Assembly: GCA_963705305.1 (NCBI GenBank)
Contig: OY970067.1
Span: forward strand, 3,744,001-3,808,000
Length of the DNA stretch: 64,000 nt
Source of the DNA: an uncultured Methylomirabilota bacterium
Lineage (GTDB): Bacteria; Methylomirabilota; Methylomirabilia; Methylomirabilales; 2-02-FULL-66-22
Reading direction: 5' to 3'
This document shows positions 1 to 64,000 of this stretch, piece after piece. The notes under the pieces are model-generated. The model made no database searches, was not told where the DNA came from, and saw nothing but the letters and a program-made list of their open reading frames with translations. The first letter of the stretch is position 1. Each line of letters starts with the position of its first letter. The translations under genes were made by a program, and so were the position numbers.

Positions 1-2
1 TG

Positions 3-846
3 CGGCCGGCTGTTCGTTTCGTCCGGCGAATCGGGGACGTTCGCTTCGGCGCTCCGGAGGTGCACTTCCTGGAATTCCCCGGTGTCCCAACGGAGGCGTT
101 CAAATTGGGAATGCTGAGCGCCGAAGCGGGGAAGTCGACTCTCGAGGCGCTTGCCTTCACCCTGGACCTGGCGCGTGCGGGACACCTCAGCGCCATCGTC
201 TTTGCCCCGCTGAACAAACAGGCTATGCATATGGGGGGGTCCCCGTTCCCGGATGAGCTGCATTTCTTTGCCCACCGCCTCGGGTGGAAGGGCCACGTCT
301 GCGAGCTAAATGTGCTGGACAACCTGTGGACGTTCTCGCGTGACTTCCCATGTCGGCTTGGCCAAGGTCTCTTCCCTGGTGACGAAGAAGCGGGTGTACG
401 AAGCAATCGAGCTGATGCACCGGACGCTGCAGCTCTCGGGCGTAATCTCGCCTCGTCTGGCGGTGGCAGCCCTCAACCCGCACGGCGGAGAAGGGGGCCT
501 GTTCGGCGACGAAGAGACCGAAGCCATTGCACCGGGCATCGAGCTGGCGCGAGGCCGAGGCATTCGCGCCGATGGGCCGTTCCCGGCGGATACGATCTTC
601 CTGCGTGCCAGGAACGACGGCTATGAGGCGGTCGTCTCGATGTATCACGACCAGGGGCAGATTGCCATGAAGCTGATGGGCTTCGAGCGCGGCGTGACGG
701 TTCAGGGGGGGCTTCCCGTTCCCATTACGACCCCAGCCCACGGCACCGCCTTCGACATTGCCGGTCAGGGAAAGGCCAATCCATCGGCGCTTGAGTCGGC
801 CCTCAAGCTGGCAATCATGATGGCAGATTATTCAAATAAAACATAA
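3..846 (+). CDS. pdxA: PdxA-family dehydrogenase (PdxA/PdxA2), 5'-partial, with a +1 frameshift near nt 333
   Basis: Motifs APLNKQAM, LNPHGGE, GPFPADT, MYHDQG and TTPAHGTAFDIAG. The N-part is in the frame of ORF 60 and the C-part in the frame of ORF 310; removing one T in ACGTTCTCGC restores NLWTSRVTSH. Confidence 0.85.
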
Positions 847-1017
847 TAAAACAAATATGTTATGATGAATAAATGATGTGAATTCTATGTCCATGTCGCG
901 CCGCGTTTATGGGATCTCACCGCCCATGTCCGACCGTCCGGAATCATGCCGGCGAGGGTATTGTCGTCGCCGTCTCGTTAAGATCCAATAAGAACACTTC
1001 CCATGAAGAATTGCGTC

Positions 1018-1067
1018 TTGACTTGACTTGAATTCGGAATATATTCAACAATGTAATTGATTACATT
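1018..1067 (+). promoter_or_regulatory. sigma70-like promoter (TTGACT-16-TATATT) with a LacI-type palindromic operator AATGTAATTGATTACATT
   Basis: -35 at 1018-1023, -10 at 1040-1045, 8-bp-arm palindrome at 1050-1067, directly upstream of a LacI-family gene. Confidence 0.65.
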
Positions 1068-1138
1068 CCATCGCATGAGAAAGTTCAGCGCCCAAGCAGA
1101 CCTGATATCATCCGTCTGTCGGACGCTTCGGAGAGCCG

Positions 1139-2203
1139 ATGGCGGACACCGCTTCTCCTCGCCACAACTCCGGGACGACTAGACTCAAGGATGTGGCGCG
1201 CCTGGCGGGGGTGTCGACAGCTACAGTCTCCCGAGTCCTGAATGACCTCGGTTTGACCAGTGACGTGACCCGCGAGCGCGTTCTGCATGCAGTGCGCGAA
1301 CTCGACTATCACCCAAACTGGCTGGCCCGGAGCCTGCGGAGTCGACGGACAAACACTCTGGGGCTTATCCTTCCGGATATCGAAAATCCCTTCTTCACCT
1401 CGTTGGTCAAGGGGGTGGAACGCTCGGCGTCGGCGCGGGGCTGGAATGTTATCTTCTGCAACACGGACGAGAGCATCCAGCGGGAGGAGGCCTTGGTTCG
1501 GACCCTGGCAGAGCGGAAGATCGACGGGCTGATCCTGTGTCCGGCCGCCGGTCCCCACGAGTACATGAAGCGATATCTGGAGCACGGCCTTCCCATTGTC
1601 ACGGTCAACCGCACCCTTGCAGATGTCTCTGTTCCTGCCGTGACCGCCGACAACCAGCAGGGGGCATACGAGGCGGTGCGTCACCTTCTGGCCAAAGGGC
1701 ATCGGCCGCTCGCGCTCATCCTGGGAACTCCCGGATTGAGCACGACCGAGGCGCGCCTGGCCGGATGTCGGCGGGCAGCCCAGGAGTTCGCCCTCGGACC
1801 CGAGGACCTCTACATCAGGGCCGGGTACGGGAGAACGGCCCAAGGGTTCAAGGCAACCCTGGAGAGTCTGGATCTTCATCCCCGCCCGCGTGCCGTGTTC
1901 GCCTTCAACAATCTGATGGCCGAGGCGGCGCTGATGGCGATCCATCATCGCGGCCTGAGATGTCCGGACGATGTGGCCCTCATCGGCTTTGACGATTTCC
2001 GCTCTGCCGCTGCCCTGAGCCCGCCGCTTTCGGTGGTCGAGCAGGACCCGGAAGGCATGGGGGCCAAGGCGGTCGATCAGTTGGCGCGGGTCATCGCGGC
2101 AGGAGAGCAGGCCGCGGCCTGCACCGTCATGCCGACCCGCCTGCTGATCCGGGAGTCGTGCGGGTGCTTCAGTGCGGCCGGCGGGGGCGGGAACAGCTCC
2201 TGA
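1139..2203 (+). CDS. LacI-family transcriptional regulator
   Basis: N-terminal HTH LKDVARLAGVSTATVSRVLN, periplasmic-binding-like core, GFDD and RESCGC. Confidence 0.95.
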   Translation: MADTASPRHNSGTTRLKDVARLAGVSTATVSRVLNDLGLTSDVTRERVLHAVRELDYHPNWLARSLRSRRTNTLGLILPDIENPFFTSLVKGVERSASARGWNVIFCNTDESIQREEALVRTLAERKIDGLILCPAAGPHEYMKRYLEHGLPIVTVNRTLADVSVPAVTADNQQGAYEAVRHLLAKGHRPLALILGTPGLSTTEARLAGCRRAAQEFALGPEDLYIRAGYGRTAQGFKATLESLDLHPRPRAVFAFNNLMAEAALMAIHHRGLRCPDDVALIGFDDFRSAAALSPPLSVVEQDPEGMGAKAVDQLARVIAAGEQAAACTVMPTRLLIRESCGCFSAAGGGGNSS

Positions 2204-2335
2204 GAGGGCTGAGTGAGGTCTGGATATCCCGGGCGCGGGATGGATGCGCGACACCGCGCCCGGGCGAGCCCGCTCCCCCGAGCCGGATTGGGGCGGAGCG
2301 GCTGTCTTGTGGAACCCCTAGAGAGAGGAGACAGC

Positions 2336-3655
2336 ATGATGGGAGACAAGAGGCGATCGGGAGGTCCGAAGGACGGACGGGCCATCAGCCGGCGGAGATT
2401 CCTGGGCGTGACCGCCGGCGCCACGGCGGCCCTGTCCTTCGGGACATTCCTGCGGACCGGGCTCGGGGCCACCAAGGTCAACGTCCTGACCTGGTCCAAC
2501 ACGCTGAACGCGATGGACGACATCCTGCGGGAGCAGGCCAAGCAGTACACGAAGGAAAAAGGGGTCGAGATCAGCTTCGAGTTCATCAACCAGACCGATC
2601 TCCCGACCAAGACCGCGGCGGCCGTGGAGAGCGGGGCCGGCCCGGACATCATCACGCTCTGGAGCGACGGCCCCCATCTGTACACCGACTCCCTGATCAA
2701 CATCGGCGACGTGGCCACAGGCCTGGGCAAGCAACTCAAGGGGTGGACCAACATCGCCCAGGACATCGCCATCGTCGGCAAGACCTGGAAGGCGGTGCCG
2801 TGGGGCATCATCCCGATCGCCATCAACTACCGGACGGACTGGGCGAAGGAGGTCGGCTACACCAAGTTCCCGGATACCTATGACGAGATGCTGGTCCTGT
2901 GCCGGAAAATGAAAGAGAAGGGGCACTACTCCGGCTTTGCCCTCGGCCGCTCCATCGGAGACGCGAACCAGTCCCACTACCCGATGCTCTGGGCCCACGG
3001 GGGCGCCGAGTGCAAGAAGGACGGCAAGACGGTGGATATCAATTCGCCAGGGACGGCCAAGGCCGTGGACTACGTGCGCCGGCTGTTCAAGGAGGGCGAG
3101 ACGGAAGACGTCTTCTCTTGGGACGACTCCAGCAACAACCGGGCGTTCCTGGCAGGGGAGCTGGCGGTCACCGGCAACGCGGCCAGCATCTACTGGGCCG
3201 AGAAGCAGAACGCCCCGCAGCTGCGCGCGGTGACGGACCACGCCCTCTGGCCCAAGGGCCCGGCCGGCCGCTTCGGCTACTCCACGGCGATCAGCCTCGG
3301 GATCTTCAAGTTCTCCAAGGTCCAGAAGGAGGCCAAGGCCTTCATCCAGTGGCTGCTGGAGCCGAAGCAGTACTCCGCCTGGATCGGCATGGGCGAGGGC
3401 ATGATGGCGGGGCTCCTCAACTTCTACGAGAATGACCCGGTGTGGAAGAAGGACCCGAAGTTGGAGGTCATTCGGGAGATCCCGAAGTACGTGCGCATGC
3501 CCGGCTACCCCGGGCCGCCGACCCGGTATGCCGCCGAGGCGATGGTGAAGTACGTGATCGTCAACATGTTCGCCCGGGCCTGCAGGGGGATGTCCACCGC
3601 CGAGACCATCAAGCAATGCGAGGCGGAGCTGAAGGAGATTTACTCGAAGGCATAG
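2336..3655 (+). CDS. Carbohydrate ABC transporter substrate-binding protein, Tat signal
   Basis: RBS GAGAGGAG, twin-arginine SRRRFL, GAGPDII, SWDDSSNNRAFLAG. Confidence 0.9.
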   Translation: MMGDKRRSGGPKDGRAISRRRFLGVTAGATAALSFGTFLRTGLGATKVNVLTWSNTLNAMDDILREQAKQYTKEKGVEISFEFINQTDLPTKTAAAVESGAGPDIITLWSDGPHLYTDSLINIGDVATGLGKQLKGWTNIAQDIAIVGKTWKAVPWGIIPIAINYRTDWAKEVGYTKFPDTYDEMLVLCRKMKEKGHYSGFALGRSIGDANQSHYPMLWAHGGAECKKDGKTVDINSPGTAKAVDYVRRLFKEGETEDVFSWDDSSNNRAFLAGELAVTGNAASIYWAEKQNAPQLRAVTDHALWPKGPAGRFGYSTAISLGIFKFSKVQKEAKAFIQWLLEPKQYSAWIGMGEGMMAGLLNFYENDPVWKKDPKLEVIREIPKYVRMPGYPGPPTRYAAEAMVKYVIVNMFARACRGMSTAETIKQCEAELKEIYSKA

Positions 3656-3674
3656 GCCGCCTGACAGGACGGAG

Positions 3675-4598
3675 ATGCGGATGGAAACCACTACAGGGGC
3701 AGCACAAGTGCCGGCGCAGCCGCTGCTGCGCCGCTTCCTGAAGCCGGAAGCGCTGACGGGGTACTTTCTGATCTCCCCGGCGGTCTTCCTCCTCCTGGTG
3801 CTCCTGGCCTATCCCTTCGTCCTGGCCGTCTGGATCAGCCTCACCAGCCGGGTCCTGGGGGAGCCGGGGAAGTTCGTCGGACTGGGGAACTTCACCCGGC
3901 TCCTCCTGGACCCGCTCTTCCGGCAGGTCGTCCAGAACTCGTTCGTGTACACCATCACCACGGTCGCCCTGAAGATGCTGCTCGGCATCATCCTGGCCGT
4001 CCTGCTGAATCAGGAGATGCCCTGCCGCAACCTCATCCGCGGAGCCATTCTCCTGCCCTGGATCGTGCCCACCTCCCTCAGCGTCCTCACGTGGCTCTGG
4101 ATGTTCGACTCCCTGTTCAGCGTGATCAACTACATCCTGCTGGGGGCGGGGCTCATCCACCAGAAGATCCCCTGGCTGGGCGACCCCTTCTGGGCCATGG
4201 TCTCCGTCATCATCGTCAATACCTGGCGGGGGCTGCCGTTCTTCGCCATCTCGTTCCTGGCGGGGCTCATGACCATCCCCAAAGAGCTGTACGAGGCCGC
4301 CGAGACCGACGGGGCCAAATGGTTTCGCCAGTTCTGGAACATCACCCTGCCGCTCCTGGAGCCGGTCATCGCCGTGGTGGTCCTGTTCTCGACCATCTGG
4401 ACCTTCGCCGACTTCCAGATTGTCTACATCCTGACCCACGGCGGGCCGATCAACGCCACCAATATCTTCGCCACCATGGCCTACGATGTGGCGCTGGTGG
4501 CCGGGCGGATCGGCGAAGGGTCCGCCATTTCGCTCTTCCTGTTCCCGATGCTCTTGTTCGTCATCATTCTCATGCTGAAGTACATCCGCCGCGACTAG
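3675..4598 (+). CDS. Carbohydrate ABC transporter permease (MalF/UgpA-like)
   Basis: FVGLGNF, EAA loop ELYEAAETDGA, hydrophobic segments. Confidence 0.93.
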   Translation: MRMETTTGAAQVPAQPLLRRFLKPEALTGYFLISPAVFLLLVLLAYPFVLAVWISLTSRVLGEPGKFVGLGNFTRLLLDPLFRQVVQNSFVYTITTVALKMLLGIILAVLLNQEMPCRNLIRGAILLPWIVPTSLSVLTWLWMFDSLFSVINYILLGAGLIHQKIPWLGDPFWAMVSVIIVNTWRGLPFFAISFLAGLMTIPKELYEAAETDGAKWFRQFWNITLPLLEPVIAVVVLFSTIWTFADFQIVYILTHGGPINATNIFATMAYDVALVAGRIGEGSAISLFLFPMLLFVIILMLKYIRRD

Positions 4599-4607
4599 AG
4601 GACGCCC

Positions 4608-5456
4608 ATGCGACGAACGCGCTATCGGAGAATCCAACGGCTCTTCGGGCTGTACCTGCCCCTGGCGCTCTTCCTGGTCTTCGCCCTGTTCCCGTTCTAC
4701 TGGATGGCCCTCAGCAGCTTCAAGCCCAATTCGGAGCTGTACAACCTGCATGCGAACCGGCTGTGGATCCAGCACCCCACCCTGGACCAGTTCCGGGATC
4801 TGTTCGCCAAGACCGCCGTCCTCCGCTGGCTCTGGAACAGCTTCTTCGTCTCGTTCCTGACCTCCTTCATCTCCATGGCCTTCGGGGTCATGGCGGGCTA
4901 CGCCCTGGCCCGGCTGAAGTTCCCGGGGGCCCAGGCCTTCGGCCTGGCGACCTTCGTCACCTATCTCGTTCCCACGACCCTCATCTTCATCCCCCTGGCC
5001 AGCGTGGTCCAGTGGCTGGGCCTCTCGAACTCCATCTGGGCCCTGGTGGCGACCTACCCGACCTTCCTCATCCCGTTCTGCACCTGGATGCTCATCGCCT
5101 ACTTCAAGTCCATCCCGAAGGACATGGAGGAGTGCGCCATGATCGACGGGTGCAGCCGGCTCGGGGCCATGGTCTGGATCGTCCTCCCCATGGCCATCCC
5201 GGGGGTCATCTTCTCGGCCATGTTCAGCTTCACCCTGTCCTGGAACGAGTTCGTTTACGCCCTCACCTTCATCTCCAACACCACCCAGAAGACCATGTCG
5301 GTGGCCGTCCCCACCGAGCTCATCCGGGGGGACGCCTACTTCTGGGGGGAGCTCATGGCGGCCTCGCTGGTGGGCTCGGTGCCCGTGGCCCTGCTCTACT
5401 CCTTCTTCATGGACTACTTCGTCTCCGGCCTCACCGCCGGCGCCCTCAAGGGGTGA
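4608..5456 (+). CDS. Carbohydrate ABC transporter permease (MalG-like)
   Basis: YALARLKFPG, EECAMIDGCS, SWNEF, VSGLTAGALKG. Confidence 0.93.
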   Translation: MRRTRYRRIQRLFGLYLPLALFLVFALFPFYWMALSSFKPNSELYNLHANRLWIQHPTLDQFRDLFAKTAVLRWLWNSFFVSFLTSFISMAFGVMAGYALARLKFPGAQAFGLATFVTYLVPTTLIFIPLASVVQWLGLSNSIWALVATYPTFLIPFCTWMLIAYFKSIPKDMEECAMIDGCSRLGAMVWIVLPMAIPGVIFSAMFSFTLSWNEFVYALTFISNTTQKTMSVAVPTELIRGDAYFWGELMAASLVGSVPVALLYSFFMDYFVSGLTAGALKG

Positions 5457-5490
5457 CCGGGTTCCCGCGAAAGCGAAAGGAGGTTCCTGC

Positions 5491-5928
5491 ATGCAGTATT
5501 TCGTTTCCCAGGCGGCACCCCGGGCTGTCCTGGTGATGTTCGACCGGGATGACTTGCTGCTCGAGGGCCTTCAGGAGGTCGTCAAGAAAGAGCGGATCGA
5601 CACGGCGGCCATCACCGGGGGGATCGGCTCTCTCCAGCGGGTTCACCTGCACACCATCACTACCACCGGCTTTCCCCCCGCCGACAAGTACTGGAACTTC
5701 ACCGGGCCCATAGAGATGGGGAGCGTCCAAGGCTCCGTCATCGGCGGGGACGTCCACGCCCACCTGAGCGTCTTCGACTGGGACAACAAGCAGACCTATA
5801 TCGGCCACCTGGAGCCCGGCAGCATTGTGGCCTACCGGGCAGAGGTCAGCCTGGCGGTCCTGGAGGGGGTGCAGACGGAGCGGTACAACGACGCCCAGGG
5901 GAATTTCCTCATCCGGCAGAAGAAGTAG
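5491..5928 (+). CDS. PPC/DUF296-domain protein
   Basis: GGIGSL, HAHLS and GHL motifs; RBS AAGGAGG. Confidence 0.8.
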   Translation: MQYFVSQAAPRAVLVMFDRDDLLLEGLQEVVKKERIDTAAITGGIGSLQRVHLHTITTTGFPPADKYWNFTGPIEMGSVQGSVIGGDVHAHLSVFDWDNKQTYIGHLEPGSIVAYRAEVSLAVLEGVQTERYNDAQGNFLIRQKK

Positions 5929-5943
5929 TCAGGAGGTCGGCCC

Positions 5944-6888
5944 ATGAATGTGTCTCGTATTGCGGTCGCCGGCACCGGGATGATGGGGCCGGGAATTGCC
6001 GCCACGTTTGCGCTGGCCGGCTGCGAGGCCCTGATCGTCAGCCGGACAGCCGAGAACGCCGCCAAGGGCGTGGCCGCGGCGCAGAAGCTCCTGTCCACGC
6101 TGGCGGAGAACGGTCTGGCGGATGCGTCCGAGGCCAGGGCGGCCCAGTCCCGCTTTGCGCCTTCCACCAGCCCCGAGGAGGCGGTCCGCTCCGTGCAGCT
6201 CTTCGTGGAGTCCATCGCCGAGAACCTGGAGGTCAAGCAGGACTACTTCGCGCGCCTGGACCGGGCGGCGCCGGAGACGATCCTGTGCTCCAACACGTCG
6301 GGGATCAGCATCACCAAGATCGCGGCGAAGTGCGCGAGGCCCCAGCGGGTCATGACGACGCACTTCTGGAATCCACCCTATCTCATGCCGCTGGTCGAGG
6401 TGGTGGTGGGGGAGCGCACGGACCTGGCCATCGCCGAGAGCGTCGTGGCCCTGCTCAAGGCCTGCGGCAAGGTCCCCGTCCTGGTACGCAAGGACGTACC
6501 GGGACAGCTGGGCAACCGGATCCAGCACGCCATGATCCGCGAGTGCATGCATCTCGTGGCGGAGGGGATCGCCACGGCGGAGGACGTGGATCTGGCGGTC
6601 AAGGCCGGCGTGGGGCTGCGCTTCCCGGTCTACGGGGTCTACGAGCACGCGGATCTGGTCGGGCTGGATCTGGTCAAGGCGGTGCAGGACTACGTGGTGC
6701 CCGATCTCAGCAAGGTGCAGGGAGCCTCGCCCATCCACAACGAAAAGGTGGCCAAGGGCGAGCTGGGCGCGCGGGTCGGCAAGGGGTTCCTGGATTGGCC
6801 TGCGGGGAAGGCCGAACAGGTCCGCGCCAGGCGCGACGGTTTCCTGATGCAGTTCCTGCGCTGGGAGAAGGAAGGTCGCTTTTCCTGA
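5944..6888 (+). CDS. 3-hydroxyacyl-CoA dehydrogenase-family protein
   Basis: Rossmann GTGMMGPG, ESIAENLEVK, SNTSG, HFWNPPYLMPLVEV. Confidence 0.88.
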   Translation: MNVSRIAVAGTGMMGPGIAATFALAGCEALIVSRTAENAAKGVAAAQKLLSTLAENGLADASEARAAQSRFAPSTSPEEAVRSVQLFVESIAENLEVKQDYFARLDRAAPETILCSNTSGISITKIAAKCARPQRVMTTHFWNPPYLMPLVEVVVGERTDLAIAESVVALLKACGKVPVLVRKDVPGQLGNRIQHAMIRECMHLVAEGIATAEDVDLAVKAGVGLRFPVYGVYEHADLVGLDLVKAVQDYVVPDLSKVQGASPIHNEKVAKGELGARVGKGFLDWPAGKAEQVRARRDGFLMQFLRWEKEGRFS

Positions 6889-7079
6889 TCCTCGAAAGGT
6901 TCGGGAAGATCCAGGCCGTGATGAGCGACGCCGACGCGGTGTGCGGTCCCAAGCCCGTCTTCGCCACCAATGTAGAGACGGAGGCCAAGCCGGTCTGCGC
7001 CGACGCCCGGCCGCCCCCAGCGCCGCTGCCGGCGACGAAACCTCGTGGGGGACGACAACGTTTCCAGGGAGGCTGTGCC

Positions 7080-8399
7080 ATGAAACAGAACGCAAGACAT
7101 GCCAGCCAGCACGGCGCGGGTCGCGGGATCAGCCGGCGAAAGTTCGTCGGGCTCACGGCCGGCGCCACGGCTGCCCTTTCCTTTGGGACATTCCTGCGGA
7201 GCGGTCTGGGTGCCGCCAAGGTCAACCTTCTGACGTGGCCCAACACCTTGAGCGCGATGGACGACGTGCTGCGCGAGCAGGCCAAGCAGTACACCAAGGA
7301 GAAGGGGGTCGAGGTCAACATCGAATTCATCAGCTATAACGACCTGCCGACCAAGACGGCGGCGGCCGTGGAGAGCGGCGCCGGCCCGGACATCATCACG
7401 CTGGTCGCCAACGGCGCCTACCTGTACGCCGATTCCCTGGTGGACATCCACGACGTCTCCGAATCCCTGGGCAAGCAGCTGAAAGGTTGGACCAACGTCG
7501 CCCGGGACGTCGGCATCGTCGGAAAGACCTGGAAGGCGGTGCCCTGGAGTATCTCTCCCCAGGTGATCAACTACCGCTCCGACTGGCTGAAGGAGGTCGG
7601 CTACACGGCATTCCCCGACACGTACGACGAGATGCTGGTCCTGGCCCGGAAGCTGAAGGACAAGGGCCATCCGGTAGGCTTCGCCCTGGGCCGGGCCATC
7701 GGGGACGCCAACCAGTTCCACTACCCCTTCCTGTGGGCCTTCGGCGGCTCCGAGTGCAAGAAGGACGGGAAGACGGTCGCCATCAACTCGCCCGAGACGG
7801 CCAAGGCGGTGGATTACCGGCGGGAGCTGTTCAAGGGCGGCGAATCGGAGGACGTTCTCTCCTGGGATGACTCCGGGAACAACCGCGCCTTCCTGGCTGG
7901 CGCGCTCTCGATCACCCTGAATGCCGTGAGCATCTACTGGGCCGAGAAGAAGAACGCGCCGGAGCTGCGGGCGGTGACGGATCATGCCCTGCCCCCCAAG
8001 GGGCCGGCCGGCCGCTTCGGCTACTCCACACCGTTCAGCCTTGGCGTCTTCAAGTTCTCCAAGGTCCAGAAGGAGGCCAAGGCCTTCATCCATTGGCTGA
8101 TGGAGCCCACGCAGTACTCCGCCTGGATCGGAGAGGGCGAAGGCATGATGGCGGGGCTTCTCAACTTCTACGAGAATGACCCGATCTGGAAGAAAGACCC
8201 CAAGTTCGCGGCGTCCCAGGAAGTGGTGAAGTACTGCCGCATGCCGGGGTACCCCGGGCCGCCGACCCGCCAGGCGGCCGAGGCCATGGTCAAGTACGTG
8301 ATCGTGAACATGTTCGCCCGCGCGGCCCGCGGCACCTCCACACTCGAGACCATCAAGCAGGCCGAGTCGGAGCTGAAGGAGATCTACGCCAAGGCCTAG
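7080..8399 (+). CDS. Second carbohydrate ABC substrate-binding protein (paralog of 2336-3655), Tat signal
   Basis: RBS GGGAGG, SRRKFV, long runs identical to the first SBP. Confidence 0.9.
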   Translation: MKQNARHASQHGAGRGISRRKFVGLTAGATAALSFGTFLRSGLGAAKVNLLTWPNTLSAMDDVLREQAKQYTKEKGVEVNIEFISYNDLPTKTAAAVESGAGPDIITLVANGAYLYADSLVDIHDVSESLGKQLKGWTNVARDVGIVGKTWKAVPWSISPQVINYRSDWLKEVGYTAFPDTYDEMLVLARKLKDKGHPVGFALGRAIGDANQFHYPFLWAFGGSECKKDGKTVAINSPETAKAVDYRRELFKGGESEDVLSWDDSGNNRAFLAGALSITLNAVSIYWAEKKNAPELRAVTDHALPPKGPAGRFGYSTPFSLGVFKFSKVQKEAKAFIHWLMEPTQYSAWIGEGEGMMAGLLNFYENDPIWKKDPKFAASQEVVKYCRMPGYPGPPTRQAAEAMVKYVIVNMFARAARGTSTLETIKQAESELKEIYAKA

Positions 8400-8673
8400 T
8401 GTACTGTGTCCGAAATCCTCTTACTTATCTTGAGCTCCGGCTCTGCACCCAGGCACCGGGTCCGCGGGCCAGCCGGGTCCGGTCGCCGCGGCCTCGCAGG
8501 AACCACGTGGCCTATCGACAGGCGCTCCCCGGCGCGGCGTGCCCTCCCGGGGCATCGCCGCCGGAGCAAGGCTGGCCGGTTCCGGGTACCCGCCCGAAGG
8601 GTGGGTGTAGACCCTAGGTGCCGCGGCGCGGAGCCGGGGCGAAAGTCGGCAGATTTCGGACACACGTGACTAG
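8396..8673. mobile_element. MITE-like element bounded by CTAG, with inverted repeats TGTGTCCGAAATC/GATTTCGGACACA
   Basis: CTAG at 8396-8399 (includes the SBP stop codon) and at 8670-8673; 13-bp perfect subterminal inverted repeat; no credible ORF. Confidence 0.6.
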
Positions 8674-8773
8674 CGGGCTGCTGAAAGACCTGCTTTCCCC
8701 AGGGCTGTTCAGGTCGAGATGTCCCTCGACTTGGCTCGGGGCCCTGAGCGAGTCGAAGGGCCTGTCGAACGGC
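8670..8773. repeat. REP/MITE-like repeat related to 52348-52615
   Basis: Shares the CTAGC..G..GCTGAA start and AGATGTCCCTCGACTT.GCTCGGG.CC.TGAGC...CGAACGGC with the 52.3 kb element. Confidence 0.6.
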
Positions 8774-8839
8774 ACTCCGGCGGGCGCCCCCGATGCGGGG
8801 CGCCCGCCGCATGCCTTTTGCGGGCTGCCCCGCGCCCGG

Positions 8840-9703
8840 TCAAGGCGGGGTTGGAGGGGCCGGCGGCATGGGTTCCGCCGGGTGCGCGAATTGCCGGATG
8901 GCGGCGAGGACCGCGTCGGCGATGGTCCAGGCCTTCTGGGAAATTGCCGAGAGCGCAGCGGGATCCCCCCGCGGATCGATGTCGACCAGCTTGGCGCCCC
9001 CCATGACCAGGAGCCCGTCCTTCACGATGCCGCGGATGATGCCCCCCACCCTGGCCACCAGGTCTCGATCCTCGACACGGCCCACGACCTGTCCGGCCTC
9101 CACGCACTGTCCGAGATCCAGAGGCGTCCGGAATATTCCCCGACAGGGTGCATAGAGGTAGCGGTCCTTGCCGTGCCCGGCGATCTCCAGCGGTTCGCCG
9201 GTATAGGCGTCCGCCTCGCCCTCCGTGATGATCCGTCCGAGGTTGGGCCCGCGGTTTGTCTCGATGACGACGTGGGCTTCCACGCCTGCCGTGAACCCCG
9301 GTCCCAACCCGATCACGAGCGGGGCATCGGTCGCGCGAGACCGGCCGCGCTCTTTCTTGCGGAGGCGGGCATCCACTACCACGCTCGGTCGGAGGCGTCC
9401 TGCGAGGCCCTCGTCGTCCGAGCCCAGGACCGGGATACCGGGCCGCGAGCGGAGAAGATCAGCGACTTCCTGGACGTCTCGGGCACGGATGGCGGTTACC
9501 CCTTCCAGGGTTACTCGTCCTTCGTAGATGGCGGAGGCGTACGCCATGCCGCGCCGCACGGTGAGAGGATGCGCCGCCTCGAGAATGGCCACGGCGTATC
9601 CGGCCAAGAATAACCGATGGCCCACCGCCGATGCGATGTCGTTCCCACCGTGGATCAGGACGATCCCGCCGACACCGAGGTTTGCCGAAGAGGATGTTTG
9701 CAT
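8840..9703 (-). CDS. yqeB: Selenium-dependent molybdenum hydroxylase system protein, YqeB family
   Basis: GGNDIASAVGHRL, PLTVRRG, VVDARLRKK, IGLGPGFTAG, VIETNRG, DIDPRG. Confidence 0.85.
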   Translation of the reverse strand: MQTSSSANLGVGGIVLIHGGNDIASAVGHRLFLAGYAVAILEAAHPLTVRRGMAYASAIYEGRVTLEGVTAIRARDVQEVADLLRSRPGIPVLGSDDEGLAGRLRPSVVVDARLRKKERGRSRATDAPLVIGLGPGFTAGVEAHVVIETNRGPNLGRIITEGEADAYTGEPLEIAGHGKDRYLYAPCRGIFRTPLDLGQCVEAGQVVGRVEDRDLVARVGGIIRGIVKDGLLVMGGAKLVDIDPRGDPAALSAISQKAWTIADAVLAAIRQFAHPAEPMPPAPPTPP

Positions 9704-9960
9704 GGCCGCGACTGTAGCATGGCGGCAGGGGAGGGAGCAATGGGGCGCAGGGGCGCAGGGGGGCTGGGGTGAGGGGGAGATGGTTGTAGGTGCTGCAGTT
9801 CTATGTTTGACGGTTTTAAAATCTCGAACCGTCAACCTCGAACCTGGCGAGCCACGCGAGCCCTGGGCGCCCGCCGACACCTTAGAGTGCGCGCAAGGGC
9901 CCCCCGGACGGCCCGGCCCCCAATAGACCGCCGGACCGTCCGGACTTTTCATCGCGGAAG

Positions 9961-11295
9961 CTAGATGCCGTGGGAGGAGAGAGTGGCTGCTCTCCCGATG
10001 ACGGTGTCCTTCTCGAGGACAGAGACCTCAGGCTTCAACCAGAAAGCCCAAACGGCCGCGCCGAAGACGAGCAGGCAAGCGGCCACGATGAAGGGGGCCA
10101 CCCAGGAGCCGTATTGGACCAGGATGCCGAAAACCGTCGGCGAAAGCGCCCCCCCGATATTGCCGGACATGTTCATCATTCCGGAGACGGTCCCTGAGTA
10201 CTCCCCACCCACGTCCATGGGGACGGCCCAGGACGGCCCGATGGTGCACTCGAGGAAGAACATCGACCCGGTCAGGCAATAGACCGCGGTGTAGGCATTC
10301 GCCGTGAGCGCGGCCGGTACGATGAACGCCACGCAGCCCAGCATGCCCACGATGGCCACCACTCGCCGGGAGAAATTGGTCTTCCCGGTCTTTACAAGCA
10401 GGAAGTCGGTTGACCAGCCCCCGACGGAGTCGCCGACCACGCCCGCGAGAAGAGGTAGCGAGGCAAAGTAGCCCATCTTGAGCAGCGTGAAATGCCGGTA
10501 GTCCACGAGGTACGAGGGCAGCCACGACAGGAAGATCCAGAGGCAGTAGACGTAGGTGAAGTAGCCGGCCATGATCGCCCACATGTTGGGAGATCGCAAG
10601 AGCACCCTCCAGGGGACGGCTGGTTTCTTCTTGATGTCCAGCGTCTTGACGTTGCCCTTTTCATCCGTGCCGCGGATGTACGCCAGCTCGGCCGATCCCG
10701 CCCATCGGTGCTCTTCGGGCATGTTGCGATAGGTCAGGTACCAGAGCACCGACCAGAGAAAGCCTATCGCCCCGCAGAGGTAGAACACCCATCGCCACCC
10801 GAAAGCAAGCATGATGGCCACCGACACCGGAGGCGCGACGGCTGCCCCCAGACGGCTGGCGCTGTGGGAGACCCCCTGAGCGATGCCGCGCTCTTTCCGC
10901 GGATACCAGAGCTGCATGGCCCGGGTCGCCGTCGGAAATGCGCCAGCCTCGCCCACGCCGAAGAGGAAGCGAACAACCGTGAACGAAACGGCGCCCACGG
11001 CCCTGGCGGTCAGTGCGGTCATAATGGACCAATAGGTGACGATGCTCCCCAGCACGCCCCTCGGCCCGTACTTGTCCCCCATCCAGCCGCCCGGCACCTG
11101 GAATAGGGCATAGCTCCAGACGAAGGCACTGAAGATAATCCCCATGGTGATTTTGCTGAAGCCGAACTCCTTGCTGATCAGCGGCGCGGCCGCGGCGATA
11201 TTCACGCGATCGATGTAGGTCACCAAATACATCAGGCTGATCAAGAGCAACACGTACCAGCGTGCGATCCCTCTTTTCTCTTTTGTGGTATGCAT
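9961..11295 (-). CDS. MFS transporter, anion:cation symporter (sugar-acid) type
   Basis: YIDRVNI, FQVPGGWMGDKYGPR, GEAGAFP, WYPRKERG. Confidence 0.9.
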   Translation of the reverse strand: MHTTKEKRGIARWYVLLLISLMYLVTYIDRVNIAAAAPLISKEFGFSKITMGIIFSAFVWSYALFQVPGGWMGDKYGPRGVLGSIVTYWSIMTALTARAVGAVSFTVVRFLFGVGEAGAFPTATRAMQLWYPRKERGIAQGVSHSASRLGAAVAPPVSVAIMLAFGWRWVFYLCGAIGFLWSVLWYLTYRNMPEEHRWAGSAELAYIRGTDEKGNVKTLDIKKKPAVPWRVLLRSPNMWAIMAGYFTYVYCLWIFLSWLPSYLVDYRHFTLLKMGYFASLPLLAGVVGDSVGGWSTDFLLVKTGKTNFSRRVVAIVGMLGCVAFIVPAALTANAYTAVYCLTGSMFFLECTIGPSWAVPMDVGGEYSGTVSGMMNMSGNIGGALSPTVFGILVQYGSWVAPFIVAACLLVFGAAVWAFWLKPEVSVLEKDTVIGRAATLSSHGI

Positions 11296-11489
11296 AATCG
11301 CTCCCTTCCTCAAATGCCAGACCCTTCAAATCATTCCGGTGCCCATGCTTGCCACGACTATGGGCTTTGGCGAACAATTCTAGGTAAGCCCCCCCCAGCG
11401 GCGCATCGCCCGGCCGGGGGGATTTCGAGGAAATATTGGGGGGAGGGGCGGCTTGAGTGGGGGTCGTGAGGATCTGCCTACGGGAGATC

Positions 11490-11903
11490 TCACGGCCCGG
11501 GCAGTAAAGGAGCATCCAGCACCGCGCCGCCCCGGCAGACGGAGCGGATCATCTTCTTCAGGTCCGCTAGCTCCACATCCTTGACCAGGTAGCCCTTCGC
11601 GCCCGCCGCCAGGCTCCGCAGGACCAGGGCGTCTTGGACGTAGTTGGTCAGCATCACCACCGCCGTCCGGGGGGCGGCCTGGAGGACGCGGGCGCAGACC
11701 TCGGGGCCGTCGAGATCGCCCAACTTCACGTCCAGGAGCATCACCTCCGGCTGGGTCTCCTGCGCCACGCGGACGGCCTCCTCACCCGTCCGCGCCTCGC
11801 CGAGGACGGCCATGTCGGGCTCGGCGGCGAGCGCCAGGCGGAGCCCGTGCCGCACTACCTCGTGGTCGTCCACGATGACGATGCCGATCGTCTTCCGGCT
11901 CAC
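11490..11903 (-). pseudogene. NarL/FixJ-type response regulator, receiver domain only (LuxR HTH missing)
   Basis: IVDDHEVVRHGL, LLDVKL, GAKGYLVKD; ends seven residues after GGAVLD, where the linker and HTH normally follow; GTG start overlaps the kinase stop. Confidence 0.65.
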
Positions 11904-14020
11904 CCTGCGCCTCCTTGGCTGGCCCGCCGGGGGCAGACCGCGGCGATCGCAGCGCACAGCTCGTCCGCCTCCACGGGCTTGGAAAGATAGCAATCGAACC
12001 CCGCCAGCAGGGCGCGATCCCGGTCCTGGCCGGAGGCGCTGGCCGTCAACGCCACGGCGGGGATCGCGCGCTGGGACGTCACTTCGCTCGCTCGCAGATC
12101 CGCGATGAAGGTCAAGCCGTCCTCGTCTGGCATCGCGATGTCGCAGAGCAGCACATCTGGCCGGGACAGCTGCAGCACCTCCCGGGCGTCGTGGGCAGAG
12201 GGGACGCCGGTCACCTCGGCGCCATGCCGGCGCAGCACAGCCGTCAGCACCTCGACGGTCTTGGCATCGTCATCCACCACCAGCACGTGCATCCCAGCAA
12301 GGGTTGCGGAATCGACAGAGGACGCCTTCGAGGCTGCGGCCGGCGACCCCGTCGACGAACCGTCGCCCTCCGCGAGCGGCAGGTCCACGGTGAAGGTCGC
12401 CCCTCGATTTTCACCTGCACTGCGCGCGGAAACGCGGCCGCCGTGCAGCTCGACAAGGTGGCGCACCATGAAGAGTCCCAGGCCGAGCCCTGCGTGGGCC
12501 CGCCCGCCCGCATCCTGTTGAAAGCGCTCGAACAGCCGGGGGAGAAACTCCGGTGCGATGCCCTTACCCGTGTCGGTTACAATGATCCGCGCGCTGTCCC
12601 CCGCCTGGAGCAACGTCACGTCGATCCGCCCCCCTTCAGGCGTGAACTGCACGGCATTGGAGAGCAGATTCCCGATCACTTGTCCCAGACGGGCTGGATC
12701 CCCCGTGACGGGCCCGACGTCTTGGTCCGTGTAGACATTGAGCGTGATGCACTTGGCAGCCGCGAGCGGCCGGTGCGAGTTGACGGCGAGCTCCACGATC
12801 CGGGCAAGATCGACGGTGCGCATATCCAAGATGAGCTTGCCCGCCATGATGCGGCTGACGTCCAGCAAGTCGGCGATGAGCCGATTTTGCAGGACGGCGT
12901 TCTCCTCGATGATCTCGAGCGCCTGCTGCACCGTGGCGGCATCGATCACCCCGGCGCGGAGCAGCCGGACCCAGAGGAGAACGACGTTCAACGGGCTTCG
13001 CAGCTCATGGGACAGGATTGCCAGGAACTCGTCCTTGCGGCGGTCGGCTTCCTTGATCGCCTCTTCCGCCTGCTTGCGCTCTGTGATGTCCAGACTCACG
13101 CCGATCATCCGCGCGGGCCGGCCCCGCTCGTCGGGCAGGATTTTGCCTTTCCGCAACAACCAGCGGGTGCTCCCGTCGGGCCAGCGGGTGCGGAATTCGC
13201 TCTCGTACTCTGTCCGCCGTGCGACCGCGCTGGCGATCGCCAGGAGTGCCCGCTCCCGATCATCCGGATGGATCAGATTCAAGACATCATCGAATGTTCC
13301 ATCGGCGGGTCCTGGGGCTTCCCCGCGCCTCGCCTCACCGAATGCCGGCGAGCCGAGCTCGTCCGTTGGAATGTTCCAGTCCCAGGTGGCCATGCGGCCG
13401 GCATCTAGGGCCAGCCGAAGCCGTTCCTCACTCTGCTTGCGCTCGGCCACCTCGTGCTCCAACGCCTTCTGGCGGTCTCGCGCGTCAGACGCGGCACTTT
13501 CATACCGACCATGCGCGGCCCGCATCGCTTCGGCAAAGCCGGTGATAATGAGGCACGACATGAGATAGAGGGGCAGGCCGAGGAACTCGGCCGCTCCCGG
13601 GAAGCCGAACGCCCCTCGAGGCTCGATAAAGAAATAGTTAGCGACCACATAGCCCAGGCCAGTGGTAAGCACGGCCGGCCCGTAGCCGCCGTACCAAGCC
13701 GCCAAGGCCACCGCGCCATACAGGGTCGGGAATGGCTCGGCATGGCCCAGCAAGGGGTCCATCGCCCAGCGGACGGCCAGCGCGGCGGCGGTGGCCGCAA
13801 TCGCGACAGCGTATGCCAGTGGCGTGTGGGTGGTTCGCCGGGCTGTAAGGATCCGAAGTACGATCGAGTTGCGAATGGCGGACGAAAACCCGGAGCCGTG
13901 AGGGCGGGAAGAGGGAGGAGGATCTTGCTGCGGTTCCGACGCGAAGCCGTCGGGACGATCAGCTGCTGCCATGCGGTCCACCTGCTCGTGGAAAAAGGAT
14001 CGTGGGGCCCAACGCTGCAT
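11900..14020 (-). CDS. Hybrid sensor histidine kinase (membrane DUF4118-like, PAS, HisKA, HATPase, receiver)
   Basis: SHELRSPL, NLLSNA, DTGKG, GLGLGL, C-terminal VVDDD...CDIAMP...SKP; start codon uncertain. Confidence 0.92.
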   Translation of the reverse strand: MQRWAPRSFFHEQVDRMAAADRPDGFASEPQQDPPPSSRPHGSGFSSAIRNSIVLRILTARRTTHTPLAYAVAIAATAAALAVRWAMDPLLGHAEPFPTLYGAVALAAWYGGYGPAVLTTGLGYVVANYFFIEPRGAFGFPGAAEFLGLPLYLMSCLIITGFAEAMRAAHGRYESAASDARDRQKALEHEVAERKQSEERLRLALDAGRMATWDWNIPTDELGSPAFGEARRGEAPGPADGTFDDVLNLIHPDDRERALLAIASAVARRTEYESEFRTRWPDGSTRWLLRKGKILPDERGRPARMIGVSLDITERKQAEEAIKEADRRKDEFLAILSHELRSPLNVVLLWVRLLRAGVIDAATVQQALEIIEENAVLQNRLIADLLDVSRIMAGKLILDMRTVDLARIVELAVNSHRPLAAAKCITLNVYTDQDVGPVTGDPARLGQVIGNLLSNAVQFTPEGGRIDVTLLQAGDSARIIVTDTGKGIAPEFLPRLFERFQQDAGGRAHAGLGLGLFMVRHLVELHGGRVSARSAGENRGATFTVDLPLAEGDGSSTGSPAAASKASSVDSATLAGMHVLVVDDDAKTVEVLTAVLRRHGAEVTGVPSAHDAREVLQLSRPDVLLCDIAMPDEDGLTFIADLRASEVTSQRAIPAVALTASASGQDRDRALLAGFDCYLSKPVEADELCAAIAAVCPRRASQGGAG

Positions 14021-14173
14021 AAGGATTCCCCAACTGTCCTGTTCTGCGGCATTCTATGGTGAAGGGTGATTCATTGTAAAGGCGGTTTCTCGCCCTGCCT
14101 GGGGTAAGGAACGGTTCTAGGTGCTGCGGTGAAAAACGGTTCTGTGTGCTGCAGTTCGAGGTGCGGCGGTTTT

Positions 14174-14270
14174 CAAACCTCGAACCTCGAACCTTGAACT
14201 TAGAACCCTAACGCTCGAACCGCGACGCTCAAGCCTAGGACCTCGAACGTGAAACGTCGAACGTAGCGAA
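14174..14270. repeat. Degenerate heptamer tandem repeats (AACCTCG-like)
   Basis: aacctcg aacctcg aaccttg aacttag...; a related tract with the same GTGCTGCAGTTC lead-in lies at about 9790-9846. Confidence 0.65.
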
Positions 14271-14300
14271 CCACGCCATGCGTGGGAGCCTGCCGACGCC

Positions 14301-14329
14301 TTGAATCCCTTGGAGGCTTGGGGTATGCT
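14301..14329 (+). promoter_or_regulatory. Promoter of rnpB (TTGAAT-17-TATGCT)
   Basis: Canonical spacing; -10 ends 7 nt before the RNA 5' stem. Confidence 0.6.
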
Positions 14330-14336
14330 GGGGTCG

Positions 14337-14749
14337 GCCGGAGAGGGCCGGGTGGTCGCTCTTTCCGCCGCGAGGCGGGGAGAGAGGAAAGTCCGGACTC
14401 CGCAGGGCGGGGTGGTCGGTAACGCCGACCGGGGGTGACCCTAGGGAAAGTGCCACAGAAAACATACCGCCCCGAGCAAGGCCCGCGAGGGCCGCGTCGA
14501 GGGGTAAGGGTGAAAAGGTGCGGTAAGAGCGCACCGCGGCCCCGGTGACGGGGCCGGCATGGCAAACCCCACCCGGAGCAAGGCCAAATAGGGGAGCATC
14601 CCCGCCGGCAACGGCGGGGTCGTAGGGTGGTCCCGCCCGAGACTCCCGGGTTGGCCGCTTGAGGCCGCCGGCAACGGCGGTCCCAGAGAAATGATCACCG
14701 GCTCCGGCAACGGAGCGTCACAGAATCCGGCTTATAGGCCCTCTCCGGC
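14337..14749 (+). ncRNA. rnpB: RNase P RNA, bacterial class A
   Basis: GAGGAAAGTCCGG, GAAAGTGCCACAGAA, GGTAAGAGCGCACC, GGCAAACCCC, GAGCAAG, ACAGAATCCGGCTTA; P1 pairing GCCGGAGAGGGCC/GGCCCTCTCCGGC followed by a T tract. Confidence 0.97.
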
Positions 14750-15492
14750 TTTTTTATGCCTAACTATCGGAAATCATTGTGAAAAAAATCTAGGCATGGA
14801 TTTTGAGGTCTGAAGGTCCTAGAAACCAGGATTCTGTGTCCTTCGTTTCTGCCTCTAGAAAATGTACGATCTGACTCCACGATCTTCGCTATCGTTTATC
14901 GTGGAGCCTTGAATTGTTGAATGTCCAAGATCCAAGATACCCACCAGGATCTCTCCTGATTCGTGTTCATCTGCCTTTTCAAACCGGGAAAAAGTCTCGG
15001 GGGCTATACCTTGGATACCCAATCCCCCGATAAGCGATTTCTGGAGGCATACAGCACGTCAGGAACGGAATCTTTAAGCTGCCGGTAACCCGTTTTGCTG
15101 ATCCGGGAATCCTGCAGATCCGATCAAGCCGACCACCCGTTTTTGGACTAAGCCCACCTCCTGAGCAGCCAATATTTTCCTCGACAGCTTCAGTAGGATT
15201 ATCGCAGCCGGATATAATCCTTCCTGGACAGCCATATCTCACTGTGCCGGTCCTCTTTCGTCATCTCGGTATGCGTTTTCTGCCATCCGTGTTCCCGTGG
15301 TCCGGGATAAGGGTAGTTTGCCTTGACAACCCGGCATGCCCTCCGATACGCTCCTACCAACGATCTGCTCGCCCTTTCTACAACGATTCAGTGGGTCCCA
15401 TGCGGACCTATTGCCAGATATGGGCATTCGGCCACAAACCAGAAGAGCGCAGTTCGCTTCCTAAGTATCCAGGAAATGGGACCTGACTCGCA

Positions 15493-17196
15493 ATGAATCA
15501 AAATGAAATTACTAAAGAAGCCGAATGGCTACGCCACGTTGACCTGATCGACTTTATGCAATCGGATGCGCTTCATTCTCCATGGTTCCCAGCATTCAAA
15601 AGTACGAAGTCCGAGCGGGAAGAGACGCGCTGGTTTTCTGCGCTTGTTCCGGTATCCCAGGTTTCCGTCCTGGTTTCGAACTCCCACGGGTGGGATATCG
15701 GTCCATCTGATGGCTCGCCCTCTATCTGGACACATTATGGGGGGAGCAAAGTGGTGGAACGTAGATACTGTCCTTACGGGAACGAGGAAGGTATCGAGCC
15801 CATTGTGATTTATAGGTCCTTTCACGGAATGCGGCGAGAAGGGTTGGAGTTGGCTCAGGAATTCCGGCTTTTCCACAACCTCTACGAAGACTCCAAGCGG
15901 AACCAATACCTTAAGTTCGACTCTAATGGTGATGAGGCAGTCGCAGTCCGGTATGGGGACAGCCACGTCGAGATTCTCACTGATTTACTACGAGAATTCT
16001 GTGATGCAAAGCAAATGGCGCTCGCTGTATACCTCGAGAGTTTTCGCTATAGCGAGAGGACTCTTGAGGAACTTGGACTGGAAGAGCAGCGAACCGAATG
16101 GCAGGGTGACCGCTACAAGTTTAGTCTTGCGATTGTCCCCAAAGATGGGATGTTCCAGCGGGCTGACGTCGAATCGCGCGGGCTTATGATAGGTGCGAAG
16201 AAGTATATTTTGCCCGGATCGATGCCAGCCGAAAATGACAAAGAATCAGAATCCTTCCAAGAGTTCATCATAGGTGAGGATGCTAAAGGCAGACCCGTAA
16301 AGCACTCATGTGATCCCAGCGGTCTCGCGAATTATTTCGGAAAGAACCCGGAGGCGCCCCATTACCTGACACCCGTGTTCTTTAGGCCAGAAGTGCTCGG
16401 CAAGTACTACCAGGAACCTGACAAATATTCGGTGGAAGACGGGTATCTCAGATGTGGAAGCCTTTGGGGGTTGCGGCTGGACAATGACAATCCAGATCAC
16501 ATAATGGTTTTCCTCGGCGATCTCGGGACTGACCTCTCAGAGAAGGAGCGCAATTATTGGTTGAACTTCAATATCTCTCCGCAAGGGCGCGGGATGAGCA
16601 AGACAACATTTAGGCGATCCTTCATGGCAGAATTTGCTGATCCATCTCGCCCTGACCACGCATTCAAGCATGTCTACACACGATTTTGTCATGAGTACCG
16701 AAAGAAATATGGGTGGGACCTCTTTTTACCTCTTCATAGTGACGATCAGCATTTTCTCACAGCGTTGCACCTTCCAGCGAATGACAATCAGGCGGATTTC
16801 GATGGTCAGTTGATAGCCTTGACCAAGATTCTTATCGATTGTCTCAATGAAAGGGAAATTGCCAAGCATGTTCAGAACATTGCTCAGGGCGACAAGGGCA
16901 TTACGAAGCTTGAACACTTTTTGTTGGAGCGGTCGCTAGATGGATTTGAGAAACACATCAGATTTCTTCGGATCTTACAGGACTTGCGCTCAAAATCGGC
17001 TGCGCACCGCAAAGGTTCCGAATATGAGAAATTGATCTCTCAACTTGCACTCAAAGATGAAGGCCAGAAGGTTATATTTGGCAAGCTTCTGGTCGCGGGT
17101 TGCCGCTTTCTCGAATACCTTTTCACGAAGCTATGCGGGGGTTCAACCTCGCGAGACCAGAGCCAACCCCAATGCGGTACATCGGACAAGGAATGA
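15493..17196 (+). CDS. Hypothetical 567-aa protein with a C-terminal HEPN-like RxxxxxH motif
   Basis: Long ORF in an AT-richer island; LQDLRSKSAAH in a predicted helical C-terminus. Confidence 0.6.
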   Translation: MNQNEITKEAEWLRHVDLIDFMQSDALHSPWFPAFKSTKSEREETRWFSALVPVSQVSVLVSNSHGWDIGPSDGSPSIWTHYGGSKVVERRYCPYGNEEGIEPIVIYRSFHGMRREGLELAQEFRLFHNLYEDSKRNQYLKFDSNGDEAVAVRYGDSHVEILTDLLREFCDAKQMALAVYLESFRYSERTLEELGLEEQRTEWQGDRYKFSLAIVPKDGMFQRADVESRGLMIGAKKYILPGSMPAENDKESESFQEFIIGEDAKGRPVKHSCDPSGLANYFGKNPEAPHYLTPVFFRPEVLGKYYQEPDKYSVEDGYLRCGSLWGLRLDNDNPDHIMVFLGDLGTDLSEKERNYWLNFNISPQGRGMSKTTFRRSFMAEFADPSRPDHAFKHVYTRFCHEYRKKYGWDLFLPLHSDDQHFLTALHLPANDNQADFDGQLIALTKILIDCLNEREIAKHVQNIAQGDKGITKLEHFLLERSLDGFEKHIRFLRILQDLRSKSAAHRKGSEYEKLISQLALKDEGQKVIFGKLLVAGCRFLEYLFTKLCGGSTSRDQSQPQCGTSDKE

Positions 17197-17669
17197 CCAA
17201 ATAGCGAACAACGGCGGGAACCAGTAGCTCATTCAGCGGGGTGTTTGCTCTTTGCGGGCCTGTCTCGCTCTCCCTGCTCGGAAGGTTCCCGCCCGCACTA
17301 GTGATATTCCTTCCATCTATTGCCTACATTCGCCTTTTTTGGAAACCTGGGTAATATTCGAATCCCACCCCTCATTTTATCTGCCAACATCTTCCCTATG
17401 TGACGAGATCCGCAACAATAAGGTATTGTATTTCCTCATGTTATCGAAACGGAAACGATTGTGGTTGACAGCCAATAAGTTAAGCGATACTTTTCCTTTT
17501 ACAACCCGCTGATTTCTCTTCTGTCATCCCGGGGGTGTTATGCAGACACTATATAACATCCCGATCATTGTTTTCCTTGTGTCTAGGTCCTTGCCTTATC
17601 GCTGCCTTTCCAATCACCATGACAGGGAGCACGGTTGTCTCTTCAATAATGCCTTAACGGACGAGTAAC

Positions 17670-18448
17670 ATGGAAGATGGGTATGCTGGTGACGTGGGAG
17701 ACTTCAGTAAGTTTGCATTGCTAAAGTCGTTATTTGGCTGCGCAAATCGTACAATCGGTGTTACTTCGTTCCTCTTTCCGAACGAATCTCAACGAAACGA
17801 TGGAAGGTATGTCGATAACGTCGATCAGCAACGCTTTTTTTGGCTGATGAAGGTCTTTGTAAGCGATTGAAGAAAATCTTGGCTGGTAAAAGATGTGTCG
17901 CCTCCCTCGAAAAAGCAGGATTGCTTCCGGACAGCACCGTTTATTTCTCTGAACCGCCTTACTTTCATATAAGTTATCCCAGCCAAAGCTATAAAGACAA
18001 AACAGAGAGGGAATTCCAGAGAAAACAGTGGCTGAAGAAGGCGACTAATACTGTCTTGGAATGCAGGGTGTTGTCTCTTGATCCTGACAATGGTTTGCAA
18101 GTAAAATCGTGTCCAAGGATAAGTCAAAAAAAGTCCGGCAAATTTGCCTATTATTCTGAGATTTCGGAACTATGGAGAGACAAATCTGTCTGCGTCATTT
18201 ATCACCATGTCAATCGTCATGGAACACATTCAGAAGAAATTAGAGCAAGGGTTCAGGAATTGAAAACGCAAATCAAACCTTCAGGTAGGATATTTGCATT
18301 GCGCTTCTGGCCGTATAGTCCACGAACGTATTTTATCCTTACAGCGTCAGAGGAAGAAGCGAGCTGTATCATAGATCGAATTGATCATTTCTTACAGAGT
18401 GCATGCGGTAAGTTCTGGGATTGTTATCAGGAGGATGAGAACGCATAA
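17670..18448 (+). CDS. Hypothetical RlmJ-like/SAM-methyltransferase-like protein, frameshifted at a T7 run (about 17835-17841)
   Basis: N-terminal YAGDVGDFSKFALL and later LDPDNG; removing one T joins ORF 17670 to ORF 17840. Confidence 0.5.
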
Positions 18449-18616
18449 GAGATGGCTTTGTCATCAGTATCCTTTCACCAATGCTCTAAAGTGATTGTTA
18501 TGGTCGAATGTAAAGCGAGTGCATAGACGGAATAGGGTAAACTTGACAAATGCCCAGGAAGCGAATATACATGAAACACACATAAACCTTTTCCGTCCAC
18601 CCATTAAGGAGGATCT

Positions 18617-18897
18617 ATGGCTCTCCAATTAAAGGCAGTTCTCGGTAAGGCACTGCGGGAACTAGAAAAGGAACGAGTAAAGGTAGATCGACAAATTGCA
18701 GCAGTTCAGGCAGTCTTGGGAGCATCAGATAGCGAGAAATCCTCACCCGTAAAAGCCAGATCCCGTAAAACGCGAATGATGAGTGCGGCAGCAAGATGGC
18801 GCATAAGCCTGCCTCTGAAATCAGTCTACGATGTTGTGGCGGCGCCCACCTAGCCATGAAAAAACGGTGGGCAGATCGGAAGAAGGCTGATGGTTAA
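18617..18897 (+). pseudogene. Small basic protein (MSAAARxRISxAMKKRWAxRKK type) disrupted by a 41-bp insertion
   Basis: TTGACA at 18543 and RBS TAAGGAGGA; deleting 18811-18851 gives ...RISLAMKKRWADRKKADG*. Confidence 0.65.
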
Positions 18898-19402
18898 CCA
18901 GGAAGAGAGAGGCTAAGGCTAGACCGGAAAAGGAGTGTAATTAAATGGTTACACAATCTATGCAAGGAAGTGAGTTACGGATTGCGCCATTCTTTCGTCG
19001 TTGAGGAAAGGTGAAGAGCGTATTGGCAGGGGTTATATCGACACGGCCGATCTGCATGAACTAAAGGAGAAGATCGAGACAGGTGGCCGGTTTCTTCCTA
19101 CTCGAGTCTTGATCAGATCGATATCGGTGTCTAGGGGACCACTGCAAGAGCATGTCAGAAAAGCACCCACGCCAATTATGATCAAAATTGGGAGGGCAGT
19201 CTTACAGATGAGGAGGTTATACGGTACCTGCCCGCATTTAAGAGTGCCATTCAAGTTCCGGTTTACGTTCTCGGGATCGAGCTATAGCTTCCAGCCACTG
19301 ACATGGATGGATTCAAGTCTGAGTTCGACCCATCGTATGACCGTGCGCTGATACGCAGGTTGAGCCTCTGCTCCTTTCCACGTCTTCGGGGTTGTCGCGC
19401 AG

Positions 19403-21097
19403 ATGACTGCCATTGACAGCTGGAAAAAAGTTGCGATTTTATTTCTAATTGCCGGGTGGTTAGTCTACGGGAACTCTCTGGTCAATGGATTCGTCGGCGA
19501 TGATGAAGATCAGATTGTCAAGAATCTCCCCTTGCATGATATCAGAAACGCAGCCAGGTTTTTCCAGGGCAGTATGTTCTATTCCGGGGGGGCTCGCACT
19601 GTAACAGGCAATTACTATCGTCCATTGGTATCAGTCCTGTGGTCAGCAATGTATAGCACCTTCGGTAGCGGCCCATTTTGTTTTCGCTTCGTTCAAATCA
19701 GTCTGCATATCACGAATAGTATATTCGTCTTCATCGTCCTAAGATATTTCCTCAGCCCATTGACCAGCATCTTCCTCTCCCTCGTATTTTTGCTTCACCC
19801 CATCAATACGGAATCAGTGATCTACATTTCAGGCTTTGGGGACGTACTCTTTTTCTTCTGGGGAATATTGGCTTTAGCTTGCGCACTTAAGAGAAATGCT
19901 TCACTGGCGACCAACTGGCTGATGGCAGCTTTTCTCTTGATGTCCCTCTTATCCAAAGAAACGGGAATCGCCTTTGTAGTGTTACTCAGCGCGGACGTTC
20001 TCCTTAGGCGGCGAGGACGCAAGCTTTTGCTCTATCCCTGCGCCGCGGTGATTAGTTACTTCATGCTCCGATTTGGACTCGGCCATATCTATCTGAATGA
20101 AGCGGCAGTGTCGCCAATCATGAAAGCGGGCATTACCGATCGACTCCTGACCATGCCCAAGGTATTTGCTACCTATCTGACGACTTTTCTGTTTCCACGT
20201 AACCTGGCGTTTGCGCAAGAATGGCTGGTGAGGTCAGCAAGCCTTCATGATTTCTGGACACCCTTAGCCGCCGGTGGGTTATTTTGTATCGCGGTAGGGT
20301 TCCTAGGAAACAGATTGCTAGGAACGAGCCAAATGCTCCGGACATTGGTTTTCTTCTTGGTGTGGTTTGGGCTGGGAATCGGGCTGCATTTGCAACTCGT
20401 TCCAGCAGATATGACCTATGCCGATCGATACTTTTATTTTCCCATGGTAGGACTGTTGGGACTGTTTGGTCTCGGAATGGAGCAACTTCCAGTCTCCAAG
20501 GAGAAAGTCCCCCTAAAGAGTATATTAGGCTCGGTACTGTTGATACTCTTGGCGGGGCGAACGGTAGCGAGAACCTTTGACTTTCGGAGCGGGTACACCC
20601 TCTATACTCACGACAGTAGAATAAACACTGACAGTTTCGCGCTGGAAAATGACTTGGGGGCGGAACTGACCAGAAGGGGAAATTACGCTGCGGCAGAAGG
20701 GCACTTGAAGAAATCAATCAGCCTCTTCCCATACTTTCTCAATTGGAACAACTTGGGTGTCGTGTATGCGAAAACGGGACAGCCCGAGAAGGCATTAGCT
20801 GCCTTTTCTGAATCCCTAAAGAATGCGCAGTTTTATGTGGCGTACGAAAATATCGCAGGATTATTCGTCTGGGTGAAAGAGTCCGATCGGGCGATTAGTT
20901 TCTGCCAAGATGCTCTCAAGAGATTTCCCGAGGACCCTAAGCTCTGGCTGTATCTGGCACTGGCTGAGTACGAAAATGGAGACAAGAAAGAAGCAATATG
21001 GGCAGCTCGGAACGCTTATGCAATTGACCGGTCCCCGGAGAGTGCCTATGTGGTTGACAGAATTGTGAGGAATATGGACATTGTTCTAAGACCCTAA
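19403..21097 (+). CDS. TMTC-like GT-C membrane glycosyltransferase with C-terminal TPR repeats
   Basis: FVGDD after TM1, YYRPL, HPINTESV, LLSKE, ADRYFYFP, TPR-like NNLG repeats. Confidence 0.85.
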   Translation: MTAIDSWKKVAILFLIAGWLVYGNSLVNGFVGDDEDQIVKNLPLHDIRNAARFFQGSMFYSGGARTVTGNYYRPLVSVLWSAMYSTFGSGPFCFRFVQISLHITNSIFVFIVLRYFLSPLTSIFLSLVFLLHPINTESVIYISGFGDVLFFFWGILALACALKRNASLATNWLMAAFLLMSLLSKETGIAFVVLLSADVLLRRRGRKLLLYPCAAVISYFMLRFGLGHIYLNEAAVSPIMKAGITDRLLTMPKVFATYLTTFLFPRNLAFAQEWLVRSASLHDFWTPLAAGGLFCIAVGFLGNRLLGTSQMLRTLVFFLVWFGLGIGLHLQLVPADMTYADRYFYFPMVGLLGLFGLGMEQLPVSKEKVPLKSILGSVLLILLAGRTVARTFDFRSGYTLYTHDSRINTDSFALENDLGAELTRRGNYAAAEGHLKKSISLFPYFLNWNNLGVVYAKTGQPEKALAAFSESLKNAQFYVAYENIAGLFVWVKESDRAISFCQDALKRFPEDPKLWLYLALAEYENGDKKEAIWAARNAYAIDRSPESAYVVDRIVRNMDIVLRP

Positions 21098-21238
21098 ATC
21101 GTCCGGACGCATCTATTCTCTTGATCTACCACCGCAACCGGAGTCTCGTGCCTTTCCAGGTTTCGCCTCACCCCTCCACACCTTGACTGACCCCGGCCAC
21201 CGTATTGAAACCCACAGCTCCCAGTGCCCAGGGTCGAC

Positions 21239-21439
21239 CTACCCGCTACACAAAGGTGTTGAAGATTCGCTTGTCAATAGGCGCGATTCCTCTGTGGTTA
21301 CAGCGCATTCCGTCCTTTTCGGATTGAGCTGACATCGAGGAAGATTTCTTCCCCGACAAGGCGTTCCGATTCGGTCAACCAATTCATGCCGTTACTAGCG
21401 AAACGCCGACCGTTATCAACACCTTTGTGTAACGGCTAG
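21239..21439. mobile_element. 201-bp MITE, copy 1 (9-bp TSD AGGGTCGAC)
   Basis: TIR CTACCCGCTACACAAAGGTGTTGA / TCAACACCTTTGTGTAACGGCTAG; direct repeats at 21230-21238 and 21440-21448; identical to 32542-32742. Confidence 0.92.
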
Positions 21440-21501
21440 AGGGTCGACCTCGATGGGGACCCGTGCAGGCCTCGAACTGGGCACCTCATTGGAGCACCAC
21501 C

Positions 21502-21690
21502 CAGAGTTATTCTCCATACCCGGATTGCTTCCAGATTTTCCGGAGGGTATGTCCAATCTCGTCCTGAATAATGCCGCATGATTTCATTTAGGCCGTGAAT
21601 CCTACTCGGGAGTTCTGTTAATTCCCGGATATGGCCGTATCCGATGACGCTTTGCAACGAGAAAGTGCATCGGCAGGGATTGCTGTCATC
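21502..21690 (-). pseudogene. Fragment of a NimA/pyridoxamine-5'-phosphate-oxidase-family gene
   Basis: DDSNPCRCTFSLQSVIGYG...RHYSGRDWT...IRVWRI matches the C-terminal half of 26351-26824. Confidence 0.75.
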
Positions 21691-21910
21691 CCTATGTTTG
21701 GAGCAGAGCCCTGCACCATCCAAAATGGTCTCGTCGAGTCGAGAAGCGGCGCGACTCCCGTCGGCTCCGGCGATGCGGCAAGGCTCCGTCCGCCGATTCC
21801 ACGCCTGAAGCCGGCGTGGCGGAGGTTCCCACCGATCTCTCCCGGGGAGTGCGCGCCTGTGGCAGGAGGGGCCTCTTTCGAGGACAGGTTCGATCGGGCG
21901 GAAGGTTGGC

Positions 21911-22897
21911 TTACCCCCCAGCGCGGAGCTGGACGGTGCTCCGGTTGCTCCTCGCCAGGTCCGCCTCGCGAGCGCCGGCAACCTTTACTTCCGTGGGATC
22001 GAAAAGGTATTTGAGCGGATTCACGGCGGCGCCATCGACCAGGACCTCATACAGGACGTGCGGGCCGGTCGCCAATCCCGAGATCCCGATGCGGGCGATG
22101 ATCTGGCCTCGCTTCACCCATTGCCCTACCCGTACGACGATGGTGCTCGCGTGGGCGTACAGGGTCTCCACCCCCTGCCCGTGGTTGAGGAGGACCATGT
22201 TGCCGTAGTTTCCCCGGAAGCCGGCGAACGACACAACCCCGTCGGCCGCGGCTAGGATGGGGGTACCGAGAGGGGCGGCGATGTCCACCCCTTTGTGCAT
22301 CTCGGGTTCACCCGTGAATGGCGACGCCCGATAGCCGTATCCGGACGTCAGCAACCCCCGTGCCGGCCAGATGCTCGGCATGGAGGCCAGCAACGCGCGC
22401 TCTCTCTCGAGGAACTCCTGGAGCTCACGAAAGCCCTGCTCGCGCTGGATGATCTCCTCCCCCAGGGCCTCCAGGTCCGATCCTTTCAGGACCGCCTGGT
22501 GGCTGGGGCTTTTGGACTCGGCCGCCCGGGATGCGGCCTGGCGGGATATCCCGGGCGCGTCCGGGGCTGGCCTGCTATCCTGGTCGGACCGGCCGTCGAG
22601 GCCGGCCAGTCTGCGCACCTGCCGATCCAGGCCGCGCAGCTTCGCCAGATCGCTCTCGAGTTGGCTCACTCTGGCGACCGCGAGGCTCCGGGTCGGCACC
22701 TGCTGGCGGAGCAGCTTCAGCTCCGGCAAGGGGACGCTCAGGGTCATGTACTGGTATAGGCAGTAGGCGAACGTGAGGAGAAAGGCCGCCGTCACCGCCG
22801 ACGCCGCCACGACGATGCACGCGCTGATGTGGAACGTCCGTGCGGGTACATCCGGCTCGGAGAGGATGAGCACCGTGTAGAATCGTTTGGCCATCAC
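21911..22897 (-). CDS. M23-family peptidase
   Basis: N-terminal TM and coiled coil, PSIWP, HKGVD, YAH, TGPH. Confidence 0.9.
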   Translation of the reverse strand: MMAKRFYTVLILSEPDVPARTFHISACIVVAASAVTAAFLLTFAYCLYQYMTLSVPLPELKLLRQQVPTRSLAVARVSQLESDLAKLRGLDRQVRRLAGLDGRSDQDSRPAPDAPGISRQAASRAAESKSPSHQAVLKGSDLEALGEEIIQREQGFRELQEFLERERALLASMPSIWPARGLLTSGYGYRASPFTGEPEMHKGVDIAAPLGTPILAAADGVVSFAGFRGNYGNMVLLNHGQGVETLYAHASTIVVRVGQWVKRGQIIARIGISGLATGPHVLYEVLVDGAAVNPLKYLFDPTEVKVAGAREADLARSNRSTVQLRAGG

Positions 22898-23282
22898 CGT
22901 TTCCTGGCGATCCCCGCCGATTCCGCCGGGATCTCCTGGCCGCCCTGGCGACGGGCGCAGCGGGCCTTCTCTGGCTACCGGGCGGGGGAGCCTGACCCAG
23001 CTCGCGCGTCGAGGCGGGGCAGGAGCTCTTCACCAAACAGCAGGCGGAACGTAGCACAGGTCCAAAAGAGCTGTCAATATTAAGATGGCTCCCTGCCACC
23101 CGCCTACAGAACTGTCGCTTTCCGCTGGTCGAAAAAGGGGAAGGCCCCCTGATACTCTCACGGTGAGGCGTTATCTGAGCTCTGGAGAGGACTGGCTGGA
23201 TGAAGCGCCGGTCTTCACGGGGCAGGGGGTTCGCTCAGCTTGAATGGGGTCCGGGGGGGCTGCTGCGGTTGCGAGGTCCCGC

Positions 23283-23311
23283 TTGACCCGCCATTCTTCG
23301 AATGGTAGCGT
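23283..23311 (+). promoter_or_regulatory. sigma70-like promoter TTGACC-17-TAGCGT with extended TG
   Basis: Spacing, plus the same AATGGTAGCGTCC at 46987-46999. Confidence 0.45.
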
Positions 23312-23518
23312 CCGCCTGACGCCGGATCTCCCGGGCGAGGTGCCGTGCGCTCAGCCGTCTCGGCGCCGCTCTGCTCCCTGTGGGCCGCCGCTTTCGGCGA
23401 TGCGGGGTTCGGGGGGTTCATCGAGTGATTTTCCAGTGACAGACAGCAAGAAGGAAAATGGGCGCCCGGATCTCCAATCCCTGACCCCTGAGTTCCGCGC
23501 CTACACGGATTCCCGTCC

Positions 23519-24829
23519 ATGACCCGATCCCATGTGTCGCCGCTCGCCCGGCTCTTGACGTCCGCCGCCGCCATCGAACCCTACGAGATGAAGGCGGTGG
23601 TCCTCTCGTTCATCTATTTCGCCTGCTTGATGGCCAGCTACTTCGTCCTGCGGCCGGTGCGGGACGCCATGGGCACCGTCTACGGTATGCGCCATCTGCA
23701 GGAGCTGTTCACCGGCACGTTCGTGGTCAGCTTCCTGCTCGCGCCGGTGTACGCCGGGCTGACCTCGCGGGTCAAGCTGTCGAACTTCCTCCCGTGGGTC
23801 TATGGCGTCATCGCGCTCACGATGCTGGTCTTCTACGCGCTGTTCGCGCGCGTGGCGCACGACCGGTGGGTGGCCGCCGCCTTCTTCGTCTGGGTCAGCA
23901 CCTTCAACGTCCTGACAATCTCGGTCTTCTGGAGCCTCATGGCTGACACGTTTTCGCGCACCCAGGCCAAGCGGCTGTTCGGCGTCATCGCGGCGGGAGG
24001 CACCCTCGGGACCGTGGCGGGCCCGGCGGTCACGACGCTCTTCGTGAACCTGGTGGGGACGAACACGCTGCTCGTGATCTCGGCGGCCGGCTTCGTCGTA
24101 ACGGCGTGGCTGGTGCGCCTGCTCGAGCGAGAAAAGCAGAAGCTGCGTGCGAGGGGCGATGCGCAGGAGACGACGCTCGATCGCACGCTGGCGGGGAATC
24201 CGTTCGACGGCTTCAGCCTGCTGGTCAAATCGCGGTACCTGCTGCTGCTCTCGCTGTTCCTCCTCTTGATGACCTGGATCTCCACGATCGTCTACTTCCA
24301 GCTGGGAGCCTTGATTTCGGACGCGTTCGCCAGCCGCGAGGCGCGCACCCAGGCCTTTGCGGCCATCGACCTCGTCGTGAACGGCGCCGCCTTTTTCATC
24401 CAGCTGTTCGGAACGGGCCGGATCATCCGCCGGTACGGGGTGACCGCGGGCTTGCTGCTGAACCCGGTCATCATGGTCATCGCGTTCCTGTCCATCGCGT
24501 TCTCACCCGTGCTGATGGTGCTCGCGGTGATGCAGGTATCCCGGCGCGTGGCCGAATACGCGGTCGCGAAGCCGACACGCGAGATGCTGTTCACGGTCGT
24601 CGATCAGGAAAGCAAATACAAGGCGAAGAACGTGATCGATACGGTCGTCTACCGGTTCGGTGATGTCAGCTCGGCCTGGTTCAGCGCGGCCGTGCTCCCG
24701 TACGGCGTGGCCGGGCTCGCCATCTCCGGCATCGTCGTCTCAGCGATCTGGTTCCCGATCGCCCTGATGCTGGGGAGACAATACGAGCACGTCCGCAGCG
24801 GAGAGCTCGTGGGTAGCGCGGCGACGTAG
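23519..24829 (+). CDS. NTT/TLC-like MFS transporter (ATP/ADP translocase-like)
   Basis: YFVLRPVRDAMG, VFWSLMAD, QAKRLFG, KYKAKNVIDTVVYRFGD. Confidence 0.85.
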   Translation: MTRSHVSPLARLLTSAAAIEPYEMKAVVLSFIYFACLMASYFVLRPVRDAMGTVYGMRHLQELFTGTFVVSFLLAPVYAGLTSRVKLSNFLPWVYGVIALTMLVFYALFARVAHDRWVAAAFFVWVSTFNVLTISVFWSLMADTFSRTQAKRLFGVIAAGGTLGTVAGPAVTTLFVNLVGTNTLLVISAAGFVVTAWLVRLLEREKQKLRARGDAQETTLDRTLAGNPFDGFSLLVKSRYLLLLSLFLLLMTWISTIVYFQLGALISDAFASREARTQAFAAIDLVVNGAAFFIQLFGTGRIIRRYGVTAGLLLNPVIMVIAFLSIAFSPVLMVLAVMQVSRRVAEYAVAKPTREMLFTVVDQESKYKAKNVIDTVVYRFGDVSSAWFSAAVLPYGVAGLAISGIVVSAIWFPIALMLGRQYEHVRSGELVGSAAT

Positions 24830-25024
24830 GAGCGCCACCGGCACGGCGGAGGTCTTGTGCCGACCGTCGTGGGCGCCAGGCCCGGTCAGTATCTCAGCTT
24901 CGGATTTCCCGGCGACTGCATCTTCTCACCCGCGGCGCCGTGGCATATGCATGGATGGTGCTCCTTGGACGCCGCGTGACCCCCGGGGACCCGCAGGAGC
25001 CCAACGCCTGGAGCCCGCAGTCCG

Positions 25025-26173
25025 CTAGTACCCCCGCTCCGGGTCCACCACCGACAGCATCTTGTCGCCCGCCACGTACCGGCGGACGTTCTCCTTCACC
25101 ACCGCGTCCAGGCGCTCCCGCGGGACGTCGGCGCGGCCCGCGACGTGGGGGGTGATGAGGACGTGGGGGGCGCGGAAGAGCGGATGGCCGTCCGGGAGCG
25201 GCTCCGGGTCGGTGACGTCGAGGCCGGCGCCCGCCAGTTTCCTGCTCGTGAGCGCCTCGATCAGGTCGGCCGTGACGACGCTCTTGCCCCGGGCGACATT
25301 GATGAAGAGCGCGGTCGGCTTCAGGACGGCGAAGAACGTCGCGTTGAACAGCCCGGTGGTTTCGGCGGTCAACGGCGTCGCATTCACGATGACGTCCGCG
25401 GCCCGCGCGAGCGGCAGCAGCTCGCCGGGCAGCCCGACGTAGCTCACGAACTCGGGCCCCTCGTGCCCGCTGTGCCGCGTCGCGAGCACCCGCATCCCCA
25501 GCGCGTGCGCCCGTTGCGCCACCTCGGTGCCGATCCCGCCCAACCCGACCACGAGCAGCGTCTTGCCGGCGAGCACTTCCAGGCCGGCGGCCGGCGCGGC
25601 GGCCCGCGCCCAGTGCCCCGCCGCCTGCGCGGGCAGCCACACGGGGAGGCCCCGGCTGAGCCCGAACATCAGGGCCAGCACGTGCTCGGCGATGATCGGG
25701 GCCTGGACATGCTGCGCGTTGGTCAGGAGGATCTTCCGCTGGCGCAGCTCCGGGCGCGCGACGCACCCCTCGACGCCGGCGCCGCCGGTCTGGAGCCAGA
25801 ACAGGTGCGGCGCGGCGGCCAGGACGGCCGGATCGCACGCGCCGATGTAGGCGTCGGCGTCCGCCACCGCGGCGAGCGTCTCCGCGCGATCCTCCGCCAG
25901 CACGATCTGGACGCCCGGCGCAGCGGCCCGCAGCTCCGCGATGCTGGCCCCGAGCCCCAGGGCGGCGCTGACGACGATCTTTCTCGGCGGCTTCCAGCCC
26001 GGCACCTGGCGGACCGGCGTGCTCGCCTCAATGAGCCGCAGGTCCGACAGCACCGCGTGTTCCGAGGGCGCCGCCGGCTCCGCCGCCTGCGCCACCCCCA
26101 TCGCGCCCGACACGACAACTATGATCGCAGCCGCGAGCGCCCACCCTCCAGCCGCCACACGTGATCGATCCAT
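25025..26173 (-). CDS. D-2-hydroxyacid dehydrogenase with an N-terminal signal-peptide-like extension
   Basis: GLGGIG, PLTAET, INVARG, LDVTDPEPLP, TPHVAG; hydrophobic N-terminus ending AQA. Confidence 0.88.
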   Translation of the reverse strand: MDRSRVAAGGWALAAAIIVVVSGAMGVAQAAEPAAPSEHAVLSDLRLIEASTPVRQVPGWKPPRKIVVSAALGLGASIAELRAAAPGVQIVLAEDRAETLAAVADADAYIGACDPAVLAAAPHLFWLQTGGAGVEGCVARPELRQRKILLTNAQHVQAPIIAEHVLALMFGLSRGLPVWLPAQAAGHWARAAAPAAGLEVLAGKTLLVVGLGGIGTEVAQRAHALGMRVLATRHSGHEGPEFVSYVGLPGELLPLARAADVIVNATPLTAETTGLFNATFFAVLKPTALFINVARGKSVVTADLIEALTSRKLAGAGLDVTDPEPLPDGHPLFRAPHVLITPHVAGRADVPRERLDAVVKENVRRYVAGDKMLSVVDPERGY

Positions 26174-26350
26174 CGATGTCCTCCAGGCCTTCGGAGGCAC
26201 AAGGCCACGCGGATCCCCAACGGGGCAACCGAGATGTCTGCGGCGGTGATCCGCTTTCTCTTTCCGGTCTCCCCTGTAGTGCCGCGCCGCATGCGAAGCC
26301 CGTCTGCGCTTTCGTTGCCCGAAGACTATTCCCGGCGCGCCACTGCGATG

Positions 26351-26824
26351 TCAGGAGAGGAACTTATCCTTCGACTGTTTCCCCGTCAGACTCTCGATGG
26401 CGATCCTCCATACCCGGATCGTGTCGAGGCTTTCCGCAGTAAACGTCCAGTCCCTCCCCGAGTAGTGGTGCATGATCTGATTGAGTCCCGAGATCTTTTC
26501 GGCGGGGTCAATCAATTCCCGGACAACGCCATATCCAATCACGCTCTGAAACGAGAAGGTCCATCTGCATGGATTACTGTCATTCGTTACTATGCGAACA
26601 TCATGCTCGAATTCAAAGCAGGCCCGATTATTGGCAGTCAGGAACTCGATCTTCCTTCCTTCTTTCGCGGTATGAAAATAGACCGCCGCCCCATCGTACC
26701 CGAAGGATACGGGAAGAACATAGGGGGTGTTGTCCCGCGCCAGTCCCAATCGGCATACCTGGGATTTCTGGATAACCTGCGAAATGAGTGCCTGGTCGGT
26801 AATTTCCTTGTCCGTGCGTCTCAT
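26351..26824 (-). CDS. NimA/pyridoxamine-5'-phosphate-oxidase-family flavoprotein
   Basis: MRRTDKEI, PYVLPVSFGY, YFHTAKEGRK, SVIGYG, TGK. Confidence 0.9.
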   Translation of the reverse strand: MRRTDKEITDQALISQVIQKSQVCRLGLARDNTPYVLPVSFGYDGAAVYFHTAKEGRKIEFLTANNRACFEFEHDVRIVTNDSNPCRWTFSFQSVIGYGVVRELIDPAEKISGLNQIMHHYSGRDWTFTAESLDTIRVWRIAIESLTGKQSKDKFLS

Positions 26825-26874
26825 CCCGATCTCCAAGTGTTGGAAGGGCACCATGCGTCAGGGGCTCTTGTGAA

Positions 26875-27624
26875 CTACGCTCCTGTTCTGGCATGTGAAG
26901 GATATATGGTGAACTCCAGGACAAAGAGGTCCTGATGGCCGATCCGTACCTCGGGGAGAGCCTTCCTGGATGCCGCGCTCCCGATCGCTGCGTCCTGCCA
27001 CGCGGGGACCGTGAGAATGTCCGGAGCGGCCAATTCATAGGTGGCGAGAAATCGCTCCTCCCCGGGGCCGGCGCCATATAGTTTGCGCTCTTCCGTCATG
27101 ATCTGCGAGGTCGCGTCATCCCTCTCGTACAGGCGTGCCCGGAGGACTCCCGGAATGCTGCAGACCGTTGGCAGATGCTCGGTGCCGCACCACTCGGTGA
27201 CGCGGTCGCTCCCGGACCCGGCGGTAAAGCGGACGGCCAGATAGTAGGGGGCGTCAGTGGGCAGCACTTCTCCGGCATGTTGTCGGAGGCTGTAGATGGC
27301 CCGCACGGAGTTCCGGTAGTGGCTCAGGGCTTCCCGGGTCCGCGGGTCGGGCTCATTCATGGATTGATGGTAGGAGTTGCCCGCCAGATCGGAGGCCGCC
27401 GACGTTTCATAGGCGATGAGAAAACCGGGCGCCCCCTCCATTCCGACATACCGGTGCCCCACGTACCATCCAGGGGTATTGATGCGCAGGGTCATATGCT
27501 CCCTGCTGTGCCAGTCCCGGAACGTCGGAATGAATTCGTGGTCGATGTCCGTCCAGATGCCCAAGAGACCGCGGAGGACCTGGCTATTCACGTTCGCCCC
27601 TTCGGGTTCTCTTCCCGAACTCAT
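26875..27624 (-). CDS. Hypothetical protein with two EthD/DUF4286-like domains
   Basis: Repeated WxxxEH...PG...RY/LY...FLxxYE pattern. Confidence 0.6.
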   Translation of the reverse strand: MSSGREPEGANVNSQVLRGLLGIWTDIDHEFIPTFRDWHSREHMTLRINTPGWYVGHRYVGMEGAPGFLIAYETSAASDLAGNSYHQSMNEPDPRTREALSHYRNSVRAIYSLRQHAGEVLPTDAPYYLAVRFTAGSGSDRVTEWCGTEHLPTVCSIPGVLRARLYERDDATSQIMTEERKLYGAGPGEERFLATYELAAPDILTVPAWQDAAIGSAASRKALPEVRIGHQDLFVLEFTIYPSHARTGA

Positions 27625-28118
27625 TCCGTCTGATAGCAGGCGACAATCTCGCCGAAATAGAGCGTGTGGTAATCCTTTTTCGGATAGATTTCATCGAGCT
27701 CCCTGTCCAGCATTTTTGGATCCAGGGCACTCTTGTACAGCCGTCGACACTCGTAATGGTAGCCCGGGATATCGAGCACCGGGGAACTGACCTTCTGGGC
27801 GTTCCGCGTGGCGAGCTTGCACTCCTTGAGCTTGTCGACCGTCCGGCCGGACATCGAGCCGCAAAACTCAAGCTCTTTTCGCATGTCCGTCGTCGGCACG
27901 CTGATCGTGAAGCTCTCCGCACCTTCCATCAGCCCGAAGGTGTGCCGGCTGTTGCGCACGGCGACCATGAAAACAGATCGCCGCCAGAGAATTCCGACGA
28001 GGCCCCAGCCGATGGTCATCACATTCGTCCGGCCACCGGACGTGACGGTCAGAAACGCTCCCTCCTGGATGTGCTTCATGATGGGCGGGACGATGTCAAA
28101 TTCATTTACCTTCTTCAT
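27621..28118 (-). CDS. Flavin reductase-family protein
   Basis: NVMTIGWG, VRNSRHT, CGSMSGRTVDK, YHTLYFGEI. Confidence 0.88.
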   Translation of the reverse strand: MKKVNEFDIVPPIMKHIQEGAFLTVTSGGRTNVMTIGWGLVGILWRRSVFMVAVRNSRHTFGLMEGAESFTISVPTTDMRKELEFCGSMSGRTVDKLKECKLATRNAQKVSSPVLDIPGYHYECRRLYKSALDPKMLDRELDEIYPKKDYHTLYFGEIVACYQTE

Positions 28119-28537
28119 AGGGGATCTCCGTTTCGGAAAATATCTCACCGCCAAGGCGCCAAGCATGGCATGGCTGGGATGACCAGAATGCCAAAGGTCT
28201 GGAACCGCGTCACGTCCCCTGGGGGACCGTTCCGGTGCCCCGAATCACAGTCGCCGGACTCCAGGGACTGTGGAGCCTTGGCGTCATGGCGCTTGAACCG
28301 TTCTTTCAGTTCAACGCCAGATGGAATGCAATCTCTATATCAAAATCGCGAACACATAACAATTCAAATCACCCCCGCTCCCTGACCTCATGGTTCGCTC
28401 CATTGAAATTCCTGCCCGGGTGGTTCGGCTTTGCATATTCTGGGCGGCTCGCCTGGACGAACCCCTTGCGCCTGACCCGCTTCCGGCGCAGAATCGGGCG
28501 GCGAGAATGACCCGTCCCCCGGAAAGGAGGAAGATCC

Positions 28538-29032
28538 GTGAATCCGTACGCTAAGTTCCTCGAGGGTCGCGATCCGCTCAAGGTGGCGGCTGCTACACCG
28601 GCCAGGATCATCGCGCTGATCCGAGGACTCACACCCCGGCAACTGGCCAAACGCCCCGCGCCGGGGAAATGGTCGATCCAGGAGATCGTCAGTCATCTGG
28701 CCGATACGGAAACGGTCATGTGCTGCCGGGCGCGCTGGATCGCCTTCGAGGAAAATTTTACCCTCGTTCCCTTCGACCAGGAGAAGTGGGCGGCGGGCCG
28801 GGCCCGCGAAAAAGAGCCACTGGCGGAGACCCTGGAGCGCCTTCGCGTACTGCGCCGGTCACAGCTTCGCCTGTTCCGCCACGCATCCCCGGAGGAGTTT
28901 CAGCGTGCCGGCTTCCACCCCGAGCGCGGTGCCGTTACGCTGCGCGAGCAGCTGGAGACGCTCGCCGGTCACGACCTGAATCACCTGGCGCAGATAGAGC
29001 GGCTGGCAGGGCAGCAGCGGACCGGGCGGTAG
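28538..29032 (+). CDS. DinB-family protein
   Basis: GKWSIQEIVSHLAD, GHDLNHLAQI; RBS AAAGGAGG. Confidence 0.88.
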   Translation: MNPYAKFLEGRDPLKVAAATPARIIALIRGLTPRQLAKRPAPGKWSIQEIVSHLADTETVMCCRARWIAFEENFTLVPFDQEKWAAGRAREKEPLAETLERLRVLRRSQLRLFRHASPEEFQRAGFHPERGAVTLREQLETLAGHDLNHLAQIERLAGQQRTGR

Positions 29033-29103
29033 AGCGCTTCCGCCCGGGCGGACGACGAGGTGCGTGCGCCGAGTTGCCGCCGTCCGGCATGACAAGGAGC
29101 CCT

Positions 29104-30003
29104 GTGAGACGCGCGTCGGACCTTCTGGGGCCGCTGAGGCCGTCATTCCTCCTCCTGCCGCCCGCGTGCGTGGCGGCCGGAGCGGGCTCGGCCTTCTGGC
29201 GCACGGGACGCCTCGATTGGGGGGCGGCCCTCCTGGTGCTTATGGGAGCCCTGTGCGCCCACGCCTCGGTGAATTCGCTCAACGAGTACTCCGATTTCCG
29301 GACGGGCGTCGATTCGCGGACGACCCGCACCCCGTTTTCCGGGGGAAGCGGCACCCTTCAGCGCCGTCCGGAGCTGGCCGGGTACGCCCTCGGGGTCGGA
29401 CTCGCACTGGCGTCGATCACTGCCGTCATCGGCGCATATTTCGCGTGGCTGGTCGGCCCGGGCATCCTCCCCATCGGCCTCGTCGGCCTCGGGGCAGTGC
29501 TCCTGTACACACCGTGGCTCAACCGGAGCCCGGCCCTGTGCCTTATCGCCCCGGGTCTGGGCTTTGGCACCTGCATCGTCATGGGGACGGACTTCGTTCT
29601 AGGTGACGGATACTCGTGGGCCGGCTTCTTCGTCTCCTTGGTCCCGTTCTTCCTGGTGAACAACCTGTTGCTCTTGAACCAGTTCCCGGACGCCGGCGCG
29701 GACCGGGCGGCGGACCGGCGCCACCTTGTCATCGTGTGCGGGTTTCGCACCGGCGCCGTGGTCTATGCCCTGTTCAATGCCGGGGCCTTCCTTTCGCTGG
29801 CCGCCGGCGTCTGCCTGCAGCTTCTTCCATTCCCTGTCCTGATCGGACTGGCCACGATCCCGTTGGCCGCGCTCGCCTCGCACGGTGCGTTTGCGCACGG
29901 GGAAGAGATTCCGAAGCTCGTTCCATCCATGGCGATGAACGTGGTGCTCACGCTCGTCACGCCGTCGCTCGTGGCGATCGGTCTATTCCTGGCACGCGCA
30001 TAG
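29104..30003 (+). CDS. UbiA/MenA-family prenyltransferase
   Basis: NEYSDFRTGVD, TPFSGGSG, NQFPD...D; GTG start after AAGGAG (an ATG at 29089 is also possible). Confidence 0.85.
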   Translation: MRRASDLLGPLRPSFLLLPPACVAAGAGSAFWRTGRLDWGAALLVLMGALCAHASVNSLNEYSDFRTGVDSRTTRTPFSGGSGTLQRRPELAGYALGVGLALASITAVIGAYFAWLVGPGILPIGLVGLGAVLLYTPWLNRSPALCLIAPGLGFGTCIVMGTDFVLGDGYSWAGFFVSLVPFFLVNNLLLLNQFPDAGADRAADRRHLVIVCGFRTGAVVYALFNAGAFLSLAAGVCLQLLPFPVLIGLATIPLAALASHGAFAHGEEIPKLVPSMAMNVVLTLVTPSLVAIGLFLARA

Positions 30004-30054
30004 AGGGGAAAGCTGCTGGAGGCGGCGGGCCGGGTCCGGGAGCGATTTGGCGAG

Positions 30055-31170
30055 TCAGATCTCTCGCTCCGCCTTCGCATGCGAGGGACGGGCGGCGACA
30101 TAGCTGCCCACGACGAGGAGGGCCGCCATCGCCTGGGCAGCCAGGGTCTCGACCGAGGGAAAGACGGAGAACCAGAGCCCCATCCAATCTGGCAGAAACG
30201 AGGCCAGGGATGGGATGGTGGTGGTCGGGATCCAGTGGGCCAGCTGCATCTCCTGGGCCTGCTCGCCCACCATGACCAGGAGGACGCACCCCAGCAGGAT
30301 GCCGGTGAGGACGAGCATCTTCCGGTAGGGCAACCGCCGGTGAGCCAGAAACGTGAGCGCCCCGACAATGGCTGTGAGGAGGAGTCCCAGCAGGGCGCCG
30401 CCCGCGACCAACCTGCCGCCCATCCGCAAGTAATAGCTCTGAAGGAAGAGCACCACCTCGAAGCCTTCCCGGTAGAATGATGCGAACCCCAGCAGCCCCA
30501 GCCCCCAGATGAGGCGCCCCCGGGGAATCTGGGAGGCGGCCGCATCCCGAAGCAGCGCTTGCTTCTTCCGGGTATGGCGGGAAATCCACCCGGCCCAGTA
30601 CACCTTGTGGAAAAACCAGTTCATGACCAGCAAAAGCACCAGGACGGCCAGGAGGCCCGTCGCCGCCTGCAGCGCGAGTGCGGATACCTTCTGCGTCAGG
30701 TCGCCGACGATCCGCACGGCAATGCACCATGTGACTACAGTCGCCAGGAATCCGATGCCTGCGCCGGCCGCGACGGGTCGACGATGCCGGTGGAGACGGC
30801 CGGCCATCCCGGCGGTCACAGCCGCGAGCACCAGGATAGATTCCAGCCCTTCGCGGAACACCAGGACGCCGATGGAGAGGAGGGCCGCTGCCTGGCTCAG
30901 CTGGGGAGCGGTCGGATCGGGACTGCCATGGGCGGTGACGCCCTGCCAAACCAGCACGCCGGCCACAAGGCCTGCGGCGATCAGCAGCAGGCTCTGCAAC
31001 AGCATCCGCATTCCTCGTGGGGTTGAGGGCGGACGGCGGCGGGTGTCGCGGTTCGATTCCGGCGCGCGGTTACGCTCTCCGCCGCGCGGCGCGGACTCTC
31101 GGGTAGCCGGGGCCTCGTCCGCCTCTGCGCCTCGACCCGTAACCGCGCCGGAATGGTCGTGCTCTTTCAT
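30055..31170 (-). CDS. FTR1-family iron permease
   Basis: Two REGxE motifs (FREGLES, YREGFEV) and multiple TM segments. Confidence 0.9.
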   Translation of the reverse strand: MKEHDHSGAVTGRGAEADEAPATRESAPRGGERNRAPESNRDTRRRPPSTPRGMRMLLQSLLLIAAGLVAGVLVWQGVTAHGSPDPTAPQLSQAAALLSIGVLVFREGLESILVLAAVTAGMAGRLHRHRRPVAAGAGIGFLATVVTWCIAVRIVGDLTQKVSALALQAATGLLAVLVLLLVMNWFFHKVYWAGWISRHTRKKQALLRDAAASQIPRGRLIWGLGLLGFASFYREGFEVVLFLQSYYLRMGGRLVAGGALLGLLLTAIVGALTFLAHRRLPYRKMLVLTGILLGCVLLVMVGEQAQEMQLAHWIPTTTIPSLASFLPDWMGLWFSVFPSVETLAAQAMAALLVVGSYVAARPSHAKAEREI

Positions 31171-31192
31171 GGCTGACGCCGAGCCTCCCGGC

Positions 31193-31612
31193 CTACTCAA
31201 GCAGCGTGGCGATGTCCTGGACATGTTCTGTTTCGACGGCAATCTGTTGCCGGATGAAATCTTCCAGGAAGGGGTTGCCGGTCACGCGTGGAAGGAACTC
31301 CGTGTACGCATCCAGCGCCTCTCGCTCGAACTCCAGGGCCTCGGCCAAGGCCTCCTGGAGGCGCAAGGGCCCGCCGGAAAGCGACAGCGTGATGTCCAGG
31401 CGCGGCGTGTCCCCCAAGGCGCGAATCTTCGTGGCGATCGCCTCCGCATGCTCGATGGTCTCCTGGCGCGCCTGTTCGAAAAAGCGCTCGGCAGCGAGAC
31501 GCTCCGCCCCGCGCAGGCGGTAGCGCAGGTGGAAGTAGCGAAGGAAGGCCTCGACCTCCTCGGCTAGGAGGCGGTGCAGCTCGTCCAGCAGATCGACGTT
31601 TCGATGTTCCAT
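31193..31612 (-). CDS. Ferritin-like/bacterioferritin-like protein
   Basis: Di-iron pattern E...ExxH...E...ExxH (ETIEH, ETEH). Confidence 0.8.
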   Translation of the reverse strand: MEHRNVDLLDELHRLLAEEVEAFLRYFHLRYRLRGAERLAAERFFEQARQETIEHAEAIATKIRALGDTPRLDITLSLSGGPLRLQEALAEALEFEREALDAYTEFLPRVTGNPFLEDFIRQQIAVETEHVQDIATLLE

Positions 31613-31624
31613 GGGATTGGGCGC

Positions 31625-32164
31625 TCAAACGCTGGACTGGAACTCGTCCACGAGACACGGGCCGTCTTTGCAGACTTCGCAGCTCTTCCCGTCAGGGCAT
31701 GGAGGGCACGGTCCGCGGAAGCGGTGGAAGCGCGCCAGCAAGTCCTGGGCGAGCGCGTCGTCGGACAGCACGAATTGCACGAATTGCAGCAGGCGCTCGC
31801 TGGTGGGATGGCTGATCAGGTGCTCCACCTTGCAGCTGTCGATCTCCGCCTGCTCGGGCGGGACGCCCAAGACCTCTGCGAGGAAGGCCCGCACGGTCGC
31901 CTTCTTGGCCAGGACCCGCTGGGCAATCGAGAGACCCTCGGGGGAGAGCTTCACCATTCGGTGCGCGTCTGTCACCACGAGCCCCCGCTTCTTGAGGGGC
32001 CGGAGATTGATGGACACGCTGCCTCGGGTGATTCCCAGTTGGCGCGCAATGTCCGAGACCCGTGCCCATCCGCCGTACTCTGCGCCACACGCCAGAATCG
32101 CCAGCAGATGGTGAGCAGCGCTGTGGGTCAGCTCGTTCGCTTCAAATTCTTTCCAGATCTCCAT
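31625..32164 (-). CDS. DtxR/MntR-family metal-dependent regulator with a Cys-rich C-terminus
   Basis: ARVSDIARQLGITRGSVS, DSCKVEHLIS, CPPCPDGKSCEVCKDGPC. Confidence 0.9.
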   Translation of the reverse strand: MEIWKEFEANELTHSAAHHLLAILACGAEYGGWARVSDIARQLGITRGSVSINLRPLKKRGLVVTDAHRMVKLSPEGLSIAQRVLAKKATVRAFLAEVLGVPPEQAEIDSCKVEHLISHPTSERLLQFVQFVLSDDALAQDLLARFHRFRGPCPPCPDGKSCEVCKDGPCLVDEFQSSV

Positions 32165-32541
32165 TGTGTGTATATATATGTCAAGTGTTAGATATGTCAA
32201 TCATAAATTTTAATAGCAAAATATACTCCACAGAAAATTTCCATCCAAGCCTACAGATTTTGCCGTTTAGTTGGCTGGATATGAATAAAATCGCATGCAC
32301 TTCAACCTGATGCAATATAGAGAACGAAAAATGAACTGACGAGACCGCGACCCAAATATCGACAACAGGTCCGCTTGGAATGTTGAGCCTTCGCCTCCCC
32401 TAAGACGCCCCGTGAGATGAGTTGAGATTTAGACCTCTGCGGTTCGGTTTGGCCGACTTCCCGGCCTGTCAGGAGCGTCGTGCAACTCAAGTGAACGCCT
32501 CAGTCAAGCTGTGTGAGTCCTGCCCAGATGACGCGGATTCC

Positions 32542-32742
32542 CTACCCGCTACACAAAGGTGTTGAAGATTCGCTTGTCAATAGGCGCGATTCCTCTGTGG
32601 TTACAGCGCATTCCGTCCTTTTCGGATTGAGCTGACATCGAGGAAGATTTCTTCCCCGACAAGGCGTTCCGATTCGGTCAACCAATTCATGCCGTTACTA
32701 GCGAAACGCCGACCGTTATCAACACCTTTGTGTAACGGCTAG
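32542..32742. mobile_element. 201-bp MITE, copy 2 (9-bp TSD GCGGATTCC)
   Basis: Identical to 21239-21439; direct repeats at 32533-32541 and 32743-32751. Confidence 0.92.
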
Positions 32743-33389
32743 GCGGATTCCAGGAGCGGGGAAGGGTCCTGGCTCCGCCGGGTGAGGCGAGGGCCCAAAG
32801 CGCGGACTGCGTCGATCCCGGGTGCACGCCGAGGGATCGGGATCGCACGCGCATGAACCATGGGGAACGCGTGAACCTCGATGTTCACGGGCCCTCCAGT
32901 GCCTTTGCGCCAAGGCCTCGAATGCCAAGACATTCACGTATTGCGCCGGTCACGCACCCATTGTTTCTTAGGTGATGCTTTGAAGATAAGTCTGTCTCAC
33001 TAGGTTGCAGGAGTGACGTGTTTGTCTCAGAAAATATAAAATTTCGAGAACATTATTTATTGCACTTGACTAACATGTGCCTTGGGAAAGTGAGATCCAG
33101 GCGCAAGTCGCAGCTCAGCGCTCTTGCCCACAACCTGCTGCGGAGCTTTCAGCTCCGAACACTCGCCATCCTGAAAAGATACTCGTGTACACGGACCTAC
33201 ACCGATACTCTCGTCGGCAAGCGGACGCGCTGCGCCCTCCTGATTCCTGGCGCGGGATCCAGAGAGGGCATGGGGAGGCGCCAGGTCCTGCGAATGACTG
33301 CGAGCACGATTATCCGAGCACTTCATGAGCGCGTTGCGCATGCGTGAGCCGCCTGAATCATTCTCAGATTGGGGGTTGCGGGAGGCCAG

Positions 33390-34325
33390 ATGGGCTACAG
33401 TTTCCTGCTGATTCACCTGGCAACGCTGGTTGCCATCTACGGAATCCTCTCCATTTCGCTGAACCTGATCATGGGGGTGACGGGCCTGTTCGACATGGGC
33501 CACGCGGCGTTCTTTGGTATCGGGGCGTATACGACTGCAATACTCATGACCCAGCTGGATGTGCCGTGGATCCCCTCGATCGCCCTGAGCTTTGTGCTGG
33601 CGGGGTTGATTGCCTGGGTGGCTGGAATCCCAACGCTCAAGCTTCGCGGGGACTATTTCGCCGTCGTAACCATGGCGGTGGGCGAGATAGCGCGCTCCGT
33701 GTTCCGCAACTGGATGGACGTCACCCGCGGGCCGCTGGGTATCCCCAACATCCCGCACGCCAGCTTCCTCGGGGTCACCTTCGCGCCCGGGATGCCCTTC
33801 CTCGGCCTGGCGTTTTTCTTTCTGGCGCTGATGCTCTTCGTCTCGCAGCGTCTCATCTTCTCCCCGTTCGGCCGGATTCTAAAGGGCATACGGGACGATG
33901 AAGGCGCCGGGGTCGAAGCGCTCGGAAAGGATTCCTATCGGCATAAGATGCGGGTGTTTGTCATCGGCTCCGGCATGGCGGGCATCGCGGGGTCTCTCTT
34001 CGCGACCTATATCGGATACATCGATCCCAGCACGTTTACGCTCTGGCTGACCAATTTCATTCTTCTCATCATCATCCTGGGGGGGAAGGGCAACGCCATC
34101 GGAGCGGTCGTTGCCACGGCCCTGTTTGTCTTTCTGCGCGAAGGCGTTCGGTTCCTCGGTCTCCCCACGTCGATTGCGGCGCCCCTCCAGCAATGGATAT
34201 TCGGTCTCCTGCTCATTCTGGCAATGCTGTTTGCGCCACGGGGCATCGTCCCGGAGCAGACGGACCGCTGGAGGCCGCTGCCGACGCCGCCGCCGGGATC
34301 CTCTCTCCAGGGGAACGGAAGATGA
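33390..34325 (+). CDS. livM: Branched-chain amino acid ABC permease (LivM-like)
   Basis: GHAAFFGIGAY, LRGDYFAVVT, ILGGKG. Confidence 0.88.
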   Translation: MGYSFLLIHLATLVAIYGILSISLNLIMGVTGLFDMGHAAFFGIGAYTTAILMTQLDVPWIPSIALSFVLAGLIAWVAGIPTLKLRGDYFAVVTMAVGEIARSVFRNWMDVTRGPLGIPNIPHASFLGVTFAPGMPFLGLAFFFLALMLFVSQRLIFSPFGRILKGIRDDEGAGVEALGKDSYRHKMRVFVIGSGMAGIAGSLFATYIGYIDPSTFTLWLTNFILLIIILGGKGNAIGAVVATALFVFLREGVRFLGLPTSIAAPLQQWIFGLLLILAMLFAPRGIVPEQTDRWRPLPTPPPGSSLQGNGR

Positions 34326-35083
34326 GCCTCCTCCGCACCGAGGGATTAACCAAGAGATTCGAGGGGTTGTGTGCGGTTGATCATGTGTCCTTTGAGGTTC
34401 CCAGCGGGATCATTCTGGGGCTGATCGGCCCGAACGGGTCGGGGAAGACCACCCTGTTCAACTTGATCACCGGCTTCTCCGACATTACGGCCGGCCAGGT
34501 GTATCTTGCCGACCGGCCCATCGGCGGTCTGCCTGCTCACACGATTGCTGAGATGGGCGTTGTGCGGACCTTCCAGCTCGTGCGGGTGTTCCAGAGCATG
34601 ACCGTGATGGAGAACATGATGCTGGGGTACAAGGGACATGTGGGGGAGTCCCCGTGGACGGCCGTCCGCCGCGGACACGAGTACGCCCGACAGGATGCGA
34701 CGGCGGTTGCCAAAGCGTACGAGCTGCTCGATGTGGTGGGTCTCAGGCAGGCTGCCAACGAGCGCGCGGAGAACCTCCCGTACGCGGAGCAGAAGATGGT
34801 GGAGATCGCGCGGACGATGATGGGCGATCCCCAGCTCATCATGCTGGACGAGCCCGCCTCGGGAATCGCGCCGGCCCTGGTGAACGAGCTGCTGGATTAC
34901 ATCCGGCTTCTCCGACAGCGGCAGGGCAAGACGATCGTAATCATCGAGCATGACATGCGGGTGATCATGAATTTGTGCGATCGTATCGTTGCGCTGGATC
35001 ATGGGGCGAAGATCTGCGAGGGCTCCCCCCAGGAGGTTTCGAAGGACCCCGGCGTGATCGAAGCGTATTTGGGTGGAGGCTAA
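34322..35083 (+). CDS. livG: ABC ATP-binding protein (LivG-like)
   Basis: GPNGSGKT, RTFQ, LDEP, IEHDM, VIEAYLG. Confidence 0.9.
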   Translation: MSLLRTEGLTKRFEGLCAVDHVSFEVPSGIILGLIGPNGSGKTTLFNLITGFSDITAGQVYLADRPIGGLPAHTIAEMGVVRTFQLVRVFQSMTVMENMMLGYKGHVGESPWTAVRRGHEYARQDATAVAKAYELLDVVGLRQAANERAENLPYAEQKMVEIARTMMGDPQLIMLDEPASGIAPALVNELLDYIRLLRQRQGKTIVIIEHDMRVIMNLCDRIVALDHGAKICEGSPQEVSKDPGVIEAYLGGG

Positions 35084-35086
35084 CCA

Positions 35087-35815
35087 ATGAGTCCGACGCA
35101 GCCGCCCACAAGCATCCTGGACGTGAACGGCTTGGTGGCGGGATACGGAGCGACCACGGTTCTGCACGGCGTGTCCTTCAAGATCGGTGCAGGACAGATC
35201 GTGACGTTGATCGGCGCGAACGGGGCGGGCAAGACCACCACGCTGCGCAGCGTGTTCGGGCTGACCAAGATTCGTAAAGGAAGCGTGGTGCTTCTCGGGA
35301 ACGAGCTGGTCGGGTGTCGGCCGTCCGTCATTGCCCAGCGCGGACTCGGCTTTGTCCCGCAGGAGCGGAGCATCTTCCCGACGTTGAGCGTGCGCGAAAA
35401 CATGGAGATGGGCGGGTACCTGCTGAGGGCGGCGGAGCTCGGCACCCGCATCGAGTATGTCACCAACTTCCTGCCCACCCTGAGAGATCGGATGAACCAG
35501 CAGGCGGGGACGCTGAGCGGCGGCGAGCGGCGCATGCTCGCCATCGGGCGCGCGCTGATCGCCAGGCCGAAATTGCTCATGCTGGACGAGCCGTCCCTCG
35601 GCTTGGCCCCGAAGGTTGTGGACTCGGTGTTTGAGCGGGTGAATGCCATTCATGAAGATGGCGTCGGCATCCTCATCGTGGAGCAGAACGCACGGCGAGC
35701 CCTGGGGATCGCGGACCATGCCTATGTGCTCGAGCTGGGCCAGATCCGGATTGAGGGGGCCGGGCGGGATCTCCTGGACGATCCGGGCGTCCAGAAGGCC
35801 TACCTCGGCGGATGA
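35087..35815 (+). CDS. livF: ABC ATP-binding protein (LivF-like)
   Basis: GANGAGKT, LSGGE, LDEPSLGLAP, VEQN. Confidence 0.92.
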   Translation: MSPTQPPTSILDVNGLVAGYGATTVLHGVSFKIGAGQIVTLIGANGAGKTTTLRSVFGLTKIRKGSVVLLGNELVGCRPSVIAQRGLGFVPQERSIFPTLSVRENMEMGGYLLRAAELGTRIEYVTNFLPTLRDRMNQQAGTLSGGERRMLAIGRALIARPKLLMLDEPSLGLAPKVVDSVFERVNAIHEDGVGILIVEQNARRALGIADHAYVLELGQIRIEGAGRDLLDDPGVQKAYLGG

Positions 35816-35894
35816 GTCGGCGGGAGAGCGACGGAGGGCGGAGCCGTACGAGGCCGCCATTGCCCACACACACACGAGAAGGAGGGAAGACACT

Positions 35895-37013
35895 ATGTAC
35901 AAGAAGCTCGGCATGCTCATGGCCGCCCTGGCGCTTGGAGGGCTGACGCTCGGCGTCCCGCCCTCCTGGGGGGCGGCCCCCGTCAAAATCGGGTTCAGCG
36001 GTCCACTGACCGGGGACGGGGCCTACTACGGGGAGGCGTCGAAAGAGGGGATCGAGCTGGCCGTGGAAGAGATCAACAAGGCCGGCGGGATCAAGGGGGC
36101 GCCGATCCAGGTCATCTACGAGGACGATCGGAACAACACGGCCGACGCCCAGACGGTCCTGCTCAAGCTGGCGCAGATCGACAAGGTCCCGATCATCATC
36201 GGCATCAACACCAGCTCCGTCACCATGGCGACCTGCAAGAAGGCCCAGGAGCTCGGGGTGGTGCAATACTCGATTGGCTCCAACCCGAAAATCGGGCAAT
36301 CGTGCAGCGACTACACCTTCCAGCTCCAGGGCAACGACCTGGAGCAGGGGCTGGAGTTCGCCAAGATCGCCCAGGCGCTCAAGCTCACCAAGGCTGTGGC
36401 GGTGTACATGAACAATGACTACGGCATCGGAAACAAGAACGCCTTCATCGATTCCGCCAAGAAGGCGGGCATCCAGGTCCTGGGAGAGGTGCCGCTCCAG
36501 CCGGAAGGGAAGGACTACCGCACCGAGGTGCTGCGGGTCAAGAGCCTCAACCCCACTGTGGTGGCCTTTGTGGCTTACGGAGCCGAGGGCTCGATTTTCT
36601 TGCGGCAAGCCAAGGAGCTTGGCCTGGAGGCTCAGTTTGTGGGCGATACAAATTGGGGCGACGAATCGATGTGGAAGCTGGCCGGCGACGGTCTGGTGGG
36701 AATGATCGCCCTCCAGGCGGGCGCCCACACCTCGCCTGCGTACCGGAAGTACGCAGCCGCGTTCCGGGCAAAATACAAGAAGGATCCCTCCATCTGGTCC
36801 GAGTATTTCTATGATGAGATCTACCTGGCCGCCAAGGCTATCGGGCTGGGTGGGGACACCGGCGCGGGCATCAAGGAGGCCACCAAAAAGGTCTGCGCGA
36901 ATTTTGTCGGGGCATCGGGTCCCAAGCAGCTGGACGCACACAACTATGTCCGCTGGAGTTTCGACTGGGTGAAATGGACGTCGGACGGGAAGCTCGTCCC
37001 CGTCAGCAAGTAG
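35895..37013 (+). CDS. Branched-chain amino acid ABC substrate-binding protein (LivK/J-like)
   Basis: Signal peptide, KIGFSGPLTG, EINKAGGI, NNDYG. Confidence 0.88.
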   Translation: MYKKLGMLMAALALGGLTLGVPPSWGAAPVKIGFSGPLTGDGAYYGEASKEGIELAVEEINKAGGIKGAPIQVIYEDDRNNTADAQTVLLKLAQIDKVPIIIGINTSSVTMATCKKAQELGVVQYSIGSNPKIGQSCSDYTFQLQGNDLEQGLEFAKIAQALKLTKAVAVYMNNDYGIGNKNAFIDSAKKAGIQVLGEVPLQPEGKDYRTEVLRVKSLNPTVVAFVAYGAEGSIFLRQAKELGLEAQFVGDTNWGDESMWKLAGDGLVGMIALQAGAHTSPAYRKYAAAFRAKYKKDPSIWSEYFYDEIYLAAKAIGLGGDTGAGIKEATKKVCANFVGASGPKQLDAHNYVRWSFDWVKWTSDGKLVPVSK

Positions 37014-37097
37014 AAAGATCTCTGGGGGGCGAGGCCGGCCGGGTCGACCTCGCCCCTTCTGCCCGGCGGGACCGCAACCCAGGGGGGACACCTGCAC

Positions 37098-38000
37098 ATG
37101 CAACTCTCGAGCGATGTGTTGCTGCAACTGCTTTTTAACGGCCTCGTCGCGGGTGCGACCTACGCCGTCGCCGCGGTTGGCTACCACATGGTCTACGGTG
37201 CGCTCAAGTTTGTGAACTTCGCGCATGGCTCCGTGGCGGTGTTCGGCGCCTACATCGCGTGGTCCTTCTCCGTAGGCTTCTTCCACTTGGGTCTGGTGCC
37301 CGCGGCTGTTCTGGCGGTCGTACTGACTGGGCTGCTGGGCATGTTCATCGAGCGGGTGGCATACCTGCCGCTTCGCAACGCGCCCAAGCTGGCCCCCATG
37401 GCGACCGCCATGGCGGTGGCGCTGATGCTGGATGCGACGATCATGATGGTCATCGGCTCCGACATCAAGCGGTTCAATACGCCGGTGGTGCGCGGTATTC
37501 AGTTCGGTCCCATCCTGGTGACGCCGGTGGAGCTGGCGATTCTCGGTATGAGCGTCTTGTTCCTGGTGGCGGTGTGGCTCCTGCTGTCTTTGACACGCTT
37601 GGGGAAAGCCATCCGGGCGGTGGCGGACAATCCGGACTTGGCCCAGGCGTGCGGAATTCACTCGGATTGGGTCATTTCCGCGACATTCGGCATCGGTTCG
37701 GCCCTCGCCGCCGGGGCGGGCGTCCTGATCGGGGTTGACGTGGCACTCCAACCCACCATGGGCTTTGTGATCATGGTGAAATCCTATGCCGCGGTGGTGC
37801 TGGGCGGGATGGGAAATGTGGTGGGGGCGATGATCGGCAGCCTCATCATCGGATTGGCCGAGAATCTGGGCGTGTGGGTTATCCCGCCGGTGTGGAAGGA
37901 CGCGATCGCCTACAGCATCCTCATCATCGGCCTGTTCATCCGGCCAACCGGCCTCTTCGGGAAAAAGGAGGAGATCTCCGCCACGGTGCTCGGCGGGTAG
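37098..38000 (+). CDS. livH: Branched-chain amino acid ABC permease (LivH-like)
   Basis: QLLFNGL, NFAHG, GKAIRAVA, VLGGMG, RPTGLFG. Confidence 0.9.
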   Translation: MQLSSDVLLQLLFNGLVAGATYAVAAVGYHMVYGALKFVNFAHGSVAVFGAYIAWSFSVGFFHLGLVPAAVLAVVLTGLLGMFIERVAYLPLRNAPKLAPMATAMAVALMLDATIMMVIGSDIKRFNTPVVRGIQFGPILVTPVELAILGMSVLFLVAVWLLLSLTRLGKAIRAVADNPDLAQACGIHSDWVISATFGIGSALAAGAGVLIGVDVALQPTMGFVIMVKSYAAVVLGGMGNVVGAMIGSLIIGLAENLGVWVIPPVWKDAIAYSILIIGLFIRPTGLFGKKEEISATVLGG

Positions 38001-38519
38001 GCTGCGGAACTCGGATCGATCCGAGGCGCTCCGCCGCCGGGCAGCTGGCGCGTCGGCCTGGGATCATTCCCGCAGGTGCGCGTGTCCTGTTCCAATGGTT
38101 CGCATCGTCAATCGGCCCTCCCGGGGCCGGCCCGAGAGCCCGGCCTGTGCCCCCTGGCGGCGGGGTCCCCGGCCGGCCGGCCTCCCTCGCGCCTCAGCGC
38201 GGCAACGGGTCGACGCCGTGGCTGTCCGCGACTCGCCACCGGCAGCACCCCCCCGTCCACGGCGCGACGCGCCCGGGTACCCGCCCGCCGGGTGGGTTCG
38301 GGCCGGGCGTCTCCGGGTACCCAGCCGGGTGTCCCCAGGACAGGGTGGGTGTGGTCGCGGGGCACGGCGGGATGGCCGCGGGGGCGGTAATCATCGTGCG
38401 CGATTTTCCGGGACGGGACACGAGGAGGGAGGCCGGGGATTCTCTTCGGACCGGTGGCACGGTGAGGGGGTGATTGGCGCTCTTATCGTGCTGGCGTGAC
38501 CTTGTACGGAGGTGTATAC

Positions 38520-40019
38520 ATGAAGAAACTGGGACTCGAGCGTGCACTTGTGGACCGCGGTATCTACAGCCACGCCGTGGCGCGGTTTCGCGACGCCGGG
38601 ATCGGATTGCCGACGTTCGCGCAGCTCGCGGATCCGTCGCGAATTCCGCCTCAGACGAAGATCACGCTCGCCGGCGTGGACCCCGACGAGCCCCATCCGC
38701 TCAACCTCTTTCGGGTGCATTGGTACAACGGGGCGGATCGTCGGAGGCAGGTTGCAGTCCCCGAGCACGTCGTGCTGCCGAAGGCGCTCACCGGAGTCGA
38801 TGCGCAAATCGTCCTTGCGTTGGGTGACCGCTTCCCCATGATCCGCGCACACAAGGTGCTGGCCGCCTATGGATGCCTCGCCCCGCGGATCATTACGGGC
38901 CAGTTCGATCCGACGGTCCACCGTGCGGTCTGGCCATCCACGGGGAACTATGCCCGGGGCGGCGTCGCGATCAGTCGTATCATGGGGTGTCGCGGGATCG
39001 CCGTCCTGCCGGAGGGCATGAGCCGCGAGCGTTTCGCCTGGCTGGAACGCTGGGTCGCCGATCCGGCGGATATTATCCGGACGCCGGGGACCGAGAGCAA
39101 CGTCAAAGAGATCTATGATAAATGCCGCGAACTGGAATACGATCCAGAGAGCGTTATTTTCAATCAGTTCTGCGAATTTGGAAATTACCTGGTGCACTAC
39201 GCGTGCACCGGGCGGGCGCTGGAGCGCGTGTTCGAGGCGCTACACGCCGCCGACCAGGAGTTGCGTTTGCGAGCGTTTGTATCCGCGTCGGGTTCGGCCG
39301 GAACACTGGGTGCCGGGGATTACCTGAAGGAACAGTGTGGGTCGTTGATCGTGGCGGTGGAATCCCTCGAATGCCCGACGATGCTCTACAACGGTTTCGG
39401 CGAGCACAATATCCAGGGGATCGGCGATAAGCACATCCCGTTCATTCACAACGTTATGAACACCGATGTTGTCGCCGCGATCTCCGACAAGAGTACCGAT
39501 CAGCTCGACGTGCTCTTCAATACGCCGATTGGCCGCGACTACATGCTCCACCGGCGGCACGTGCCGCCCGCTGTTGTGAAGTTGCTGCCGGCGCTCGGTC
39601 TCTCCAGCATCTGCAATGTGCTCGCCGCGATCAAGATTGCGAAGTACTTCGGCATGGGCCCCCAGGATGTGATCATGACCGTTGCGACCGACGGTGCCGC
39701 GATGTACGACACCGAGCGGGACAAGGCCCTGCGGAAGTACTATCCGGCCGGATTCAACGAGGTGGGGGCGGGTGAAACGTTCGGCGAGCACCTGCTCGGC
39801 ACCGCCACCGACCACCTGCTCGAGACCTCGTGGATCGACCGGAACCGCATCTTCAACTTGGGTTACTTTACCTGGGTCGAGCAGCAGGGGGTGTCGATCG
39901 GCGAATTTTCGACGCGGCGAGACCAGGGCTTTTGGAAGGAGTTGCGCAAGATCATTCCGGTCTGGGACGAGATGATCGAGGAGTTCAACGCGCGCACAAA
40001 AGCGGTGGGGGCTCAATGA
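38520..40019 (+). CDS. PLP-dependent enzyme, fold type II (cysteine synthase-like)
   Basis: [26 protein letters not shown]. Confidence 0.85.
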
Positions 40020-41368
40020 GTCCACGGGCGATCGCCATCGTCTGCGCGGGATGCGGCGCGGCCGCGTCCCCCAACGATCCGTTTCCGTTCCGGTGCGCCA
40101 ACGCCGGGACGGGCGACGTGGACCACGTGATGACCGTGGAGCTTGATCCGGCCGGGGTGCGGTTTCCCGCGGAGGGGCCATCCAACCCGTTTCTCCGTTA
40201 CCGTGAGCTCTTCTCCTCGTACGACATGGCCCGTGCGCACGGTTTAAGCGATCGGGACTACGTGGAGATCGTCGAACGGCTGGATGCCGCAATCGCGCGC
40301 GTGGATGCGCGCGGCTTCGCGGTGACCCCATTCGGGCGCAGCTCGGCGCTGAGCGACCGCCTGGCGTTTGGAGCGACAGCGGGCGTGTGGGTCAAGGATG
40401 AGACCGGCAATGTCTCGGGATCGCACAAAGCCCGCCACCTGATGGGGTTGTTGATCCATCTGGAAGTCGTCGAAAGGCTTGGCCTGGCTGCGCCCCGGCA
40501 CGGGGAAGGGTCGCCTCTTGCAATCGCCAGCTGCGGCAACGCCGCCCTGGCGGCGGCGGTGGTGGCGCGCGCTGGCGGCCGCCCGTTGGAAGTCTTCATT
40601 CCGACGACGGCAGACCCCACGGTGGTCGCACGCCTCGACCAGCTGGGCGCGCGGCTTACCGTGTGCCCGCGCGAAGACGGAGTGCCCGGCGATCCCACCT
40701 ACCATCGCCTCCAGAAGGCGATCCGCGAGGGGGCGCTGCCGTTCACATGTCAGGGTCCCGACAACGGCCTCACGATCGAGGGCGGCAAAACGCTTGGCTA
40801 TGAGATCGCCTCGGATCTTGCCAGGAGCGGGATGCGCCTCGATCGCCTGTTCATCCAGGTGGGTGGCGGGGCGCTGGCCAGTGCGTGCGTCCAGGGGTTG
40901 CAGGACGCCATCAGATTGGGCGCGCCTATCTCGATGCCGCGGATCCATGCGGTCCAGACACAAGGGGGCTACCCCTTGAAACGGGCTTACGATCGGGTTG
41001 TTCAGCGGATTGGGGCGAATGCGCTCCCGGCGGTCGTAGAGGAGGCGCTGCGCTATGCGGCCACACACCGCTCACAGTTCATGTGGCCCTGGGATACCGA
41101 GCCCAAGAGCATCGCCCACGGCATTCTCGATGACGAGACTTACGATTGGTTGGCGGTGGTCAGGGCGATGTGTGTCACCGGCGGTTTTCCCATTGTGGTG
41201 TCCGAGAAGACGCTGATCGAGGCCAACGCCCTGGCGAGGACGACGACTCCTGTCAATGTTGATCACACCGGGTCTTCCGGACTGGCCGGATTGCTGCATC
41301 TGCATCAGACTGGCGGCCTTCGGGCCGACGAGACTGTGGCGGTCCTCTTCACCGGGGTCCGCCGTTGA
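40016..41368 (+). CDS. PLP-dependent enzyme, threonine synthase-like, with N-terminal CxxC
   Basis: [43 protein letters not shown]-type overlap with the upstream gene. Confidence 0.85.
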
Positions 41369-41396
41369 CGATCTCGCAGAGAGAAGGGGGTCAGGA

Positions 41397-42350
41397 ATGA
41401 GAAGCTTTATGGGTCGGGACATCCTGTCGCTCAAGGATTTCGAGCGCGCTGAGTACCTCCGCGTGTTCCAGGTTTGCGATGACCTCGCACCCTGGGCCCG
41501 CGACCGGCGAAATGGGGATTTGCTGAAGCACAAGACCTTGCTGACCGCATTCTACCAGCCGAGCACGCGGACACGGCTGGCCACCGAGGCCGCCATGCAC
41601 CGGCTGGGGGGGCACGTCCTCGGATTCTCGGACGCCAAGATGACCCGGGCTGGCGACTTCTACCAGGAGTCGATAAAGGACACGGTGCACATGCTGGAGT
41701 ACTACGGCGATGTTATTGCCATGCGCCATTTCCAGCAGGGCGCGCCGCATGAGGCTGCCAGATGGGCGTCCGTGCCCGTCATCAACTGCGGCGACGGTTG
41801 GGGCGAGCATCCGACACAGGTCCTGACCGATCTGTACACAACCTGGAAGGAATTGGGCACCCTTGACGGATTGCGATTCTTGCTGGTCGGCGACATGCGT
41901 ATGCGGACGATGCACTCGATTCTCTATGCGATGTCTCAGTTCGACGCGGAGGCGTTCGTCGTCTCGCCGCCCTCCATGTCCCTGCTGCCCGAGTTCAAGG
42001 CCGAATTGGACGAGCGGAGCGTTCGCTACCGCGAAGTCGCCACAGCCGAGGAAGTGGTCGGCCAGGCCGACGTGATCTATATGGAGCCGGTAGTGCAGGC
42101 CGATTACACGAAATCGCGCGACGAGCGCGCAAGCGAGCTGGGGCTTACCCCGGTTGCCTATAAGGTAACCCGGCAGATGCTGCACGAGCGGGGCAAGCGG
42201 AGCGCCATCTTGCTCCACTCACTGCCCCGGATGGATGAATTGCCGGTCGATGTGGACGCCACCCGCCACGCCCGCTACTGGATCGAGGCCTTTAACGGTG
42301 TGGTCATGCGGATGGCACTGCTGGCGCTCGTGCTGGGCGCGGTCGAATAG
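41397..42350 (+). CDS. Aspartate/ornithine carbamoyltransferase-family protein with an atypical substrate site
   Basis: PSTRT, HPTQ, HSLPR, NGV..RMALL. Confidence 0.9.
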   Translation: MRSFMGRDILSLKDFERAEYLRVFQVCDDLAPWARDRRNGDLLKHKTLLTAFYQPSTRTRLATEAAMHRLGGHVLGFSDAKMTRAGDFYQESIKDTVHMLEYYGDVIAMRHFQQGAPHEAARWASVPVINCGDGWGEHPTQVLTDLYTTWKELGTLDGLRFLLVGDMRMRTMHSILYAMSQFDAEAFVVSPPSMSLLPEFKAELDERSVRYREVATAEEVVGQADVIYMEPVVQADYTKSRDERASELGLTPVAYKVTRQMLHERGKRSAILLHSLPRMDELPVDVDATRHARYWIEAFNGVVMRMALLALVLGAVE

Positions 42351-42381
42351 CGACCGCGTCGGCGCGCGCGTGATCTGATCA

Positions 42382-42538
42382 CTAGTGTAGTGCGTCGGAA
42401 ATCTCTTGACGTTTCGTCACCCCGGCGAAAGCCGGGGTCCAGACCGTGAAATGAATCAGAAGGTGGCACCCTGGATGCCGGCTTTCGCCGGCATGACGGC
42501 CTCGCAAGAGTAAAAAAGCGTTTGACGCATTACACTAG
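42382..42538. mobile_element. CTAG-bounded MITE/REP composite
   Basis: TIR CTAGTGTAGTGCGTC / GACGCATTACACTAG enclosing two inverted REP-like hairpins (GTCACCCCGGCGAAAGCCGGGGTCCA; TGGATGCCGGCTTTCGCCGGCATGAC). Confidence 0.75.
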
Positions 42539-43149
42539 GAAGGAGCGAACGAAGGAGGAGGTCGAAACCGTCCTTCGCTGGGCGGTCTGTTCCGGCAAGG
42601 TATCTGGCGTGTGCCGCCACGGCGTAGATTTCGGTGTCCTGCCGGGGATGGTTCCGGACGGGCAGGTACATCGAGCTGGGGAAGGCGGTCCGCCCATGTC
42701 CCCCGAGTCTGGTCATGCCGGGTCTCGCATTTGTTCCGGCCGCGGTTGCCCTCCTGGCCTGCATGGCGCGGGCGTCGTTACCGATTTCGCGTGAAATGGA
42801 GCACGCCCGGGCCGTCGTTGCGGCAGTTGCGGGGCTTCTGCGCACCCTATTGCACCGTATCCTCTCGACCGGCAGTGCGTCTTTGATCGTGCAGGTCATG
42901 TCCATTTTCGCGGTCGCGGTGCGGACGGAAAACCGGCGTTGGTCTTCGCAGGGCCGGACTGCCCCGCCTATCCATGGCTGGGCGGACATGGTCGCCATAG
43001 GGCACAACCCTGTTCGGGAGGCGCCCCGGATGTCCCGGCCTTCGGGGATCGCCATCGTGGGGCGGGATTGGCTCTGATTCTGCTGGGAGCCGGCCTTCGG
43101 ACTCGTTGATGCGGATCGAGCGCTGAGACAGCGCAGTGAGGAGGGCGTC

Positions 43150-44112
43150 ATGGGTGACACCAGCGGCCGGCCGATCGCCCTGGTGGCGATGGGCGGGCAC
43201 GCTTTCATGCAGCAGGGCGAGGCGGGGAACATCTGCGAGCATGAGCGGAACGCAGCGGCGATCTGCGGCTCGCTCATGACCCTGGTCGAGCGGGACTACA
43301 ATCTGGTCATCACCCACGGGAACGGCCCGCAGGTTGGAAATCTACTCCTCCAGAGCGAGCTCACCCGGCACGATGTCCCCTTCATGCCGCTCGATGTCCT
43401 CGTGGCCAACACCGAGGGATTTCTCGGATACGTCCTACAGCAGGCGCTCCTGAACCATCTCCGGCGGCGGGAGATCAAGCGTTATGTCGTCACCATGATC
43501 ACGCAAGTGCTGGTTGATGAGAACGACGTGGCGTTCCAGCAGCCCTCGAAGCCAATCGGGCCGTTCCTCACGCGGGAACAGGCCGAGGATCGGCGTGACC
43601 GGCTGGGCTGGAAAATCCTGGACGACGCCGGGCGCGGCTGGCGGCGGCTGGTGCCCTCGCCACGGCCCGTGCGCGTCGTGCAACGGCTTATGATCCGCGA
43701 CTCGGCTCGCGCCGGCCACATCGTGGTTGCGTGCGGCGGGGGCGGGATCCCGATCATTCGGGACGAGAACGGGGACTATAAAGGGATCGAGGCTGTCATC
43801 GACAAGGACCTCACGTCATCCATCCTGGCGACGGAAATCGGGGCGGATCTGTTGATTATCCTCACCGATGTGCCGCAGGTGTACGTTCACTACGGCAAGC
43901 CGGAGCAAAAGGCGTTGGGGGCCGTAACACTCGAGGAGATTAAGACCCTCCAGACGGAGGGGCATTTCGGGAAGGGCAGCATGGGGCCGAAGGTGGAAGC
44001 CATCGTTGGGTTCCTGATGGCGGGAGGAAAGCGCGGGCTCATCACCAGCCCGGCGCAACTCGCCGCAGCCCTCGACGGCTGCGCCGGCACACATTTCGTG
44101 GGGAAAATCTAG
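43150..44112 (+). CDS. arcC: Carbamate kinase
   Basis: MGGHA, THGNGPQVG, KPIGPF, GGGGIP, EAVIDKD, GSMGPKV. Confidence 0.93.
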   Translation: MGDTSGRPIALVAMGGHAFMQQGEAGNICEHERNAAAICGSLMTLVERDYNLVITHGNGPQVGNLLLQSELTRHDVPFMPLDVLVANTEGFLGYVLQQALLNHLRRREIKRYVVTMITQVLVDENDVAFQQPSKPIGPFLTREQAEDRRDRLGWKILDDAGRGWRRLVPSPRPVRVVQRLMIRDSARAGHIVVACGGGGIPIIRDENGDYKGIEAVIDKDLTSSILATEIGADLLIILTDVPQVYVHYGKPEQKALGAVTLEEIKTLQTEGHFGKGSMGPKVEAIVGFLMAGGKRGLITSPAQLAAALDGCAGTHFVGKI

Positions 44113-44518
44113 CCGAGCTTCACCCCAAACTGACCCGGAGCAGACTGACGTTCAGGTTGCCTGAGAATGGAATTCGTCCGGCGGTTCCCCTCGGGCGTTC
44201 AGTCGCTGACCTCACGAACGGGGCCGAGGTATGAAGCGGAGGAGCCGTTCGTGGATCGCCTCCGAATTGAGATGCAGCTACGGCATCCGACAGGGGCATA
44301 GGTATCATCCGGGGGTGGATCGGCGAAAGGGAGAACATGAAGACCGCCGCGACCTTCGCCGGCATGCGCCGGGAGAAGCCGCCGCCCAAGTGCGTTTCTC
44401 GGGGGCCCGCCTAGCGGAGGCAATCGGGCGATCCAGTGATCTGGCAGTCCGGTGGCTCTACTGGCCTTTGCATGAGTCGTGGCGCAGGTGGAGGGGTGGG
44501 GCGGTCGGGCCGGAGTGC

Positions 44519-44995
44519 CTATTTTTCCTCAAGTGGGATCTTCGTCTCGAACTTGGAGCAGTTCATCGCAAACAGACTCATAAAGTTGCTGACATTGTTG
44601 GTGTTGGTGAAGAGGTGCCTCGTGAAAAGATGATAAACCTCCATTGATGTTGCAGCCACAATCAACAAGAAGTCCCACTCTCCTGAAACCTCATAACACG
44701 CCATAACGTCGGGCTCCTGGCTAATCCTCTTTTCGAATTCCCTCAGCCGCTGGTCATTCTGGGTTTCGAGTTCAACTGTGACGAAGATCGTGAGCGGGTG
44801 GCCCACCCTAACACGGTCGACGAGGGCGACTTCCTTGAGCAGAATCTTGTTGGCCCGCAATGCGGCGATGCGTCGCTGGCAGGTTGCAGCCGATGCATGC
44901 ACTATCTCTGCCAGCCTCCGAAGTGGGATGGTGGCGTTCTCCTGAAGGACATTCAGGATCCGAATGTCGAGACGATCAAGATTTACGCTTCCCAT
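44519..44995 (-). CDS. Lrp/AsnC-family transcriptional regulator
   Basis: LDRLDIRILNVLQEN, CQRRI, CYEVSGEWDF; upstream TTGACA-16-TATATT on the minus strand (45130-45103). Confidence 0.9.
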   Translation of the reverse strand: MGSVNLDRLDIRILNVLQENATIPLRRLAEIVHASAATCQRRIAALRANKILLKEVALVDRVRVGHPLTIFVTVELETQNDQRLREFEKRISQEPDVMACYEVSGEWDFLLIVAATSMEVYHLFTRHLFTNTNNVSNFMSLFAMNCSKFETKIPLEEK

Positions 44996-45145
44996 AATCT
45001 CATTGTCTCGCAATGATGCATTCTTGGTGCAGTTTCATCTCTTATATGGAGGTATTTGGGTTGATGCGTAGCGTTTCAGTCTTCATTCTGAAATGGTTTC
45101 TCAATATACTCCACTGTATGGTGTTGTCAAGGTCCTGGATAGCGC

Positions 45146-46665
45146 CCCTAATCTCCGGCTAAGAAGTTGAGGGGGATCGCGAATCACGCAGCGGCCCGCA
45201 GTGCGCGCGGCCCGCGGGGTTGGCATCGGCCTTGCTTGGTTTCACCCAGTGGGTGCAAACACCACAAGGAGGAGAGCGATGCCCGACACCTCGCCCCGGT
45301 TGCCGTTCGAGATCGATGACGCGATCGACCCCACGCTGGTCACGGGCCGGGCCGGGGTCCCGCTCGTGATCGAGCTGTTCCGCCAGCTCGGGGTGGCCCA
45401 GGCCGTCGACACCCACGTTGCGGTCAAGCAGCGGCAGCGCGGATTACCCCCCTCGCAGCTCGTGGAGAGTCTCGTCGCGTTGTGGACGAGCGGCGGGGAC
45501 CGCTGCCAGGACCTCACGACGCTCCGGGAGGATCAGGCCCTGGCCACGCTGCTCGGCTACCCCCTGCCGGCCGCGACCACGGTCCGGGACTTCCTCGAGG
45601 CCTTCCACGTGGAGGACGGGCCGCTCTGGGTGGCCGGGCCCGCGGCCACGGTCCCCCTGGAGTCCGCCCCCTTGGCGGGCCTCGGACAGGCGAACCGGAC
45701 GCTGGTCGCGGGCGTCCAGCGCGGGGCCCGGGCGGCGACGGCCACCCTGGATGTGGACGCGACGCTCGTCGAGAGCCACAAGGACGCGGCGACCGTGGCC
45801 TACGACGGGACCCGGGGCTACCAGCCCGTCGTGGTCCTCTGGGCCGAGCACGATGTCATCGTGCACGACCAGTTCCGCGATGGCCAGGTGCCCGCCGGGT
45901 GCGGCAACGTGCGCGTCCTCGAACAGGCGGTGGCCAACTTGCCCCAGGGCGTGGACCGCATCTCCCTGCGGGCCGACAGCGCCCTCTACGAGACGGAGGT
46001 CCTCCGCTGGTGCGAGGAGAAGAAAATCGCCTACGCGATTAGCGCCGATATGTCCGCGCAGCTCCAGGCCGAGATCCGGCGCCTCCCCGCGGCCGCCTGG
46101 CAGCTCGAGCGGGAGGAGCCCGAGGCGATCCGGGCCTGGGCCGAAGTCCCCTACGTCCCCGAGGATGGCGATCACCGGAAGGCGCGGCCGTGCGTTCGCC
46201 GCTACCTCGCGGTGCGTATCCAGCGACGCCAGGGGAGCCTCTTCGCCGACGGGAGTAGCGTGCAGTACTTCGCCGTGGTCACCAATCGGCCGGAGGATGG
46301 GCTCACGATCCTCCGGTGGCACCGGGAGAAAGCAGGGACCATCGAGCACACCCATCACGTCCTCAAGACCGAGCTGGCGGCCGCCGCGCTGCCCAGTGGG
46401 AAGTTCGGGGCGAACGCCGCCTGGTTCCGGCTGAACGTGCTCACCTACAACCTGCTCACCGCGCTCAAGCGGTTGACCTTACCCGGAGATCTCCGGACCG
46501 CCCGGCCGAAGCGTCTCCGGTTCCTGCTGTTCAACACCGTCGGGAAGGTCGTCGCGCATGCCCGACGGACGCTCTTGCGGCTCTCGGGCGCCCTGCAGCA
46601 CGCCTTGCTCGTCCGGGCGCGGCGCAAGATCGCCCGGCTGGCCACCGCTTAGCCGGAGATTAGGG
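45146..46665 (+). mobile_element. IS1380-family insertion sequence, apparently intact
   Basis: 18-bp perfect TIR CCCTAATCTCCGGCTAAG; 6-bp TSD TAGCGC (45140-45145, 46666-46671). Confidence 0.92.
45279..46652 (+). CDS. IS1380-family DDE transposase
   Basis: TLDVDAT, GYQP, LRADSA, IEH...LK, PSGKFGANAAW; RBS AGGAGG. Confidence 0.92.
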   Translation: MPDTSPRLPFEIDDAIDPTLVTGRAGVPLVIELFRQLGVAQAVDTHVAVKQRQRGLPPSQLVESLVALWTSGGDRCQDLTTLREDQALATLLGYPLPAATTVRDFLEAFHVEDGPLWVAGPAATVPLESAPLAGLGQANRTLVAGVQRGARAATATLDVDATLVESHKDAATVAYDGTRGYQPVVVLWAEHDVIVHDQFRDGQVPAGCGNVRVLEQAVANLPQGVDRISLRADSALYETEVLRWCEEKKIAYAISADMSAQLQAEIRRLPAAAWQLEREEPEAIRAWAEVPYVPEDGDHRKARPCVRRYLAVRIQRRQGSLFADGSSVQYFAVVTNRPEDGLTILRWHREKAGTIEHTHHVLKTELAAAALPSGKFGANAAWFRLNVLTYNLLTALKRLTLPGDLRTARPKRLRFLLFNTVGKVVAHARRTLLRLSGALQHALLVRARRKIARLATA

Positions 46666-46673
46666 TAGCGCCC

Positions 46674-46930
46674 TGTGGTAGCTCAGCAAACTTGTCCGCC
46701 TCTAACAGATCAGGGATTCTGTCCGCTCTCGTAGAGAGGAGGACAGATGACCCTGACTCCCGAGGAAGCCCGACGCGTGCACGTTCTCACCCTCCTGGAG
46801 GGCAAGCGTATCACTCCCGCGCAGGCGGCCGAGGCGGTGGGACTCACCGCCCGGCAGGTCCGGCGCTTACGGGCCCGGCTCCGGCGGATGGGCCCGGGAG
46901 GGCTGGTCCATGGCAATCGGCGCCGCCTCA
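46674..46930 (+). pseudogene. Left end and truncated transposase (from 46747) of an IS1202/ISNCY-like element
   Basis: TGT-starting end with repeated ...TGTCCGC motifs; N-terminal HTH AAEAVGLTARQVRRL...GLVHGNR, then loss of similarity. Confidence 0.65.
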
Positions 46931-47124
46931 CGCCGCCTCAGCGCCCCCGATATTGCCCGGATTCCCCTTGACACCCCTGGCTCGCCAATGGTAGCGTCCC
47001 GGCCGTCGCGTGTTCGTCGCGCGCCTTAAGGGCTTGTCGAGGAAAAACCTAAGGCGGCGAGCAATGACACGGGCTCGGAGGGTCGCGCGAAACCGCGCTG
47101 AGGCCAAATTCTACGGAGGCTGCC

Positions 47125-47307
47125 ATGCCCGACATCGTTATTAAGCCTGAGGAAATCGTAGTCGACAAGAACGGTAAAGTGACAATCAAGAACGAAGCAT
47201 TCAATAAGGCTGTTGAAAAAAAGCTGGGCAAGAAACGATCGGATGTGGAAGGACAAGGTGCGCAGGATTTCTTTGATCATGGGTGCATCAATAGATGCAG
47301 CCGCTGA
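47125..47307 (+). CDS. Putative RiPP precursor peptide, 60 aa
   Basis: RBS GGAGG; Cys only in the C-terminal DFFDHGCINRCSR; immediately upstream of a radical SAM gene. Confidence 0.7.
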   Translation: MPDIVIKPEEIVVDKNGKVTIKNEAFNKAVEKKLGKKRSDVEGQGAQDFFDHGCINRCSR

Positions 47308-47430
47308 TCCTGACGACAAGATAAACCGGCGGGCAATCTAAAGCACGATCCGGTCCGGACGAGGAAGCGTCCGAAGAGAGTAAATGTGTGGAACGCTTCT
47401 CGTCCGAATCCGGGCGGCCCATAGCAGCAT

Positions 47431-48426
47431 ATGGCCTCATTAAGCATATCGCAGCTTGCGAATCTCCTTTCTGTTCGTGCATGGCATCTCATAATAATCC
47501 CCACTGAAAAATGTAATTTTAAATGCACGTATTGTTACGAAACGTCCAATACGAGCATGATGAAACAAGAAATTGTCGAGGCGATTAAGACGCTCATCAG
47601 CCGACGACTGCCCGAACTTGACACGCTATATGTCGGATGGTTCGGAGGGGAGCCGTTATTGGCAAGAAATGTCATCAGGGATATTTCTAAGGACATCAAG
47701 GGCCTGGCGCGGTCTTACTCAAGCCTGAAGTATAGGGCCGGAATGGCAACCAACGCCTATTTTTTGACGCCGTCCCTTTTATCCGAGCTGGCTGAACTCG
47801 GCATATCTGACTACCAGATAACGCTTGACGGTCCCCCGGAGATTCACGACAAGCGTCGCGCAACTGCCAACGGCAGGGGGACGTTTGATCGCATATGGAA
47901 GAACCTGATAGCCATACGGGACAGCTCTGAGCAGGTACGTGTCCTGCTGCGTATCCATTTCGATCCTTCCGGGATCTCCCATTTGGGTGTTCTCGTCGAG
48001 GATGTGCGCCGGGAGTTTCTGCCGGACAGGAGGTTCACGGTTCATTTCCAAGCGATAAGACGCCTTGGTGGAAAGGACGATTGCCAGATTCGGATATTTT
48101 CGGCTTCGGAGGAACGGGACCAAATCCGAATGCTTCGACAGGCGTTGTATAAGGATCGGAGGTATCAAGAGACCAGGGAGCCGCCCTACGTGTGCTATGC
48201 CTCTCGACCCAACTCCCTGGTAATCTATCCAAATGGTGATATCGGCAAATGTACAGTGGCTCTGTACGATCCGATTAATAGGATCGGCTCGATAAATGCG
48301 GACGGAACTGTAAACATTGATCCGGAACTTCTGAGATTATGGTCACGCGGGTTTATGGCAAAGCCCGACCTCTCGACCCTGTGTTGCCCTCTGAAGAACT
48401 TTCCGAAGGCTCCGAGTCGTCTATAA
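47431..48426 (+). CDS. Radical SAM enzyme with a Twitch-like auxiliary Fe-S region (putative peptide maturase)
   Basis: CNFKCTYC, WFGGEPLL, TN, QITLDG, CYAS...GKC, terminal CCP. Confidence 0.9.
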   Translation: MASLSISQLANLLSVRAWHLIIIPTEKCNFKCTYCYETSNTSMMKQEIVEAIKTLISRRLPELDTLYVGWFGGEPLLARNVIRDISKDIKGLARSYSSLKYRAGMATNAYFLTPSLLSELAELGISDYQITLDGPPEIHDKRRATANGRGTFDRIWKNLIAIRDSSEQVRVLLRIHFDPSGISHLGVLVEDVRREFLPDRRFTVHFQAIRRLGGKDDCQIRIFSASEERDQIRMLRQALYKDRRYQETREPPYVCYASRPNSLVIYPNGDIGKCTVALYDPINRIGSINADGTVNIDPELLRLWSRGFMAKPDLSTLCCPLKNFPKAPSRL

Positions 48427-48625
48427 ATAAGAAGAAGGTCCCGGCGTTATCAATCGAAAAATTGGCTGCACGGTGACGCGGGAGTGGCGGTATTTGTTCC
48501 TATATTTGTGTCTAGATATCCTGCTTCCATTGAAGTTGACCCCACCCTGAGGTCATGGGAGGATCCCTGGCTCGGAGGTGGCCATGGGCGACTACACAGG
48601 CAATGATCGGCAGGAGGACACGCGC

Positions 48626-49774
48626 ATGCAGTCGCCCCGCCTTGATCGTGCGGCGGTGCTCGATCTCCTTCAGCAGTTGATCCGCATCCCCTCCGTAAAT
48701 CCCTCACTCGTTCCGGAGGAGGCATCCGGGGAGGCCGCCATCGCCGCCTTCGCCCGCGACTGGCTGGCCGAGCATGGCCTCCGGGCCTGGCTGGAAGAGG
48801 CGGCCCCCGGCCGGCCGAACGCCGTGGCCGAAGTGGGCGGCGGCGAAGGTCCGACCCTGGTTTTCTGCGCCCACTTGGATACAGTCGGAACGGCCGGGAT
48901 GACCATTTCCGCGTTCGAGCCCCGCCTGGAAAGGGGCCGCGTCTACGGCCGGGGAAGCTACGACATGAAGGGGAGCGTCGCCGCTGTGATGGCCGCGGCG
49001 GTCGCCCTGGCCGGCGAGGGGCTCGGGGGTCGAGTCCTGTTGGCGCTGGTGGCGGATGAGGAGTACGCCAGTGTGGGGGCCGCCGACTTCGTGCGGCGCC
49101 ACCGGGCAGACGCCTGCGTCCTTACCGAGCCCAGCGAAAGGAGGCTCATTCTCGGCCATAAGGGATTCGTATGGGCGGAAGTACTGACAACCGGCCGGGC
49201 CGCCCACGGCAGCCGCTGGGACCTCGGGGTGAGCGCCATCGGCAAGATGGGACGCATCATCGCCGCACTCGAGCTGTTCGACCGGCAGGCGCTCCGGGAA
49301 CGGGTGCACCCCCTGATGGGCCCGGCTTCCCTGCACTGCGCCCTCGTCCAGGGCGGTGCCGGCCTCTCGACCTACGCCCCCGAGTGCCGCCTTCAGGTGG
49401 AGCGGCGGACGCTGCCCGGCGAGACCCCCGAGCAGGTCCGCCAAGAACTGGAAGCGGTCGTCCGGCAGGCCGGCGAGGAGGCGGAGGTTCGGTGCTTCTT
49501 CGACCGGATGCCCCTTCTGTGCGATCGGGAGGCGCCGGTGGTCCATTGCGTCCGGGCGGCGGCGGCGGCCGTGACCGGGCAGCCGCCTGTCGAGGCCGGC
49601 GTTCCGTACTGGACGGATGCCGCTATCTTTGCCGCGGCCGGGATCCCCACCGTGGACTATGGCCCCGCCGGGGCCGGCGCACACGAGCCAGTGGAGTGGG
49701 TGGACCTGGACTCTGTCCTCACCTGCGCGGAGGTCCTCGTCGAAGCAGCCCGCCGGTTCTGCCGGCCGGCCTGA
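48626..49774 (+). CDS. M20-family metallo-amidohydrolase (ArgE/DapE-like)
   Basis: AHLDTV, GRGSYDMKG, DEE, TEP, GRAAHGS, AH. Confidence 0.92.
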   Translation: MQSPRLDRAAVLDLLQQLIRIPSVNPSLVPEEASGEAAIAAFARDWLAEHGLRAWLEEAAPGRPNAVAEVGGGEGPTLVFCAHLDTVGTAGMTISAFEPRLERGRVYGRGSYDMKGSVAAVMAAAVALAGEGLGGRVLLALVADEEYASVGAADFVRRHRADACVLTEPSERRLILGHKGFVWAEVLTTGRAAHGSRWDLGVSAIGKMGRIIAALELFDRQALRERVHPLMGPASLHCALVQGGAGLSTYAPECRLQVERRTLPGETPEQVRQELEAVVRQAGEEAEVRCFFDRMPLLCDREAPVVHCVRAAAAAVTGQPPVEAGVPYWTDAAIFAAAGIPTVDYGPAGAGAHEPVEWVDLDSVLTCAEVLVEAARRFCRPA

Positions 49775-49975
49775 CGCGTCCGAAGATTTTGTCCCATGTC
49801 GAGCTGGCGCGCGAATCTTCGCCTGAAACGTTGCCAGGGCAGGTTTCGTACTGAAGCATGGGAGGATCGTCTATCGCCAAACATTCGCGCATACTGGCGC
49901 CGCGCTCCGGGGGCGGACCGTCAATGCCCGCGGAATGGAAGCGGGGAGAACCTTCTACATATGGGAGGTTGACGA

Positions 49976-50467
49976 ATGGTGAGCACGAGAGTCTGGCTGG
50001 TGGTTTTGAGCGCAATCTTCATAGCAGGAGGCCTGATATTCGGTTGGCCGCAGCAGGCGATCTCTGCTGCAGCCGCGGCGGAAAAGCCGATGGTCTATAA
50101 CCATATCACCACCGAAGGCTCGAGCATGGATGCGTTGGCCCACCGCATCTATGATCCAGACTACAAGGTGGTGGACTTCAGGGACAAAGATGGCGTCTAC
50201 ATTCCTCCGGTCCTGAAGTCTGGCTTCCCGCCCCTGGACCCCAAGGATTCCAATGGCGCGCCAATCAAGGGTAAAGTCGTGGCATTTTTCATCGTCGCGG
50301 CCACTGGCCACATTGAAAAGCCAGTTATCGTCCAGACTACGGACGAACGGCTGAAAAAGGCTGTCCTTGACGCCCTGAACGACTGGATTTTCCAGCCGGG
50401 CCGGGTGAATGGAAAGGATGTCTCCACGATTGGCGGGGAGGAGTTTGAGATCCCCCAGGCCCCATAG
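49976..50467 (+). CDS. Exported protein with a TonB C-terminal domain
   Basis: Signal peptide; GKVVAFFIV...G...AVLDALNDWIFQPG. Confidence 0.7.
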   Translation: MVSTRVWLVVLSAIFIAGGLIFGWPQQAISAAAAAEKPMVYNHITTEGSSMDALAHRIYDPDYKVVDFRDKDGVYIPPVLKSGFPPLDPKDSNGAPIKGKVVAFFIVAATGHIEKPVIVQTTDERLKKAVLDALNDWIFQPGRVNGKDVSTIGGEEFEIPQAP

Positions 50468-50601
50468 CCCAGGGCCTCCCCGAACCGGACCATGCCAGCT
50501 CTTGACGGCGCGGGTGAGGGCCCGGGGCGACGCCCCGTCGCAGGAATGTCAGCCGGCCATTGATGGCCCTCTCAGCACCACTGGCAGCGAAGCGCCCGGA
50601 C

Positions 50602-51114
50602 TCAGTCGACTAGCACCAGCCCGTAGTAGTGCTGTGCATCCCTCTCGTGACGTACGACCTCGATCGGAAAGCCATTGGCCCGGACCGTGGCGAAGACGTC
50701 TATGCCGCAAGCCTCCATGGACGGCCGGGCATCGTCAGGGTGGCGGCAGCTCTCGAAGTCACATTGGCTGCAGCCGCGGCAGGGTCCGGCTCCAAAGGCC
50801 AGGGCTTTGTAGAATCCCGCCAGGAAAAGCTCCCGCTCCAGCGGGGCCACGATCTTGGTCGGACGGGTCCATCTGCCTCGACAGTGAATCAAGAGCGCCC
50901 GCCGGTAGCAGTCGATCACCCTGGCAGTCTCCTCGGGAGCGGGTGAATGGGGCGGACAGCAGCGACTGGAGCCCCACCCGTCGCATCCGTACCGGCACTT
51001 CAGGCGCACCCATGGGGCCGTGACAACGGTTGCGGCGCGAATCACCTTCGCCCCATCGGCCCCCAGCTCACGAGCCCGCTCAACGAACGCCGACAGTCGG
51101 GGTTTCGTTTTCAT
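50602..51114 (-). CDS. DUF2284-family Cys-rich metal-binding protein
   Basis: KCRYGC, CCPP, GPCRGCSQC, RPSMEACGIDV. Confidence 0.85.
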   Translation of the reverse strand: MKTKPRLSAFVERARELGADGAKVIRAATVVTAPWVRLKCRYGCDGWGSSRCCPPHSPAPEETARVIDCYRRALLIHCRGRWTRPTKIVAPLERELFLAGFYKALAFGAGPCRGCSQCDFESCRHPDDARPSMEACGIDVFATVRANGFPIEVVRHERDAQHYYGLVLVD

Positions 51115-51252
51115 GATGCTTTTCTTTCTGCGGGAAGGCCGGCCGCATGACTTCTGCGAGCCGCCACGGCTCGCCGGGCAGGGCGCGGCCCCCCCGGACG
51201 GCTGGGGTCATCCCCCGGACCTCCCGTCCGAGCGACCCGGGGCGGAAGAGCG

Positions 51253-52110
51253 CTACCGGTTCTCGCTCGCGGGGTAGTCCGCGCCGAGGCTCGTCTGCTT
51301 CCAGGCCTCGATCTCTCCGAGCTTTTCTGTCAGGCTCTTGCGCACGTTCTCAAAGCCGACGGCACCCAGCACCAGATGGCGCGGCGGGTTGGAGGCTTGC
51401 ACCGCGTCGATGATCGCCTTTCCGGCGCGAACCGGATCGCCGGGCTGGACCCCGCTGCGGGCGGCCAATTGCCGCAGGCGCGCATTCACCGTCGACTCGT
51501 ACTCCTGAAATCGGCTCACATTTGGTTTGAGCGAGCGCCCGGCGAAGTCGGTGCGGAACGGCCCGGGCTCGATACAGAGCACCCGGATCCCGAGAGGCTC
51601 CGCCTCTTTGGCCAGCGCATCCGACAGCCCCTCGACGGCGTGCTTCGTTGCCGCGTAGTAGCCCGAACCGGCGAAACCGATGAACCCGCCGACGGAGGAG
51701 ATGTTGACGATGCACCCGCGCCGCCGCGCACGCATCCCGGGCAGCACCGCCCGAACCATCGCGGCCAGTCCGAACACATTCGTGTCGAACATGGCGCGGA
51801 TGGCCGCGTCGTCCCCCTCCTCGACCAACGTCATATAGCCATACCCGGCGTTGTTCACGAGAACGTCGATACCCCCCAGTCGGGATTCCGCTGTCTGAAC
51901 GGCCGCCGCGATCTGCGCCGGGACGGTCACGTCAAGCGCCAACGCGAGGCCGCGGCCGGCATGCGCAGCCGTTAGGTCTTCGATGCGGCGCGGGTCCCTG
52001 GCGGTCACGGCGGCGCGCCATCCGCGGTCGAGGACTAGCGCTGCGAGGGCCCGGCCGAAGCCGGTCGAGCAGCCGGTGATGAGCCAGACGGGAACGTGCT
52101 CGGATGTCAT
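51253..52110 (-). CDS. Short-chain dehydrogenase/reductase
   Basis: TGCSTGFG, NNAG, YAATK, EPGPFRT. Confidence 0.93.
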   Translation of the reverse strand: MTSEHVPVWLITGCSTGFGRALAALVLDRGWRAAVTARDPRRIEDLTAAHAGRGLALALDVTVPAQIAAAVQTAESRLGGIDVLVNNAGYGYMTLVEEGDDAAIRAMFDTNVFGLAAMVRAVLPGMRARRRGCIVNISSVGGFIGFAGSGYYAATKHAVEGLSDALAKEAEPLGIRVLCIEPGPFRTDFAGRSLKPNVSRFQEYESTVNARLRQLAARSGVQPGDPVRAGKAIIDAVQASNPPRHLVLGAVGFENVRKSLTEKLGEIEAWKQTSLGADYPASENR

Positions 52111-52347
52111 CGTGGGTCTCCTTTTCCTGAAAGGGATTTCCCCCCGGCCCGGATTCATCCGTGCCGGGGGTCCCGCAGCCTCGTTTGCCCGGAGTCCGGG
52201 AGGGCCCCAGGTCTCTCCAATCCCGGGGGAGTATACCTCCGAGTCCGCTCCGGAACAATCGGCCACTGCATCCGGCCAAGGGCTGGTGAAATCCGCAGGA
52301 AGGCGAAATCCCACTTGAGGTGGCCGGCGGCACGGCTTCCTGCTATT

Positions 52348-52615
52348 CTAGCAGGGTGCTGAAGAACTCGTTCTCGCTGAGGCTGCTCAAAAAGGCCCAG
52401 ATGTCCCTCGACTTCGCTCGGGACCGTGAGCCCGCCGAACGGCAAGGCGCCGCGCCGGGTACCCACCGGGCACCCTCTGGGTGGGGTGGGTGCAGGCGCG
52501 AGGCGTACTTAGCACGTACGTCGCAGCGCCGCGGGAGCGCGCGGGTACCCGGCCGAAGGCTGGGCACCCATCAGATGGGTACCCGGCAGATGGGACTTTT
52601 TCAGCAGCCTGCCAG
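52348..52615. mobile_element. MITE-like repeat with imperfect TIR and nested GGGTACC repeats
   Basis: CTAGCAGGGTGCTGAAGAA ... TTTTCAGCAGCCTGCCAG; internal similarity to 8670-8773. Confidence 0.65.
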
Positions 52616-52656
52616 ACCTCGACAGGGCACCTGTAGGTGCCGGGAGATCAGGACGC

Positions 52657-53670
52657 ATGAATACCAATCACACCCCCCGGCGGTTGGGCGGGCGGGGGCC
52701 CGACCTGTTCCCCCTCGGACTGGGCTGCATGGGGATGTCGGACTTTTACGGCCCTGCGGATCGAGCGGAGAGCCTCGCCACCATCCAGGCGTCCCTGGAG
52801 GCGGGGATCACCCTGCTCGACACGGGTGACTTCTACGGCATGGGGCACAATGAGCTGCTGCTGCGGGAGGCCCTCCAGGGCGGGAAGCGGGCGCGAGTCT
52901 TCCTCCAGGTGAAGTTCGGAGCGCAGCGCGATCCCGCGGGGACCTTCCTGGGCTACGATGCCCGGCCGGCGGCGGTGAAGACCGCCCTGGCCTACACGCT
53001 CCGGCGGCTGGGAACGGACTATGTGGACCTATACCAGCCGGCGCGCCTGGACCCGGCCGTTCCCATCGAGGAGACGGTTGGCGCCATTGCCCAGTGCGTG
53101 CAGGCCGGATACGTCCGCCACATCGGCCTCTCCGAGATGGGCGCGGGAACGATCCGCCGCGCGCATGCGGTACATCCTATCACCGCCGTGCAGATCGAAT
53201 ACTCACTCATGAGCCGAAGCCTCGAGAAGGCCATCCTCCCGACCGTGCGCGAGTTGGGCATCGGGATCACCGCCTACGGTGTCCTGTCCCGCGGACTCTT
53301 GAGCGGACCGGGCGCCCCGCCGGGCGCGCAGGATCTTCGCCGCCATTTCCCTCGCTTCCAGGGGGAGAATCTCGAGCGGAACCGGGGCCTGGTCGAGGGC
53401 CTGCGCGGGATCGCAGAGGCCAAGGGCGTCACCATCGCCCAGCTTGCCGTCGCCTGGGTGCTGGCGCAGGGGCGGGACATCCTTCCCCTCATCGGGGCCC
53501 GCACCCGGGCGCAGCTTCGGGAGGCGCTCGGCGCGCTCGAGCTCGTGCTCACCAAAGACGAGCTGGACCTGATCGCCCGGGCCGTGCCTGCCGACAGGGT
53601 GGCAGGCGACCGCTACGGTCCCGCGCAGATGGCCATGCTGGACAGCGAGCGGCCCGGCCCGCAAAGCTAA
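52657..53670 (+). CDS. Aldo/keto reductase
   Basis: GLGCMGMS, DTGDFYG, LRRLGTDYVDLY, IGLSE, QIEYS. Confidence 0.95.
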   Translation: MNTNHTPRRLGGRGPDLFPLGLGCMGMSDFYGPADRAESLATIQASLEAGITLLDTGDFYGMGHNELLLREALQGGKRARVFLQVKFGAQRDPAGTFLGYDARPAAVKTALAYTLRRLGTDYVDLYQPARLDPAVPIEETVGAIAQCVQAGYVRHIGLSEMGAGTIRRAHAVHPITAVQIEYSLMSRSLEKAILPTVRELGIGITAYGVLSRGLLSGPGAPPGAQDLRRHFPRFQGENLERNRGLVEGLRGIAEAKGVTIAQLAVAWVLAQGRDILPLIGARTRAQLREALGALELVLTKDELDLIARAVPADRVAGDRYGPAQMAMLDSERPGPQS

Positions 53671-53713
53671 CCTTGAACCAAAAAAGCTCTTGAACCGGCA
53701 TGACGCCGAGGAA

Positions 53714-54066
53714 AGAATTCGAATTTCGAAGTTCGAAATGCGAAATTGAAGAACGACGAGCCTAGCGCAAGACTCGGAATATTCGCACGCAAAGACGCAA
53801 AGGGCGCAAAGGAGAACGGGGATAGGTTCGGATCAGGAGTTCGAAATAGCTGGAGGTTCTTCTTGGCGATCTTGGCGTGAGAACAGGATCGGATCTTTCC
53901 TGGCGCCAGGCGTCAAGGGTCCAAAGGAAAAGCGAACAGGAAGGTGGATCACACGACTGCGGACCCCCCTCCGGGCCGTAGGCCCTACCTCCGGGGTGGA
54001 GCCCCTCCGGGGTGGAACCCGGGCCGGAGGCTGACCCCTGACTTCTGATCGCTGACGCCTGACCTC
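53714..54066. repeat. Cluster of short tandem/REP-like repeats
   Basis: TTCGAA heptamers, CGCAAAG/CTTGGCG inverted sets, CCTCCGGGGTGGA duplication, CTGAC heptamers. Confidence 0.55.
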
Positions 54067-54158
54067 CGCCTATTCATCGGCGCTTGCAGATTGGCGGCGA
54101 TATGTATAGAGTGTAAGGCCTCAGGGGCCGGAGGGAGACCGGGAGAGATAAGCGAGGT

Positions 54159-55403
54159 ATGGCAGAGGCGCTCATCCTCAGCAACGCATTCCTGATCGAT
54201 GGGACCGGGGCAGAGCCGAAAGAAGGCGCCATGGTTGTCGTAGCCGACGGCCTGATCCGGGAGGTGGCGGGACCCGGCGCCAGGCAGCCCGCCGGCCGCC
54301 GCATCGACCTCAAGGGCTTGACGATCATGCCCGGGCTGATCGATGCCCACGTCCACATCGGAAACATCGAGGTCCGGAACCATTTGACAGCGCAGCTCCC
54401 GCCGGCCGTCTATGTCCTGCGGGCCTGCCGGAACCTGGAAGCGGACCTTGATCTGGGTTTCACGACCGTCCGCGATGCGGCCGGACTGGATCCGGGCTTC
54501 CGGACGGCCATCGAACAGGGGCTGATCCGCGGTCCCCGGCTTCTGCTCAGCGTAACGCCGCTGTGCCAGTCGGGCGGCAGCACGCCCGTCCAGGGGTTCG
54601 GTCCGGACCGGCCGATGGCCCGGAATTCCCTGGGGGTGTATCCGGAGATCTGCGACGGACCGGACCAGGTCCGGGCCGCCGCCCGGCGAACGTTGGGCCG
54701 AGGCGCGGACCAGATCAAGGTTTTCGCGGATGGAGAGGTGCTGGCGGCGCAAGCATCCGACCGGGCCAAGCCCGGACAGTGGAAGTTCAGCGTCGAAGAG
54801 CTGCGCGCGGCGACGGAGGTGGCGCGGGCCGCCGGCACGTACGTGATGGCCCATGCCTATGCGCCACAAGCCATCCAGAATTGCGTGGCCGCCGGGGTCA
54901 GATCGGTCGAGCACGGAAACCTGCTGGACGAGGAGACGGCACGGCTGATGGCGGAGGCCGGGACATTCTTCGTACCGACGCTCACCACGTACGATCTCCT
55001 GATCGAGAGAGGGAAGGACTACGGCCTCGACGAATACAGCCTGGAAAAACTGGCTATTGTCGGCGAGTCCGGGCGCCGCGCGGTGGAGTTGGCCTGCCGC
55101 GCCGGGGTGAAGATCGCGTCGGGATCGGATATCGTCGGTCCGGACCAGGCCTTCAAGGGGCGAGAGCTGGCCGTCAAGGCAGAGATCCTGGGCGCCATGG
55201 GGGCGATCGTGTCGGCCACTCGGACGAATGCCGAGCTTCTCAATTGTGGCGACAGGCTGGGAACCGTCGAGCCGGGCAAGCTCGCGGACCTCATTGTGCT
55301 GGATGACAACCCGCTCGCGCACCCCAGTGTCTTCGCCGACGGGGCGGACAGGGTGCGCCTCGTCCTGAAGGAGGGGCATGTCGTAAAGAGGCTACTGGGT
55401 TGA
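54159..55403 (+). CDS. Metal-dependent amidohydrolase (prolidase-like)
   Basis: PGLIDAHVH, GFTTVRD, GADQIK, MAHA, EHG, SGSD, GKLADLIV. Confidence 0.93.
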   Translation: MAEALILSNAFLIDGTGAEPKEGAMVVVADGLIREVAGPGARQPAGRRIDLKGLTIMPGLIDAHVHIGNIEVRNHLTAQLPPAVYVLRACRNLEADLDLGFTTVRDAAGLDPGFRTAIEQGLIRGPRLLLSVTPLCQSGGSTPVQGFGPDRPMARNSLGVYPEICDGPDQVRAAARRTLGRGADQIKVFADGEVLAAQASDRAKPGQWKFSVEELRAATEVARAAGTYVMAHAYAPQAIQNCVAAGVRSVEHGNLLDEETARLMAEAGTFFVPTLTTYDLLIERGKDYGLDEYSLEKLAIVGESGRRAVELACRAGVKIASGSDIVGPDQAFKGRELAVKAEILGAMGAIVSATRTNAELLNCGDRLGTVEPGKLADLIVLDDNPLAHPSVFADGADRVRLVLKEGHVVKRLLG

Positions 55404-55478
55404 GGCGGAAGTCCGCCCGGCAGGATTTGCGGGCGGACGGCTGAAAGCCTGTACCGAACAGGCGAAAGGAGGAGCGAG

Positions 55479-55685
55479 ATGAATGGTACGAGCTGGACTG
55501 TTCGATTTGCCCATGCGAGCTTTGTGGTGTCGGCCGTCTGCCTGGTGGTTGCGGTCATCCTCAAGCTTGCAGGTGCCGAGATCGGGCCCATCTCGGTCCG
55601 GTCCCTGTATGCCGTAGCCATGATTCTGGGGGTGTACAGCGTCGCGTTCTCCCTGTGCGGCCAGGGAAAAACTAGCCAAAAATAG
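55479..55685 (+). CDS. Small two-TM membrane protein
   Basis: RBS AAGGAGGAG; two hydrophobic helices. Confidence 0.6.
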   Translation: MNGTSWTVRFAHASFVVSAVCLVVAVILKLAGAEIGPISVRSLYAVAMILGVYSVAFSLCGQGKTSQK

Positions 55686-55739
55686 GCTCTGACTGCGGAG
55701 CAAGCGACTCGTTCATTTCTTTTCTCGAGGAGGATCACC

Positions 55740-56243
55740 TTGACCGCTACCCGCGCATCCCGACTGCTTTCGTTCTTGATGGCCTGCACCGTTGTGAGCC
55801 TGACTGCTGCGGGGTGCGGTCTGTTCAAGCAGTCGAAAGGCCCTTCTCTTGAGCCGCAGCTGCCGGCGGCTTCGGCACCCGGACCCGCACCAGGAGCGGC
55901 ACCTGGGACTGCACCTCCGCCGAAAGCCGCTCCCGCGCCGCCACCGCCGCCTCCTCCACCGCCTCCGCCGCCCCCGACCCTTCAGGAGCGGGGCGCCAAG
56001 ATCGCCACCGAGGCAAAGTTGAAGGAACTGGTTCAAGGGAAGACCACGATAGAGGAGGTCCGGACGCTGTTCGGGGTGCCGCAGGAGATCGTCCTGTCTC
56101 CCGGGGTCGAGACGTATATCTACTACCGGGACAAGACGTTTGGCTGGTTCTTCCGAACGACGGATCGGGTCGAGATGCTCACCATCCGGTTCGACGCCAA
56201 GGGTCTCTTGAAAGACTTCGAGTACCGCTTCTCTGGAAGATAG
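55740..56243 (+). CDS. Lipoprotein with a Pro-rich linker and a SmpA/BamE-like domain
   Basis: RBS GAGGAGG with TTG start; lipobox AAGC; poly-Pro; GKTTIEEVRTLFGVP...LTIRFD..G. Confidence 0.7.
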   Translation: MTATRASRLLSFLMACTVVSLTAAGCGLFKQSKGPSLEPQLPAASAPGPAPGAAPGTAPPPKAAPAPPPPPPPPPPPPPTLQERGAKIATEAKLKELVQGKTTIEEVRTLFGVPQEIVLSPGVETYIYYRDKTFGWFFRTTDRVEMLTIRFDAKGLLKDFEYRFSGR

Positions 56244-56260
56244 CTCCGATTCTGACACCA

Positions 56261-56301
56261 GAGCCCCCGGAGCCCGGCCATGCAGCCGGGTCCGGGGGCT
56301 C
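56261..56301 (+). terminator. GC-rich hairpin after the lipoprotein gene
   Basis: GAGCCCCCGGA...TCCGGGGGCTC inverted repeat; no clear U tract. Confidence 0.4.
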
Positions 56302-56313
56302 AGTGTGCGCGAA

Positions 56314-56488
56314 GGCCCATCAAATTCCCCCGCCAGTGTACCAGGACCATCCCGCCCACCATCAGGCCGCCGCCATTCAAGGGTTTTGCTGTCGACGCCT
56401 TCTGACGGAACAAACCGCCCGGCAGCACTCCGAAATCCGCGCTGGGGCCCAGCGGTCCCTCCCGGCATGAGTTGGGGCTTGATCGGCC
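56314..56488 (+). ncRNA. Candidate structured RNA, possibly 6S RNA
   Basis: About 175-nt intergenic rod: GGCC.ATCAA/TTGAT.GGCC, CCCC/GGGG, GGACC/GGTCC, TGCTGTCG/CGGCAGCA with central bubbles. Confidence 0.4.
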
Positions 56489-56537
56489 GCCGCTGTCTTG
56501 GTAAATAAGAGGGACCAGTATGGGAGTGGAGGCTGCC

Positions 56538-56846
56538 ATGAGCCAAGAACCCGTCGAGCCGTTCGAGGTCATCTGCCCCTGCTGCCGTGCCAAGCTGCGG
56601 GTCGATCCGGGGCTCCAGACAGTTCTTTCCCACGAACCGCCCCCCATCGAGCACAGCGTGAAGGACCTCACGGAAGCCTTGAAAGGTCTGAAGGGCGAGG
56701 CGGCGCAGCGCGAGGCCAGATTTCAAGAGTCCATGAAGGCCGAGAAAAGCAAGAAGGATGTGTTGAACAAGAAGTTTCAGGACGCGCTGAAGCGATCCAA
56801 GGACGAGCCGGTGACGCGGCCTGTCCGGGACATCGATCTGGATTAG
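56538..56846 (+). CDS. Hypothetical protein with N-terminal CPCC and a coiled coil
   Basis: RBS GGAGG; ICPCCRAKLRVD; charged helical C-terminus. Confidence 0.75.
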   Translation: MSQEPVEPFEVICPCCRAKLRVDPGLQTVLSHEPPPIEHSVKDLTEALKGLKGEAAQREARFQESMKAEKSKKDVLNKKFQDALKRSKDEPVTRPVRDIDLD

Positions 56847-57154
56847 CCTCAGGCAGAAAGGACTGCCTAACTGCCATGACGCCAAGATCGCCCTTTTCAA
56901 TCTCCAAATTCGAACTTTGTATTCGAATTTTCTCCTTGGCGGCTTGGCGGTGAGATATCCTTAGGAGTGGGGTTATGGGGATGGGCGCCCGCTTGGCGCC
57001 CATCCGCGAGGGCGCTTCCAGGAGAGGTGCCGCGGGCGCCCTGGTGGCTGTGACTGATGCGGTGATATCCGGCGCCTCCATCGGGCGATGATTTCCCAGG
57101 GGCCTTGCGAACGCGTCGGTCGAATCCAGGACCCATCGGGGTGGGGGGTCCGTC

Positions 57155-60100
57155 ATGGCTATCAGTGTCGGCATTGATGTCGGCGCGGTCAGCGTGAAGG
57201 CGGCGGTGCTGGGCGATGGCCCGCACCGGGACGAGTTGGATCGCCTGGCCGCGGACGGCGGGTTCACCTGGTGTTCCGCCGCTCGCCCTCTCTTGATCTC
57301 CCGCTATCGCCATTCCCTCGGAGACCCCCTGGGTGCCGCCGAAGCCCTGGTGTCGGTCGTGCAGAAGTTCGTCCGCGACGTCCATTGGGATCGAATTCTG
57401 GTCACAGGCTCCGGGGCGCGCCTCCTCGAAGAGCGGTGGGGGTTGGAGCACATCAACGATTTCAAGGCCATCGCGGCCGCCACCGCGTTCCTGCATCCCG
57501 AGGTGGTCACCGTCTTCGAGATGGGCGGGGAGTCGTCGAAATTTCTCCGCCTGGAGACCGATCCGGTCGCGGGCCGGGCAAGTATCCTCGACTACGAGTC
57601 GAACGGGGACTGCGCAGCGGGGACCGGATCGTTCATCGAGCAGCAGGCCACGCGCCTCCGGTATGACATCGAAGAGGTCGGACAGGTGGCGTGCTGCGCC
57701 GGGTCCGCCGCCCGGATCGCTGGCCGATGCTCGGTTTTCGCCAAGTCCGATATGATCCACGCCCAGCAGAAGGGGTACGAGCCGCCTCAAATCCTGCGGG
57801 GGTTGTGCGATGCGGTGGCGCGGAATTTCAAGGGCAGCATCACCAAGGGCAAGCTGGCCGAGCCGCCCGTGGCCTTCATCGGAGGCCTGGCCAAGAACGC
57901 GGGGGTGGTCCAGGCGCTGCGGGAGGTGTTCCGACTTGACGAGCGGCAACTCTTCGTGCCGGAGGCGTATGCCTGGTTCGGGGCCATCGGGGCGGCGCTG
58001 TTGCGCGACGAAGTGGGCGCTCGGCGGGGAAGAGGCCCGGTCGTCGCCGGGTCCGATGCCGTGGCCGGGCGCGACAGCGGCGGCCTGGCGACGGCCCGGC
58101 CCCTGAGTCTGGAGCACGTTCTCCTGCTGCGGGATCGGGTGCGCCCCTACCAGCTGCCCCAGGACGGCGAAGCGGAGGAGGCCTACCTGGGGATCGACGT
58201 CGGCTCCGTGAGCACGAACCTGGTGGTGCTCACCGGTGCCGGAGAGGTCATGCACGAGATCTACGTCCGGACCGACGGGCGGCCCATCGAAGTGGTGCGC
58301 GCCGGCCTCCAGACCATCGTCCGGGCGCTGGGCGATCGGATCCGGATCCGCGGGGTCGGCGCCACCGGATCGGGCCGCGAGCTGATCGGCGAGCTGGTCG
58401 GCGCCGACACGGTCAACGACGAGATCACGGCCCACAAGACCGGGGCCATGCACGTGAGCCGGACGCTCGTCGGCGAGGCGGTGGACACGATCTTCGAGAT
58501 TGGCGGGCAGGATGCCAAATTCATCGCCATCGAGAACGGCGTGGTCGTGGATTTCGCCATGAATGAGGCCTGCGCCGCCGGGACGGGCTCCTTCCTAGAA
58601 GAGCAGGCGGAGCGGCTGGGGATCTCCATCAAGGAGGAGTTCTCGCGCCTGGCCTTTCAGTCGCGGCAGCCCATCCACCTGGGCGAGCGCTGCACGGTCT
58701 TCATGGAGCAGGATGTCAACGCCTGGCAGCAGCGGGGCGCGTCCCGGGAAGACCTGGTGGCGGGCCTGGCCTACTCGGTGGCCCTGAACTATCTCAACCG
58801 GGTGGTCCGCGGGCGGCGGATCGGCAACGTGATCTACTTCCAGGGCGGGACGGCTTACAACGACGCGGTGGCGGCGGCCTTTGCAGGCATCCTGGGAAAG
58901 CGGATCGTGGTTCCGCCGCACAACGGGGTGGTGGGCGCCATCGGGATGGCGCTGATGGCCAGGGAGAAGGTGGCGGGCACCGGACGTCCCACCCAGTTCC
59001 GCGGGTTCGATCTGGACAGCGTACACTATACGCTACGCGAGTTCGTGTGCAAGGCGTGCTCCAACCTCTGCGACATGCAGGAGTTCACCGTCGAGGGGGC
59101 CAAGACCTACTGGGGCGACAAGTGCAGCGACAAGTTCCGCCGCCGATTCTCGCACGGAGCGGCGCCCCGTCGTTCCGGACCTGATCAAGCTGCGCCGGGA
59201 ATGCCTGCTGGCCGGCTACGAGGGGCCGCGAACTTCAGGGCCTCGGGTGGGCATTCCGCAGGCCATGCTCTTCCACGACCGCTTTCCCTTTTGGCGGGCC
59301 TTTCTCGAGGAGCTGGGCTGTGCCGTGGTGCTCTCCGACGAGACCAATCGCGCCATCGGGCACGCCGGGATCGACCTCACCGTGGCGGAGCCGTGTTACC
59401 CGATCCGGGTGGCCCACGGCCACGTCCAGAACCTGCTGGACAAGGGCGTGGACTGGGTGTTGATCCCCAACGTGATCAATGCAGAGTGGCGCCCGGACAC
59501 CGTCGAGACCCAGATGTGTCCATGGGCCCAGACCCTGCCGTTCGTTGTGCAGAGCGTGCCGCGGCTGGCGGAGGTCCGGGACCGGATTCTCTGTCCCACT
59601 GTCCATTTTCGCCTGGGCGAGGCGCACGTGGCCCGCGAGCTGACCCCCCTGGGGCGCCGGCTGGGGGCGGGTCCCACGCGCACGCGCCGGGCCGCCGCAC
59701 GGGCCTTCGAGGCGCAGCGGGTCTTCCGGGCTGCGGTTGAGGCGGCGGGCGGCGAGGCCCTGGCTCGCCTCCAGGAAACCGGCGAGCCGGGCATCGTGCT
59801 GGTGGGCCGCTCCTACAACATCTATGATCGGGCCGTGAACCTAGACATTCCCGGCAAGCTCCGGGACTATTACGGCATCAACGTGCTTCCGCTGGACTGC
59901 CTGCCGCTCGGCGACGAGAACATCCGGGACGTCAACGACAACATGTACTGGCACTCCGGCTGGCGCATTCTGGCCGCCGGCAAGCTGACGGCGCGCTGGC
60001 CCAATCTGCATATCATCCACCTCACCAATTTCAAGTGCGGCCCCGACTCGTACATCAAGCACTTCCTGGCGGAGGCCTGCGGCAAGCCGTTCCTCGGCCT

Positions 60101-60206
60101 CCAGTTCGACGGCCACAGCAACGATGCCGGCGCCCTGACGCGTTGCGAGGCCTATCTGGACAGCAAGGGGATGCTGCGATGGTGGCCCATGCCCGCGGGG
60201 GCCTGA
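57155..60206 (+). CDS. 2-hydroxyacyl-CoA dehydratase activase-like protein (two BadF/BcrA ATPase domains + DUF2229), +1 frameshift near 59147
   Basis: GIDVG twice, CAAGTGSF twice, CKACSNLC; continues in the frame of ORF 59247 (AEPCYP, FKCGPD, DGH...TRCEA). Confidence 0.88.
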
Positions 60207-61480
60207 TGGACCGGCGGCTGTACCTCTCCCGGATGAGCGACTGCGGCACCGAGGCATTGGCGGCGGCGTTCCGCTCGGCCGGCATCGCGGCGGAGGTTCT
60301 GCCCTCTCCCGATGCCCGCACTCTGGAATTGGGGGCGCGCTACCTGGCGGGCGAGGAGTGCCTGCCGGCGAAGATCACGCTGGGGGATTACCTGAAGGTG
60401 GTCGAGGCCCCGGGATTCCGGCCCGAGCAGACGGCATTCGCGATGCCCACCACCGAGGGACCCTGTCGGTTCGGACAATATGCCCCCTACATCCGCAAGG
60501 TCCTGCGCGATCTGGGTTATCCCCAGGTCCTGGTCATGTCGCCCACCTGCGGGGATGGTTATCAACAGGTGGGGGGGGCCGGCCCGGAGCTCGTCCGGAC
60601 GGCTTGGCGGGCGGTGGTGGCATCGGACATCCTGCGGAAGCTCCTTCTGCGAACGCGACCGTATGAGCGCCATGCAGGGGATGCCGATGCGGCCTACGAG
60701 GCCTCATTGCGCGAGCTGTGCGGCGTTTTGGAGATTCCGGGCCTGCACCATCGCGAACGGCTGGAGCGGCTGGTAGAGGTTCTGACCGGGATCCGCGATC
60801 GCGTTCGCGCCGTGCCGGCCGCCTACCGGCGGGACCGGCTCCTCATCGGGATTCAGGGGGAGATCTTCTGCCGGATGGAGGAGTTCAGCAATGACCGGCT
60901 CATCCGGCGTCTGGAGGCCTGCGGGGCCGAGGCCTGGCTCTCGGATATCGGGGAGTGGGTCTGGTACTGCAACAACGACCAGGAGCGCATGCTGCGGCGC
61001 GACGGCCGCCGCATCTCTTTTTCCATGCTGGCGGCCAGGCTGCGCGACCACATCCAGCGATCCGACGAGGAGGCCCTCCGGCGCCCCTTTGAGGAGGACT
61101 TCCGGGGCTACGAAGACCCCGGGGACATCGGTGAGGTTCTGCGGGCCGGAGATCGGTACCTCCCCCAGTCCGGCGCAGGAGGCGAGATGGTGATCTCGGC
61201 CGGGAAGGTGGATTATTTCTTCCGCAAGGGCGTGGACGGCATCATCGACATCAGTCCCTTCTCCTGCATGAATGGGATCGTCTCCGAGGCGCTGTACCCG
61301 CGCCAGAGCCAGGAGCATGCCGGTCTCCCCGTCAAGAACTTCTACTTCGACGGGACCGGCGTGGACATCACCGACCAGCTGGAGATCTTCCTCGAGATGG
61401 CCGCCGCCTACCGGCAGCGCAAGCCCCACCCCCGCCGGTATCCTGCCTGTTTCGCAGGACCACTGACCACTGACCGCTGA
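60206..61480 (+). CDS. Dehydratase/CoA-protein-activase partner subunit
   Basis: ECLPA, GPCRFGQY, GEIF, PFSCM; TGATG overlap with the upstream gene. Confidence 0.85.
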   Translation: MDRRLYLSRMSDCGTEALAAAFRSAGIAAEVLPSPDARTLELGARYLAGEECLPAKITLGDYLKVVEAPGFRPEQTAFAMPTTEGPCRFGQYAPYIRKVLRDLGYPQVLVMSPTCGDGYQQVGGAGPELVRTAWRAVVASDILRKLLLRTRPYERHAGDADAAYEASLRELCGVLEIPGLHHRERLERLVEVLTGIRDRVRAVPAAYRRDRLLIGIQGEIFCRMEEFSNDRLIRRLEACGAEAWLSDIGEWVWYCNNDQERMLRRDGRRISFSMLAARLRDHIQRSDEEALRRPFEEDFRGYEDPGDIGEVLRAGDRYLPQSGAGGEMVISAGKVDYFFRKGVDGIIDISPFSCMNGIVSEALYPRQSQEHAGLPVKNFYFDGTGVDITDQLEIFLEMAAAYRQRKPHPRRYPACFAGPLTTDR

Positions 61481-61510
61481 CGACTGCTTTCTGCCTACTG
61501 ACCTCTGATC
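61462..61510. repeat. CTGAC-type heptamer repeats overlapping the gene end
   Basis: actgacc actgacc gctgacg actgctt tctgcct actgacc tctgatc. Confidence 0.55.
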
Positions 61511-61714
61511 GCAGCCCTTTGCCCTGTGCCCCATGCCATCTGCCTCGTGGATATGCCACTCTTGGCGTGCCCTGCGGTGGAGCAGTGCGTGTTGGATGCA
61601 GATGTCCGCGGCCGGATAATCACGGGCAAATCAGTTTGACACCCGCCAGCCTTGCTGAGTACAGTCTCCCCGCCACGCGGGTCAGTCGGCACCAGGTTTG
61701 GTCGTGGCAGGACG

Positions 61715-63347
61715 ATGAGAGACGATCCGGGGTCCCGATCGGCGGCGACACCCACGGGTGAGGACGCTGTGTGGTTCTCAGCGGGAGTACAGCGCGGGCG
61801 GGGAGGGATATCGAGGCCAAGCCGGGTCGGGACACTGATCGTTCCTCTGGTCGCGGCCGTGGTGGTGGCGGTTCTGTTCTTCTTCCGGCCCGTAATCTTC
61901 CAGGCGCTGGAGTTGAAGATGCTGGACGAGCACTTCCGCCTTCGGGGTCCTCGGCCCCCGGCGGTGCCGGTGCGCGTTGTTGCCGTCGACGACGCCAGCC
62001 TGGAGAAGGTGGGGCGCTGGCCCTGGCCGCGGACGACCCTGGCCAGGCTGCTGTCCATTCTGGCCGGCGCACATGCCCGAGCAGTCGGCGTGGACGTGAT
62101 CCTGTCAGAGCCAGAGCAAAGCCCCGAGCAGCGCGTGGCGGATGAACTGTTGCAGCGCATTCAGAGCCAGGGACTCTCCGGACAGGGTGGTGCGGTCGGC
62201 CGCATTATGCATGAGCTTCGGGCCATCCGAGACCGGGCCGATCCGGATCGAGCACTGGCCGGAGCGATCGAGCAGGGACCGTTCGTTCTGGCCACCTTCT
62301 TTTCGTTGGAGCGGGGAAGGACGCAGGGCAGGGAGGTGTCGGCTCCGCTGCCGAAGTTCGGCTTCATCCGGTTGCACGGAGAAGGACAGCCATCCATGCT
62401 TCTTCCCGTGGCCACGGGGGTGACGGAGCCGCTGCCCGATTTCATCGAGGCTGCCCAGAGCCTGGGCCACGTGAACATCGTGCCTGACCCCGACGGCACC
62501 GTGCGCCGGGAGGCGCCGGCGATCCGCTTCCGCGGGCACTACTATCCTTCGCTGGCGCTGCAGGTGGTGCGGGTGGCGCTCGGGCTGCCGGTTGATCAGA
62601 TGCTGCTGGATTTCGGGGGCGACGTGCAGTTGGGCTCAAGGACAATCCCCCTCGACGTTCGAGGGAAGGATGCTGCTGAACTTCCTCGGGCCGGATCGGA
62701 GCTTTCCACGATATTCGGCGGCCGGTGTGCTGAGCGGCGCGATACCTCCCGAAACATTCCAGAATGCGATTGTCTTCATCGGGGCCACGGCCGCGGGCAT
62801 CTATGATCTTCGGGTCACGCCGTTCTCACCGGTCTTTCCGGGGGTGGAAATCCACGCCACCATCGCGGAGAATATCCTGGGCCGGAAGTTCTTGCAGCGG
62901 CCGGCATGGGTGGATGTGACGGTCTTCCTGCTTATCCTCCTGCTGCCATTCGTCCTGGCGCGGATCTTGGTTCGGCTCCGGCCGCTCAGCGGAGGAATTC
63001 TGGCGGCCGGCATCCTGTTGATTCTGTTCGGCGTTGCGCAGATTCTTTTCGTTGCGGGAGGCACGTGGCTTCCCGTCTTTTACCCCATGCTGGTCGCGGC
63101 CGCCACCTATGTTCCCATCACGGTCCATCGTGCCCTGACGGAAGAGCGGCAGCGCCTCTTCATCAGGCGGGCCTTCCAGCAATACGTCCCCGAGCGGGTG
63201 GTCTCCCGGATTGCGGACGACCCTGCGATGCTCCGGTTCGGGGGCGAGCGGAGGGAGTTGACCGTGCTGTTCTCCGACATCCGGTCCTTCACGACCTATT
63301 CGGAGGAGCACCCGCCTGAAACGGTGGTGGAGAACCTTCGTGAATAC
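61715..63347 (+). pseudogene. CHASE2-domain adenylate/guanylate cyclase, frameshift near 62658 and truncated near 63347
   Basis: VAVDDASL..GRWPWPR, DPDGTVR, PGVEIHA, three TM, GGERRELTVLFSDIRSFTT; similarity stops at ENLREY before the GD motif. Confidence 0.8.
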
Positions 63348-64000
63348 CAGCTCCAGATGATTGCGGATGCACTGGCGGCGTGGCTGGTGGGGCAGACCCG
63401 GAGAGCGAACTGCAGAATGCGGCGTGATATGGAGGTCACCCCGGATTCCGCAAGAGCCGCAACCTATCCGAATTTCGCCACGCGGCTTTGGAGCGATATG
63501 ATGAACGGACGCTCCTCCCCCCATCCAGGCATGGGGAATCATCGAAGCGGGGATTGATAGAGGTCAGGCGGGGACTCAATAAGAGCTCGTGGGCCTCGGG
63601 AACAGCGCGGGATTTGGATGGCGCGAGATTGGCCTCCGGATCCCGCAGTTTTTTTGCTCGGCACCGGCTTTCGGCCTCTGCCTCTTCTTGGATGGGTGCC
63701 GCAACCCGGTCGGATCCTACCGCCGCTCAAAGGCGAATGCGGGAATTGGCCGGGGAATTCAGAGAAATGGCCCGCCCGAGCGCTCCGGAGGAATCCGAAG
63801 CTGCGGCTGGACGAAACCGCCGCTTTTTGTTAGGCTGATGCGGGGGAAAACCCCGCCCGATTCACTCCAGAGACGCGGCCGGGTGGCGCGCGGAGGATTT
63901 CGGACCTGCCCGCCGAGCGAGGCCGGGGCGTAGGTCGGTTCGATCTGGATTCTGTGGCGGTGCCCGCACGGGCCCGCGAAGGACATGCACCATGGATCAA

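Follow-up and report, generated by a model that had tools for sequence, protein, structure and literature searches.

The window, a stretch of 64,000 nucleotides from an uncultured Methylomirabilota bacterium (contig OY970067.1), carries a five-gene Liv-type ABC importer, two PLP enzymes (PLP1 and PLP2), a carbamoyltransferase (CT1) and a carbamate kinase, all co-oriented on the plus strand, as described in the earlier note. The features of this region are the following.

33369 to 34325 (start at 33369, TTG, or at about 33390), plus strand: LivM-like ABC permease (PF02653, 167.9 bits)
34322 to 35083, plus strand: LivG-like ABC ATPase (PF00005 and PF12399; NF008449, 267.3 bits, short of its cut-off of 362)
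35087 to 35815, plus strand: LivF-like ABC ATPase (PF00005, 104 bits)
about 35892 to 37013, plus strand: Liv-type periplasmic substrate-binding protein (PF13458, 188.7 bits)
37098 to 38000, plus strand: LivH-like ABC permease (PF02653, 133.1 bits)
38520 to 40019, plus strand: PLP1, fold-type-II PLP enzyme of 499 aa (PF00291, 37.0 bits, cut-off 35)
40016 to 41368, plus strand: PLP2, fold-type-II PLP enzyme of 450 aa (PF00291, 119.8 bits)
41397 to 42350, plus strand: CT1, ATCase-derived carbamoyltransferase (PF02729, 144.8 bits; PF00185, 80.1 bits)
42382 to 42539, no strand assigned: dispersed repeat of 158 bp, within the CT1-to-kinase gap
43150 to 44112, plus strand: carbamate kinase (TIGR00746, 358.9 bits, cut-off 358.25)
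44519 to 45013, minus strand, divergent: Lrp/AsnC-family regulator (PF01037 and PF13404)

None of the cluster genes is truncated or disrupted, and their catalytic residues are preserved. The PLP1 stop and the PLP2 start share an ATGA overlap at 40016-40019. Untranslated gaps separate LivH from PLP1 (520 bp) and CT1 from the kinase (800 bp), and the repeat inside the latter recurs in the genome as two further copies, of 158 and 157 bp, at 100% identity, and as diverged ones. An IS1380 transposase and further repeats lie on the flanks of the region. The Lrp/AsnC-family gene is a candidate regulator of the cluster; a sigma-70-like site upstream of it (45130-45103) matches at 11 of 12 positions, the number of such sites in the region being at chance level. 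The earlier note had also pointed to yqeB and an M20 hydrolase. Both genes exist in the window, and neither is demonstrably linked to the cluster: the YqeB-family gene (8840-9952, minus strand; TIGR03309, 265.6 bits, cut-off 220) is 23 kb away with unrelated genes between, and the M20 gene (48578-49774) lies beyond the IS1380 transposase and is ArgE/DapE-like. Its identification as YgeY was rejected on scores of 113.3 and 85.4 bits with the YgeY models (cut-offs 321 and 321.5).

PLP1 is similar to O-acetylserine sulfhydrylase and cystathionine beta-synthase in fold, PLP lysine, Asn loop and Gly loop, and PLP2 is similar in the same features to threonine synthase, serine racemase and threonine deaminase. 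Unlike these enzymes, PLP1 and PLP2 form a fixed gene pair and score far under every curated model (PLP1, 70.9 bits with the cysK model, cut-off 350.95; PLP2, 67.3 bits, cut-off 303). PLP1 adds about 170 residues to its CysK/CBS-like core, which the CysK/CBS enzymes do not have; K112 and the S140-T141-G142-N143 stretch do not vary across 46 sequences, and the best Foldseek matches of its AF2 model (pLDDT 91.9) are CysK/CBS, at a TM(target) of about 0.8. PLP2, whose likeness to the threonine-synthase/serine-racemase/threonine-deaminase group was found by Foldseek (AF2 pLDDT 93.6), differs from that group by an N-terminal Cys3His motif, and all 45 sequences compared share K138, C10, C13, C27 and H37. 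Comparison of PLP2 with Escherichia coli YgeX by hhalign gave a probability of 89.7%, with 22% identity over 198 columns.

CT1 scores 236.6-237 bits with TIGR00670 (cut-off 236.95) and keeps STRTR, HPTQ and HSLP. The Lys-Lys of the 80s loop is lost, KKGE having become GDFYQE, and TRVQ, the R-x-Q motif, is replaced by the longer loop EPVVQADYTKSR. The basic residues with which ATCase binds the aspartate side chain are thereby replaced. All 16 aligned CT1 sequences share an unvarying loop that contains Glu and has the length seen in OTCase. Among solved structures the P. abyssi ATCase is the nearest in sequence (240.7 bits), and in a quick tree CT1 sequences form their own clade (SH-aLRT 99). 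A canonical pyrB (326.5 bits), with a dihydroorotase-like match just downstream, is found elsewhere in the host genome, and a PyrB of 300-313 bits is also present in five of five other CT1 genomes. This canonical gene, the lost R-x-Q motif and the separate clade show that CT1 is an enzyme other than the housekeeping ATCase.

Barba et al. (2013, PMC4016543) described pseudo-ATCases which, in the available portion of that paper, resemble CT1 in being extra ATCase paralogues beside the genuine one and in having kept STRT and HPTQ and lost R-x-Q. HSLP is the third motif given there for subgroups 2 and 3, and the context of subgroup 2 (a ygeW homologue, xdh, hyuA) matches that of CT1 loci; an assignment of CT1 to a subgroup rests on this one motif and the gene context, since CT1 was not aligned to the sequences of PMC4016543. 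According to the same portion, the only pseudo-ATCase assayed is Rxyl_2847 of Rubrobacter xylanophilus, a ureidoglycine carbamoyltransferase of subgroup 1 (motif HPLA) that adjoins a carbamate kinase and phosphorolyses allantoate, giving ureidoglycine and carbamoyl phosphate. Unlike the setting of CT1, Rxyl_2847 works in an oxidative purine route, and for the subgroup resembling CT1 this portion of the paper reports no activity.

The earlier note had asked whether the genes co-occur elsewhere, and relatives were compared in 80 PLP1-centred genome loci, 80 CT1-centred loci (77-93% identity) and 80 metagenome contigs. PLP2 is directly downstream of PLP1 in 72 of the 80 genome loci and in 50 of the 80 contigs, many of which are incomplete. 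The further neighbours of PLP1 are SsnA-like amidohydrolase (52/80), XdhD-like Mo-enzyme (45/80), YgeW-type (26/80), YgeY (17/80), YqeA (17/80), HyuA (16/80) and YgfK (9/80) genes. Representative neighbours reach 895 and 993 bits with Se_dep_XDH (cut-off 830), 438 bits with SsnA (cut-off 444) and 577 bits with D-hydantoinase (cut-off 393). Around CT1, PLP1 is found at 63 of 80 loci, the Mo enzyme at 60, PLP2 and a second, YgeW-related transferase at 58 each, an SsnA-like gene at 48, carbamate kinase at 41, an F420 LLM reductase at 40, hydantoinase at 15 and YgeY at only 2. The low frequency of hydantoinase means that the variant pathway may differ in steps assumed to be the same.

This gene set is that of the reductive urate pathway, as far as it is given in the available portions of two reports from 2025 (PMC12507026; bioRxiv 10.1101/2025.04.24.650524), and in E. 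coli and gut anaerobes the corresponding cluster comprises xdhD-ygfM, ygfK, ssnA, hyuA, ygeW, yqeA, ygeY and ygeX. The PLP1 and CT1 loci are best regarded as variants of this reductive urate (2,8-dioxopurine) pathway from which YgeX is almost always missing. A YgeX-like gene occurs at two of the 80 PLP1 genome loci, both without PLP2, and at two of the 80 CT1 loci, both without PLP1 and PLP2; genome-wide, TIGR01747 had no match over its cut-off in nine of ten pair-bearing genomes, the other (G040) having a member at 338 bits. The pair is not a strict YgeX substitute, since contig L230 has PLP1 and PLP2 next to both YgeX (50% identical) and YgeY (71% identical). In Chloroflexota and Actinomycetota, genes for the Mo enzyme, an SsnA-like protein and an F420 LLM reductase stand at CT1 loci, and an F420-type uricolytic cluster variant in Chloroflexota is mentioned in PMC12507026. 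In the available portion of that paper, neighbours are counted by Pfam family only, with PF00185 as YgeW and PF00291 as YgeX, and the ATCase-like transferase and the PLP1-PLP2 pair are not set apart. Not every pair locus has purine genes nearby: none lie within 10 kb at, e.g., Pleomorphomonas L073, L077 and L084 and Bdellovibrio L044. At L068, L072 and L076, PLP1-PLP2 is accompanied by an RpiR regulator, a TRAP transporter and two hydrolytic decarbamoylases (M20 AllC-like and CN-hydrolase), which appears to be a parallel salvage design; L070 duplicates L068 and ends before the two hydrolases.

The host genome lacks the upper pathway and YgeX. The best scores in it are 38 bits for SsnA (against 455.5), 160 bits for the Se_dep_XDH family (against 830) and 25.8 bits for YgeX (TIGR01747, against 274); YgeW was not found, and the sole HyuA-like match, at 34% identity, is far from the window. 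With neither SsnA nor Se_dep_XDH in the genome, an imported intermediate would be needed. The importer is linked to PLP1 in only two of the 80 metagenome contigs, L191 and L193, which are also the closest ones: Liv genes are directly upstream of PLP1 (83% identical), LivF/LivK/LivH being 81-91% identical, with LivF at 81% in L191, the binding protein at 86-89% and LivH, directly before PLP1, at 88-91% in both. Liv genes occur at none of the 80 CT1 loci, and at the 80 PLP1 genome loci none rises above generic ABC similarity (24-32% identity). The closest Liv operons are in Anaerolineae MAGs, where PLP or CT1 neighbours are absent; the five-gene operon recurs in two of these MAGs, where its first gene is 76-78% identical to LivM, and the binding protein is 72-79% identical to Anaerolineae copies. 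The carbamate kinase is native to the genus, with an origin separate from the rest of the cluster. In a comparison with 30 relatives, conservation was confined to the kinase and some 330 bp upstream of it, in five same-genus genomes with a different context and about 80% DNA identity over the kinase; the kinase protein is 85-86% identical in two relatives' regions, again in a different context, and only 41-48% identical to the kinases of related clusters.

The co-occurrence of the genes and the departure of CT1 from ordinary ATCases support the earlier suggestion that ATP is gained from a ureido amino acid, perhaps by a variant of late anaerobic purine breakdown. With slightly better than even confidence, we infer that the cluster represents the lower part of a variant reductive uric-acid (2,8-dioxopurine) pathway, working alone as a salvage branch. 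The Liv-type transporter, which might be co-transcribed with the enzymes, would import a ureido derivative of 2,3-diaminopropionate (DAP) released by purine-degrading neighbours, most likely a mono-ureido form, 3-amino-2-ureidopropanoate or albizziin. CT1 would phosphorolyse the ureido group, giving carbamoyl phosphate and DAP, and carbamate kinase would use carbamoyl phosphate and ADP to form ATP, CO2 and NH3. PLP1 and PLP2 may jointly replace the DAP ammonia-lyase YgeX, yielding pyruvate and ammonia from the C3 amino acid, with PLP2 the likely eliminase and PLP1 possibly catalysing a beta-replacement step that feeds it, e.g. serine formation.

The pathway of E. coli and gut anaerobes follows the same lower logic, and SsnA-, XdhD-, HyuA-, YgeW-, YgeY- and YgfK-like genes stand beside relatives of PLP1, PLP2 and CT1: ureido groups are stripped from a diaminopropionate backbone, one of them by a carbamoyltransferase and carbamate kinase with gain of ATP, and a fold-type-II PLP enzyme then gives pyruvate and ammonia. 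However, its transferase is of the knotted YgeW type whereas that of the window is ATCase-derived, two unrelated PLP enzymes would take the place of YgeX, the host genome has neither that Mo enzyme family nor SsnA nor YgeW, and a Liv-type importer is attached. The arginine deiminase, agmatine and oxalurate routes share the substrate-level phosphorylation of a ureido group via carbamoyl phosphate, but differ in transferase lineage and carbon skeleton; as the earlier note had stated, arginine and agmatine deiminase families are missing, with no Pfam match at E <= 0.001 among the 51 window ORFs scanned, a subset of the possible ORFs.

It is possible, though unlikely, that another carbamoyl or ureido compound is degraded (allantoate via ureidoglycine carbamoyltransferase, citrulline, or the N-carbamoyl-serine/-threonine type), the PLP enzymes deaminating a Ser/Thr-like product. 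Rxyl_2847 uses allantoate rather than a DAP derivative, PLP2 shows similarity to serine/threonine dehydratases and serine racemase, and PLP1 without PLP2 is found beside a D-serine-dehydratase-like gene (L050) and an Fe-S L-serine dehydratase (L225); in a Bellilinea MAG (L189) the closest Liv operon has a DDAH/arginine-deiminase-fold gene immediately in front of it. However, CT1 has HSLP where the Rubrobacter subgroup has HPLA (Table 1 of PMC4016543, in the portion available), no uricase/allantoinase context was seen, the cyclic amidohydrolases beside the PLP pair score best as SsnA and D-hydantoinase rather than allantoinase, and reductive-pathway genes dominate the neighbourhoods.

Less probable still is a mosaic remnant, in which a horizontally acquired PLP1-PLP2-CT1 fragment that has lost its partners (second transferase, Mo enzyme, SsnA, reductase) sits between an unrelated amino-acid importer and a resident kinase. 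Conservation limited to the kinase and its upstream segment, the transposase and repeats, and the missing second transferase, of which the 800-bp gap showed no trace, would fit such a history. The intactness of every gene argues against it, as do the same PLP1-PLP2-CT1-kinase architecture without second transferase in L007, L048, L104, L105, L107 and L120 and the Liv-to-PLP1 adjacency in two independent contigs. A biosynthetic role, with the kinase making carbamoyl phosphate and CT1 carbamoylating an unusual, e.g. albizziin-like, amino acid from PLP1/PLP2, is very improbable: CysK-like enzymes typically carry out beta-replacement syntheses, carbamoyltransferase reactions are reversible and YgeW phosphorolysis is described as thermodynamically unfavourable in the available portion of PMC12507026, but the partners at 160 genome loci serve catabolism (Mo hydroxylase, ring-opening amidohydrolases, decarbamoylases), the transporter is a binding-protein-dependent importer, and the neighbourhoods examined contain no tailoring, export or NRPS-type genes. 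That CT1 is a second ordinary biosynthetic aspartate carbamoyltransferase, a possibility raised in the earlier note and favoured by its best matches, which are ATCase models, and by its likeness to the P. abyssi structure, is scarcely credible for a paralogue that scores below the canonical pyrB, has lost the R-x-Q motif and the 80s-loop lysines, falls in a well-supported clade and keeps catabolic partners.

Taken together, the best reading of the cluster is an acquired salvage module that would obtain ATP from mono-ureido-2,3-diaminopropionate, with enzyme types unlike those of the recently elucidated E. coli pathway.

The cluster had been described in the earlier note as a Liv-type (branched-chain-type) ABC importer followed by two translationally coupled fold-type-II PLP enzymes, a carbamoyltransferase and a carbamate kinase, and this description is correct: all of these genes lie on the + strand, within 33369-44112. 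Genes were chosen by third-position GC and then checked against Pfam and NCBIfam, in a window whose GC is high (about 0.60-0.70) except for a low-GC stretch at 14-22 kb.

Genes of the cluster and of its downstream border
33369/33390-34325, +, LivM-like permease (PF02653)
34322-35083, +, LivG ATPase (PF00005)
35087-35815, +, LivF ATPase (PF00005)
about 35892-37013, +, Liv-type binding protein (PF13458)
37098-38000, +, LivH permease (PF02653)
38520-40019, +, first PLP enzyme, PLP1 (PF00291, 37.0 bits, cut-off 35)
40016-41368, +, second PLP enzyme, PLP2 (PF00291, 119.8 bits)
41397-42350, +, ATCase-like carbamoyltransferase, CT1 (PF02729 and PF00185)
43150-44112, +, carbamate kinase, a family member at 358.9 bits (TIGR00746, cut-off 358.25)
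44519-45013, -, divergent Lrp/AsnC regulator after the kinase
45201-46652, +, IS1380-family transposase, the next gene (267.8 bits)

The stop codon of PLP1 overlaps the start codon of PLP2 (ATGA), and a GGAGG lies 8 nt ahead of the PLP1 ATG. The importer is complete in its parts, with two permeases, two ATPases and a type-I binding protein (five Pfam assignments), and LivHMGF and the binding protein all miss the NCBIfam equivalog cut-offs. A scan of 32000-45300 gave three promoter-like and eight terminator-like sites, both at the shuffled expectation. Rfam, run on the whole window, placed no riboswitch in the 520-bp or 800-bp gaps; its sole match was a class A RNase P RNA (RF00010, 14340-14750, +, 293.4 bits) at the edge of the low-GC stretch. 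This island (14000-22000, GC 0.46-0.55 against about 0.60-0.70 elsewhere), possibly foreign DNA, carries large ORFs without a Pfam family at 15493-17196 and 17840-18448 and a TPR protein at 19403-21097.

The earlier note had also pointed to yqeB and an M20 hydrolase in the window. A YqeB-family gene is indeed present at 8840-9952 (-; TIGR03309, 265.6 bits against 220), but it sits 23 kb away, and the part that it shares with YqeB is other than PF02625; its family is that of selenium-dependent molybdenum cofactor maturation proteins. The Mo hydroxylases and an XdhC-domain gene of this genome lie 120-135 kb upstream of the window (G000 3608156-3624997). The M20 hydrolase is likewise present (48578-49774), but it is ArgE/DapE-like, far under the YgeY cut-offs, and lies beyond the IS element. 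Between the transposase and this hydrolase, a radical SAM/SPASM maturase-like ORF (47431-48426, +) covers positions 83-371 of a 438-position model and may lack its N terminus. Further on, 57155-61480 (+) holds a BcrAD/BadFG-type activase ATPase of 861 aa, a DUF2229 'CoA enzyme activase' ORF that overlaps the ATPase in a different frame and an ORF of 481 aa with no family match, all with provisional boundaries and possibly with frameshifts. A CHASE2 domain is split over the overlapping + strand ORFs 61652-62806 (profile 3-156) and 62592-63557 (155-250), possibly by a frameshift or a sequencing error.

The anaerobic route for uric acid was solved only in 2025, for gene sets of E. coli and Clostridium. 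In the accessible text of these studies, XdhD reduces urate to 2,8-dioxopurine, YgfK dearomatises the purine core, and SsnA and HyuA open the rings to give 2,3-diureidopropionate; YgeW, with phosphate and with ATP formed via YqeA, and YgeY then take off the two ureido groups, and YgeX deaminates 2,3-diaminopropionate (DAP) to pyruvate (PMC12507026; bioRxiv 10.1101/2025.04.24.650524). According to the part of a commentary that was available, the two groups disagree on which ureido group YgeW removes (PMC12990295). As described in the accessible text of PMC12507026, neighbours were counted there by Pfam family only, with PF00185 taken as YgeW and PF00291 as YgeX.

The gene-neighbourhood analysis proposed for the PLP pair places it beside genes of this route. 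Among the best 80 of at least 523 confirmed stretches obtained with PLP1 (one genome per species; neighbours by tblastn, E <= 1e-10, coverage >= 50%), PLP2 directly follows PLP1 in 72, CT1 is found in 15 (70-88% identity) and carbamate kinase in 17, and Liv proteins give only generic matches of 24-32%. When E. coli K-12 proteins were used as queries on the same best 80 loci (E <= 1e-8, coverage >= 40%), ssnA was found in 52, xdhD in 45, a ygeW-type gene in 26 (true YgeW, at 58-67% identity, in about 18), ygeY and yqeA in 17 each, hyuA in 16, ygfK in nine and ygeX in two. All neighbours were also clustered and their representatives scanned for families. Recurring members include a fused 2Fe-2S/Mo enzyme that exceeds the Se_dep_XDH cut-off of 830 with 895 and 993 bits, and an SsnA-like amidohydrolase that stays below its model's cut-off (438 bits against 444). 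A D-hydantoinase, M20 hydrolases of the YgeY-like and AllC-like types, a CN-hydrolase, an F420-dependent LLM oxidoreductase, an Amidohydro_3 protein and a YgfK-like Fe-S protein recur as well. Among 80 metagenome contigs found with PLP1, many of them short, 50 have PLP2 and 35 an SsnA-like gene.

The same picture was obtained from CT1. The best 80 of at least 580 confirmed stretches (77-93% identity) come from Actinomycetota, Chloroflexota, Planctomycetota, Thermotogota and others, and among these 80 the neighbours are PLP1 (63), an XdhD-like, Se_dep_XDH-type Mo enzyme (60), PLP2 and a YgeW-related second transferase (58 each), an SsnA-like gene (48), carbamate kinase (41), an F420 reductase (40) and a hydantoinase (15); YgeY and YgeX occur in two each and Liv in none. 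The loci are the F420-type Chloroflexota variant of PMC12507026, as far as its accessible text describes it, together with proteobacterial and acidobacterial cousins. Every function of the E. coli pathway except YgeX has a counterpart in them, and the extra genes are PLP1 and PLP2; loci of the Actinomycetota/Chloroflexota type also have the extra CT1 and almost never YgeY.

The distribution of YgeX is largely complementary to that of the pair. Both PLP1 loci with ygeX (L026, L033) belong to the eight of the 80 that have no PLP2, and the two CT1 loci with YgeX (L121, L141) have neither PLP1 nor PLP2. In whole-genome searches, nine of ten pair-bearing genomes had no TIGR01747 (YgeX) match over the cut-off (best 57 bits against 274). 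This complementary pattern, the nine genomes and the window's own genome, which likewise has no match over the cut-off, speak for the pair standing in for YgeX, and two cases speak against it: genome G040 has a TIGR01747 member at 338 bits, its PLP pair being outside a purine context, and metagenome contig L230 (6502-12500) carries PLP1 and PLP2 in one row with YgeX (50% identical) and YgeY (71% identical), the only case seen of pair and YgeX side by side. Loci that have PLP1 but not PLP2 contain a different lyase of the serine or DAP type close by: the YgeX-like lyase of L026 and L033, in L050 a D-serine-dehydratase-like gene of fold type III next to a GntP permease, and in L225 an Fe-S L-serine dehydratase. 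These neighbours point to PLP2 as the eliminating enzyme and to a step upstream of it for PLP1, perhaps, as a speculation, a beta-replacement that yields serine. The PLP1 homologue of L225 (3575-16958; 57% identity) lies among CofC, CofD, CofE and CofG/H F420 genes, with two CoA-transferase subunits, an LLM oxidoreductase and a Liv-type binding protein as further neighbours.

Neither PLP1 nor PLP2 reaches the cut-off of a curated NCBIfam family. PLP1 has the fold and cofactor site of cysteine synthase and is not a member of that family (cysK, TIGR01139, 70.9 bits against 350.95); PLP2 is not a threonine synthase (NF006050, 67.3 bits against 303), and YgeX (TIGR01747) is absent from the NCBIfam matches of both. 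With hhalign, PLP2 has a superfamily-level likeness to YgeX and PLP1 has none (probability 2%). Each protein has invariant columns for the PLP lysine and for the Asn and Gly loops, including K112 and the STGN loop of PLP1, and the N terminus of PLP2 has an invariant Cys3His set. Conservation of PLP1 is unusually strong (57-88% identity across phyla; at least 8000 homologues scored). The AlphaFold2 models (pLDDT 91.9 for PLP1 and 93.6 for PLP2) group, by Foldseek, the PLP1 core with O-acetylserine sulfhydrylases and cystathionine beta-synthase, and PLP2 with threonine synthase, serine racemase and catabolic threonine deaminase. Since the TM score of PLP1 is about 0.8 on the target and about 0.52 on the query, PLP1 has about 170 extra residues. 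Its only look-alikes in the ESM Atlas are unnamed 'PLP-dependent enzyme' clusters. A PLP1-PLP2 complex prediction scored 0.00 against a mark of 0.32, with controls not run, and speaks neither for nor against binding.

CT1 lies at the border of the ATCase family (TIGR00670, cut-off 236.95), with 236.6 bits on the ORF and 237.0 in a six-frame genome search. The same genome has a higher-scoring PyrB copy (326.5 bits, G000 2131722-2132612), with a dihydroorotase-like match directly downstream, and an argF-like gene (157.5 bits), and each of five other CT1-bearing genomes has a canonical PyrB (300-313 bits) besides CT1 (239-248 bits). In E. coli ATCase, R229 and Q231 of the R-x-Q motif and Lys84 of the 80s loop bind aspartate, holding its carboxylates. 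CT1 was aligned with E. coli PyrB, the PyrB of its own genome and 15 orthologues. It keeps STRTR, Arg105, HPTQ, Arg167 and H-x-L-P-R (as HSLPR), and in all 16 CT1 sequences the 80s loop reads GDFYQE in place of KKGE. In place of T-R-V-Q there is a loop that is longer by eight residues, EPVVQ(A/P)DY[T/E]xxR; it has the length of the OTCase specificity loop, and its EPVVQ(A/P)DY core is invariant in 16 of 16. The aligners disagree on where the insertion falls, TRVQ pairing with EPVV (HMMER) or with TKSR after an eight-residue insertion (MAFFT), and R-x-Q is absent under both. The CT1 pocket has lost three basic residues and gained an invariant Glu and Asp, which would fit an amino or ureido side chain and not a carboxylate.

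The R-x-Q motif is listed in Table 1 of Barba et al. 2013, who named such ATCase paralogues 'pseudo-ATCases' (PMC4016543). CT1 has the features of this group: STRTR, HPTQ and HSLP are present, R-x-Q is absent, and a genuine ATCase paralogue exists. As given in the accessible text of that paper, subgroup 1 includes the ureidoglycine carbamoyltransferase of Rubrobacter, with the motif HPLA; H[ST]LP is the third motif of subgroups 2 and 3; and subgroup 2, of Nocardioides sp. JS614, adjoins a ygeW homologue, xdhABC and hyuA (PMC4016543). In a comparison by motif and gene context, CT1 resembles this subgroup 2 through HSLP and through the neighbours of its orthologues; the ygeW homologue/xdh/hyuA context is absent at the window. 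In the literature searched, PMC4016543 is the only source in whose accessible text an ATCase-like transferase of this kind was met. CT1 is not a knotted YgeW (TIGR03316), the YgeW models not being among the 14 families matched at E <= 1e-5. In a quick maximum-likelihood tree with SH-aLRT support only (77 rows sampled at random from 93 CT1, 60 second-transferase, 17 YgeW-type, five PyrB and seven unclassed segments), the CT1 sequences group together (SH-aLRT 99) as a single clade within the ATCase half, and the second transferase is sister to YgeW.

The genome of the window lacks a complete reductive urate cluster, that is, SsnA and a Mo (de)hydroxylase in the same genome. Whole-genome searches gave at best 38 bits for SsnA (cut-off 455.5), 160 bits for Se_dep_XDH (830; by tblastn only Mo enzymes of 27-30% identity) and, outside the window, 25.8 bits for TIGR01747 (274), and E. 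coli YgeW matches the argF-like gene only, at 24% identity. With SsnA, Se_dep_XDH, YgeW and YgeX missing, the known route from urate to the substrate is closed to the organism. The second transferase found in 58 of the best 80 CT1 loci is also missing at the window, and the 800-bp stretch that separates CT1 from the kinase gave no trace of a remnant (tblastn with the L010 protein, E <= 1e-5, alignments over 100 aa). Six other loci have the same PLP1-PLP2-CT1-kinase layout without a second transferase (L007, L048, L104, L105, L107, L120). An independent parallel is found in Propionivibrio and Burkholderiales MAGs (L068, L072, L076), where the pair stands with an RpiR regulator, a TRAP transporter and two hydrolytic decarbamoylases, so that uptake, decarbamoylation and the pair are together and the upper pathway is not within 10 kb; L070 is a duplicate of L068 that ends ahead of the two hydrolases.

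We consider it somewhat probable that the cluster is an import-and-salvage module for ureido-diaminopropionate, yielding ATP, pyruvate and ammonia. The compound would be imported and cleaved with phosphate by CT1, the kinase step would give ATP, and PLP1 and PLP2 would form pyruvate and ammonia. Because there is one transferase and an amino-acid-type importer, a mono-ureido, zwitterionic substrate is the natural candidate. The traits of CT1 and the urate-pathway neighbours lend support to the proposal of an ATP-yielding ureido route, possibly a variant of late purine breakdown. That the module serves a different ureido substrate is unlikely, and a non-functional mosaic is quite improbable.

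Comparing the DNA with that of 30 relatives leaves the kinase gene, with about 330 bp of upstream sequence, as the only shared part, at about 80% identity and in five same-genus genomes (G004, G005, G010, G013, G014), the unpublished G026 carrying no weight in any conclusion; the PLP1-PLP2-CT1 genes and the Liv operon are therefore additions to the lineage. None of the other window genes stands beside the kinase in the two regions inspected (G005 and G010). In G005 (L171, 4495-15004), the orthologous kinase is preceded by peptide-type ABC permease genes and by a TRAP transporter, an AstE/AspA-type deacylase and a class-III aminotransferase, and its surroundings contain no carbamoyltransferase. 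The Liv operon is 66-82% identical, in the same unusual gene order, to operons of two Anaerolineae MAGs, and no PLP or transferase genes lie near these two. A DDAH/arginine-deiminase-fold gene (L189, 2189-3046) is directly upstream of the Bellilinea operon, the second-closest relative. The CT1-kinase gap contains a 158-bp dispersed repeat (42382-42539, by blastn), with 100%-identical copies at G000 4447096 (158 bp) and G000 3612534 (157 bp) and diverged copies also in same-genus genomes. Another repeat, of about 203 bp and MITE-like, lies at 32540-32743 and 21238-21439 and has at least 17 genome copies of 96-100% identity, one of them within the 1.1-kb region upstream of the Liv operon. Against a mosaic, the two metagenome contigs with the most similar PLP1 (L191 and L193, 83%) carry LivF, LivK and LivH (81-91%) directly upstream, across gaps of about 180-195 bp, both contigs ending within about 520 bp after PLP1. 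Since the importer-PLP1 junction is conserved in these nearest relatives, chance adjacency is unlikely.

A biosynthetic cluster is very improbable, with the CysK-like fold of PLP1 on its side and the degradative neighbours against it. That CT1 is a plain second ATCase is scarcely credible: this outcome, which would have undone the earlier proposal, is opposed by the loss of R-x-Q and Lys84 and by the separate canonical pyrB, the borderline TIGR00670 score notwithstanding. CT1 is therefore not the copy that serves pyrimidine synthesis in this genome.

The import-and-salvage reading can be widened, tentatively and with more doubt, to one in which PLP1 and PLP2 replace the DAP ammonia-lyase, CT1 is specific for mono-ureido-DAP, and the organism of the window cross-feeds with a lower module. 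PLP1 would then perform a CysK-type beta-replacement and PLP2 an elimination or racemisation, as an unrecognised two-enzyme system in most environmental versions of the reductive purine pathway. Through CT1, a second ATP would be gained from each urate at a step that E. coli gives to a hydrolase, and only the lower module and an importer would have been captured, for ureido intermediates leaked by purine degraders.

The kind of pathway has been known since 2025; the enzymes for three of the steps and the stand-alone import-salvage layout are absent from the accessible texts of the literature searched. No description of the PLP1-PLP2 pair was met in these texts, and 'cysteine synthase' and 'threonine synthase' do not appear in the main text of PMC12507026 or of PMC4016543. 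With more than 500 loci in the genome collection for each of PLP1 and CT1, our results indicate, at the level of gene content, that soil, sediment and freshwater bacteria of many phyla may use the pathway with different lower enzymes: an uncharacterised conserved PLP pair occupies the place of YgeX, and a transferase derived from ATCase that of the E. coli hydrolase YgeY. Confirmation of this would give functions to two large families now labelled 'cysteine synthase', 'PLP-dependent enzyme' or 'aspartate carbamoyltransferase', fix annotations that would count CT1 as pyrB, and raise the predicted ATP yield of purine fermentation. The window would then offer a first example of a stand-alone salvage module, which would imply an exchange of ureido-diaminopropionate between microbes.

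Follow-up and report, generated by a model that had tools for sequence, protein, structure and literature searches.

Within the window (the whole stretch of 64,000 nucleotides that was analysed), a gene for a 60-residue peptide is followed by a gene for a radical SAM enzyme. The two probably form a two-gene RiPP cassette in which the enzyme acts, independently of an RRE, as a thioether cyclase on D51–C54 and/or N56–C58 of the peptide. The gene pair and its conservation, the family of leaders, the NxxC bias of the cores and the Cys pattern of the enzyme were observed directly, and the chemistry is inferred from them. The features on which this reading draws are as follows.

45146..46665, + strand: IS1380 element, intact (transposase 45201–46652), upstream of the cassette
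46747..46971, + strand: truncated ISNCY-like transposase HTH fragment, 74 aa, abutting the left edge of the island
~47050..48550 (approximate bounds), no strand: low-GC island carrying the cassette, from the GC profile
47115..47119, + strand: ribosome-binding site GGAGG, 5 nt ahead of the precursor ATG, read directly
47125..47307, + strand: gene of the precursor peptide, 60 aa and a stop codon (ORF, homologue, leader profile)
47155..47187, + strand: conserved leader motif, residues 11–21 (IVVDKNGKVTI), predicted β-hairpin (alignment, complex model)
47266..47304, + strand: core region, residues 48–60, DFFDHGCINRCSR, holding C54 and C58
47431..48426, + strand: radical SAM/Twitch enzyme gene, predicted peptide maturase, 331 aa plus stop (Pfam, NCBIfam, alignment, fold)
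47512..47535, + strand: CxxxCxxC motif of the radical SAM [4Fe-4S] cluster, C28/C32/C35 (without exception among the 20 family members aligned)
48193..48390, + strand: Twitch-type C-terminal domain, C255-x13-G269-x4-C274 plus C319 (invariant in the alignment)

The original prediction had described a short ORF with a strong ribosome-binding site and both of its Cys in the tail, followed by a CxxxCxxC radical SAM enzyme with CYAS, GKC and CCP, and had read the pair as precursor and maturase. The description was accurate in each of these particulars, and the reading is upheld by the synteny, leader and modelling data given below.

Genomic setting of the cassette

The island, which holds the peptide and enzyme genes, has a GC content of ~0.50 in a genome of ~0.70; it lies between 0.48 and 0.55, against 0.65–0.77 in both flanks. 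Upstream, the IS1380 transposase matched NF033539 from NCBIfam with 267.8 bits (cut-off 180), and the termini of the element are perfect inverted repeats of 18 nt. The ISNCY-like fragment matched positions 5–49 of the 368 in NF033594 with 36.6 bits (cut-off 250, NCBIfam) and was also matched by Pfam HTH_23. An AT-richer cassette beside IS remnants was thus found as predicted, with one of the two elements intact. The cassette is present as a single copy, and searches for the enzyme in 40 relatives did not find it. Horizontal acquisition had also been proposed, and an origin outside this lineage is supported by a base composition foreign to the genome and by the patchy distribution. Flanking repeats were sought around the island and none were found. 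The only gene in common with two congeners is the M20 peptidase gene (48578–49774), so an empty insertion site is not definable.

This M20 peptidase gene has host-like GC and is kept at 78–80% identity in the two congeners, which lack the cassette, in keeping with the earlier view that no dedicated protease or exporter is adjacent. Genes for an exporter, a leader protease or immunity were not found at this locus, and a mature secreted product is therefore not assured. A scan of the locus for the sigma-70 consensus, which does not cover other promoter types, returned no promoter-like site, and a terminator scan returned a single terminator-like site, within the enzyme gene, shuffled sequences having given more. 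Among sequencing runs, no RNA run containing the locus was listed, and one DNA run contained 0.37 of the words sampled. For this genome the finding is a modest one: a foreign, possibly silent cassette.

The enzyme, the precursor and their family

The enzyme belongs to the radical SAM superfamily by its match to PF04055 (E 6e-18, 66 bits, cut-off 29.5). Its C255 lies in CYAS, C274 in GKC and C318–C319 in CCP. C255, G269, C274 and C319 do not vary among the 20 family members aligned, C318 is an extra, non-conserved Cys of the window enzyme, and every invariant column of the 20-sequence alignment is retained. The sequence pattern has the Cx9–15Gx4C half-motif and the shortened C-terminal domain of a Twitch enzyme; neither a CxxCx5Cx3C block nor a PF13186 match at E ≤ 0.01 that would denote a SPASM domain was found. 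From this pattern, the enzyme is predicted to carry one auxiliary cluster. RREs are the usual leader-binding domains of such systems; none was found here, the cluster motif beginning at residue 28 and no PqqD-type Pfam match being returned, nor did the 80 loci examined contain a conserved small neighbouring protein besides the precursor. The AF2 model of the enzyme has a pLDDT of 80.3, and the nearest solved folds are CteB (Foldseek E 3.8e-12) and anSME. A role in defence was considered and set aside, PADLOC having returned only weak viperin matches confined to the radical SAM core.

Searches for related enzymes returned 1975 matches at E ≤ 0.001 among 3582 candidates, and 576 of 603 candidate stretches of genome contigs encode relatives; the locus is not a one-off system. 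Among the 120 matches listed, lengths range from 255 to 417 aa. The family is one of enzymes of ~320–360 aa, and the window enzyme is not truncated but full length, shares at least 44% identity with the family and has all invariant residues. Judged by sequence, the window locus is one member of a large family of enzymes and peptides found in many bacterial phyla. Across 80 loci, the neighbours included PCAT exporters (13 of 80), HlyD (6 of 80) and CHAT/TPR proteins (12 of 80), none of which occurs at the window locus. Most of the 80 loci have no conserved accessory gene, and the two-gene unit may therefore be the norm. No model in Pfam or NCBIfam covers the enzyme or the peptide, and the Protein Atlas gives only generic cluster names ("radical SAM protein"). 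No description of the family was found in the literature searched; subscription journals and bioRxiv supplements lay outside that search, and earlier work may exist.

The precursor peptide (MPDIVIKPEEIVVDKNGKVTIKNEAFNKAVEKKLGKKRSDVEGQGAQDFFDHGCINRCSR) has only two Cys, C54 and C58, with D51 at −3 of C54 (DxxC) and N56 at −2 of C58 (NxC); the core is without a canonical NxxC and has FFDH beside its Cys. A search of 5.8 billion proteins returned a sole sequence homologue, P0122, at 76% identity. In a metagenome contig (L086), P0122 precedes an enzyme 77–78% identical to that of the window, in the same position as the window peptide, and alignment of the two loci shows the GGAGG site to be conserved. 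The P0122 core carries DTGC and NIRC, from the latter of which the NxC spacing of the window peptide differs. Over the first 46 aligned codons, all of them ahead of the core, in leader and linker, the two peptide genes have 10 synonymous and 11 non-synonymous differences. Nine precursors were compared with Pfam and NCBIfam, and none reached a curated cut-off; matches of the peptide to PAS_9 (18.6 bits, cut-off 27) and TIGR04540 (18.8 bits, cut-off 50) were dismissed as noise.

It was noted that the small ORF and the enzyme lie in one frame, separated by three stops, and that NCBIfam matches to the enzyme begin at around profile position 83, which raised the idea of a pseudogene, with the peptide as what is left of an N-terminal RRE that the enzyme has lost. 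This was rejected because homologues of 255–417 aa (among the 120 listed) have the same N-terminus and their peptides are separate ORFs.

A leader motif, [hydrophobic]x[hydrophobic]DxxGx[V/I]x[I/V], could be aligned in 22 precursors, with G17 invariant. A leader profile was built from 48 seeds from other genomes, the window being left out, and searched against 8082 small ORFs, giving 57 matches at E ≤ 0.01 that represent 46 of the 80 loci, all in other phyla, and the window ORF. The remaining 34 loci gave no match at this threshold, some being cut short or having divergent leaders. Of the 56 matches outside the window, all but 1 share the strand of the enzyme, 46 lying immediately upstream and 9 immediately downstream of it; the seed pattern itself occurs in 51 of 1359 enzyme-near same-strand ORFs, compared with 7 of 6014 others. 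The score of the window ORF is modest (16.7 bits; E 0.0023 in the set of 8082 and 0.014 in the whole genome), and it was the sole match among the 50,908 small ORFs of that genome. As the seeds were drawn from a pattern written after the peptides had been seen, there is some circularity in the profile, which is offset by the genome-wide control having returned the window ORF alone.

The cores of the family also have a hallmark of their own. Asn is found at −3 of 63 of 156 core Cys, a number reached by 0 of 2000 shuffles (mean 16.8, sd 3.7), NxxC is present in 40 of 54 family cores, and Cys in 55 of 56 distinct cores, with aromatic residues being rare (F 1.6%, Y 0.9%, W 0.2%). The window peptide itself has DxxC and NxC in place of NxxC. 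The earlier statement that the core matched no nameable class gives way to this Asn(−3)–Cys signature of the family.

A model of the peptide–enzyme complex scored 0.86, with the best control at 0.00. In calibration, 116 of 157 solved complexes scored this high, as did 2 of 215 mismatched pairs; these counts apply only roughly because our own alignments were used and ligands were included. Contact agreement between runs was at least 51% and the pLDDT of the partner at least 67. In the model, the leader hairpin sits on the Twitch sheet and contacts residues 55–59, 260–263, 293–296 and 298–305 of the enzyme with the lowest expected error, and peptide residues 46–57 lie in the barrel and beside C255, C274 and C319. 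Of the modelled contact residues, R59, N261, G292 and W304 do not vary within the family. Binding of the leader by the enzyme is suggested by this model.

Proposed reaction and alternative readings

From these data we infer thioether chemistry, the carbon attacked and the formation of a product in this host, in the following sequence. The leader hairpin IVVDKNGKVTI would dock on the Twitch β-sheet and helix, and the C-terminal core would then thread into the barrel. A single auxiliary Fe-S cluster may be held by C255, C274 and C319, and with three Cys ligands one iron site would be left open, to which the thiol of a core Cys could bind. The 5′-deoxyadenosyl radical would abstract hydrogen three or two residues ahead of the Cys (D51, N56), and coupling of the carbon radical to sulfur would form a small ring closed by a thioether, each link changing the mass by −2 Da. 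Thioethers and aromatic cyclophanes had both been put forward for this locus; the NxxC hallmark favours the thioether, in the manner of NxxcB, and the rarity of aromatics in the cores speaks against the cyclophane.

Chemistry of another kind on the same substrate is considered rather unlikely. The candidates would be a sactionine at another α-carbon, epimerisation as by the small RRE-less EpeE/YydG, oxidation of Cys to formylglycine in the manner of anSME, or cross-linking to the Phe-Phe-His found in this core, and they draw on the presence of anSME and EpeE among the nearest solved folds, the failure of the enzyme to fit any curated thioether-synthase family, the varied reactions of Twitch enzymes in general and a core with FFDH and no canonical NxxC. 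They are countered by the near-universal Cys of the family cores, the strong bias to Asn at −3 and the scarcity of core aromatics. For an EpeE-type epimerase, whose hydrogen donor, going by PDB entry titles, is C223, no conserved free Cys is left, since the three conserved non-SAM Cys all fit the auxiliary-cluster pattern.

It is also unlikely that the cassette, although a true family member, arrived with IS activity and is silent or yields no mature product in this genome. Such an outcome would suit a single-copy locus with the IS1380 element and the truncated ISNCY-like fragment directly upstream, no site in the sigma-70 consensus scan, no PCAT, HlyD or CHAT/TPR partners of the sort found at some other loci and no enzyme found in 40 relatives; yet both ORFs are intact, the ribosome-binding site is strong, the enzyme has kept all invariant columns of the 20-sequence alignment, the promoter scan is blind to other promoter types, and a unit of two genes may be usual in the family. 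Very improbable is a chance or unrelated small ORF beside an enzyme with some other substrate. The single homologue among 5.8 billion proteins and the modest leader score would allow it, but the ORF is the sole match of its genome, its synteny and ribosome-binding site are conserved in L086, the complex model far outscored its controls, and the adjacency of such peptides across the family is clear. A precursor and its thioether-forming maturase is therefore the reading retained.

A broader proposal is made tentatively, at somewhat less than even confidence: that the family is an undescribed, multi-phylum RiPP class in which an RRE-less Twitch enzyme reads a hairpin leader and closes Asn/Asp(−3)–Cys rings using one open-iron cluster. 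Uncharted small thioether peptides, and a new mode of leader recognition, would in that case be encoded by hundreds of genomes (Nostoc, Streptomyces, Bacillus, Xanthomonas and others). Should the Twitch docking be real, it would offer a compact system of two genes and ~1.3 kb for thioether-constrained small peptides, and would add a new example of leader reading without an RRE. Genome mining for radical SAM RiPPs is largely guided by RREs and SPASM domains, and a large family with neither would escape such screens; a compendium of 15,000 proteins is described as taking in RRE-associated enzymes only (PMC10288494).

Comparison with known radical SAM maturases

The nearest solved fold, CteB, is the thioether synthase of thermocellin/SCIFF (PDB 5why, 5wgg; TM 0.68 on the query) and also the nearest PDB sequence (E 5e-9), at an identity of only 16–18%. 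CteB acts on a Cys-rich peptide; it is ~450 aa long and has both a complete SPASM domain and an RRE at its N-terminus. In NCBIfam the best similarities are all to maturases of Cys peptides (TIGR04463, Clo7bot, geopeptide, CefB, PapB and CcpM), with 72–158 bits against cut-offs of 340–600; the window enzyme stays below the equivalog cut-offs of TIGR04463 (158 versus 525), PapB (87 versus 340), CefB (110 versus 600) and CcpM (72 versus 500). In five of the six, the match begins at around profile position 80–100, whereas that to the RRE-less PapB begins at position 5. Matches to TIGR04463, geopeptide and CefB extend into the SPASM region but no further than its first half, and those to Clo7bot, PapB and CcpM end within the radical SAM core. 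These start and end positions indicate that the window enzyme lacks both an RRE and the motif for a second auxiliary cluster.

In sactipeptides, the Cys sulfur is joined to the α-carbon of another residue, and in ranthipeptides to a non-α carbon. EpeE and SkfB carry one auxiliary cluster each, and EpeE is not known to have an RRE. EpeE/YydG is of similar size to the window enzyme (~320 aa), and it and SkfB appeared in the fold search at E ~1e-8 with a TM of only 0.47–0.60. EpeE epimerises, however, and SkfB makes a sactionine, and their substrates are without a leader of the window type. ChlB, another match in the fold search, is a cyclophane synthase.

NxxcB links the Cβ of Asn to the sulfur of Cys and can use Asp in place of the acceptor Asn, and its working model places the Cys thiol on an auxiliary cluster with hydrogen abstraction at the acceptor (PMC9389541); it is a SPASM enzyme with two auxiliary clusters (PMC11851443). 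QmpB links the Cα of Asn to Cys sulfur (PMC11851443), and SycC links the Cβ of Asn19 to Cys22 (PMC10989515). As described there, QmpB and SycC resemble the present proposal in the radical SAM linkage of an upstream Asn to Cys sulfur, but both are SPASM enzymes, their products being a Cα thioether and AviCamCys, respectively, and SycC needs a LanD-like decarboxylase, of which there is none at the window locus. Because the cited synthases are SPASM enzymes and the window enzyme is of the Twitch type, the chemistry proposed here is carried over from the substrate motif, not from orthology. NxxcB/NxxcA belong to quorum-sensing-linked streptococcal operons, with another leader and another taxonomic range, and NxxcB is set apart from the 331-aa, RRE-less Twitch enzyme of the window; what the two systems would have in common is a substrate whose acceptor lies three residues ahead of Cys.

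Cassette genes and their surroundings

The precursor and maturase genes described in the original prediction were recovered as a 60-aa ORF with a strong ribosome-binding site, followed after 123 bases by an ORF for a 331-aa radical SAM enzyme.

44519-45013, minus strand: AsnC/Lrp-type regulator
45146-46665: intact IS1380 element, with its transposase at 45201-46652 (NF033539, 267.8 bits; cut-off 180)
46747-46971: ISNCY-like transposase fragment, 74 aa
47125-47307, plus strand: peptide ORF, 60 aa, with GGAGG five bases before the ATG
47431-48426, plus strand: radical SAM ORF, 331 aa, matching the radical SAM Pfam family (E 6e-18)

Both cysteines of the peptide do lie in its tail, within the final seven residues (…DFFDHGCINRCSR), and the enzyme carries all of the motifs that had been read from it: C28xxxC32xxC35, C255 (CYAS), C274 (GKC), and C318-C319 (CCP). 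The AT-richer composition also held, with a GC content of 0.48-0.55 across approximately 47050-48550 versus 0.65-0.77 in the flanks, as did the proximity to insertion sequences: the IS1380 element, whose ends are perfect 18-nt terminal inverted repeats (CCCTAATCTCCGGCTAAG), and the ISNCY-like fragment are directly 5' of the cassette. The AsnC/Lrp-type regulator is found in a second lower-GC stretch (0.50-0.56) and is set apart from the cassette by the IS1380 element; the two may be one foreign island split by IS insertion.

The enzyme is single copy in its own genome, and 40 relatives, half of them congeners and half from the same order (20 each; completeness 63-100%), gave no match at E<=1e-20. 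A foreign base composition, adjoining IS elements, and a patchy distribution support horizontal acquisition, as originally proposed. The M20 peptidase 3' of the cassette is a resident gene outside it, because its GC content is host-like and it is carried, at 78-80% identity, by two cassette-less congeners; it is the sole neighbour of the cassette shared with these congeners. Partners at the 80 family loci include a C39-peptidase ABC exporter (13 of 80), HlyD (6 of 80), a CHAT/TPR protein (12 of 80), and a cNMP-binding protein (6 of 80). None of these is present at the window locus, in agreement with the earlier statement that no dedicated exporter or protease is adjacent. The CHAT/TPR protein (approximately 1060 aa; e.g. 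L067, 283-3468) combines TPR repeats with a caspase-like CHAT domain, is encoded 5' of the maturase and in the same orientation, and may serve part of the family as leader protease or regulator. Outside the window, at G000:C1:4172134-4175145, two adjacent and much longer radical SAM open frames of 558 and 751 aa (L082 and L083) show weak similarity to the maturase of the cassette (E 7e-16 and 3e-11) and could be another peptide-modification locus.

The enzyme and its relatives

Of 3582 candidates from a search of 5.8 billion proteins, 1975 matched the enzyme at E<=0.001. The 120 matches listed are 255-417 aa long and 44-78% identical, excluding P0002, a shorter call of the window's own enzyme that is 100% identical and was left out of the identity range. 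Relatives were found in at least 576 of 603 candidate stretches (one genome per species), across Bacillota, Cyanobacteriota, Actinomycetota, Pseudomonadota, Acidobacteriota, Planctomycetota, and other phyla. Precursor and maturase lie in one reading frame (47026-48426), separated by three stop codons, and this shared frame led to a broken gene being considered; this reading was rejected, as homologues of 255-417 aa have the same N-terminus as the window protein, and the common frame was judged a coincidence rather than a broken fusion.

The six best NCBIfam matches, every one a maturase of Cys-containing peptides, all fell below their cut-offs: TIGR04463 (158 bits, cut-off 525), Clo7bot (129, 600), Geopeptide (122, 400), CefB (110, 600), PapB (87, 340), and CcpM (72, 500). 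Alignments mostly start at approximately profile position 80-100, and at position 5 in the PapB model, which lacks the usual leader-binding domain (RRE); the longer ones (TIGR04463, Geopeptide, and CefB) end midway through the SPASM region, after its first half. The radical SAM cysteines, C255, G269, C274, and C319 are invariant in a 20-sequence alignment. With a Cx9-15Gx4C half-motif plus one more Cys, no CxxCx5Cx3C block, and no SPASM Pfam match, the C-terminal region is, by its sequence pattern, a Twitch domain, in which three cysteines for one auxiliary cluster imply an open iron site. The AlphaFold2 model (20-row alignment; mean pLDDT 80.3, pTM 0.82) is nearest among solved folds to the thioether synthase CteB (E 3.8e-12, TM 0.68), followed by anSME, ChlB, BlsE, DesII, EpeE, and SkfB.

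The peptide as a probable substrate

One close homologue of the peptide was found, P0122 (61 aa, 76% identical), which occupies the same position on metagenome contig L086, before a 77%-identical enzyme fragment and with the ribosome-binding site conserved. Across the first 46 codons of the alignment, which cover leader and linker ahead of the core, there are 10 synonymous and 11 non-synonymous differences; an indel separates the cores, in which FFDxGC…RC is kept. Small ORFs adjacent to the enzyme in many of the 80 loci contain a motif resembling I-x-V-D-x-x-G-R-V-V-I-x-x-P-x-L-A, followed by a Cys tail. A profile of 48 leaders from other loci, window excluded, was run over the 8082 small ORFs that the 80 loci and the whole window contain on both strands; its seed pattern was written after the peptides had been seen, which leaves the profile only partly blind. 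It gave 57 matches at E<=0.01, in 46 of 80 loci and in the window ORF (E 0.0023, the sole match within the window). The 56 others lie just upstream (46) or just downstream (9) of the enzyme on the same strand, or on the opposite strand (1), and the seed pattern occurs in 51 of 1359 small ORFs that neighbour the enzyme and share its strand, versus 7 of 6014 elsewhere. In the 5.6-Mb genome, which has 50,908 small ORFs of 20-150 aa, the single match at E<=100 was the window's peptide ORF (E 0.014). A 124-aa ORF at 27808-28182 (plus strand) contains a loose leader pattern, probably by chance; the profile did not match it. Some precursors have two tandem copies of the leader hairpin motif and then one Cys core.

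L003, 3412-3843: tandem-leader precursor
L041, 3687-3974: tandem-leader precursor
L064, 3457-3801 and 3909-4340: tandem-leader precursors

Cores were compared as 54 distinct Cys-containing sequences, with identical ones merged and the window and the Cys-less L039 core excluded. Asn is at -3 of 63 of 156 cysteines, a count reached in 0 of 2000 within-core shuffles (mean 16.8, sd 3.7), and Gly is frequently adjacent (-1 in 49 of 156, +1 in 43 of 151). NxxC occurs in 40 of 54 cores. The window core has DxxC (D51 at -3 of C54) and NxC (N56 at -2 of C58); the P0122 core contains DTGC and NIRC. Exactly two cysteines occur in 28 of 56 distinct cores, the window core counted in, and aromatic residues are scarce (F 1.6%, Y 0.9%, W 0.2%). 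Repeated-core precursors and multi-precursor loci are seen at L034 (3634-3900), L014 (2916-3706), and L050 (2812-3913), with GIFDNCSC twice within one peptide and, at some loci, three or four precursor genes in tandem.

The complex was modelled from an alignment for each chain, together with two 4Fe-4S clusters and SAM. Its median score over three runs was 0.86, and the highest-scoring of three controls gave 0.00; in a calibration only roughly applicable here, 116 of 157 solved complexes and 2 of 215 mismatched pairs attain this mark. Contact agreement between runs was at least 51% and partner pLDDT at least 67. In the model, leader residues 11-21 (IVVDKNGKVTI) contact enzyme residues 55-59, 260-263, 293-296, and 298-305, and core residues 46-57 contact the inside of the barrel as well as residues 253-256, 275-277, and 318-319, which adjoin the three auxiliary-cluster cysteines. 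R59, N261, G292, and W304 are invariant contact residues in the family. The prediction supports binding of the peptide by the enzyme, and leader reading is predicted to be independent of an RRE. Synteny with L086, the leader profile, and the complex model together favour the precursor-plus-maturase interpretation, and the two genes are very probably a substrate-enzyme pair.

Relation to known thioether maturases

No Pfam or NCBIfam cut-off was reached by the enzyme or by any of nine precursors tested, and Protein Atlas gave only generic names for the family. Searches of the freely available literature, including by accession, found no description of it, and prior work may exist in subscription journals. 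The RRE-based compendium of PMC10288494 would miss an enzyme that has no RRE.

Radical SAM enzymes that couple Asn to the sulfur of a downstream Cys have been described: NxxcB links Asn C-beta to Cys, also takes Asp, Gln, and Ala as acceptor, and has a working model with the thiol on an auxiliary cluster (PMC9389541); QmpB links Asn C-alpha to Cys (PMC11851443); and SycC joins Asn19 C-beta to Cys22 (PMC10989515). By analogy, we infer that their thioether logic may apply to the window enzyme, on the basis of the substrate motif and general similarity to Cys-peptide maturases rather than orthology. A core Cys thiol would bind the lone auxiliary cluster at its open iron, hydrogen would be abstracted from the residue at -3 (or -2) of the Cys, and the C-S bond would then close. 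The full statement, a substrate-enzyme pair with thioether chemistry, is somewhat favoured. NxxcB, QmpB, and SycC are each described as SPASM enzymes, whereas the window enzyme has the Twitch pattern, and the cassette was rated as belonging with the radical SAM thioether RiPPs, as a variant with an unusual minimal architecture.
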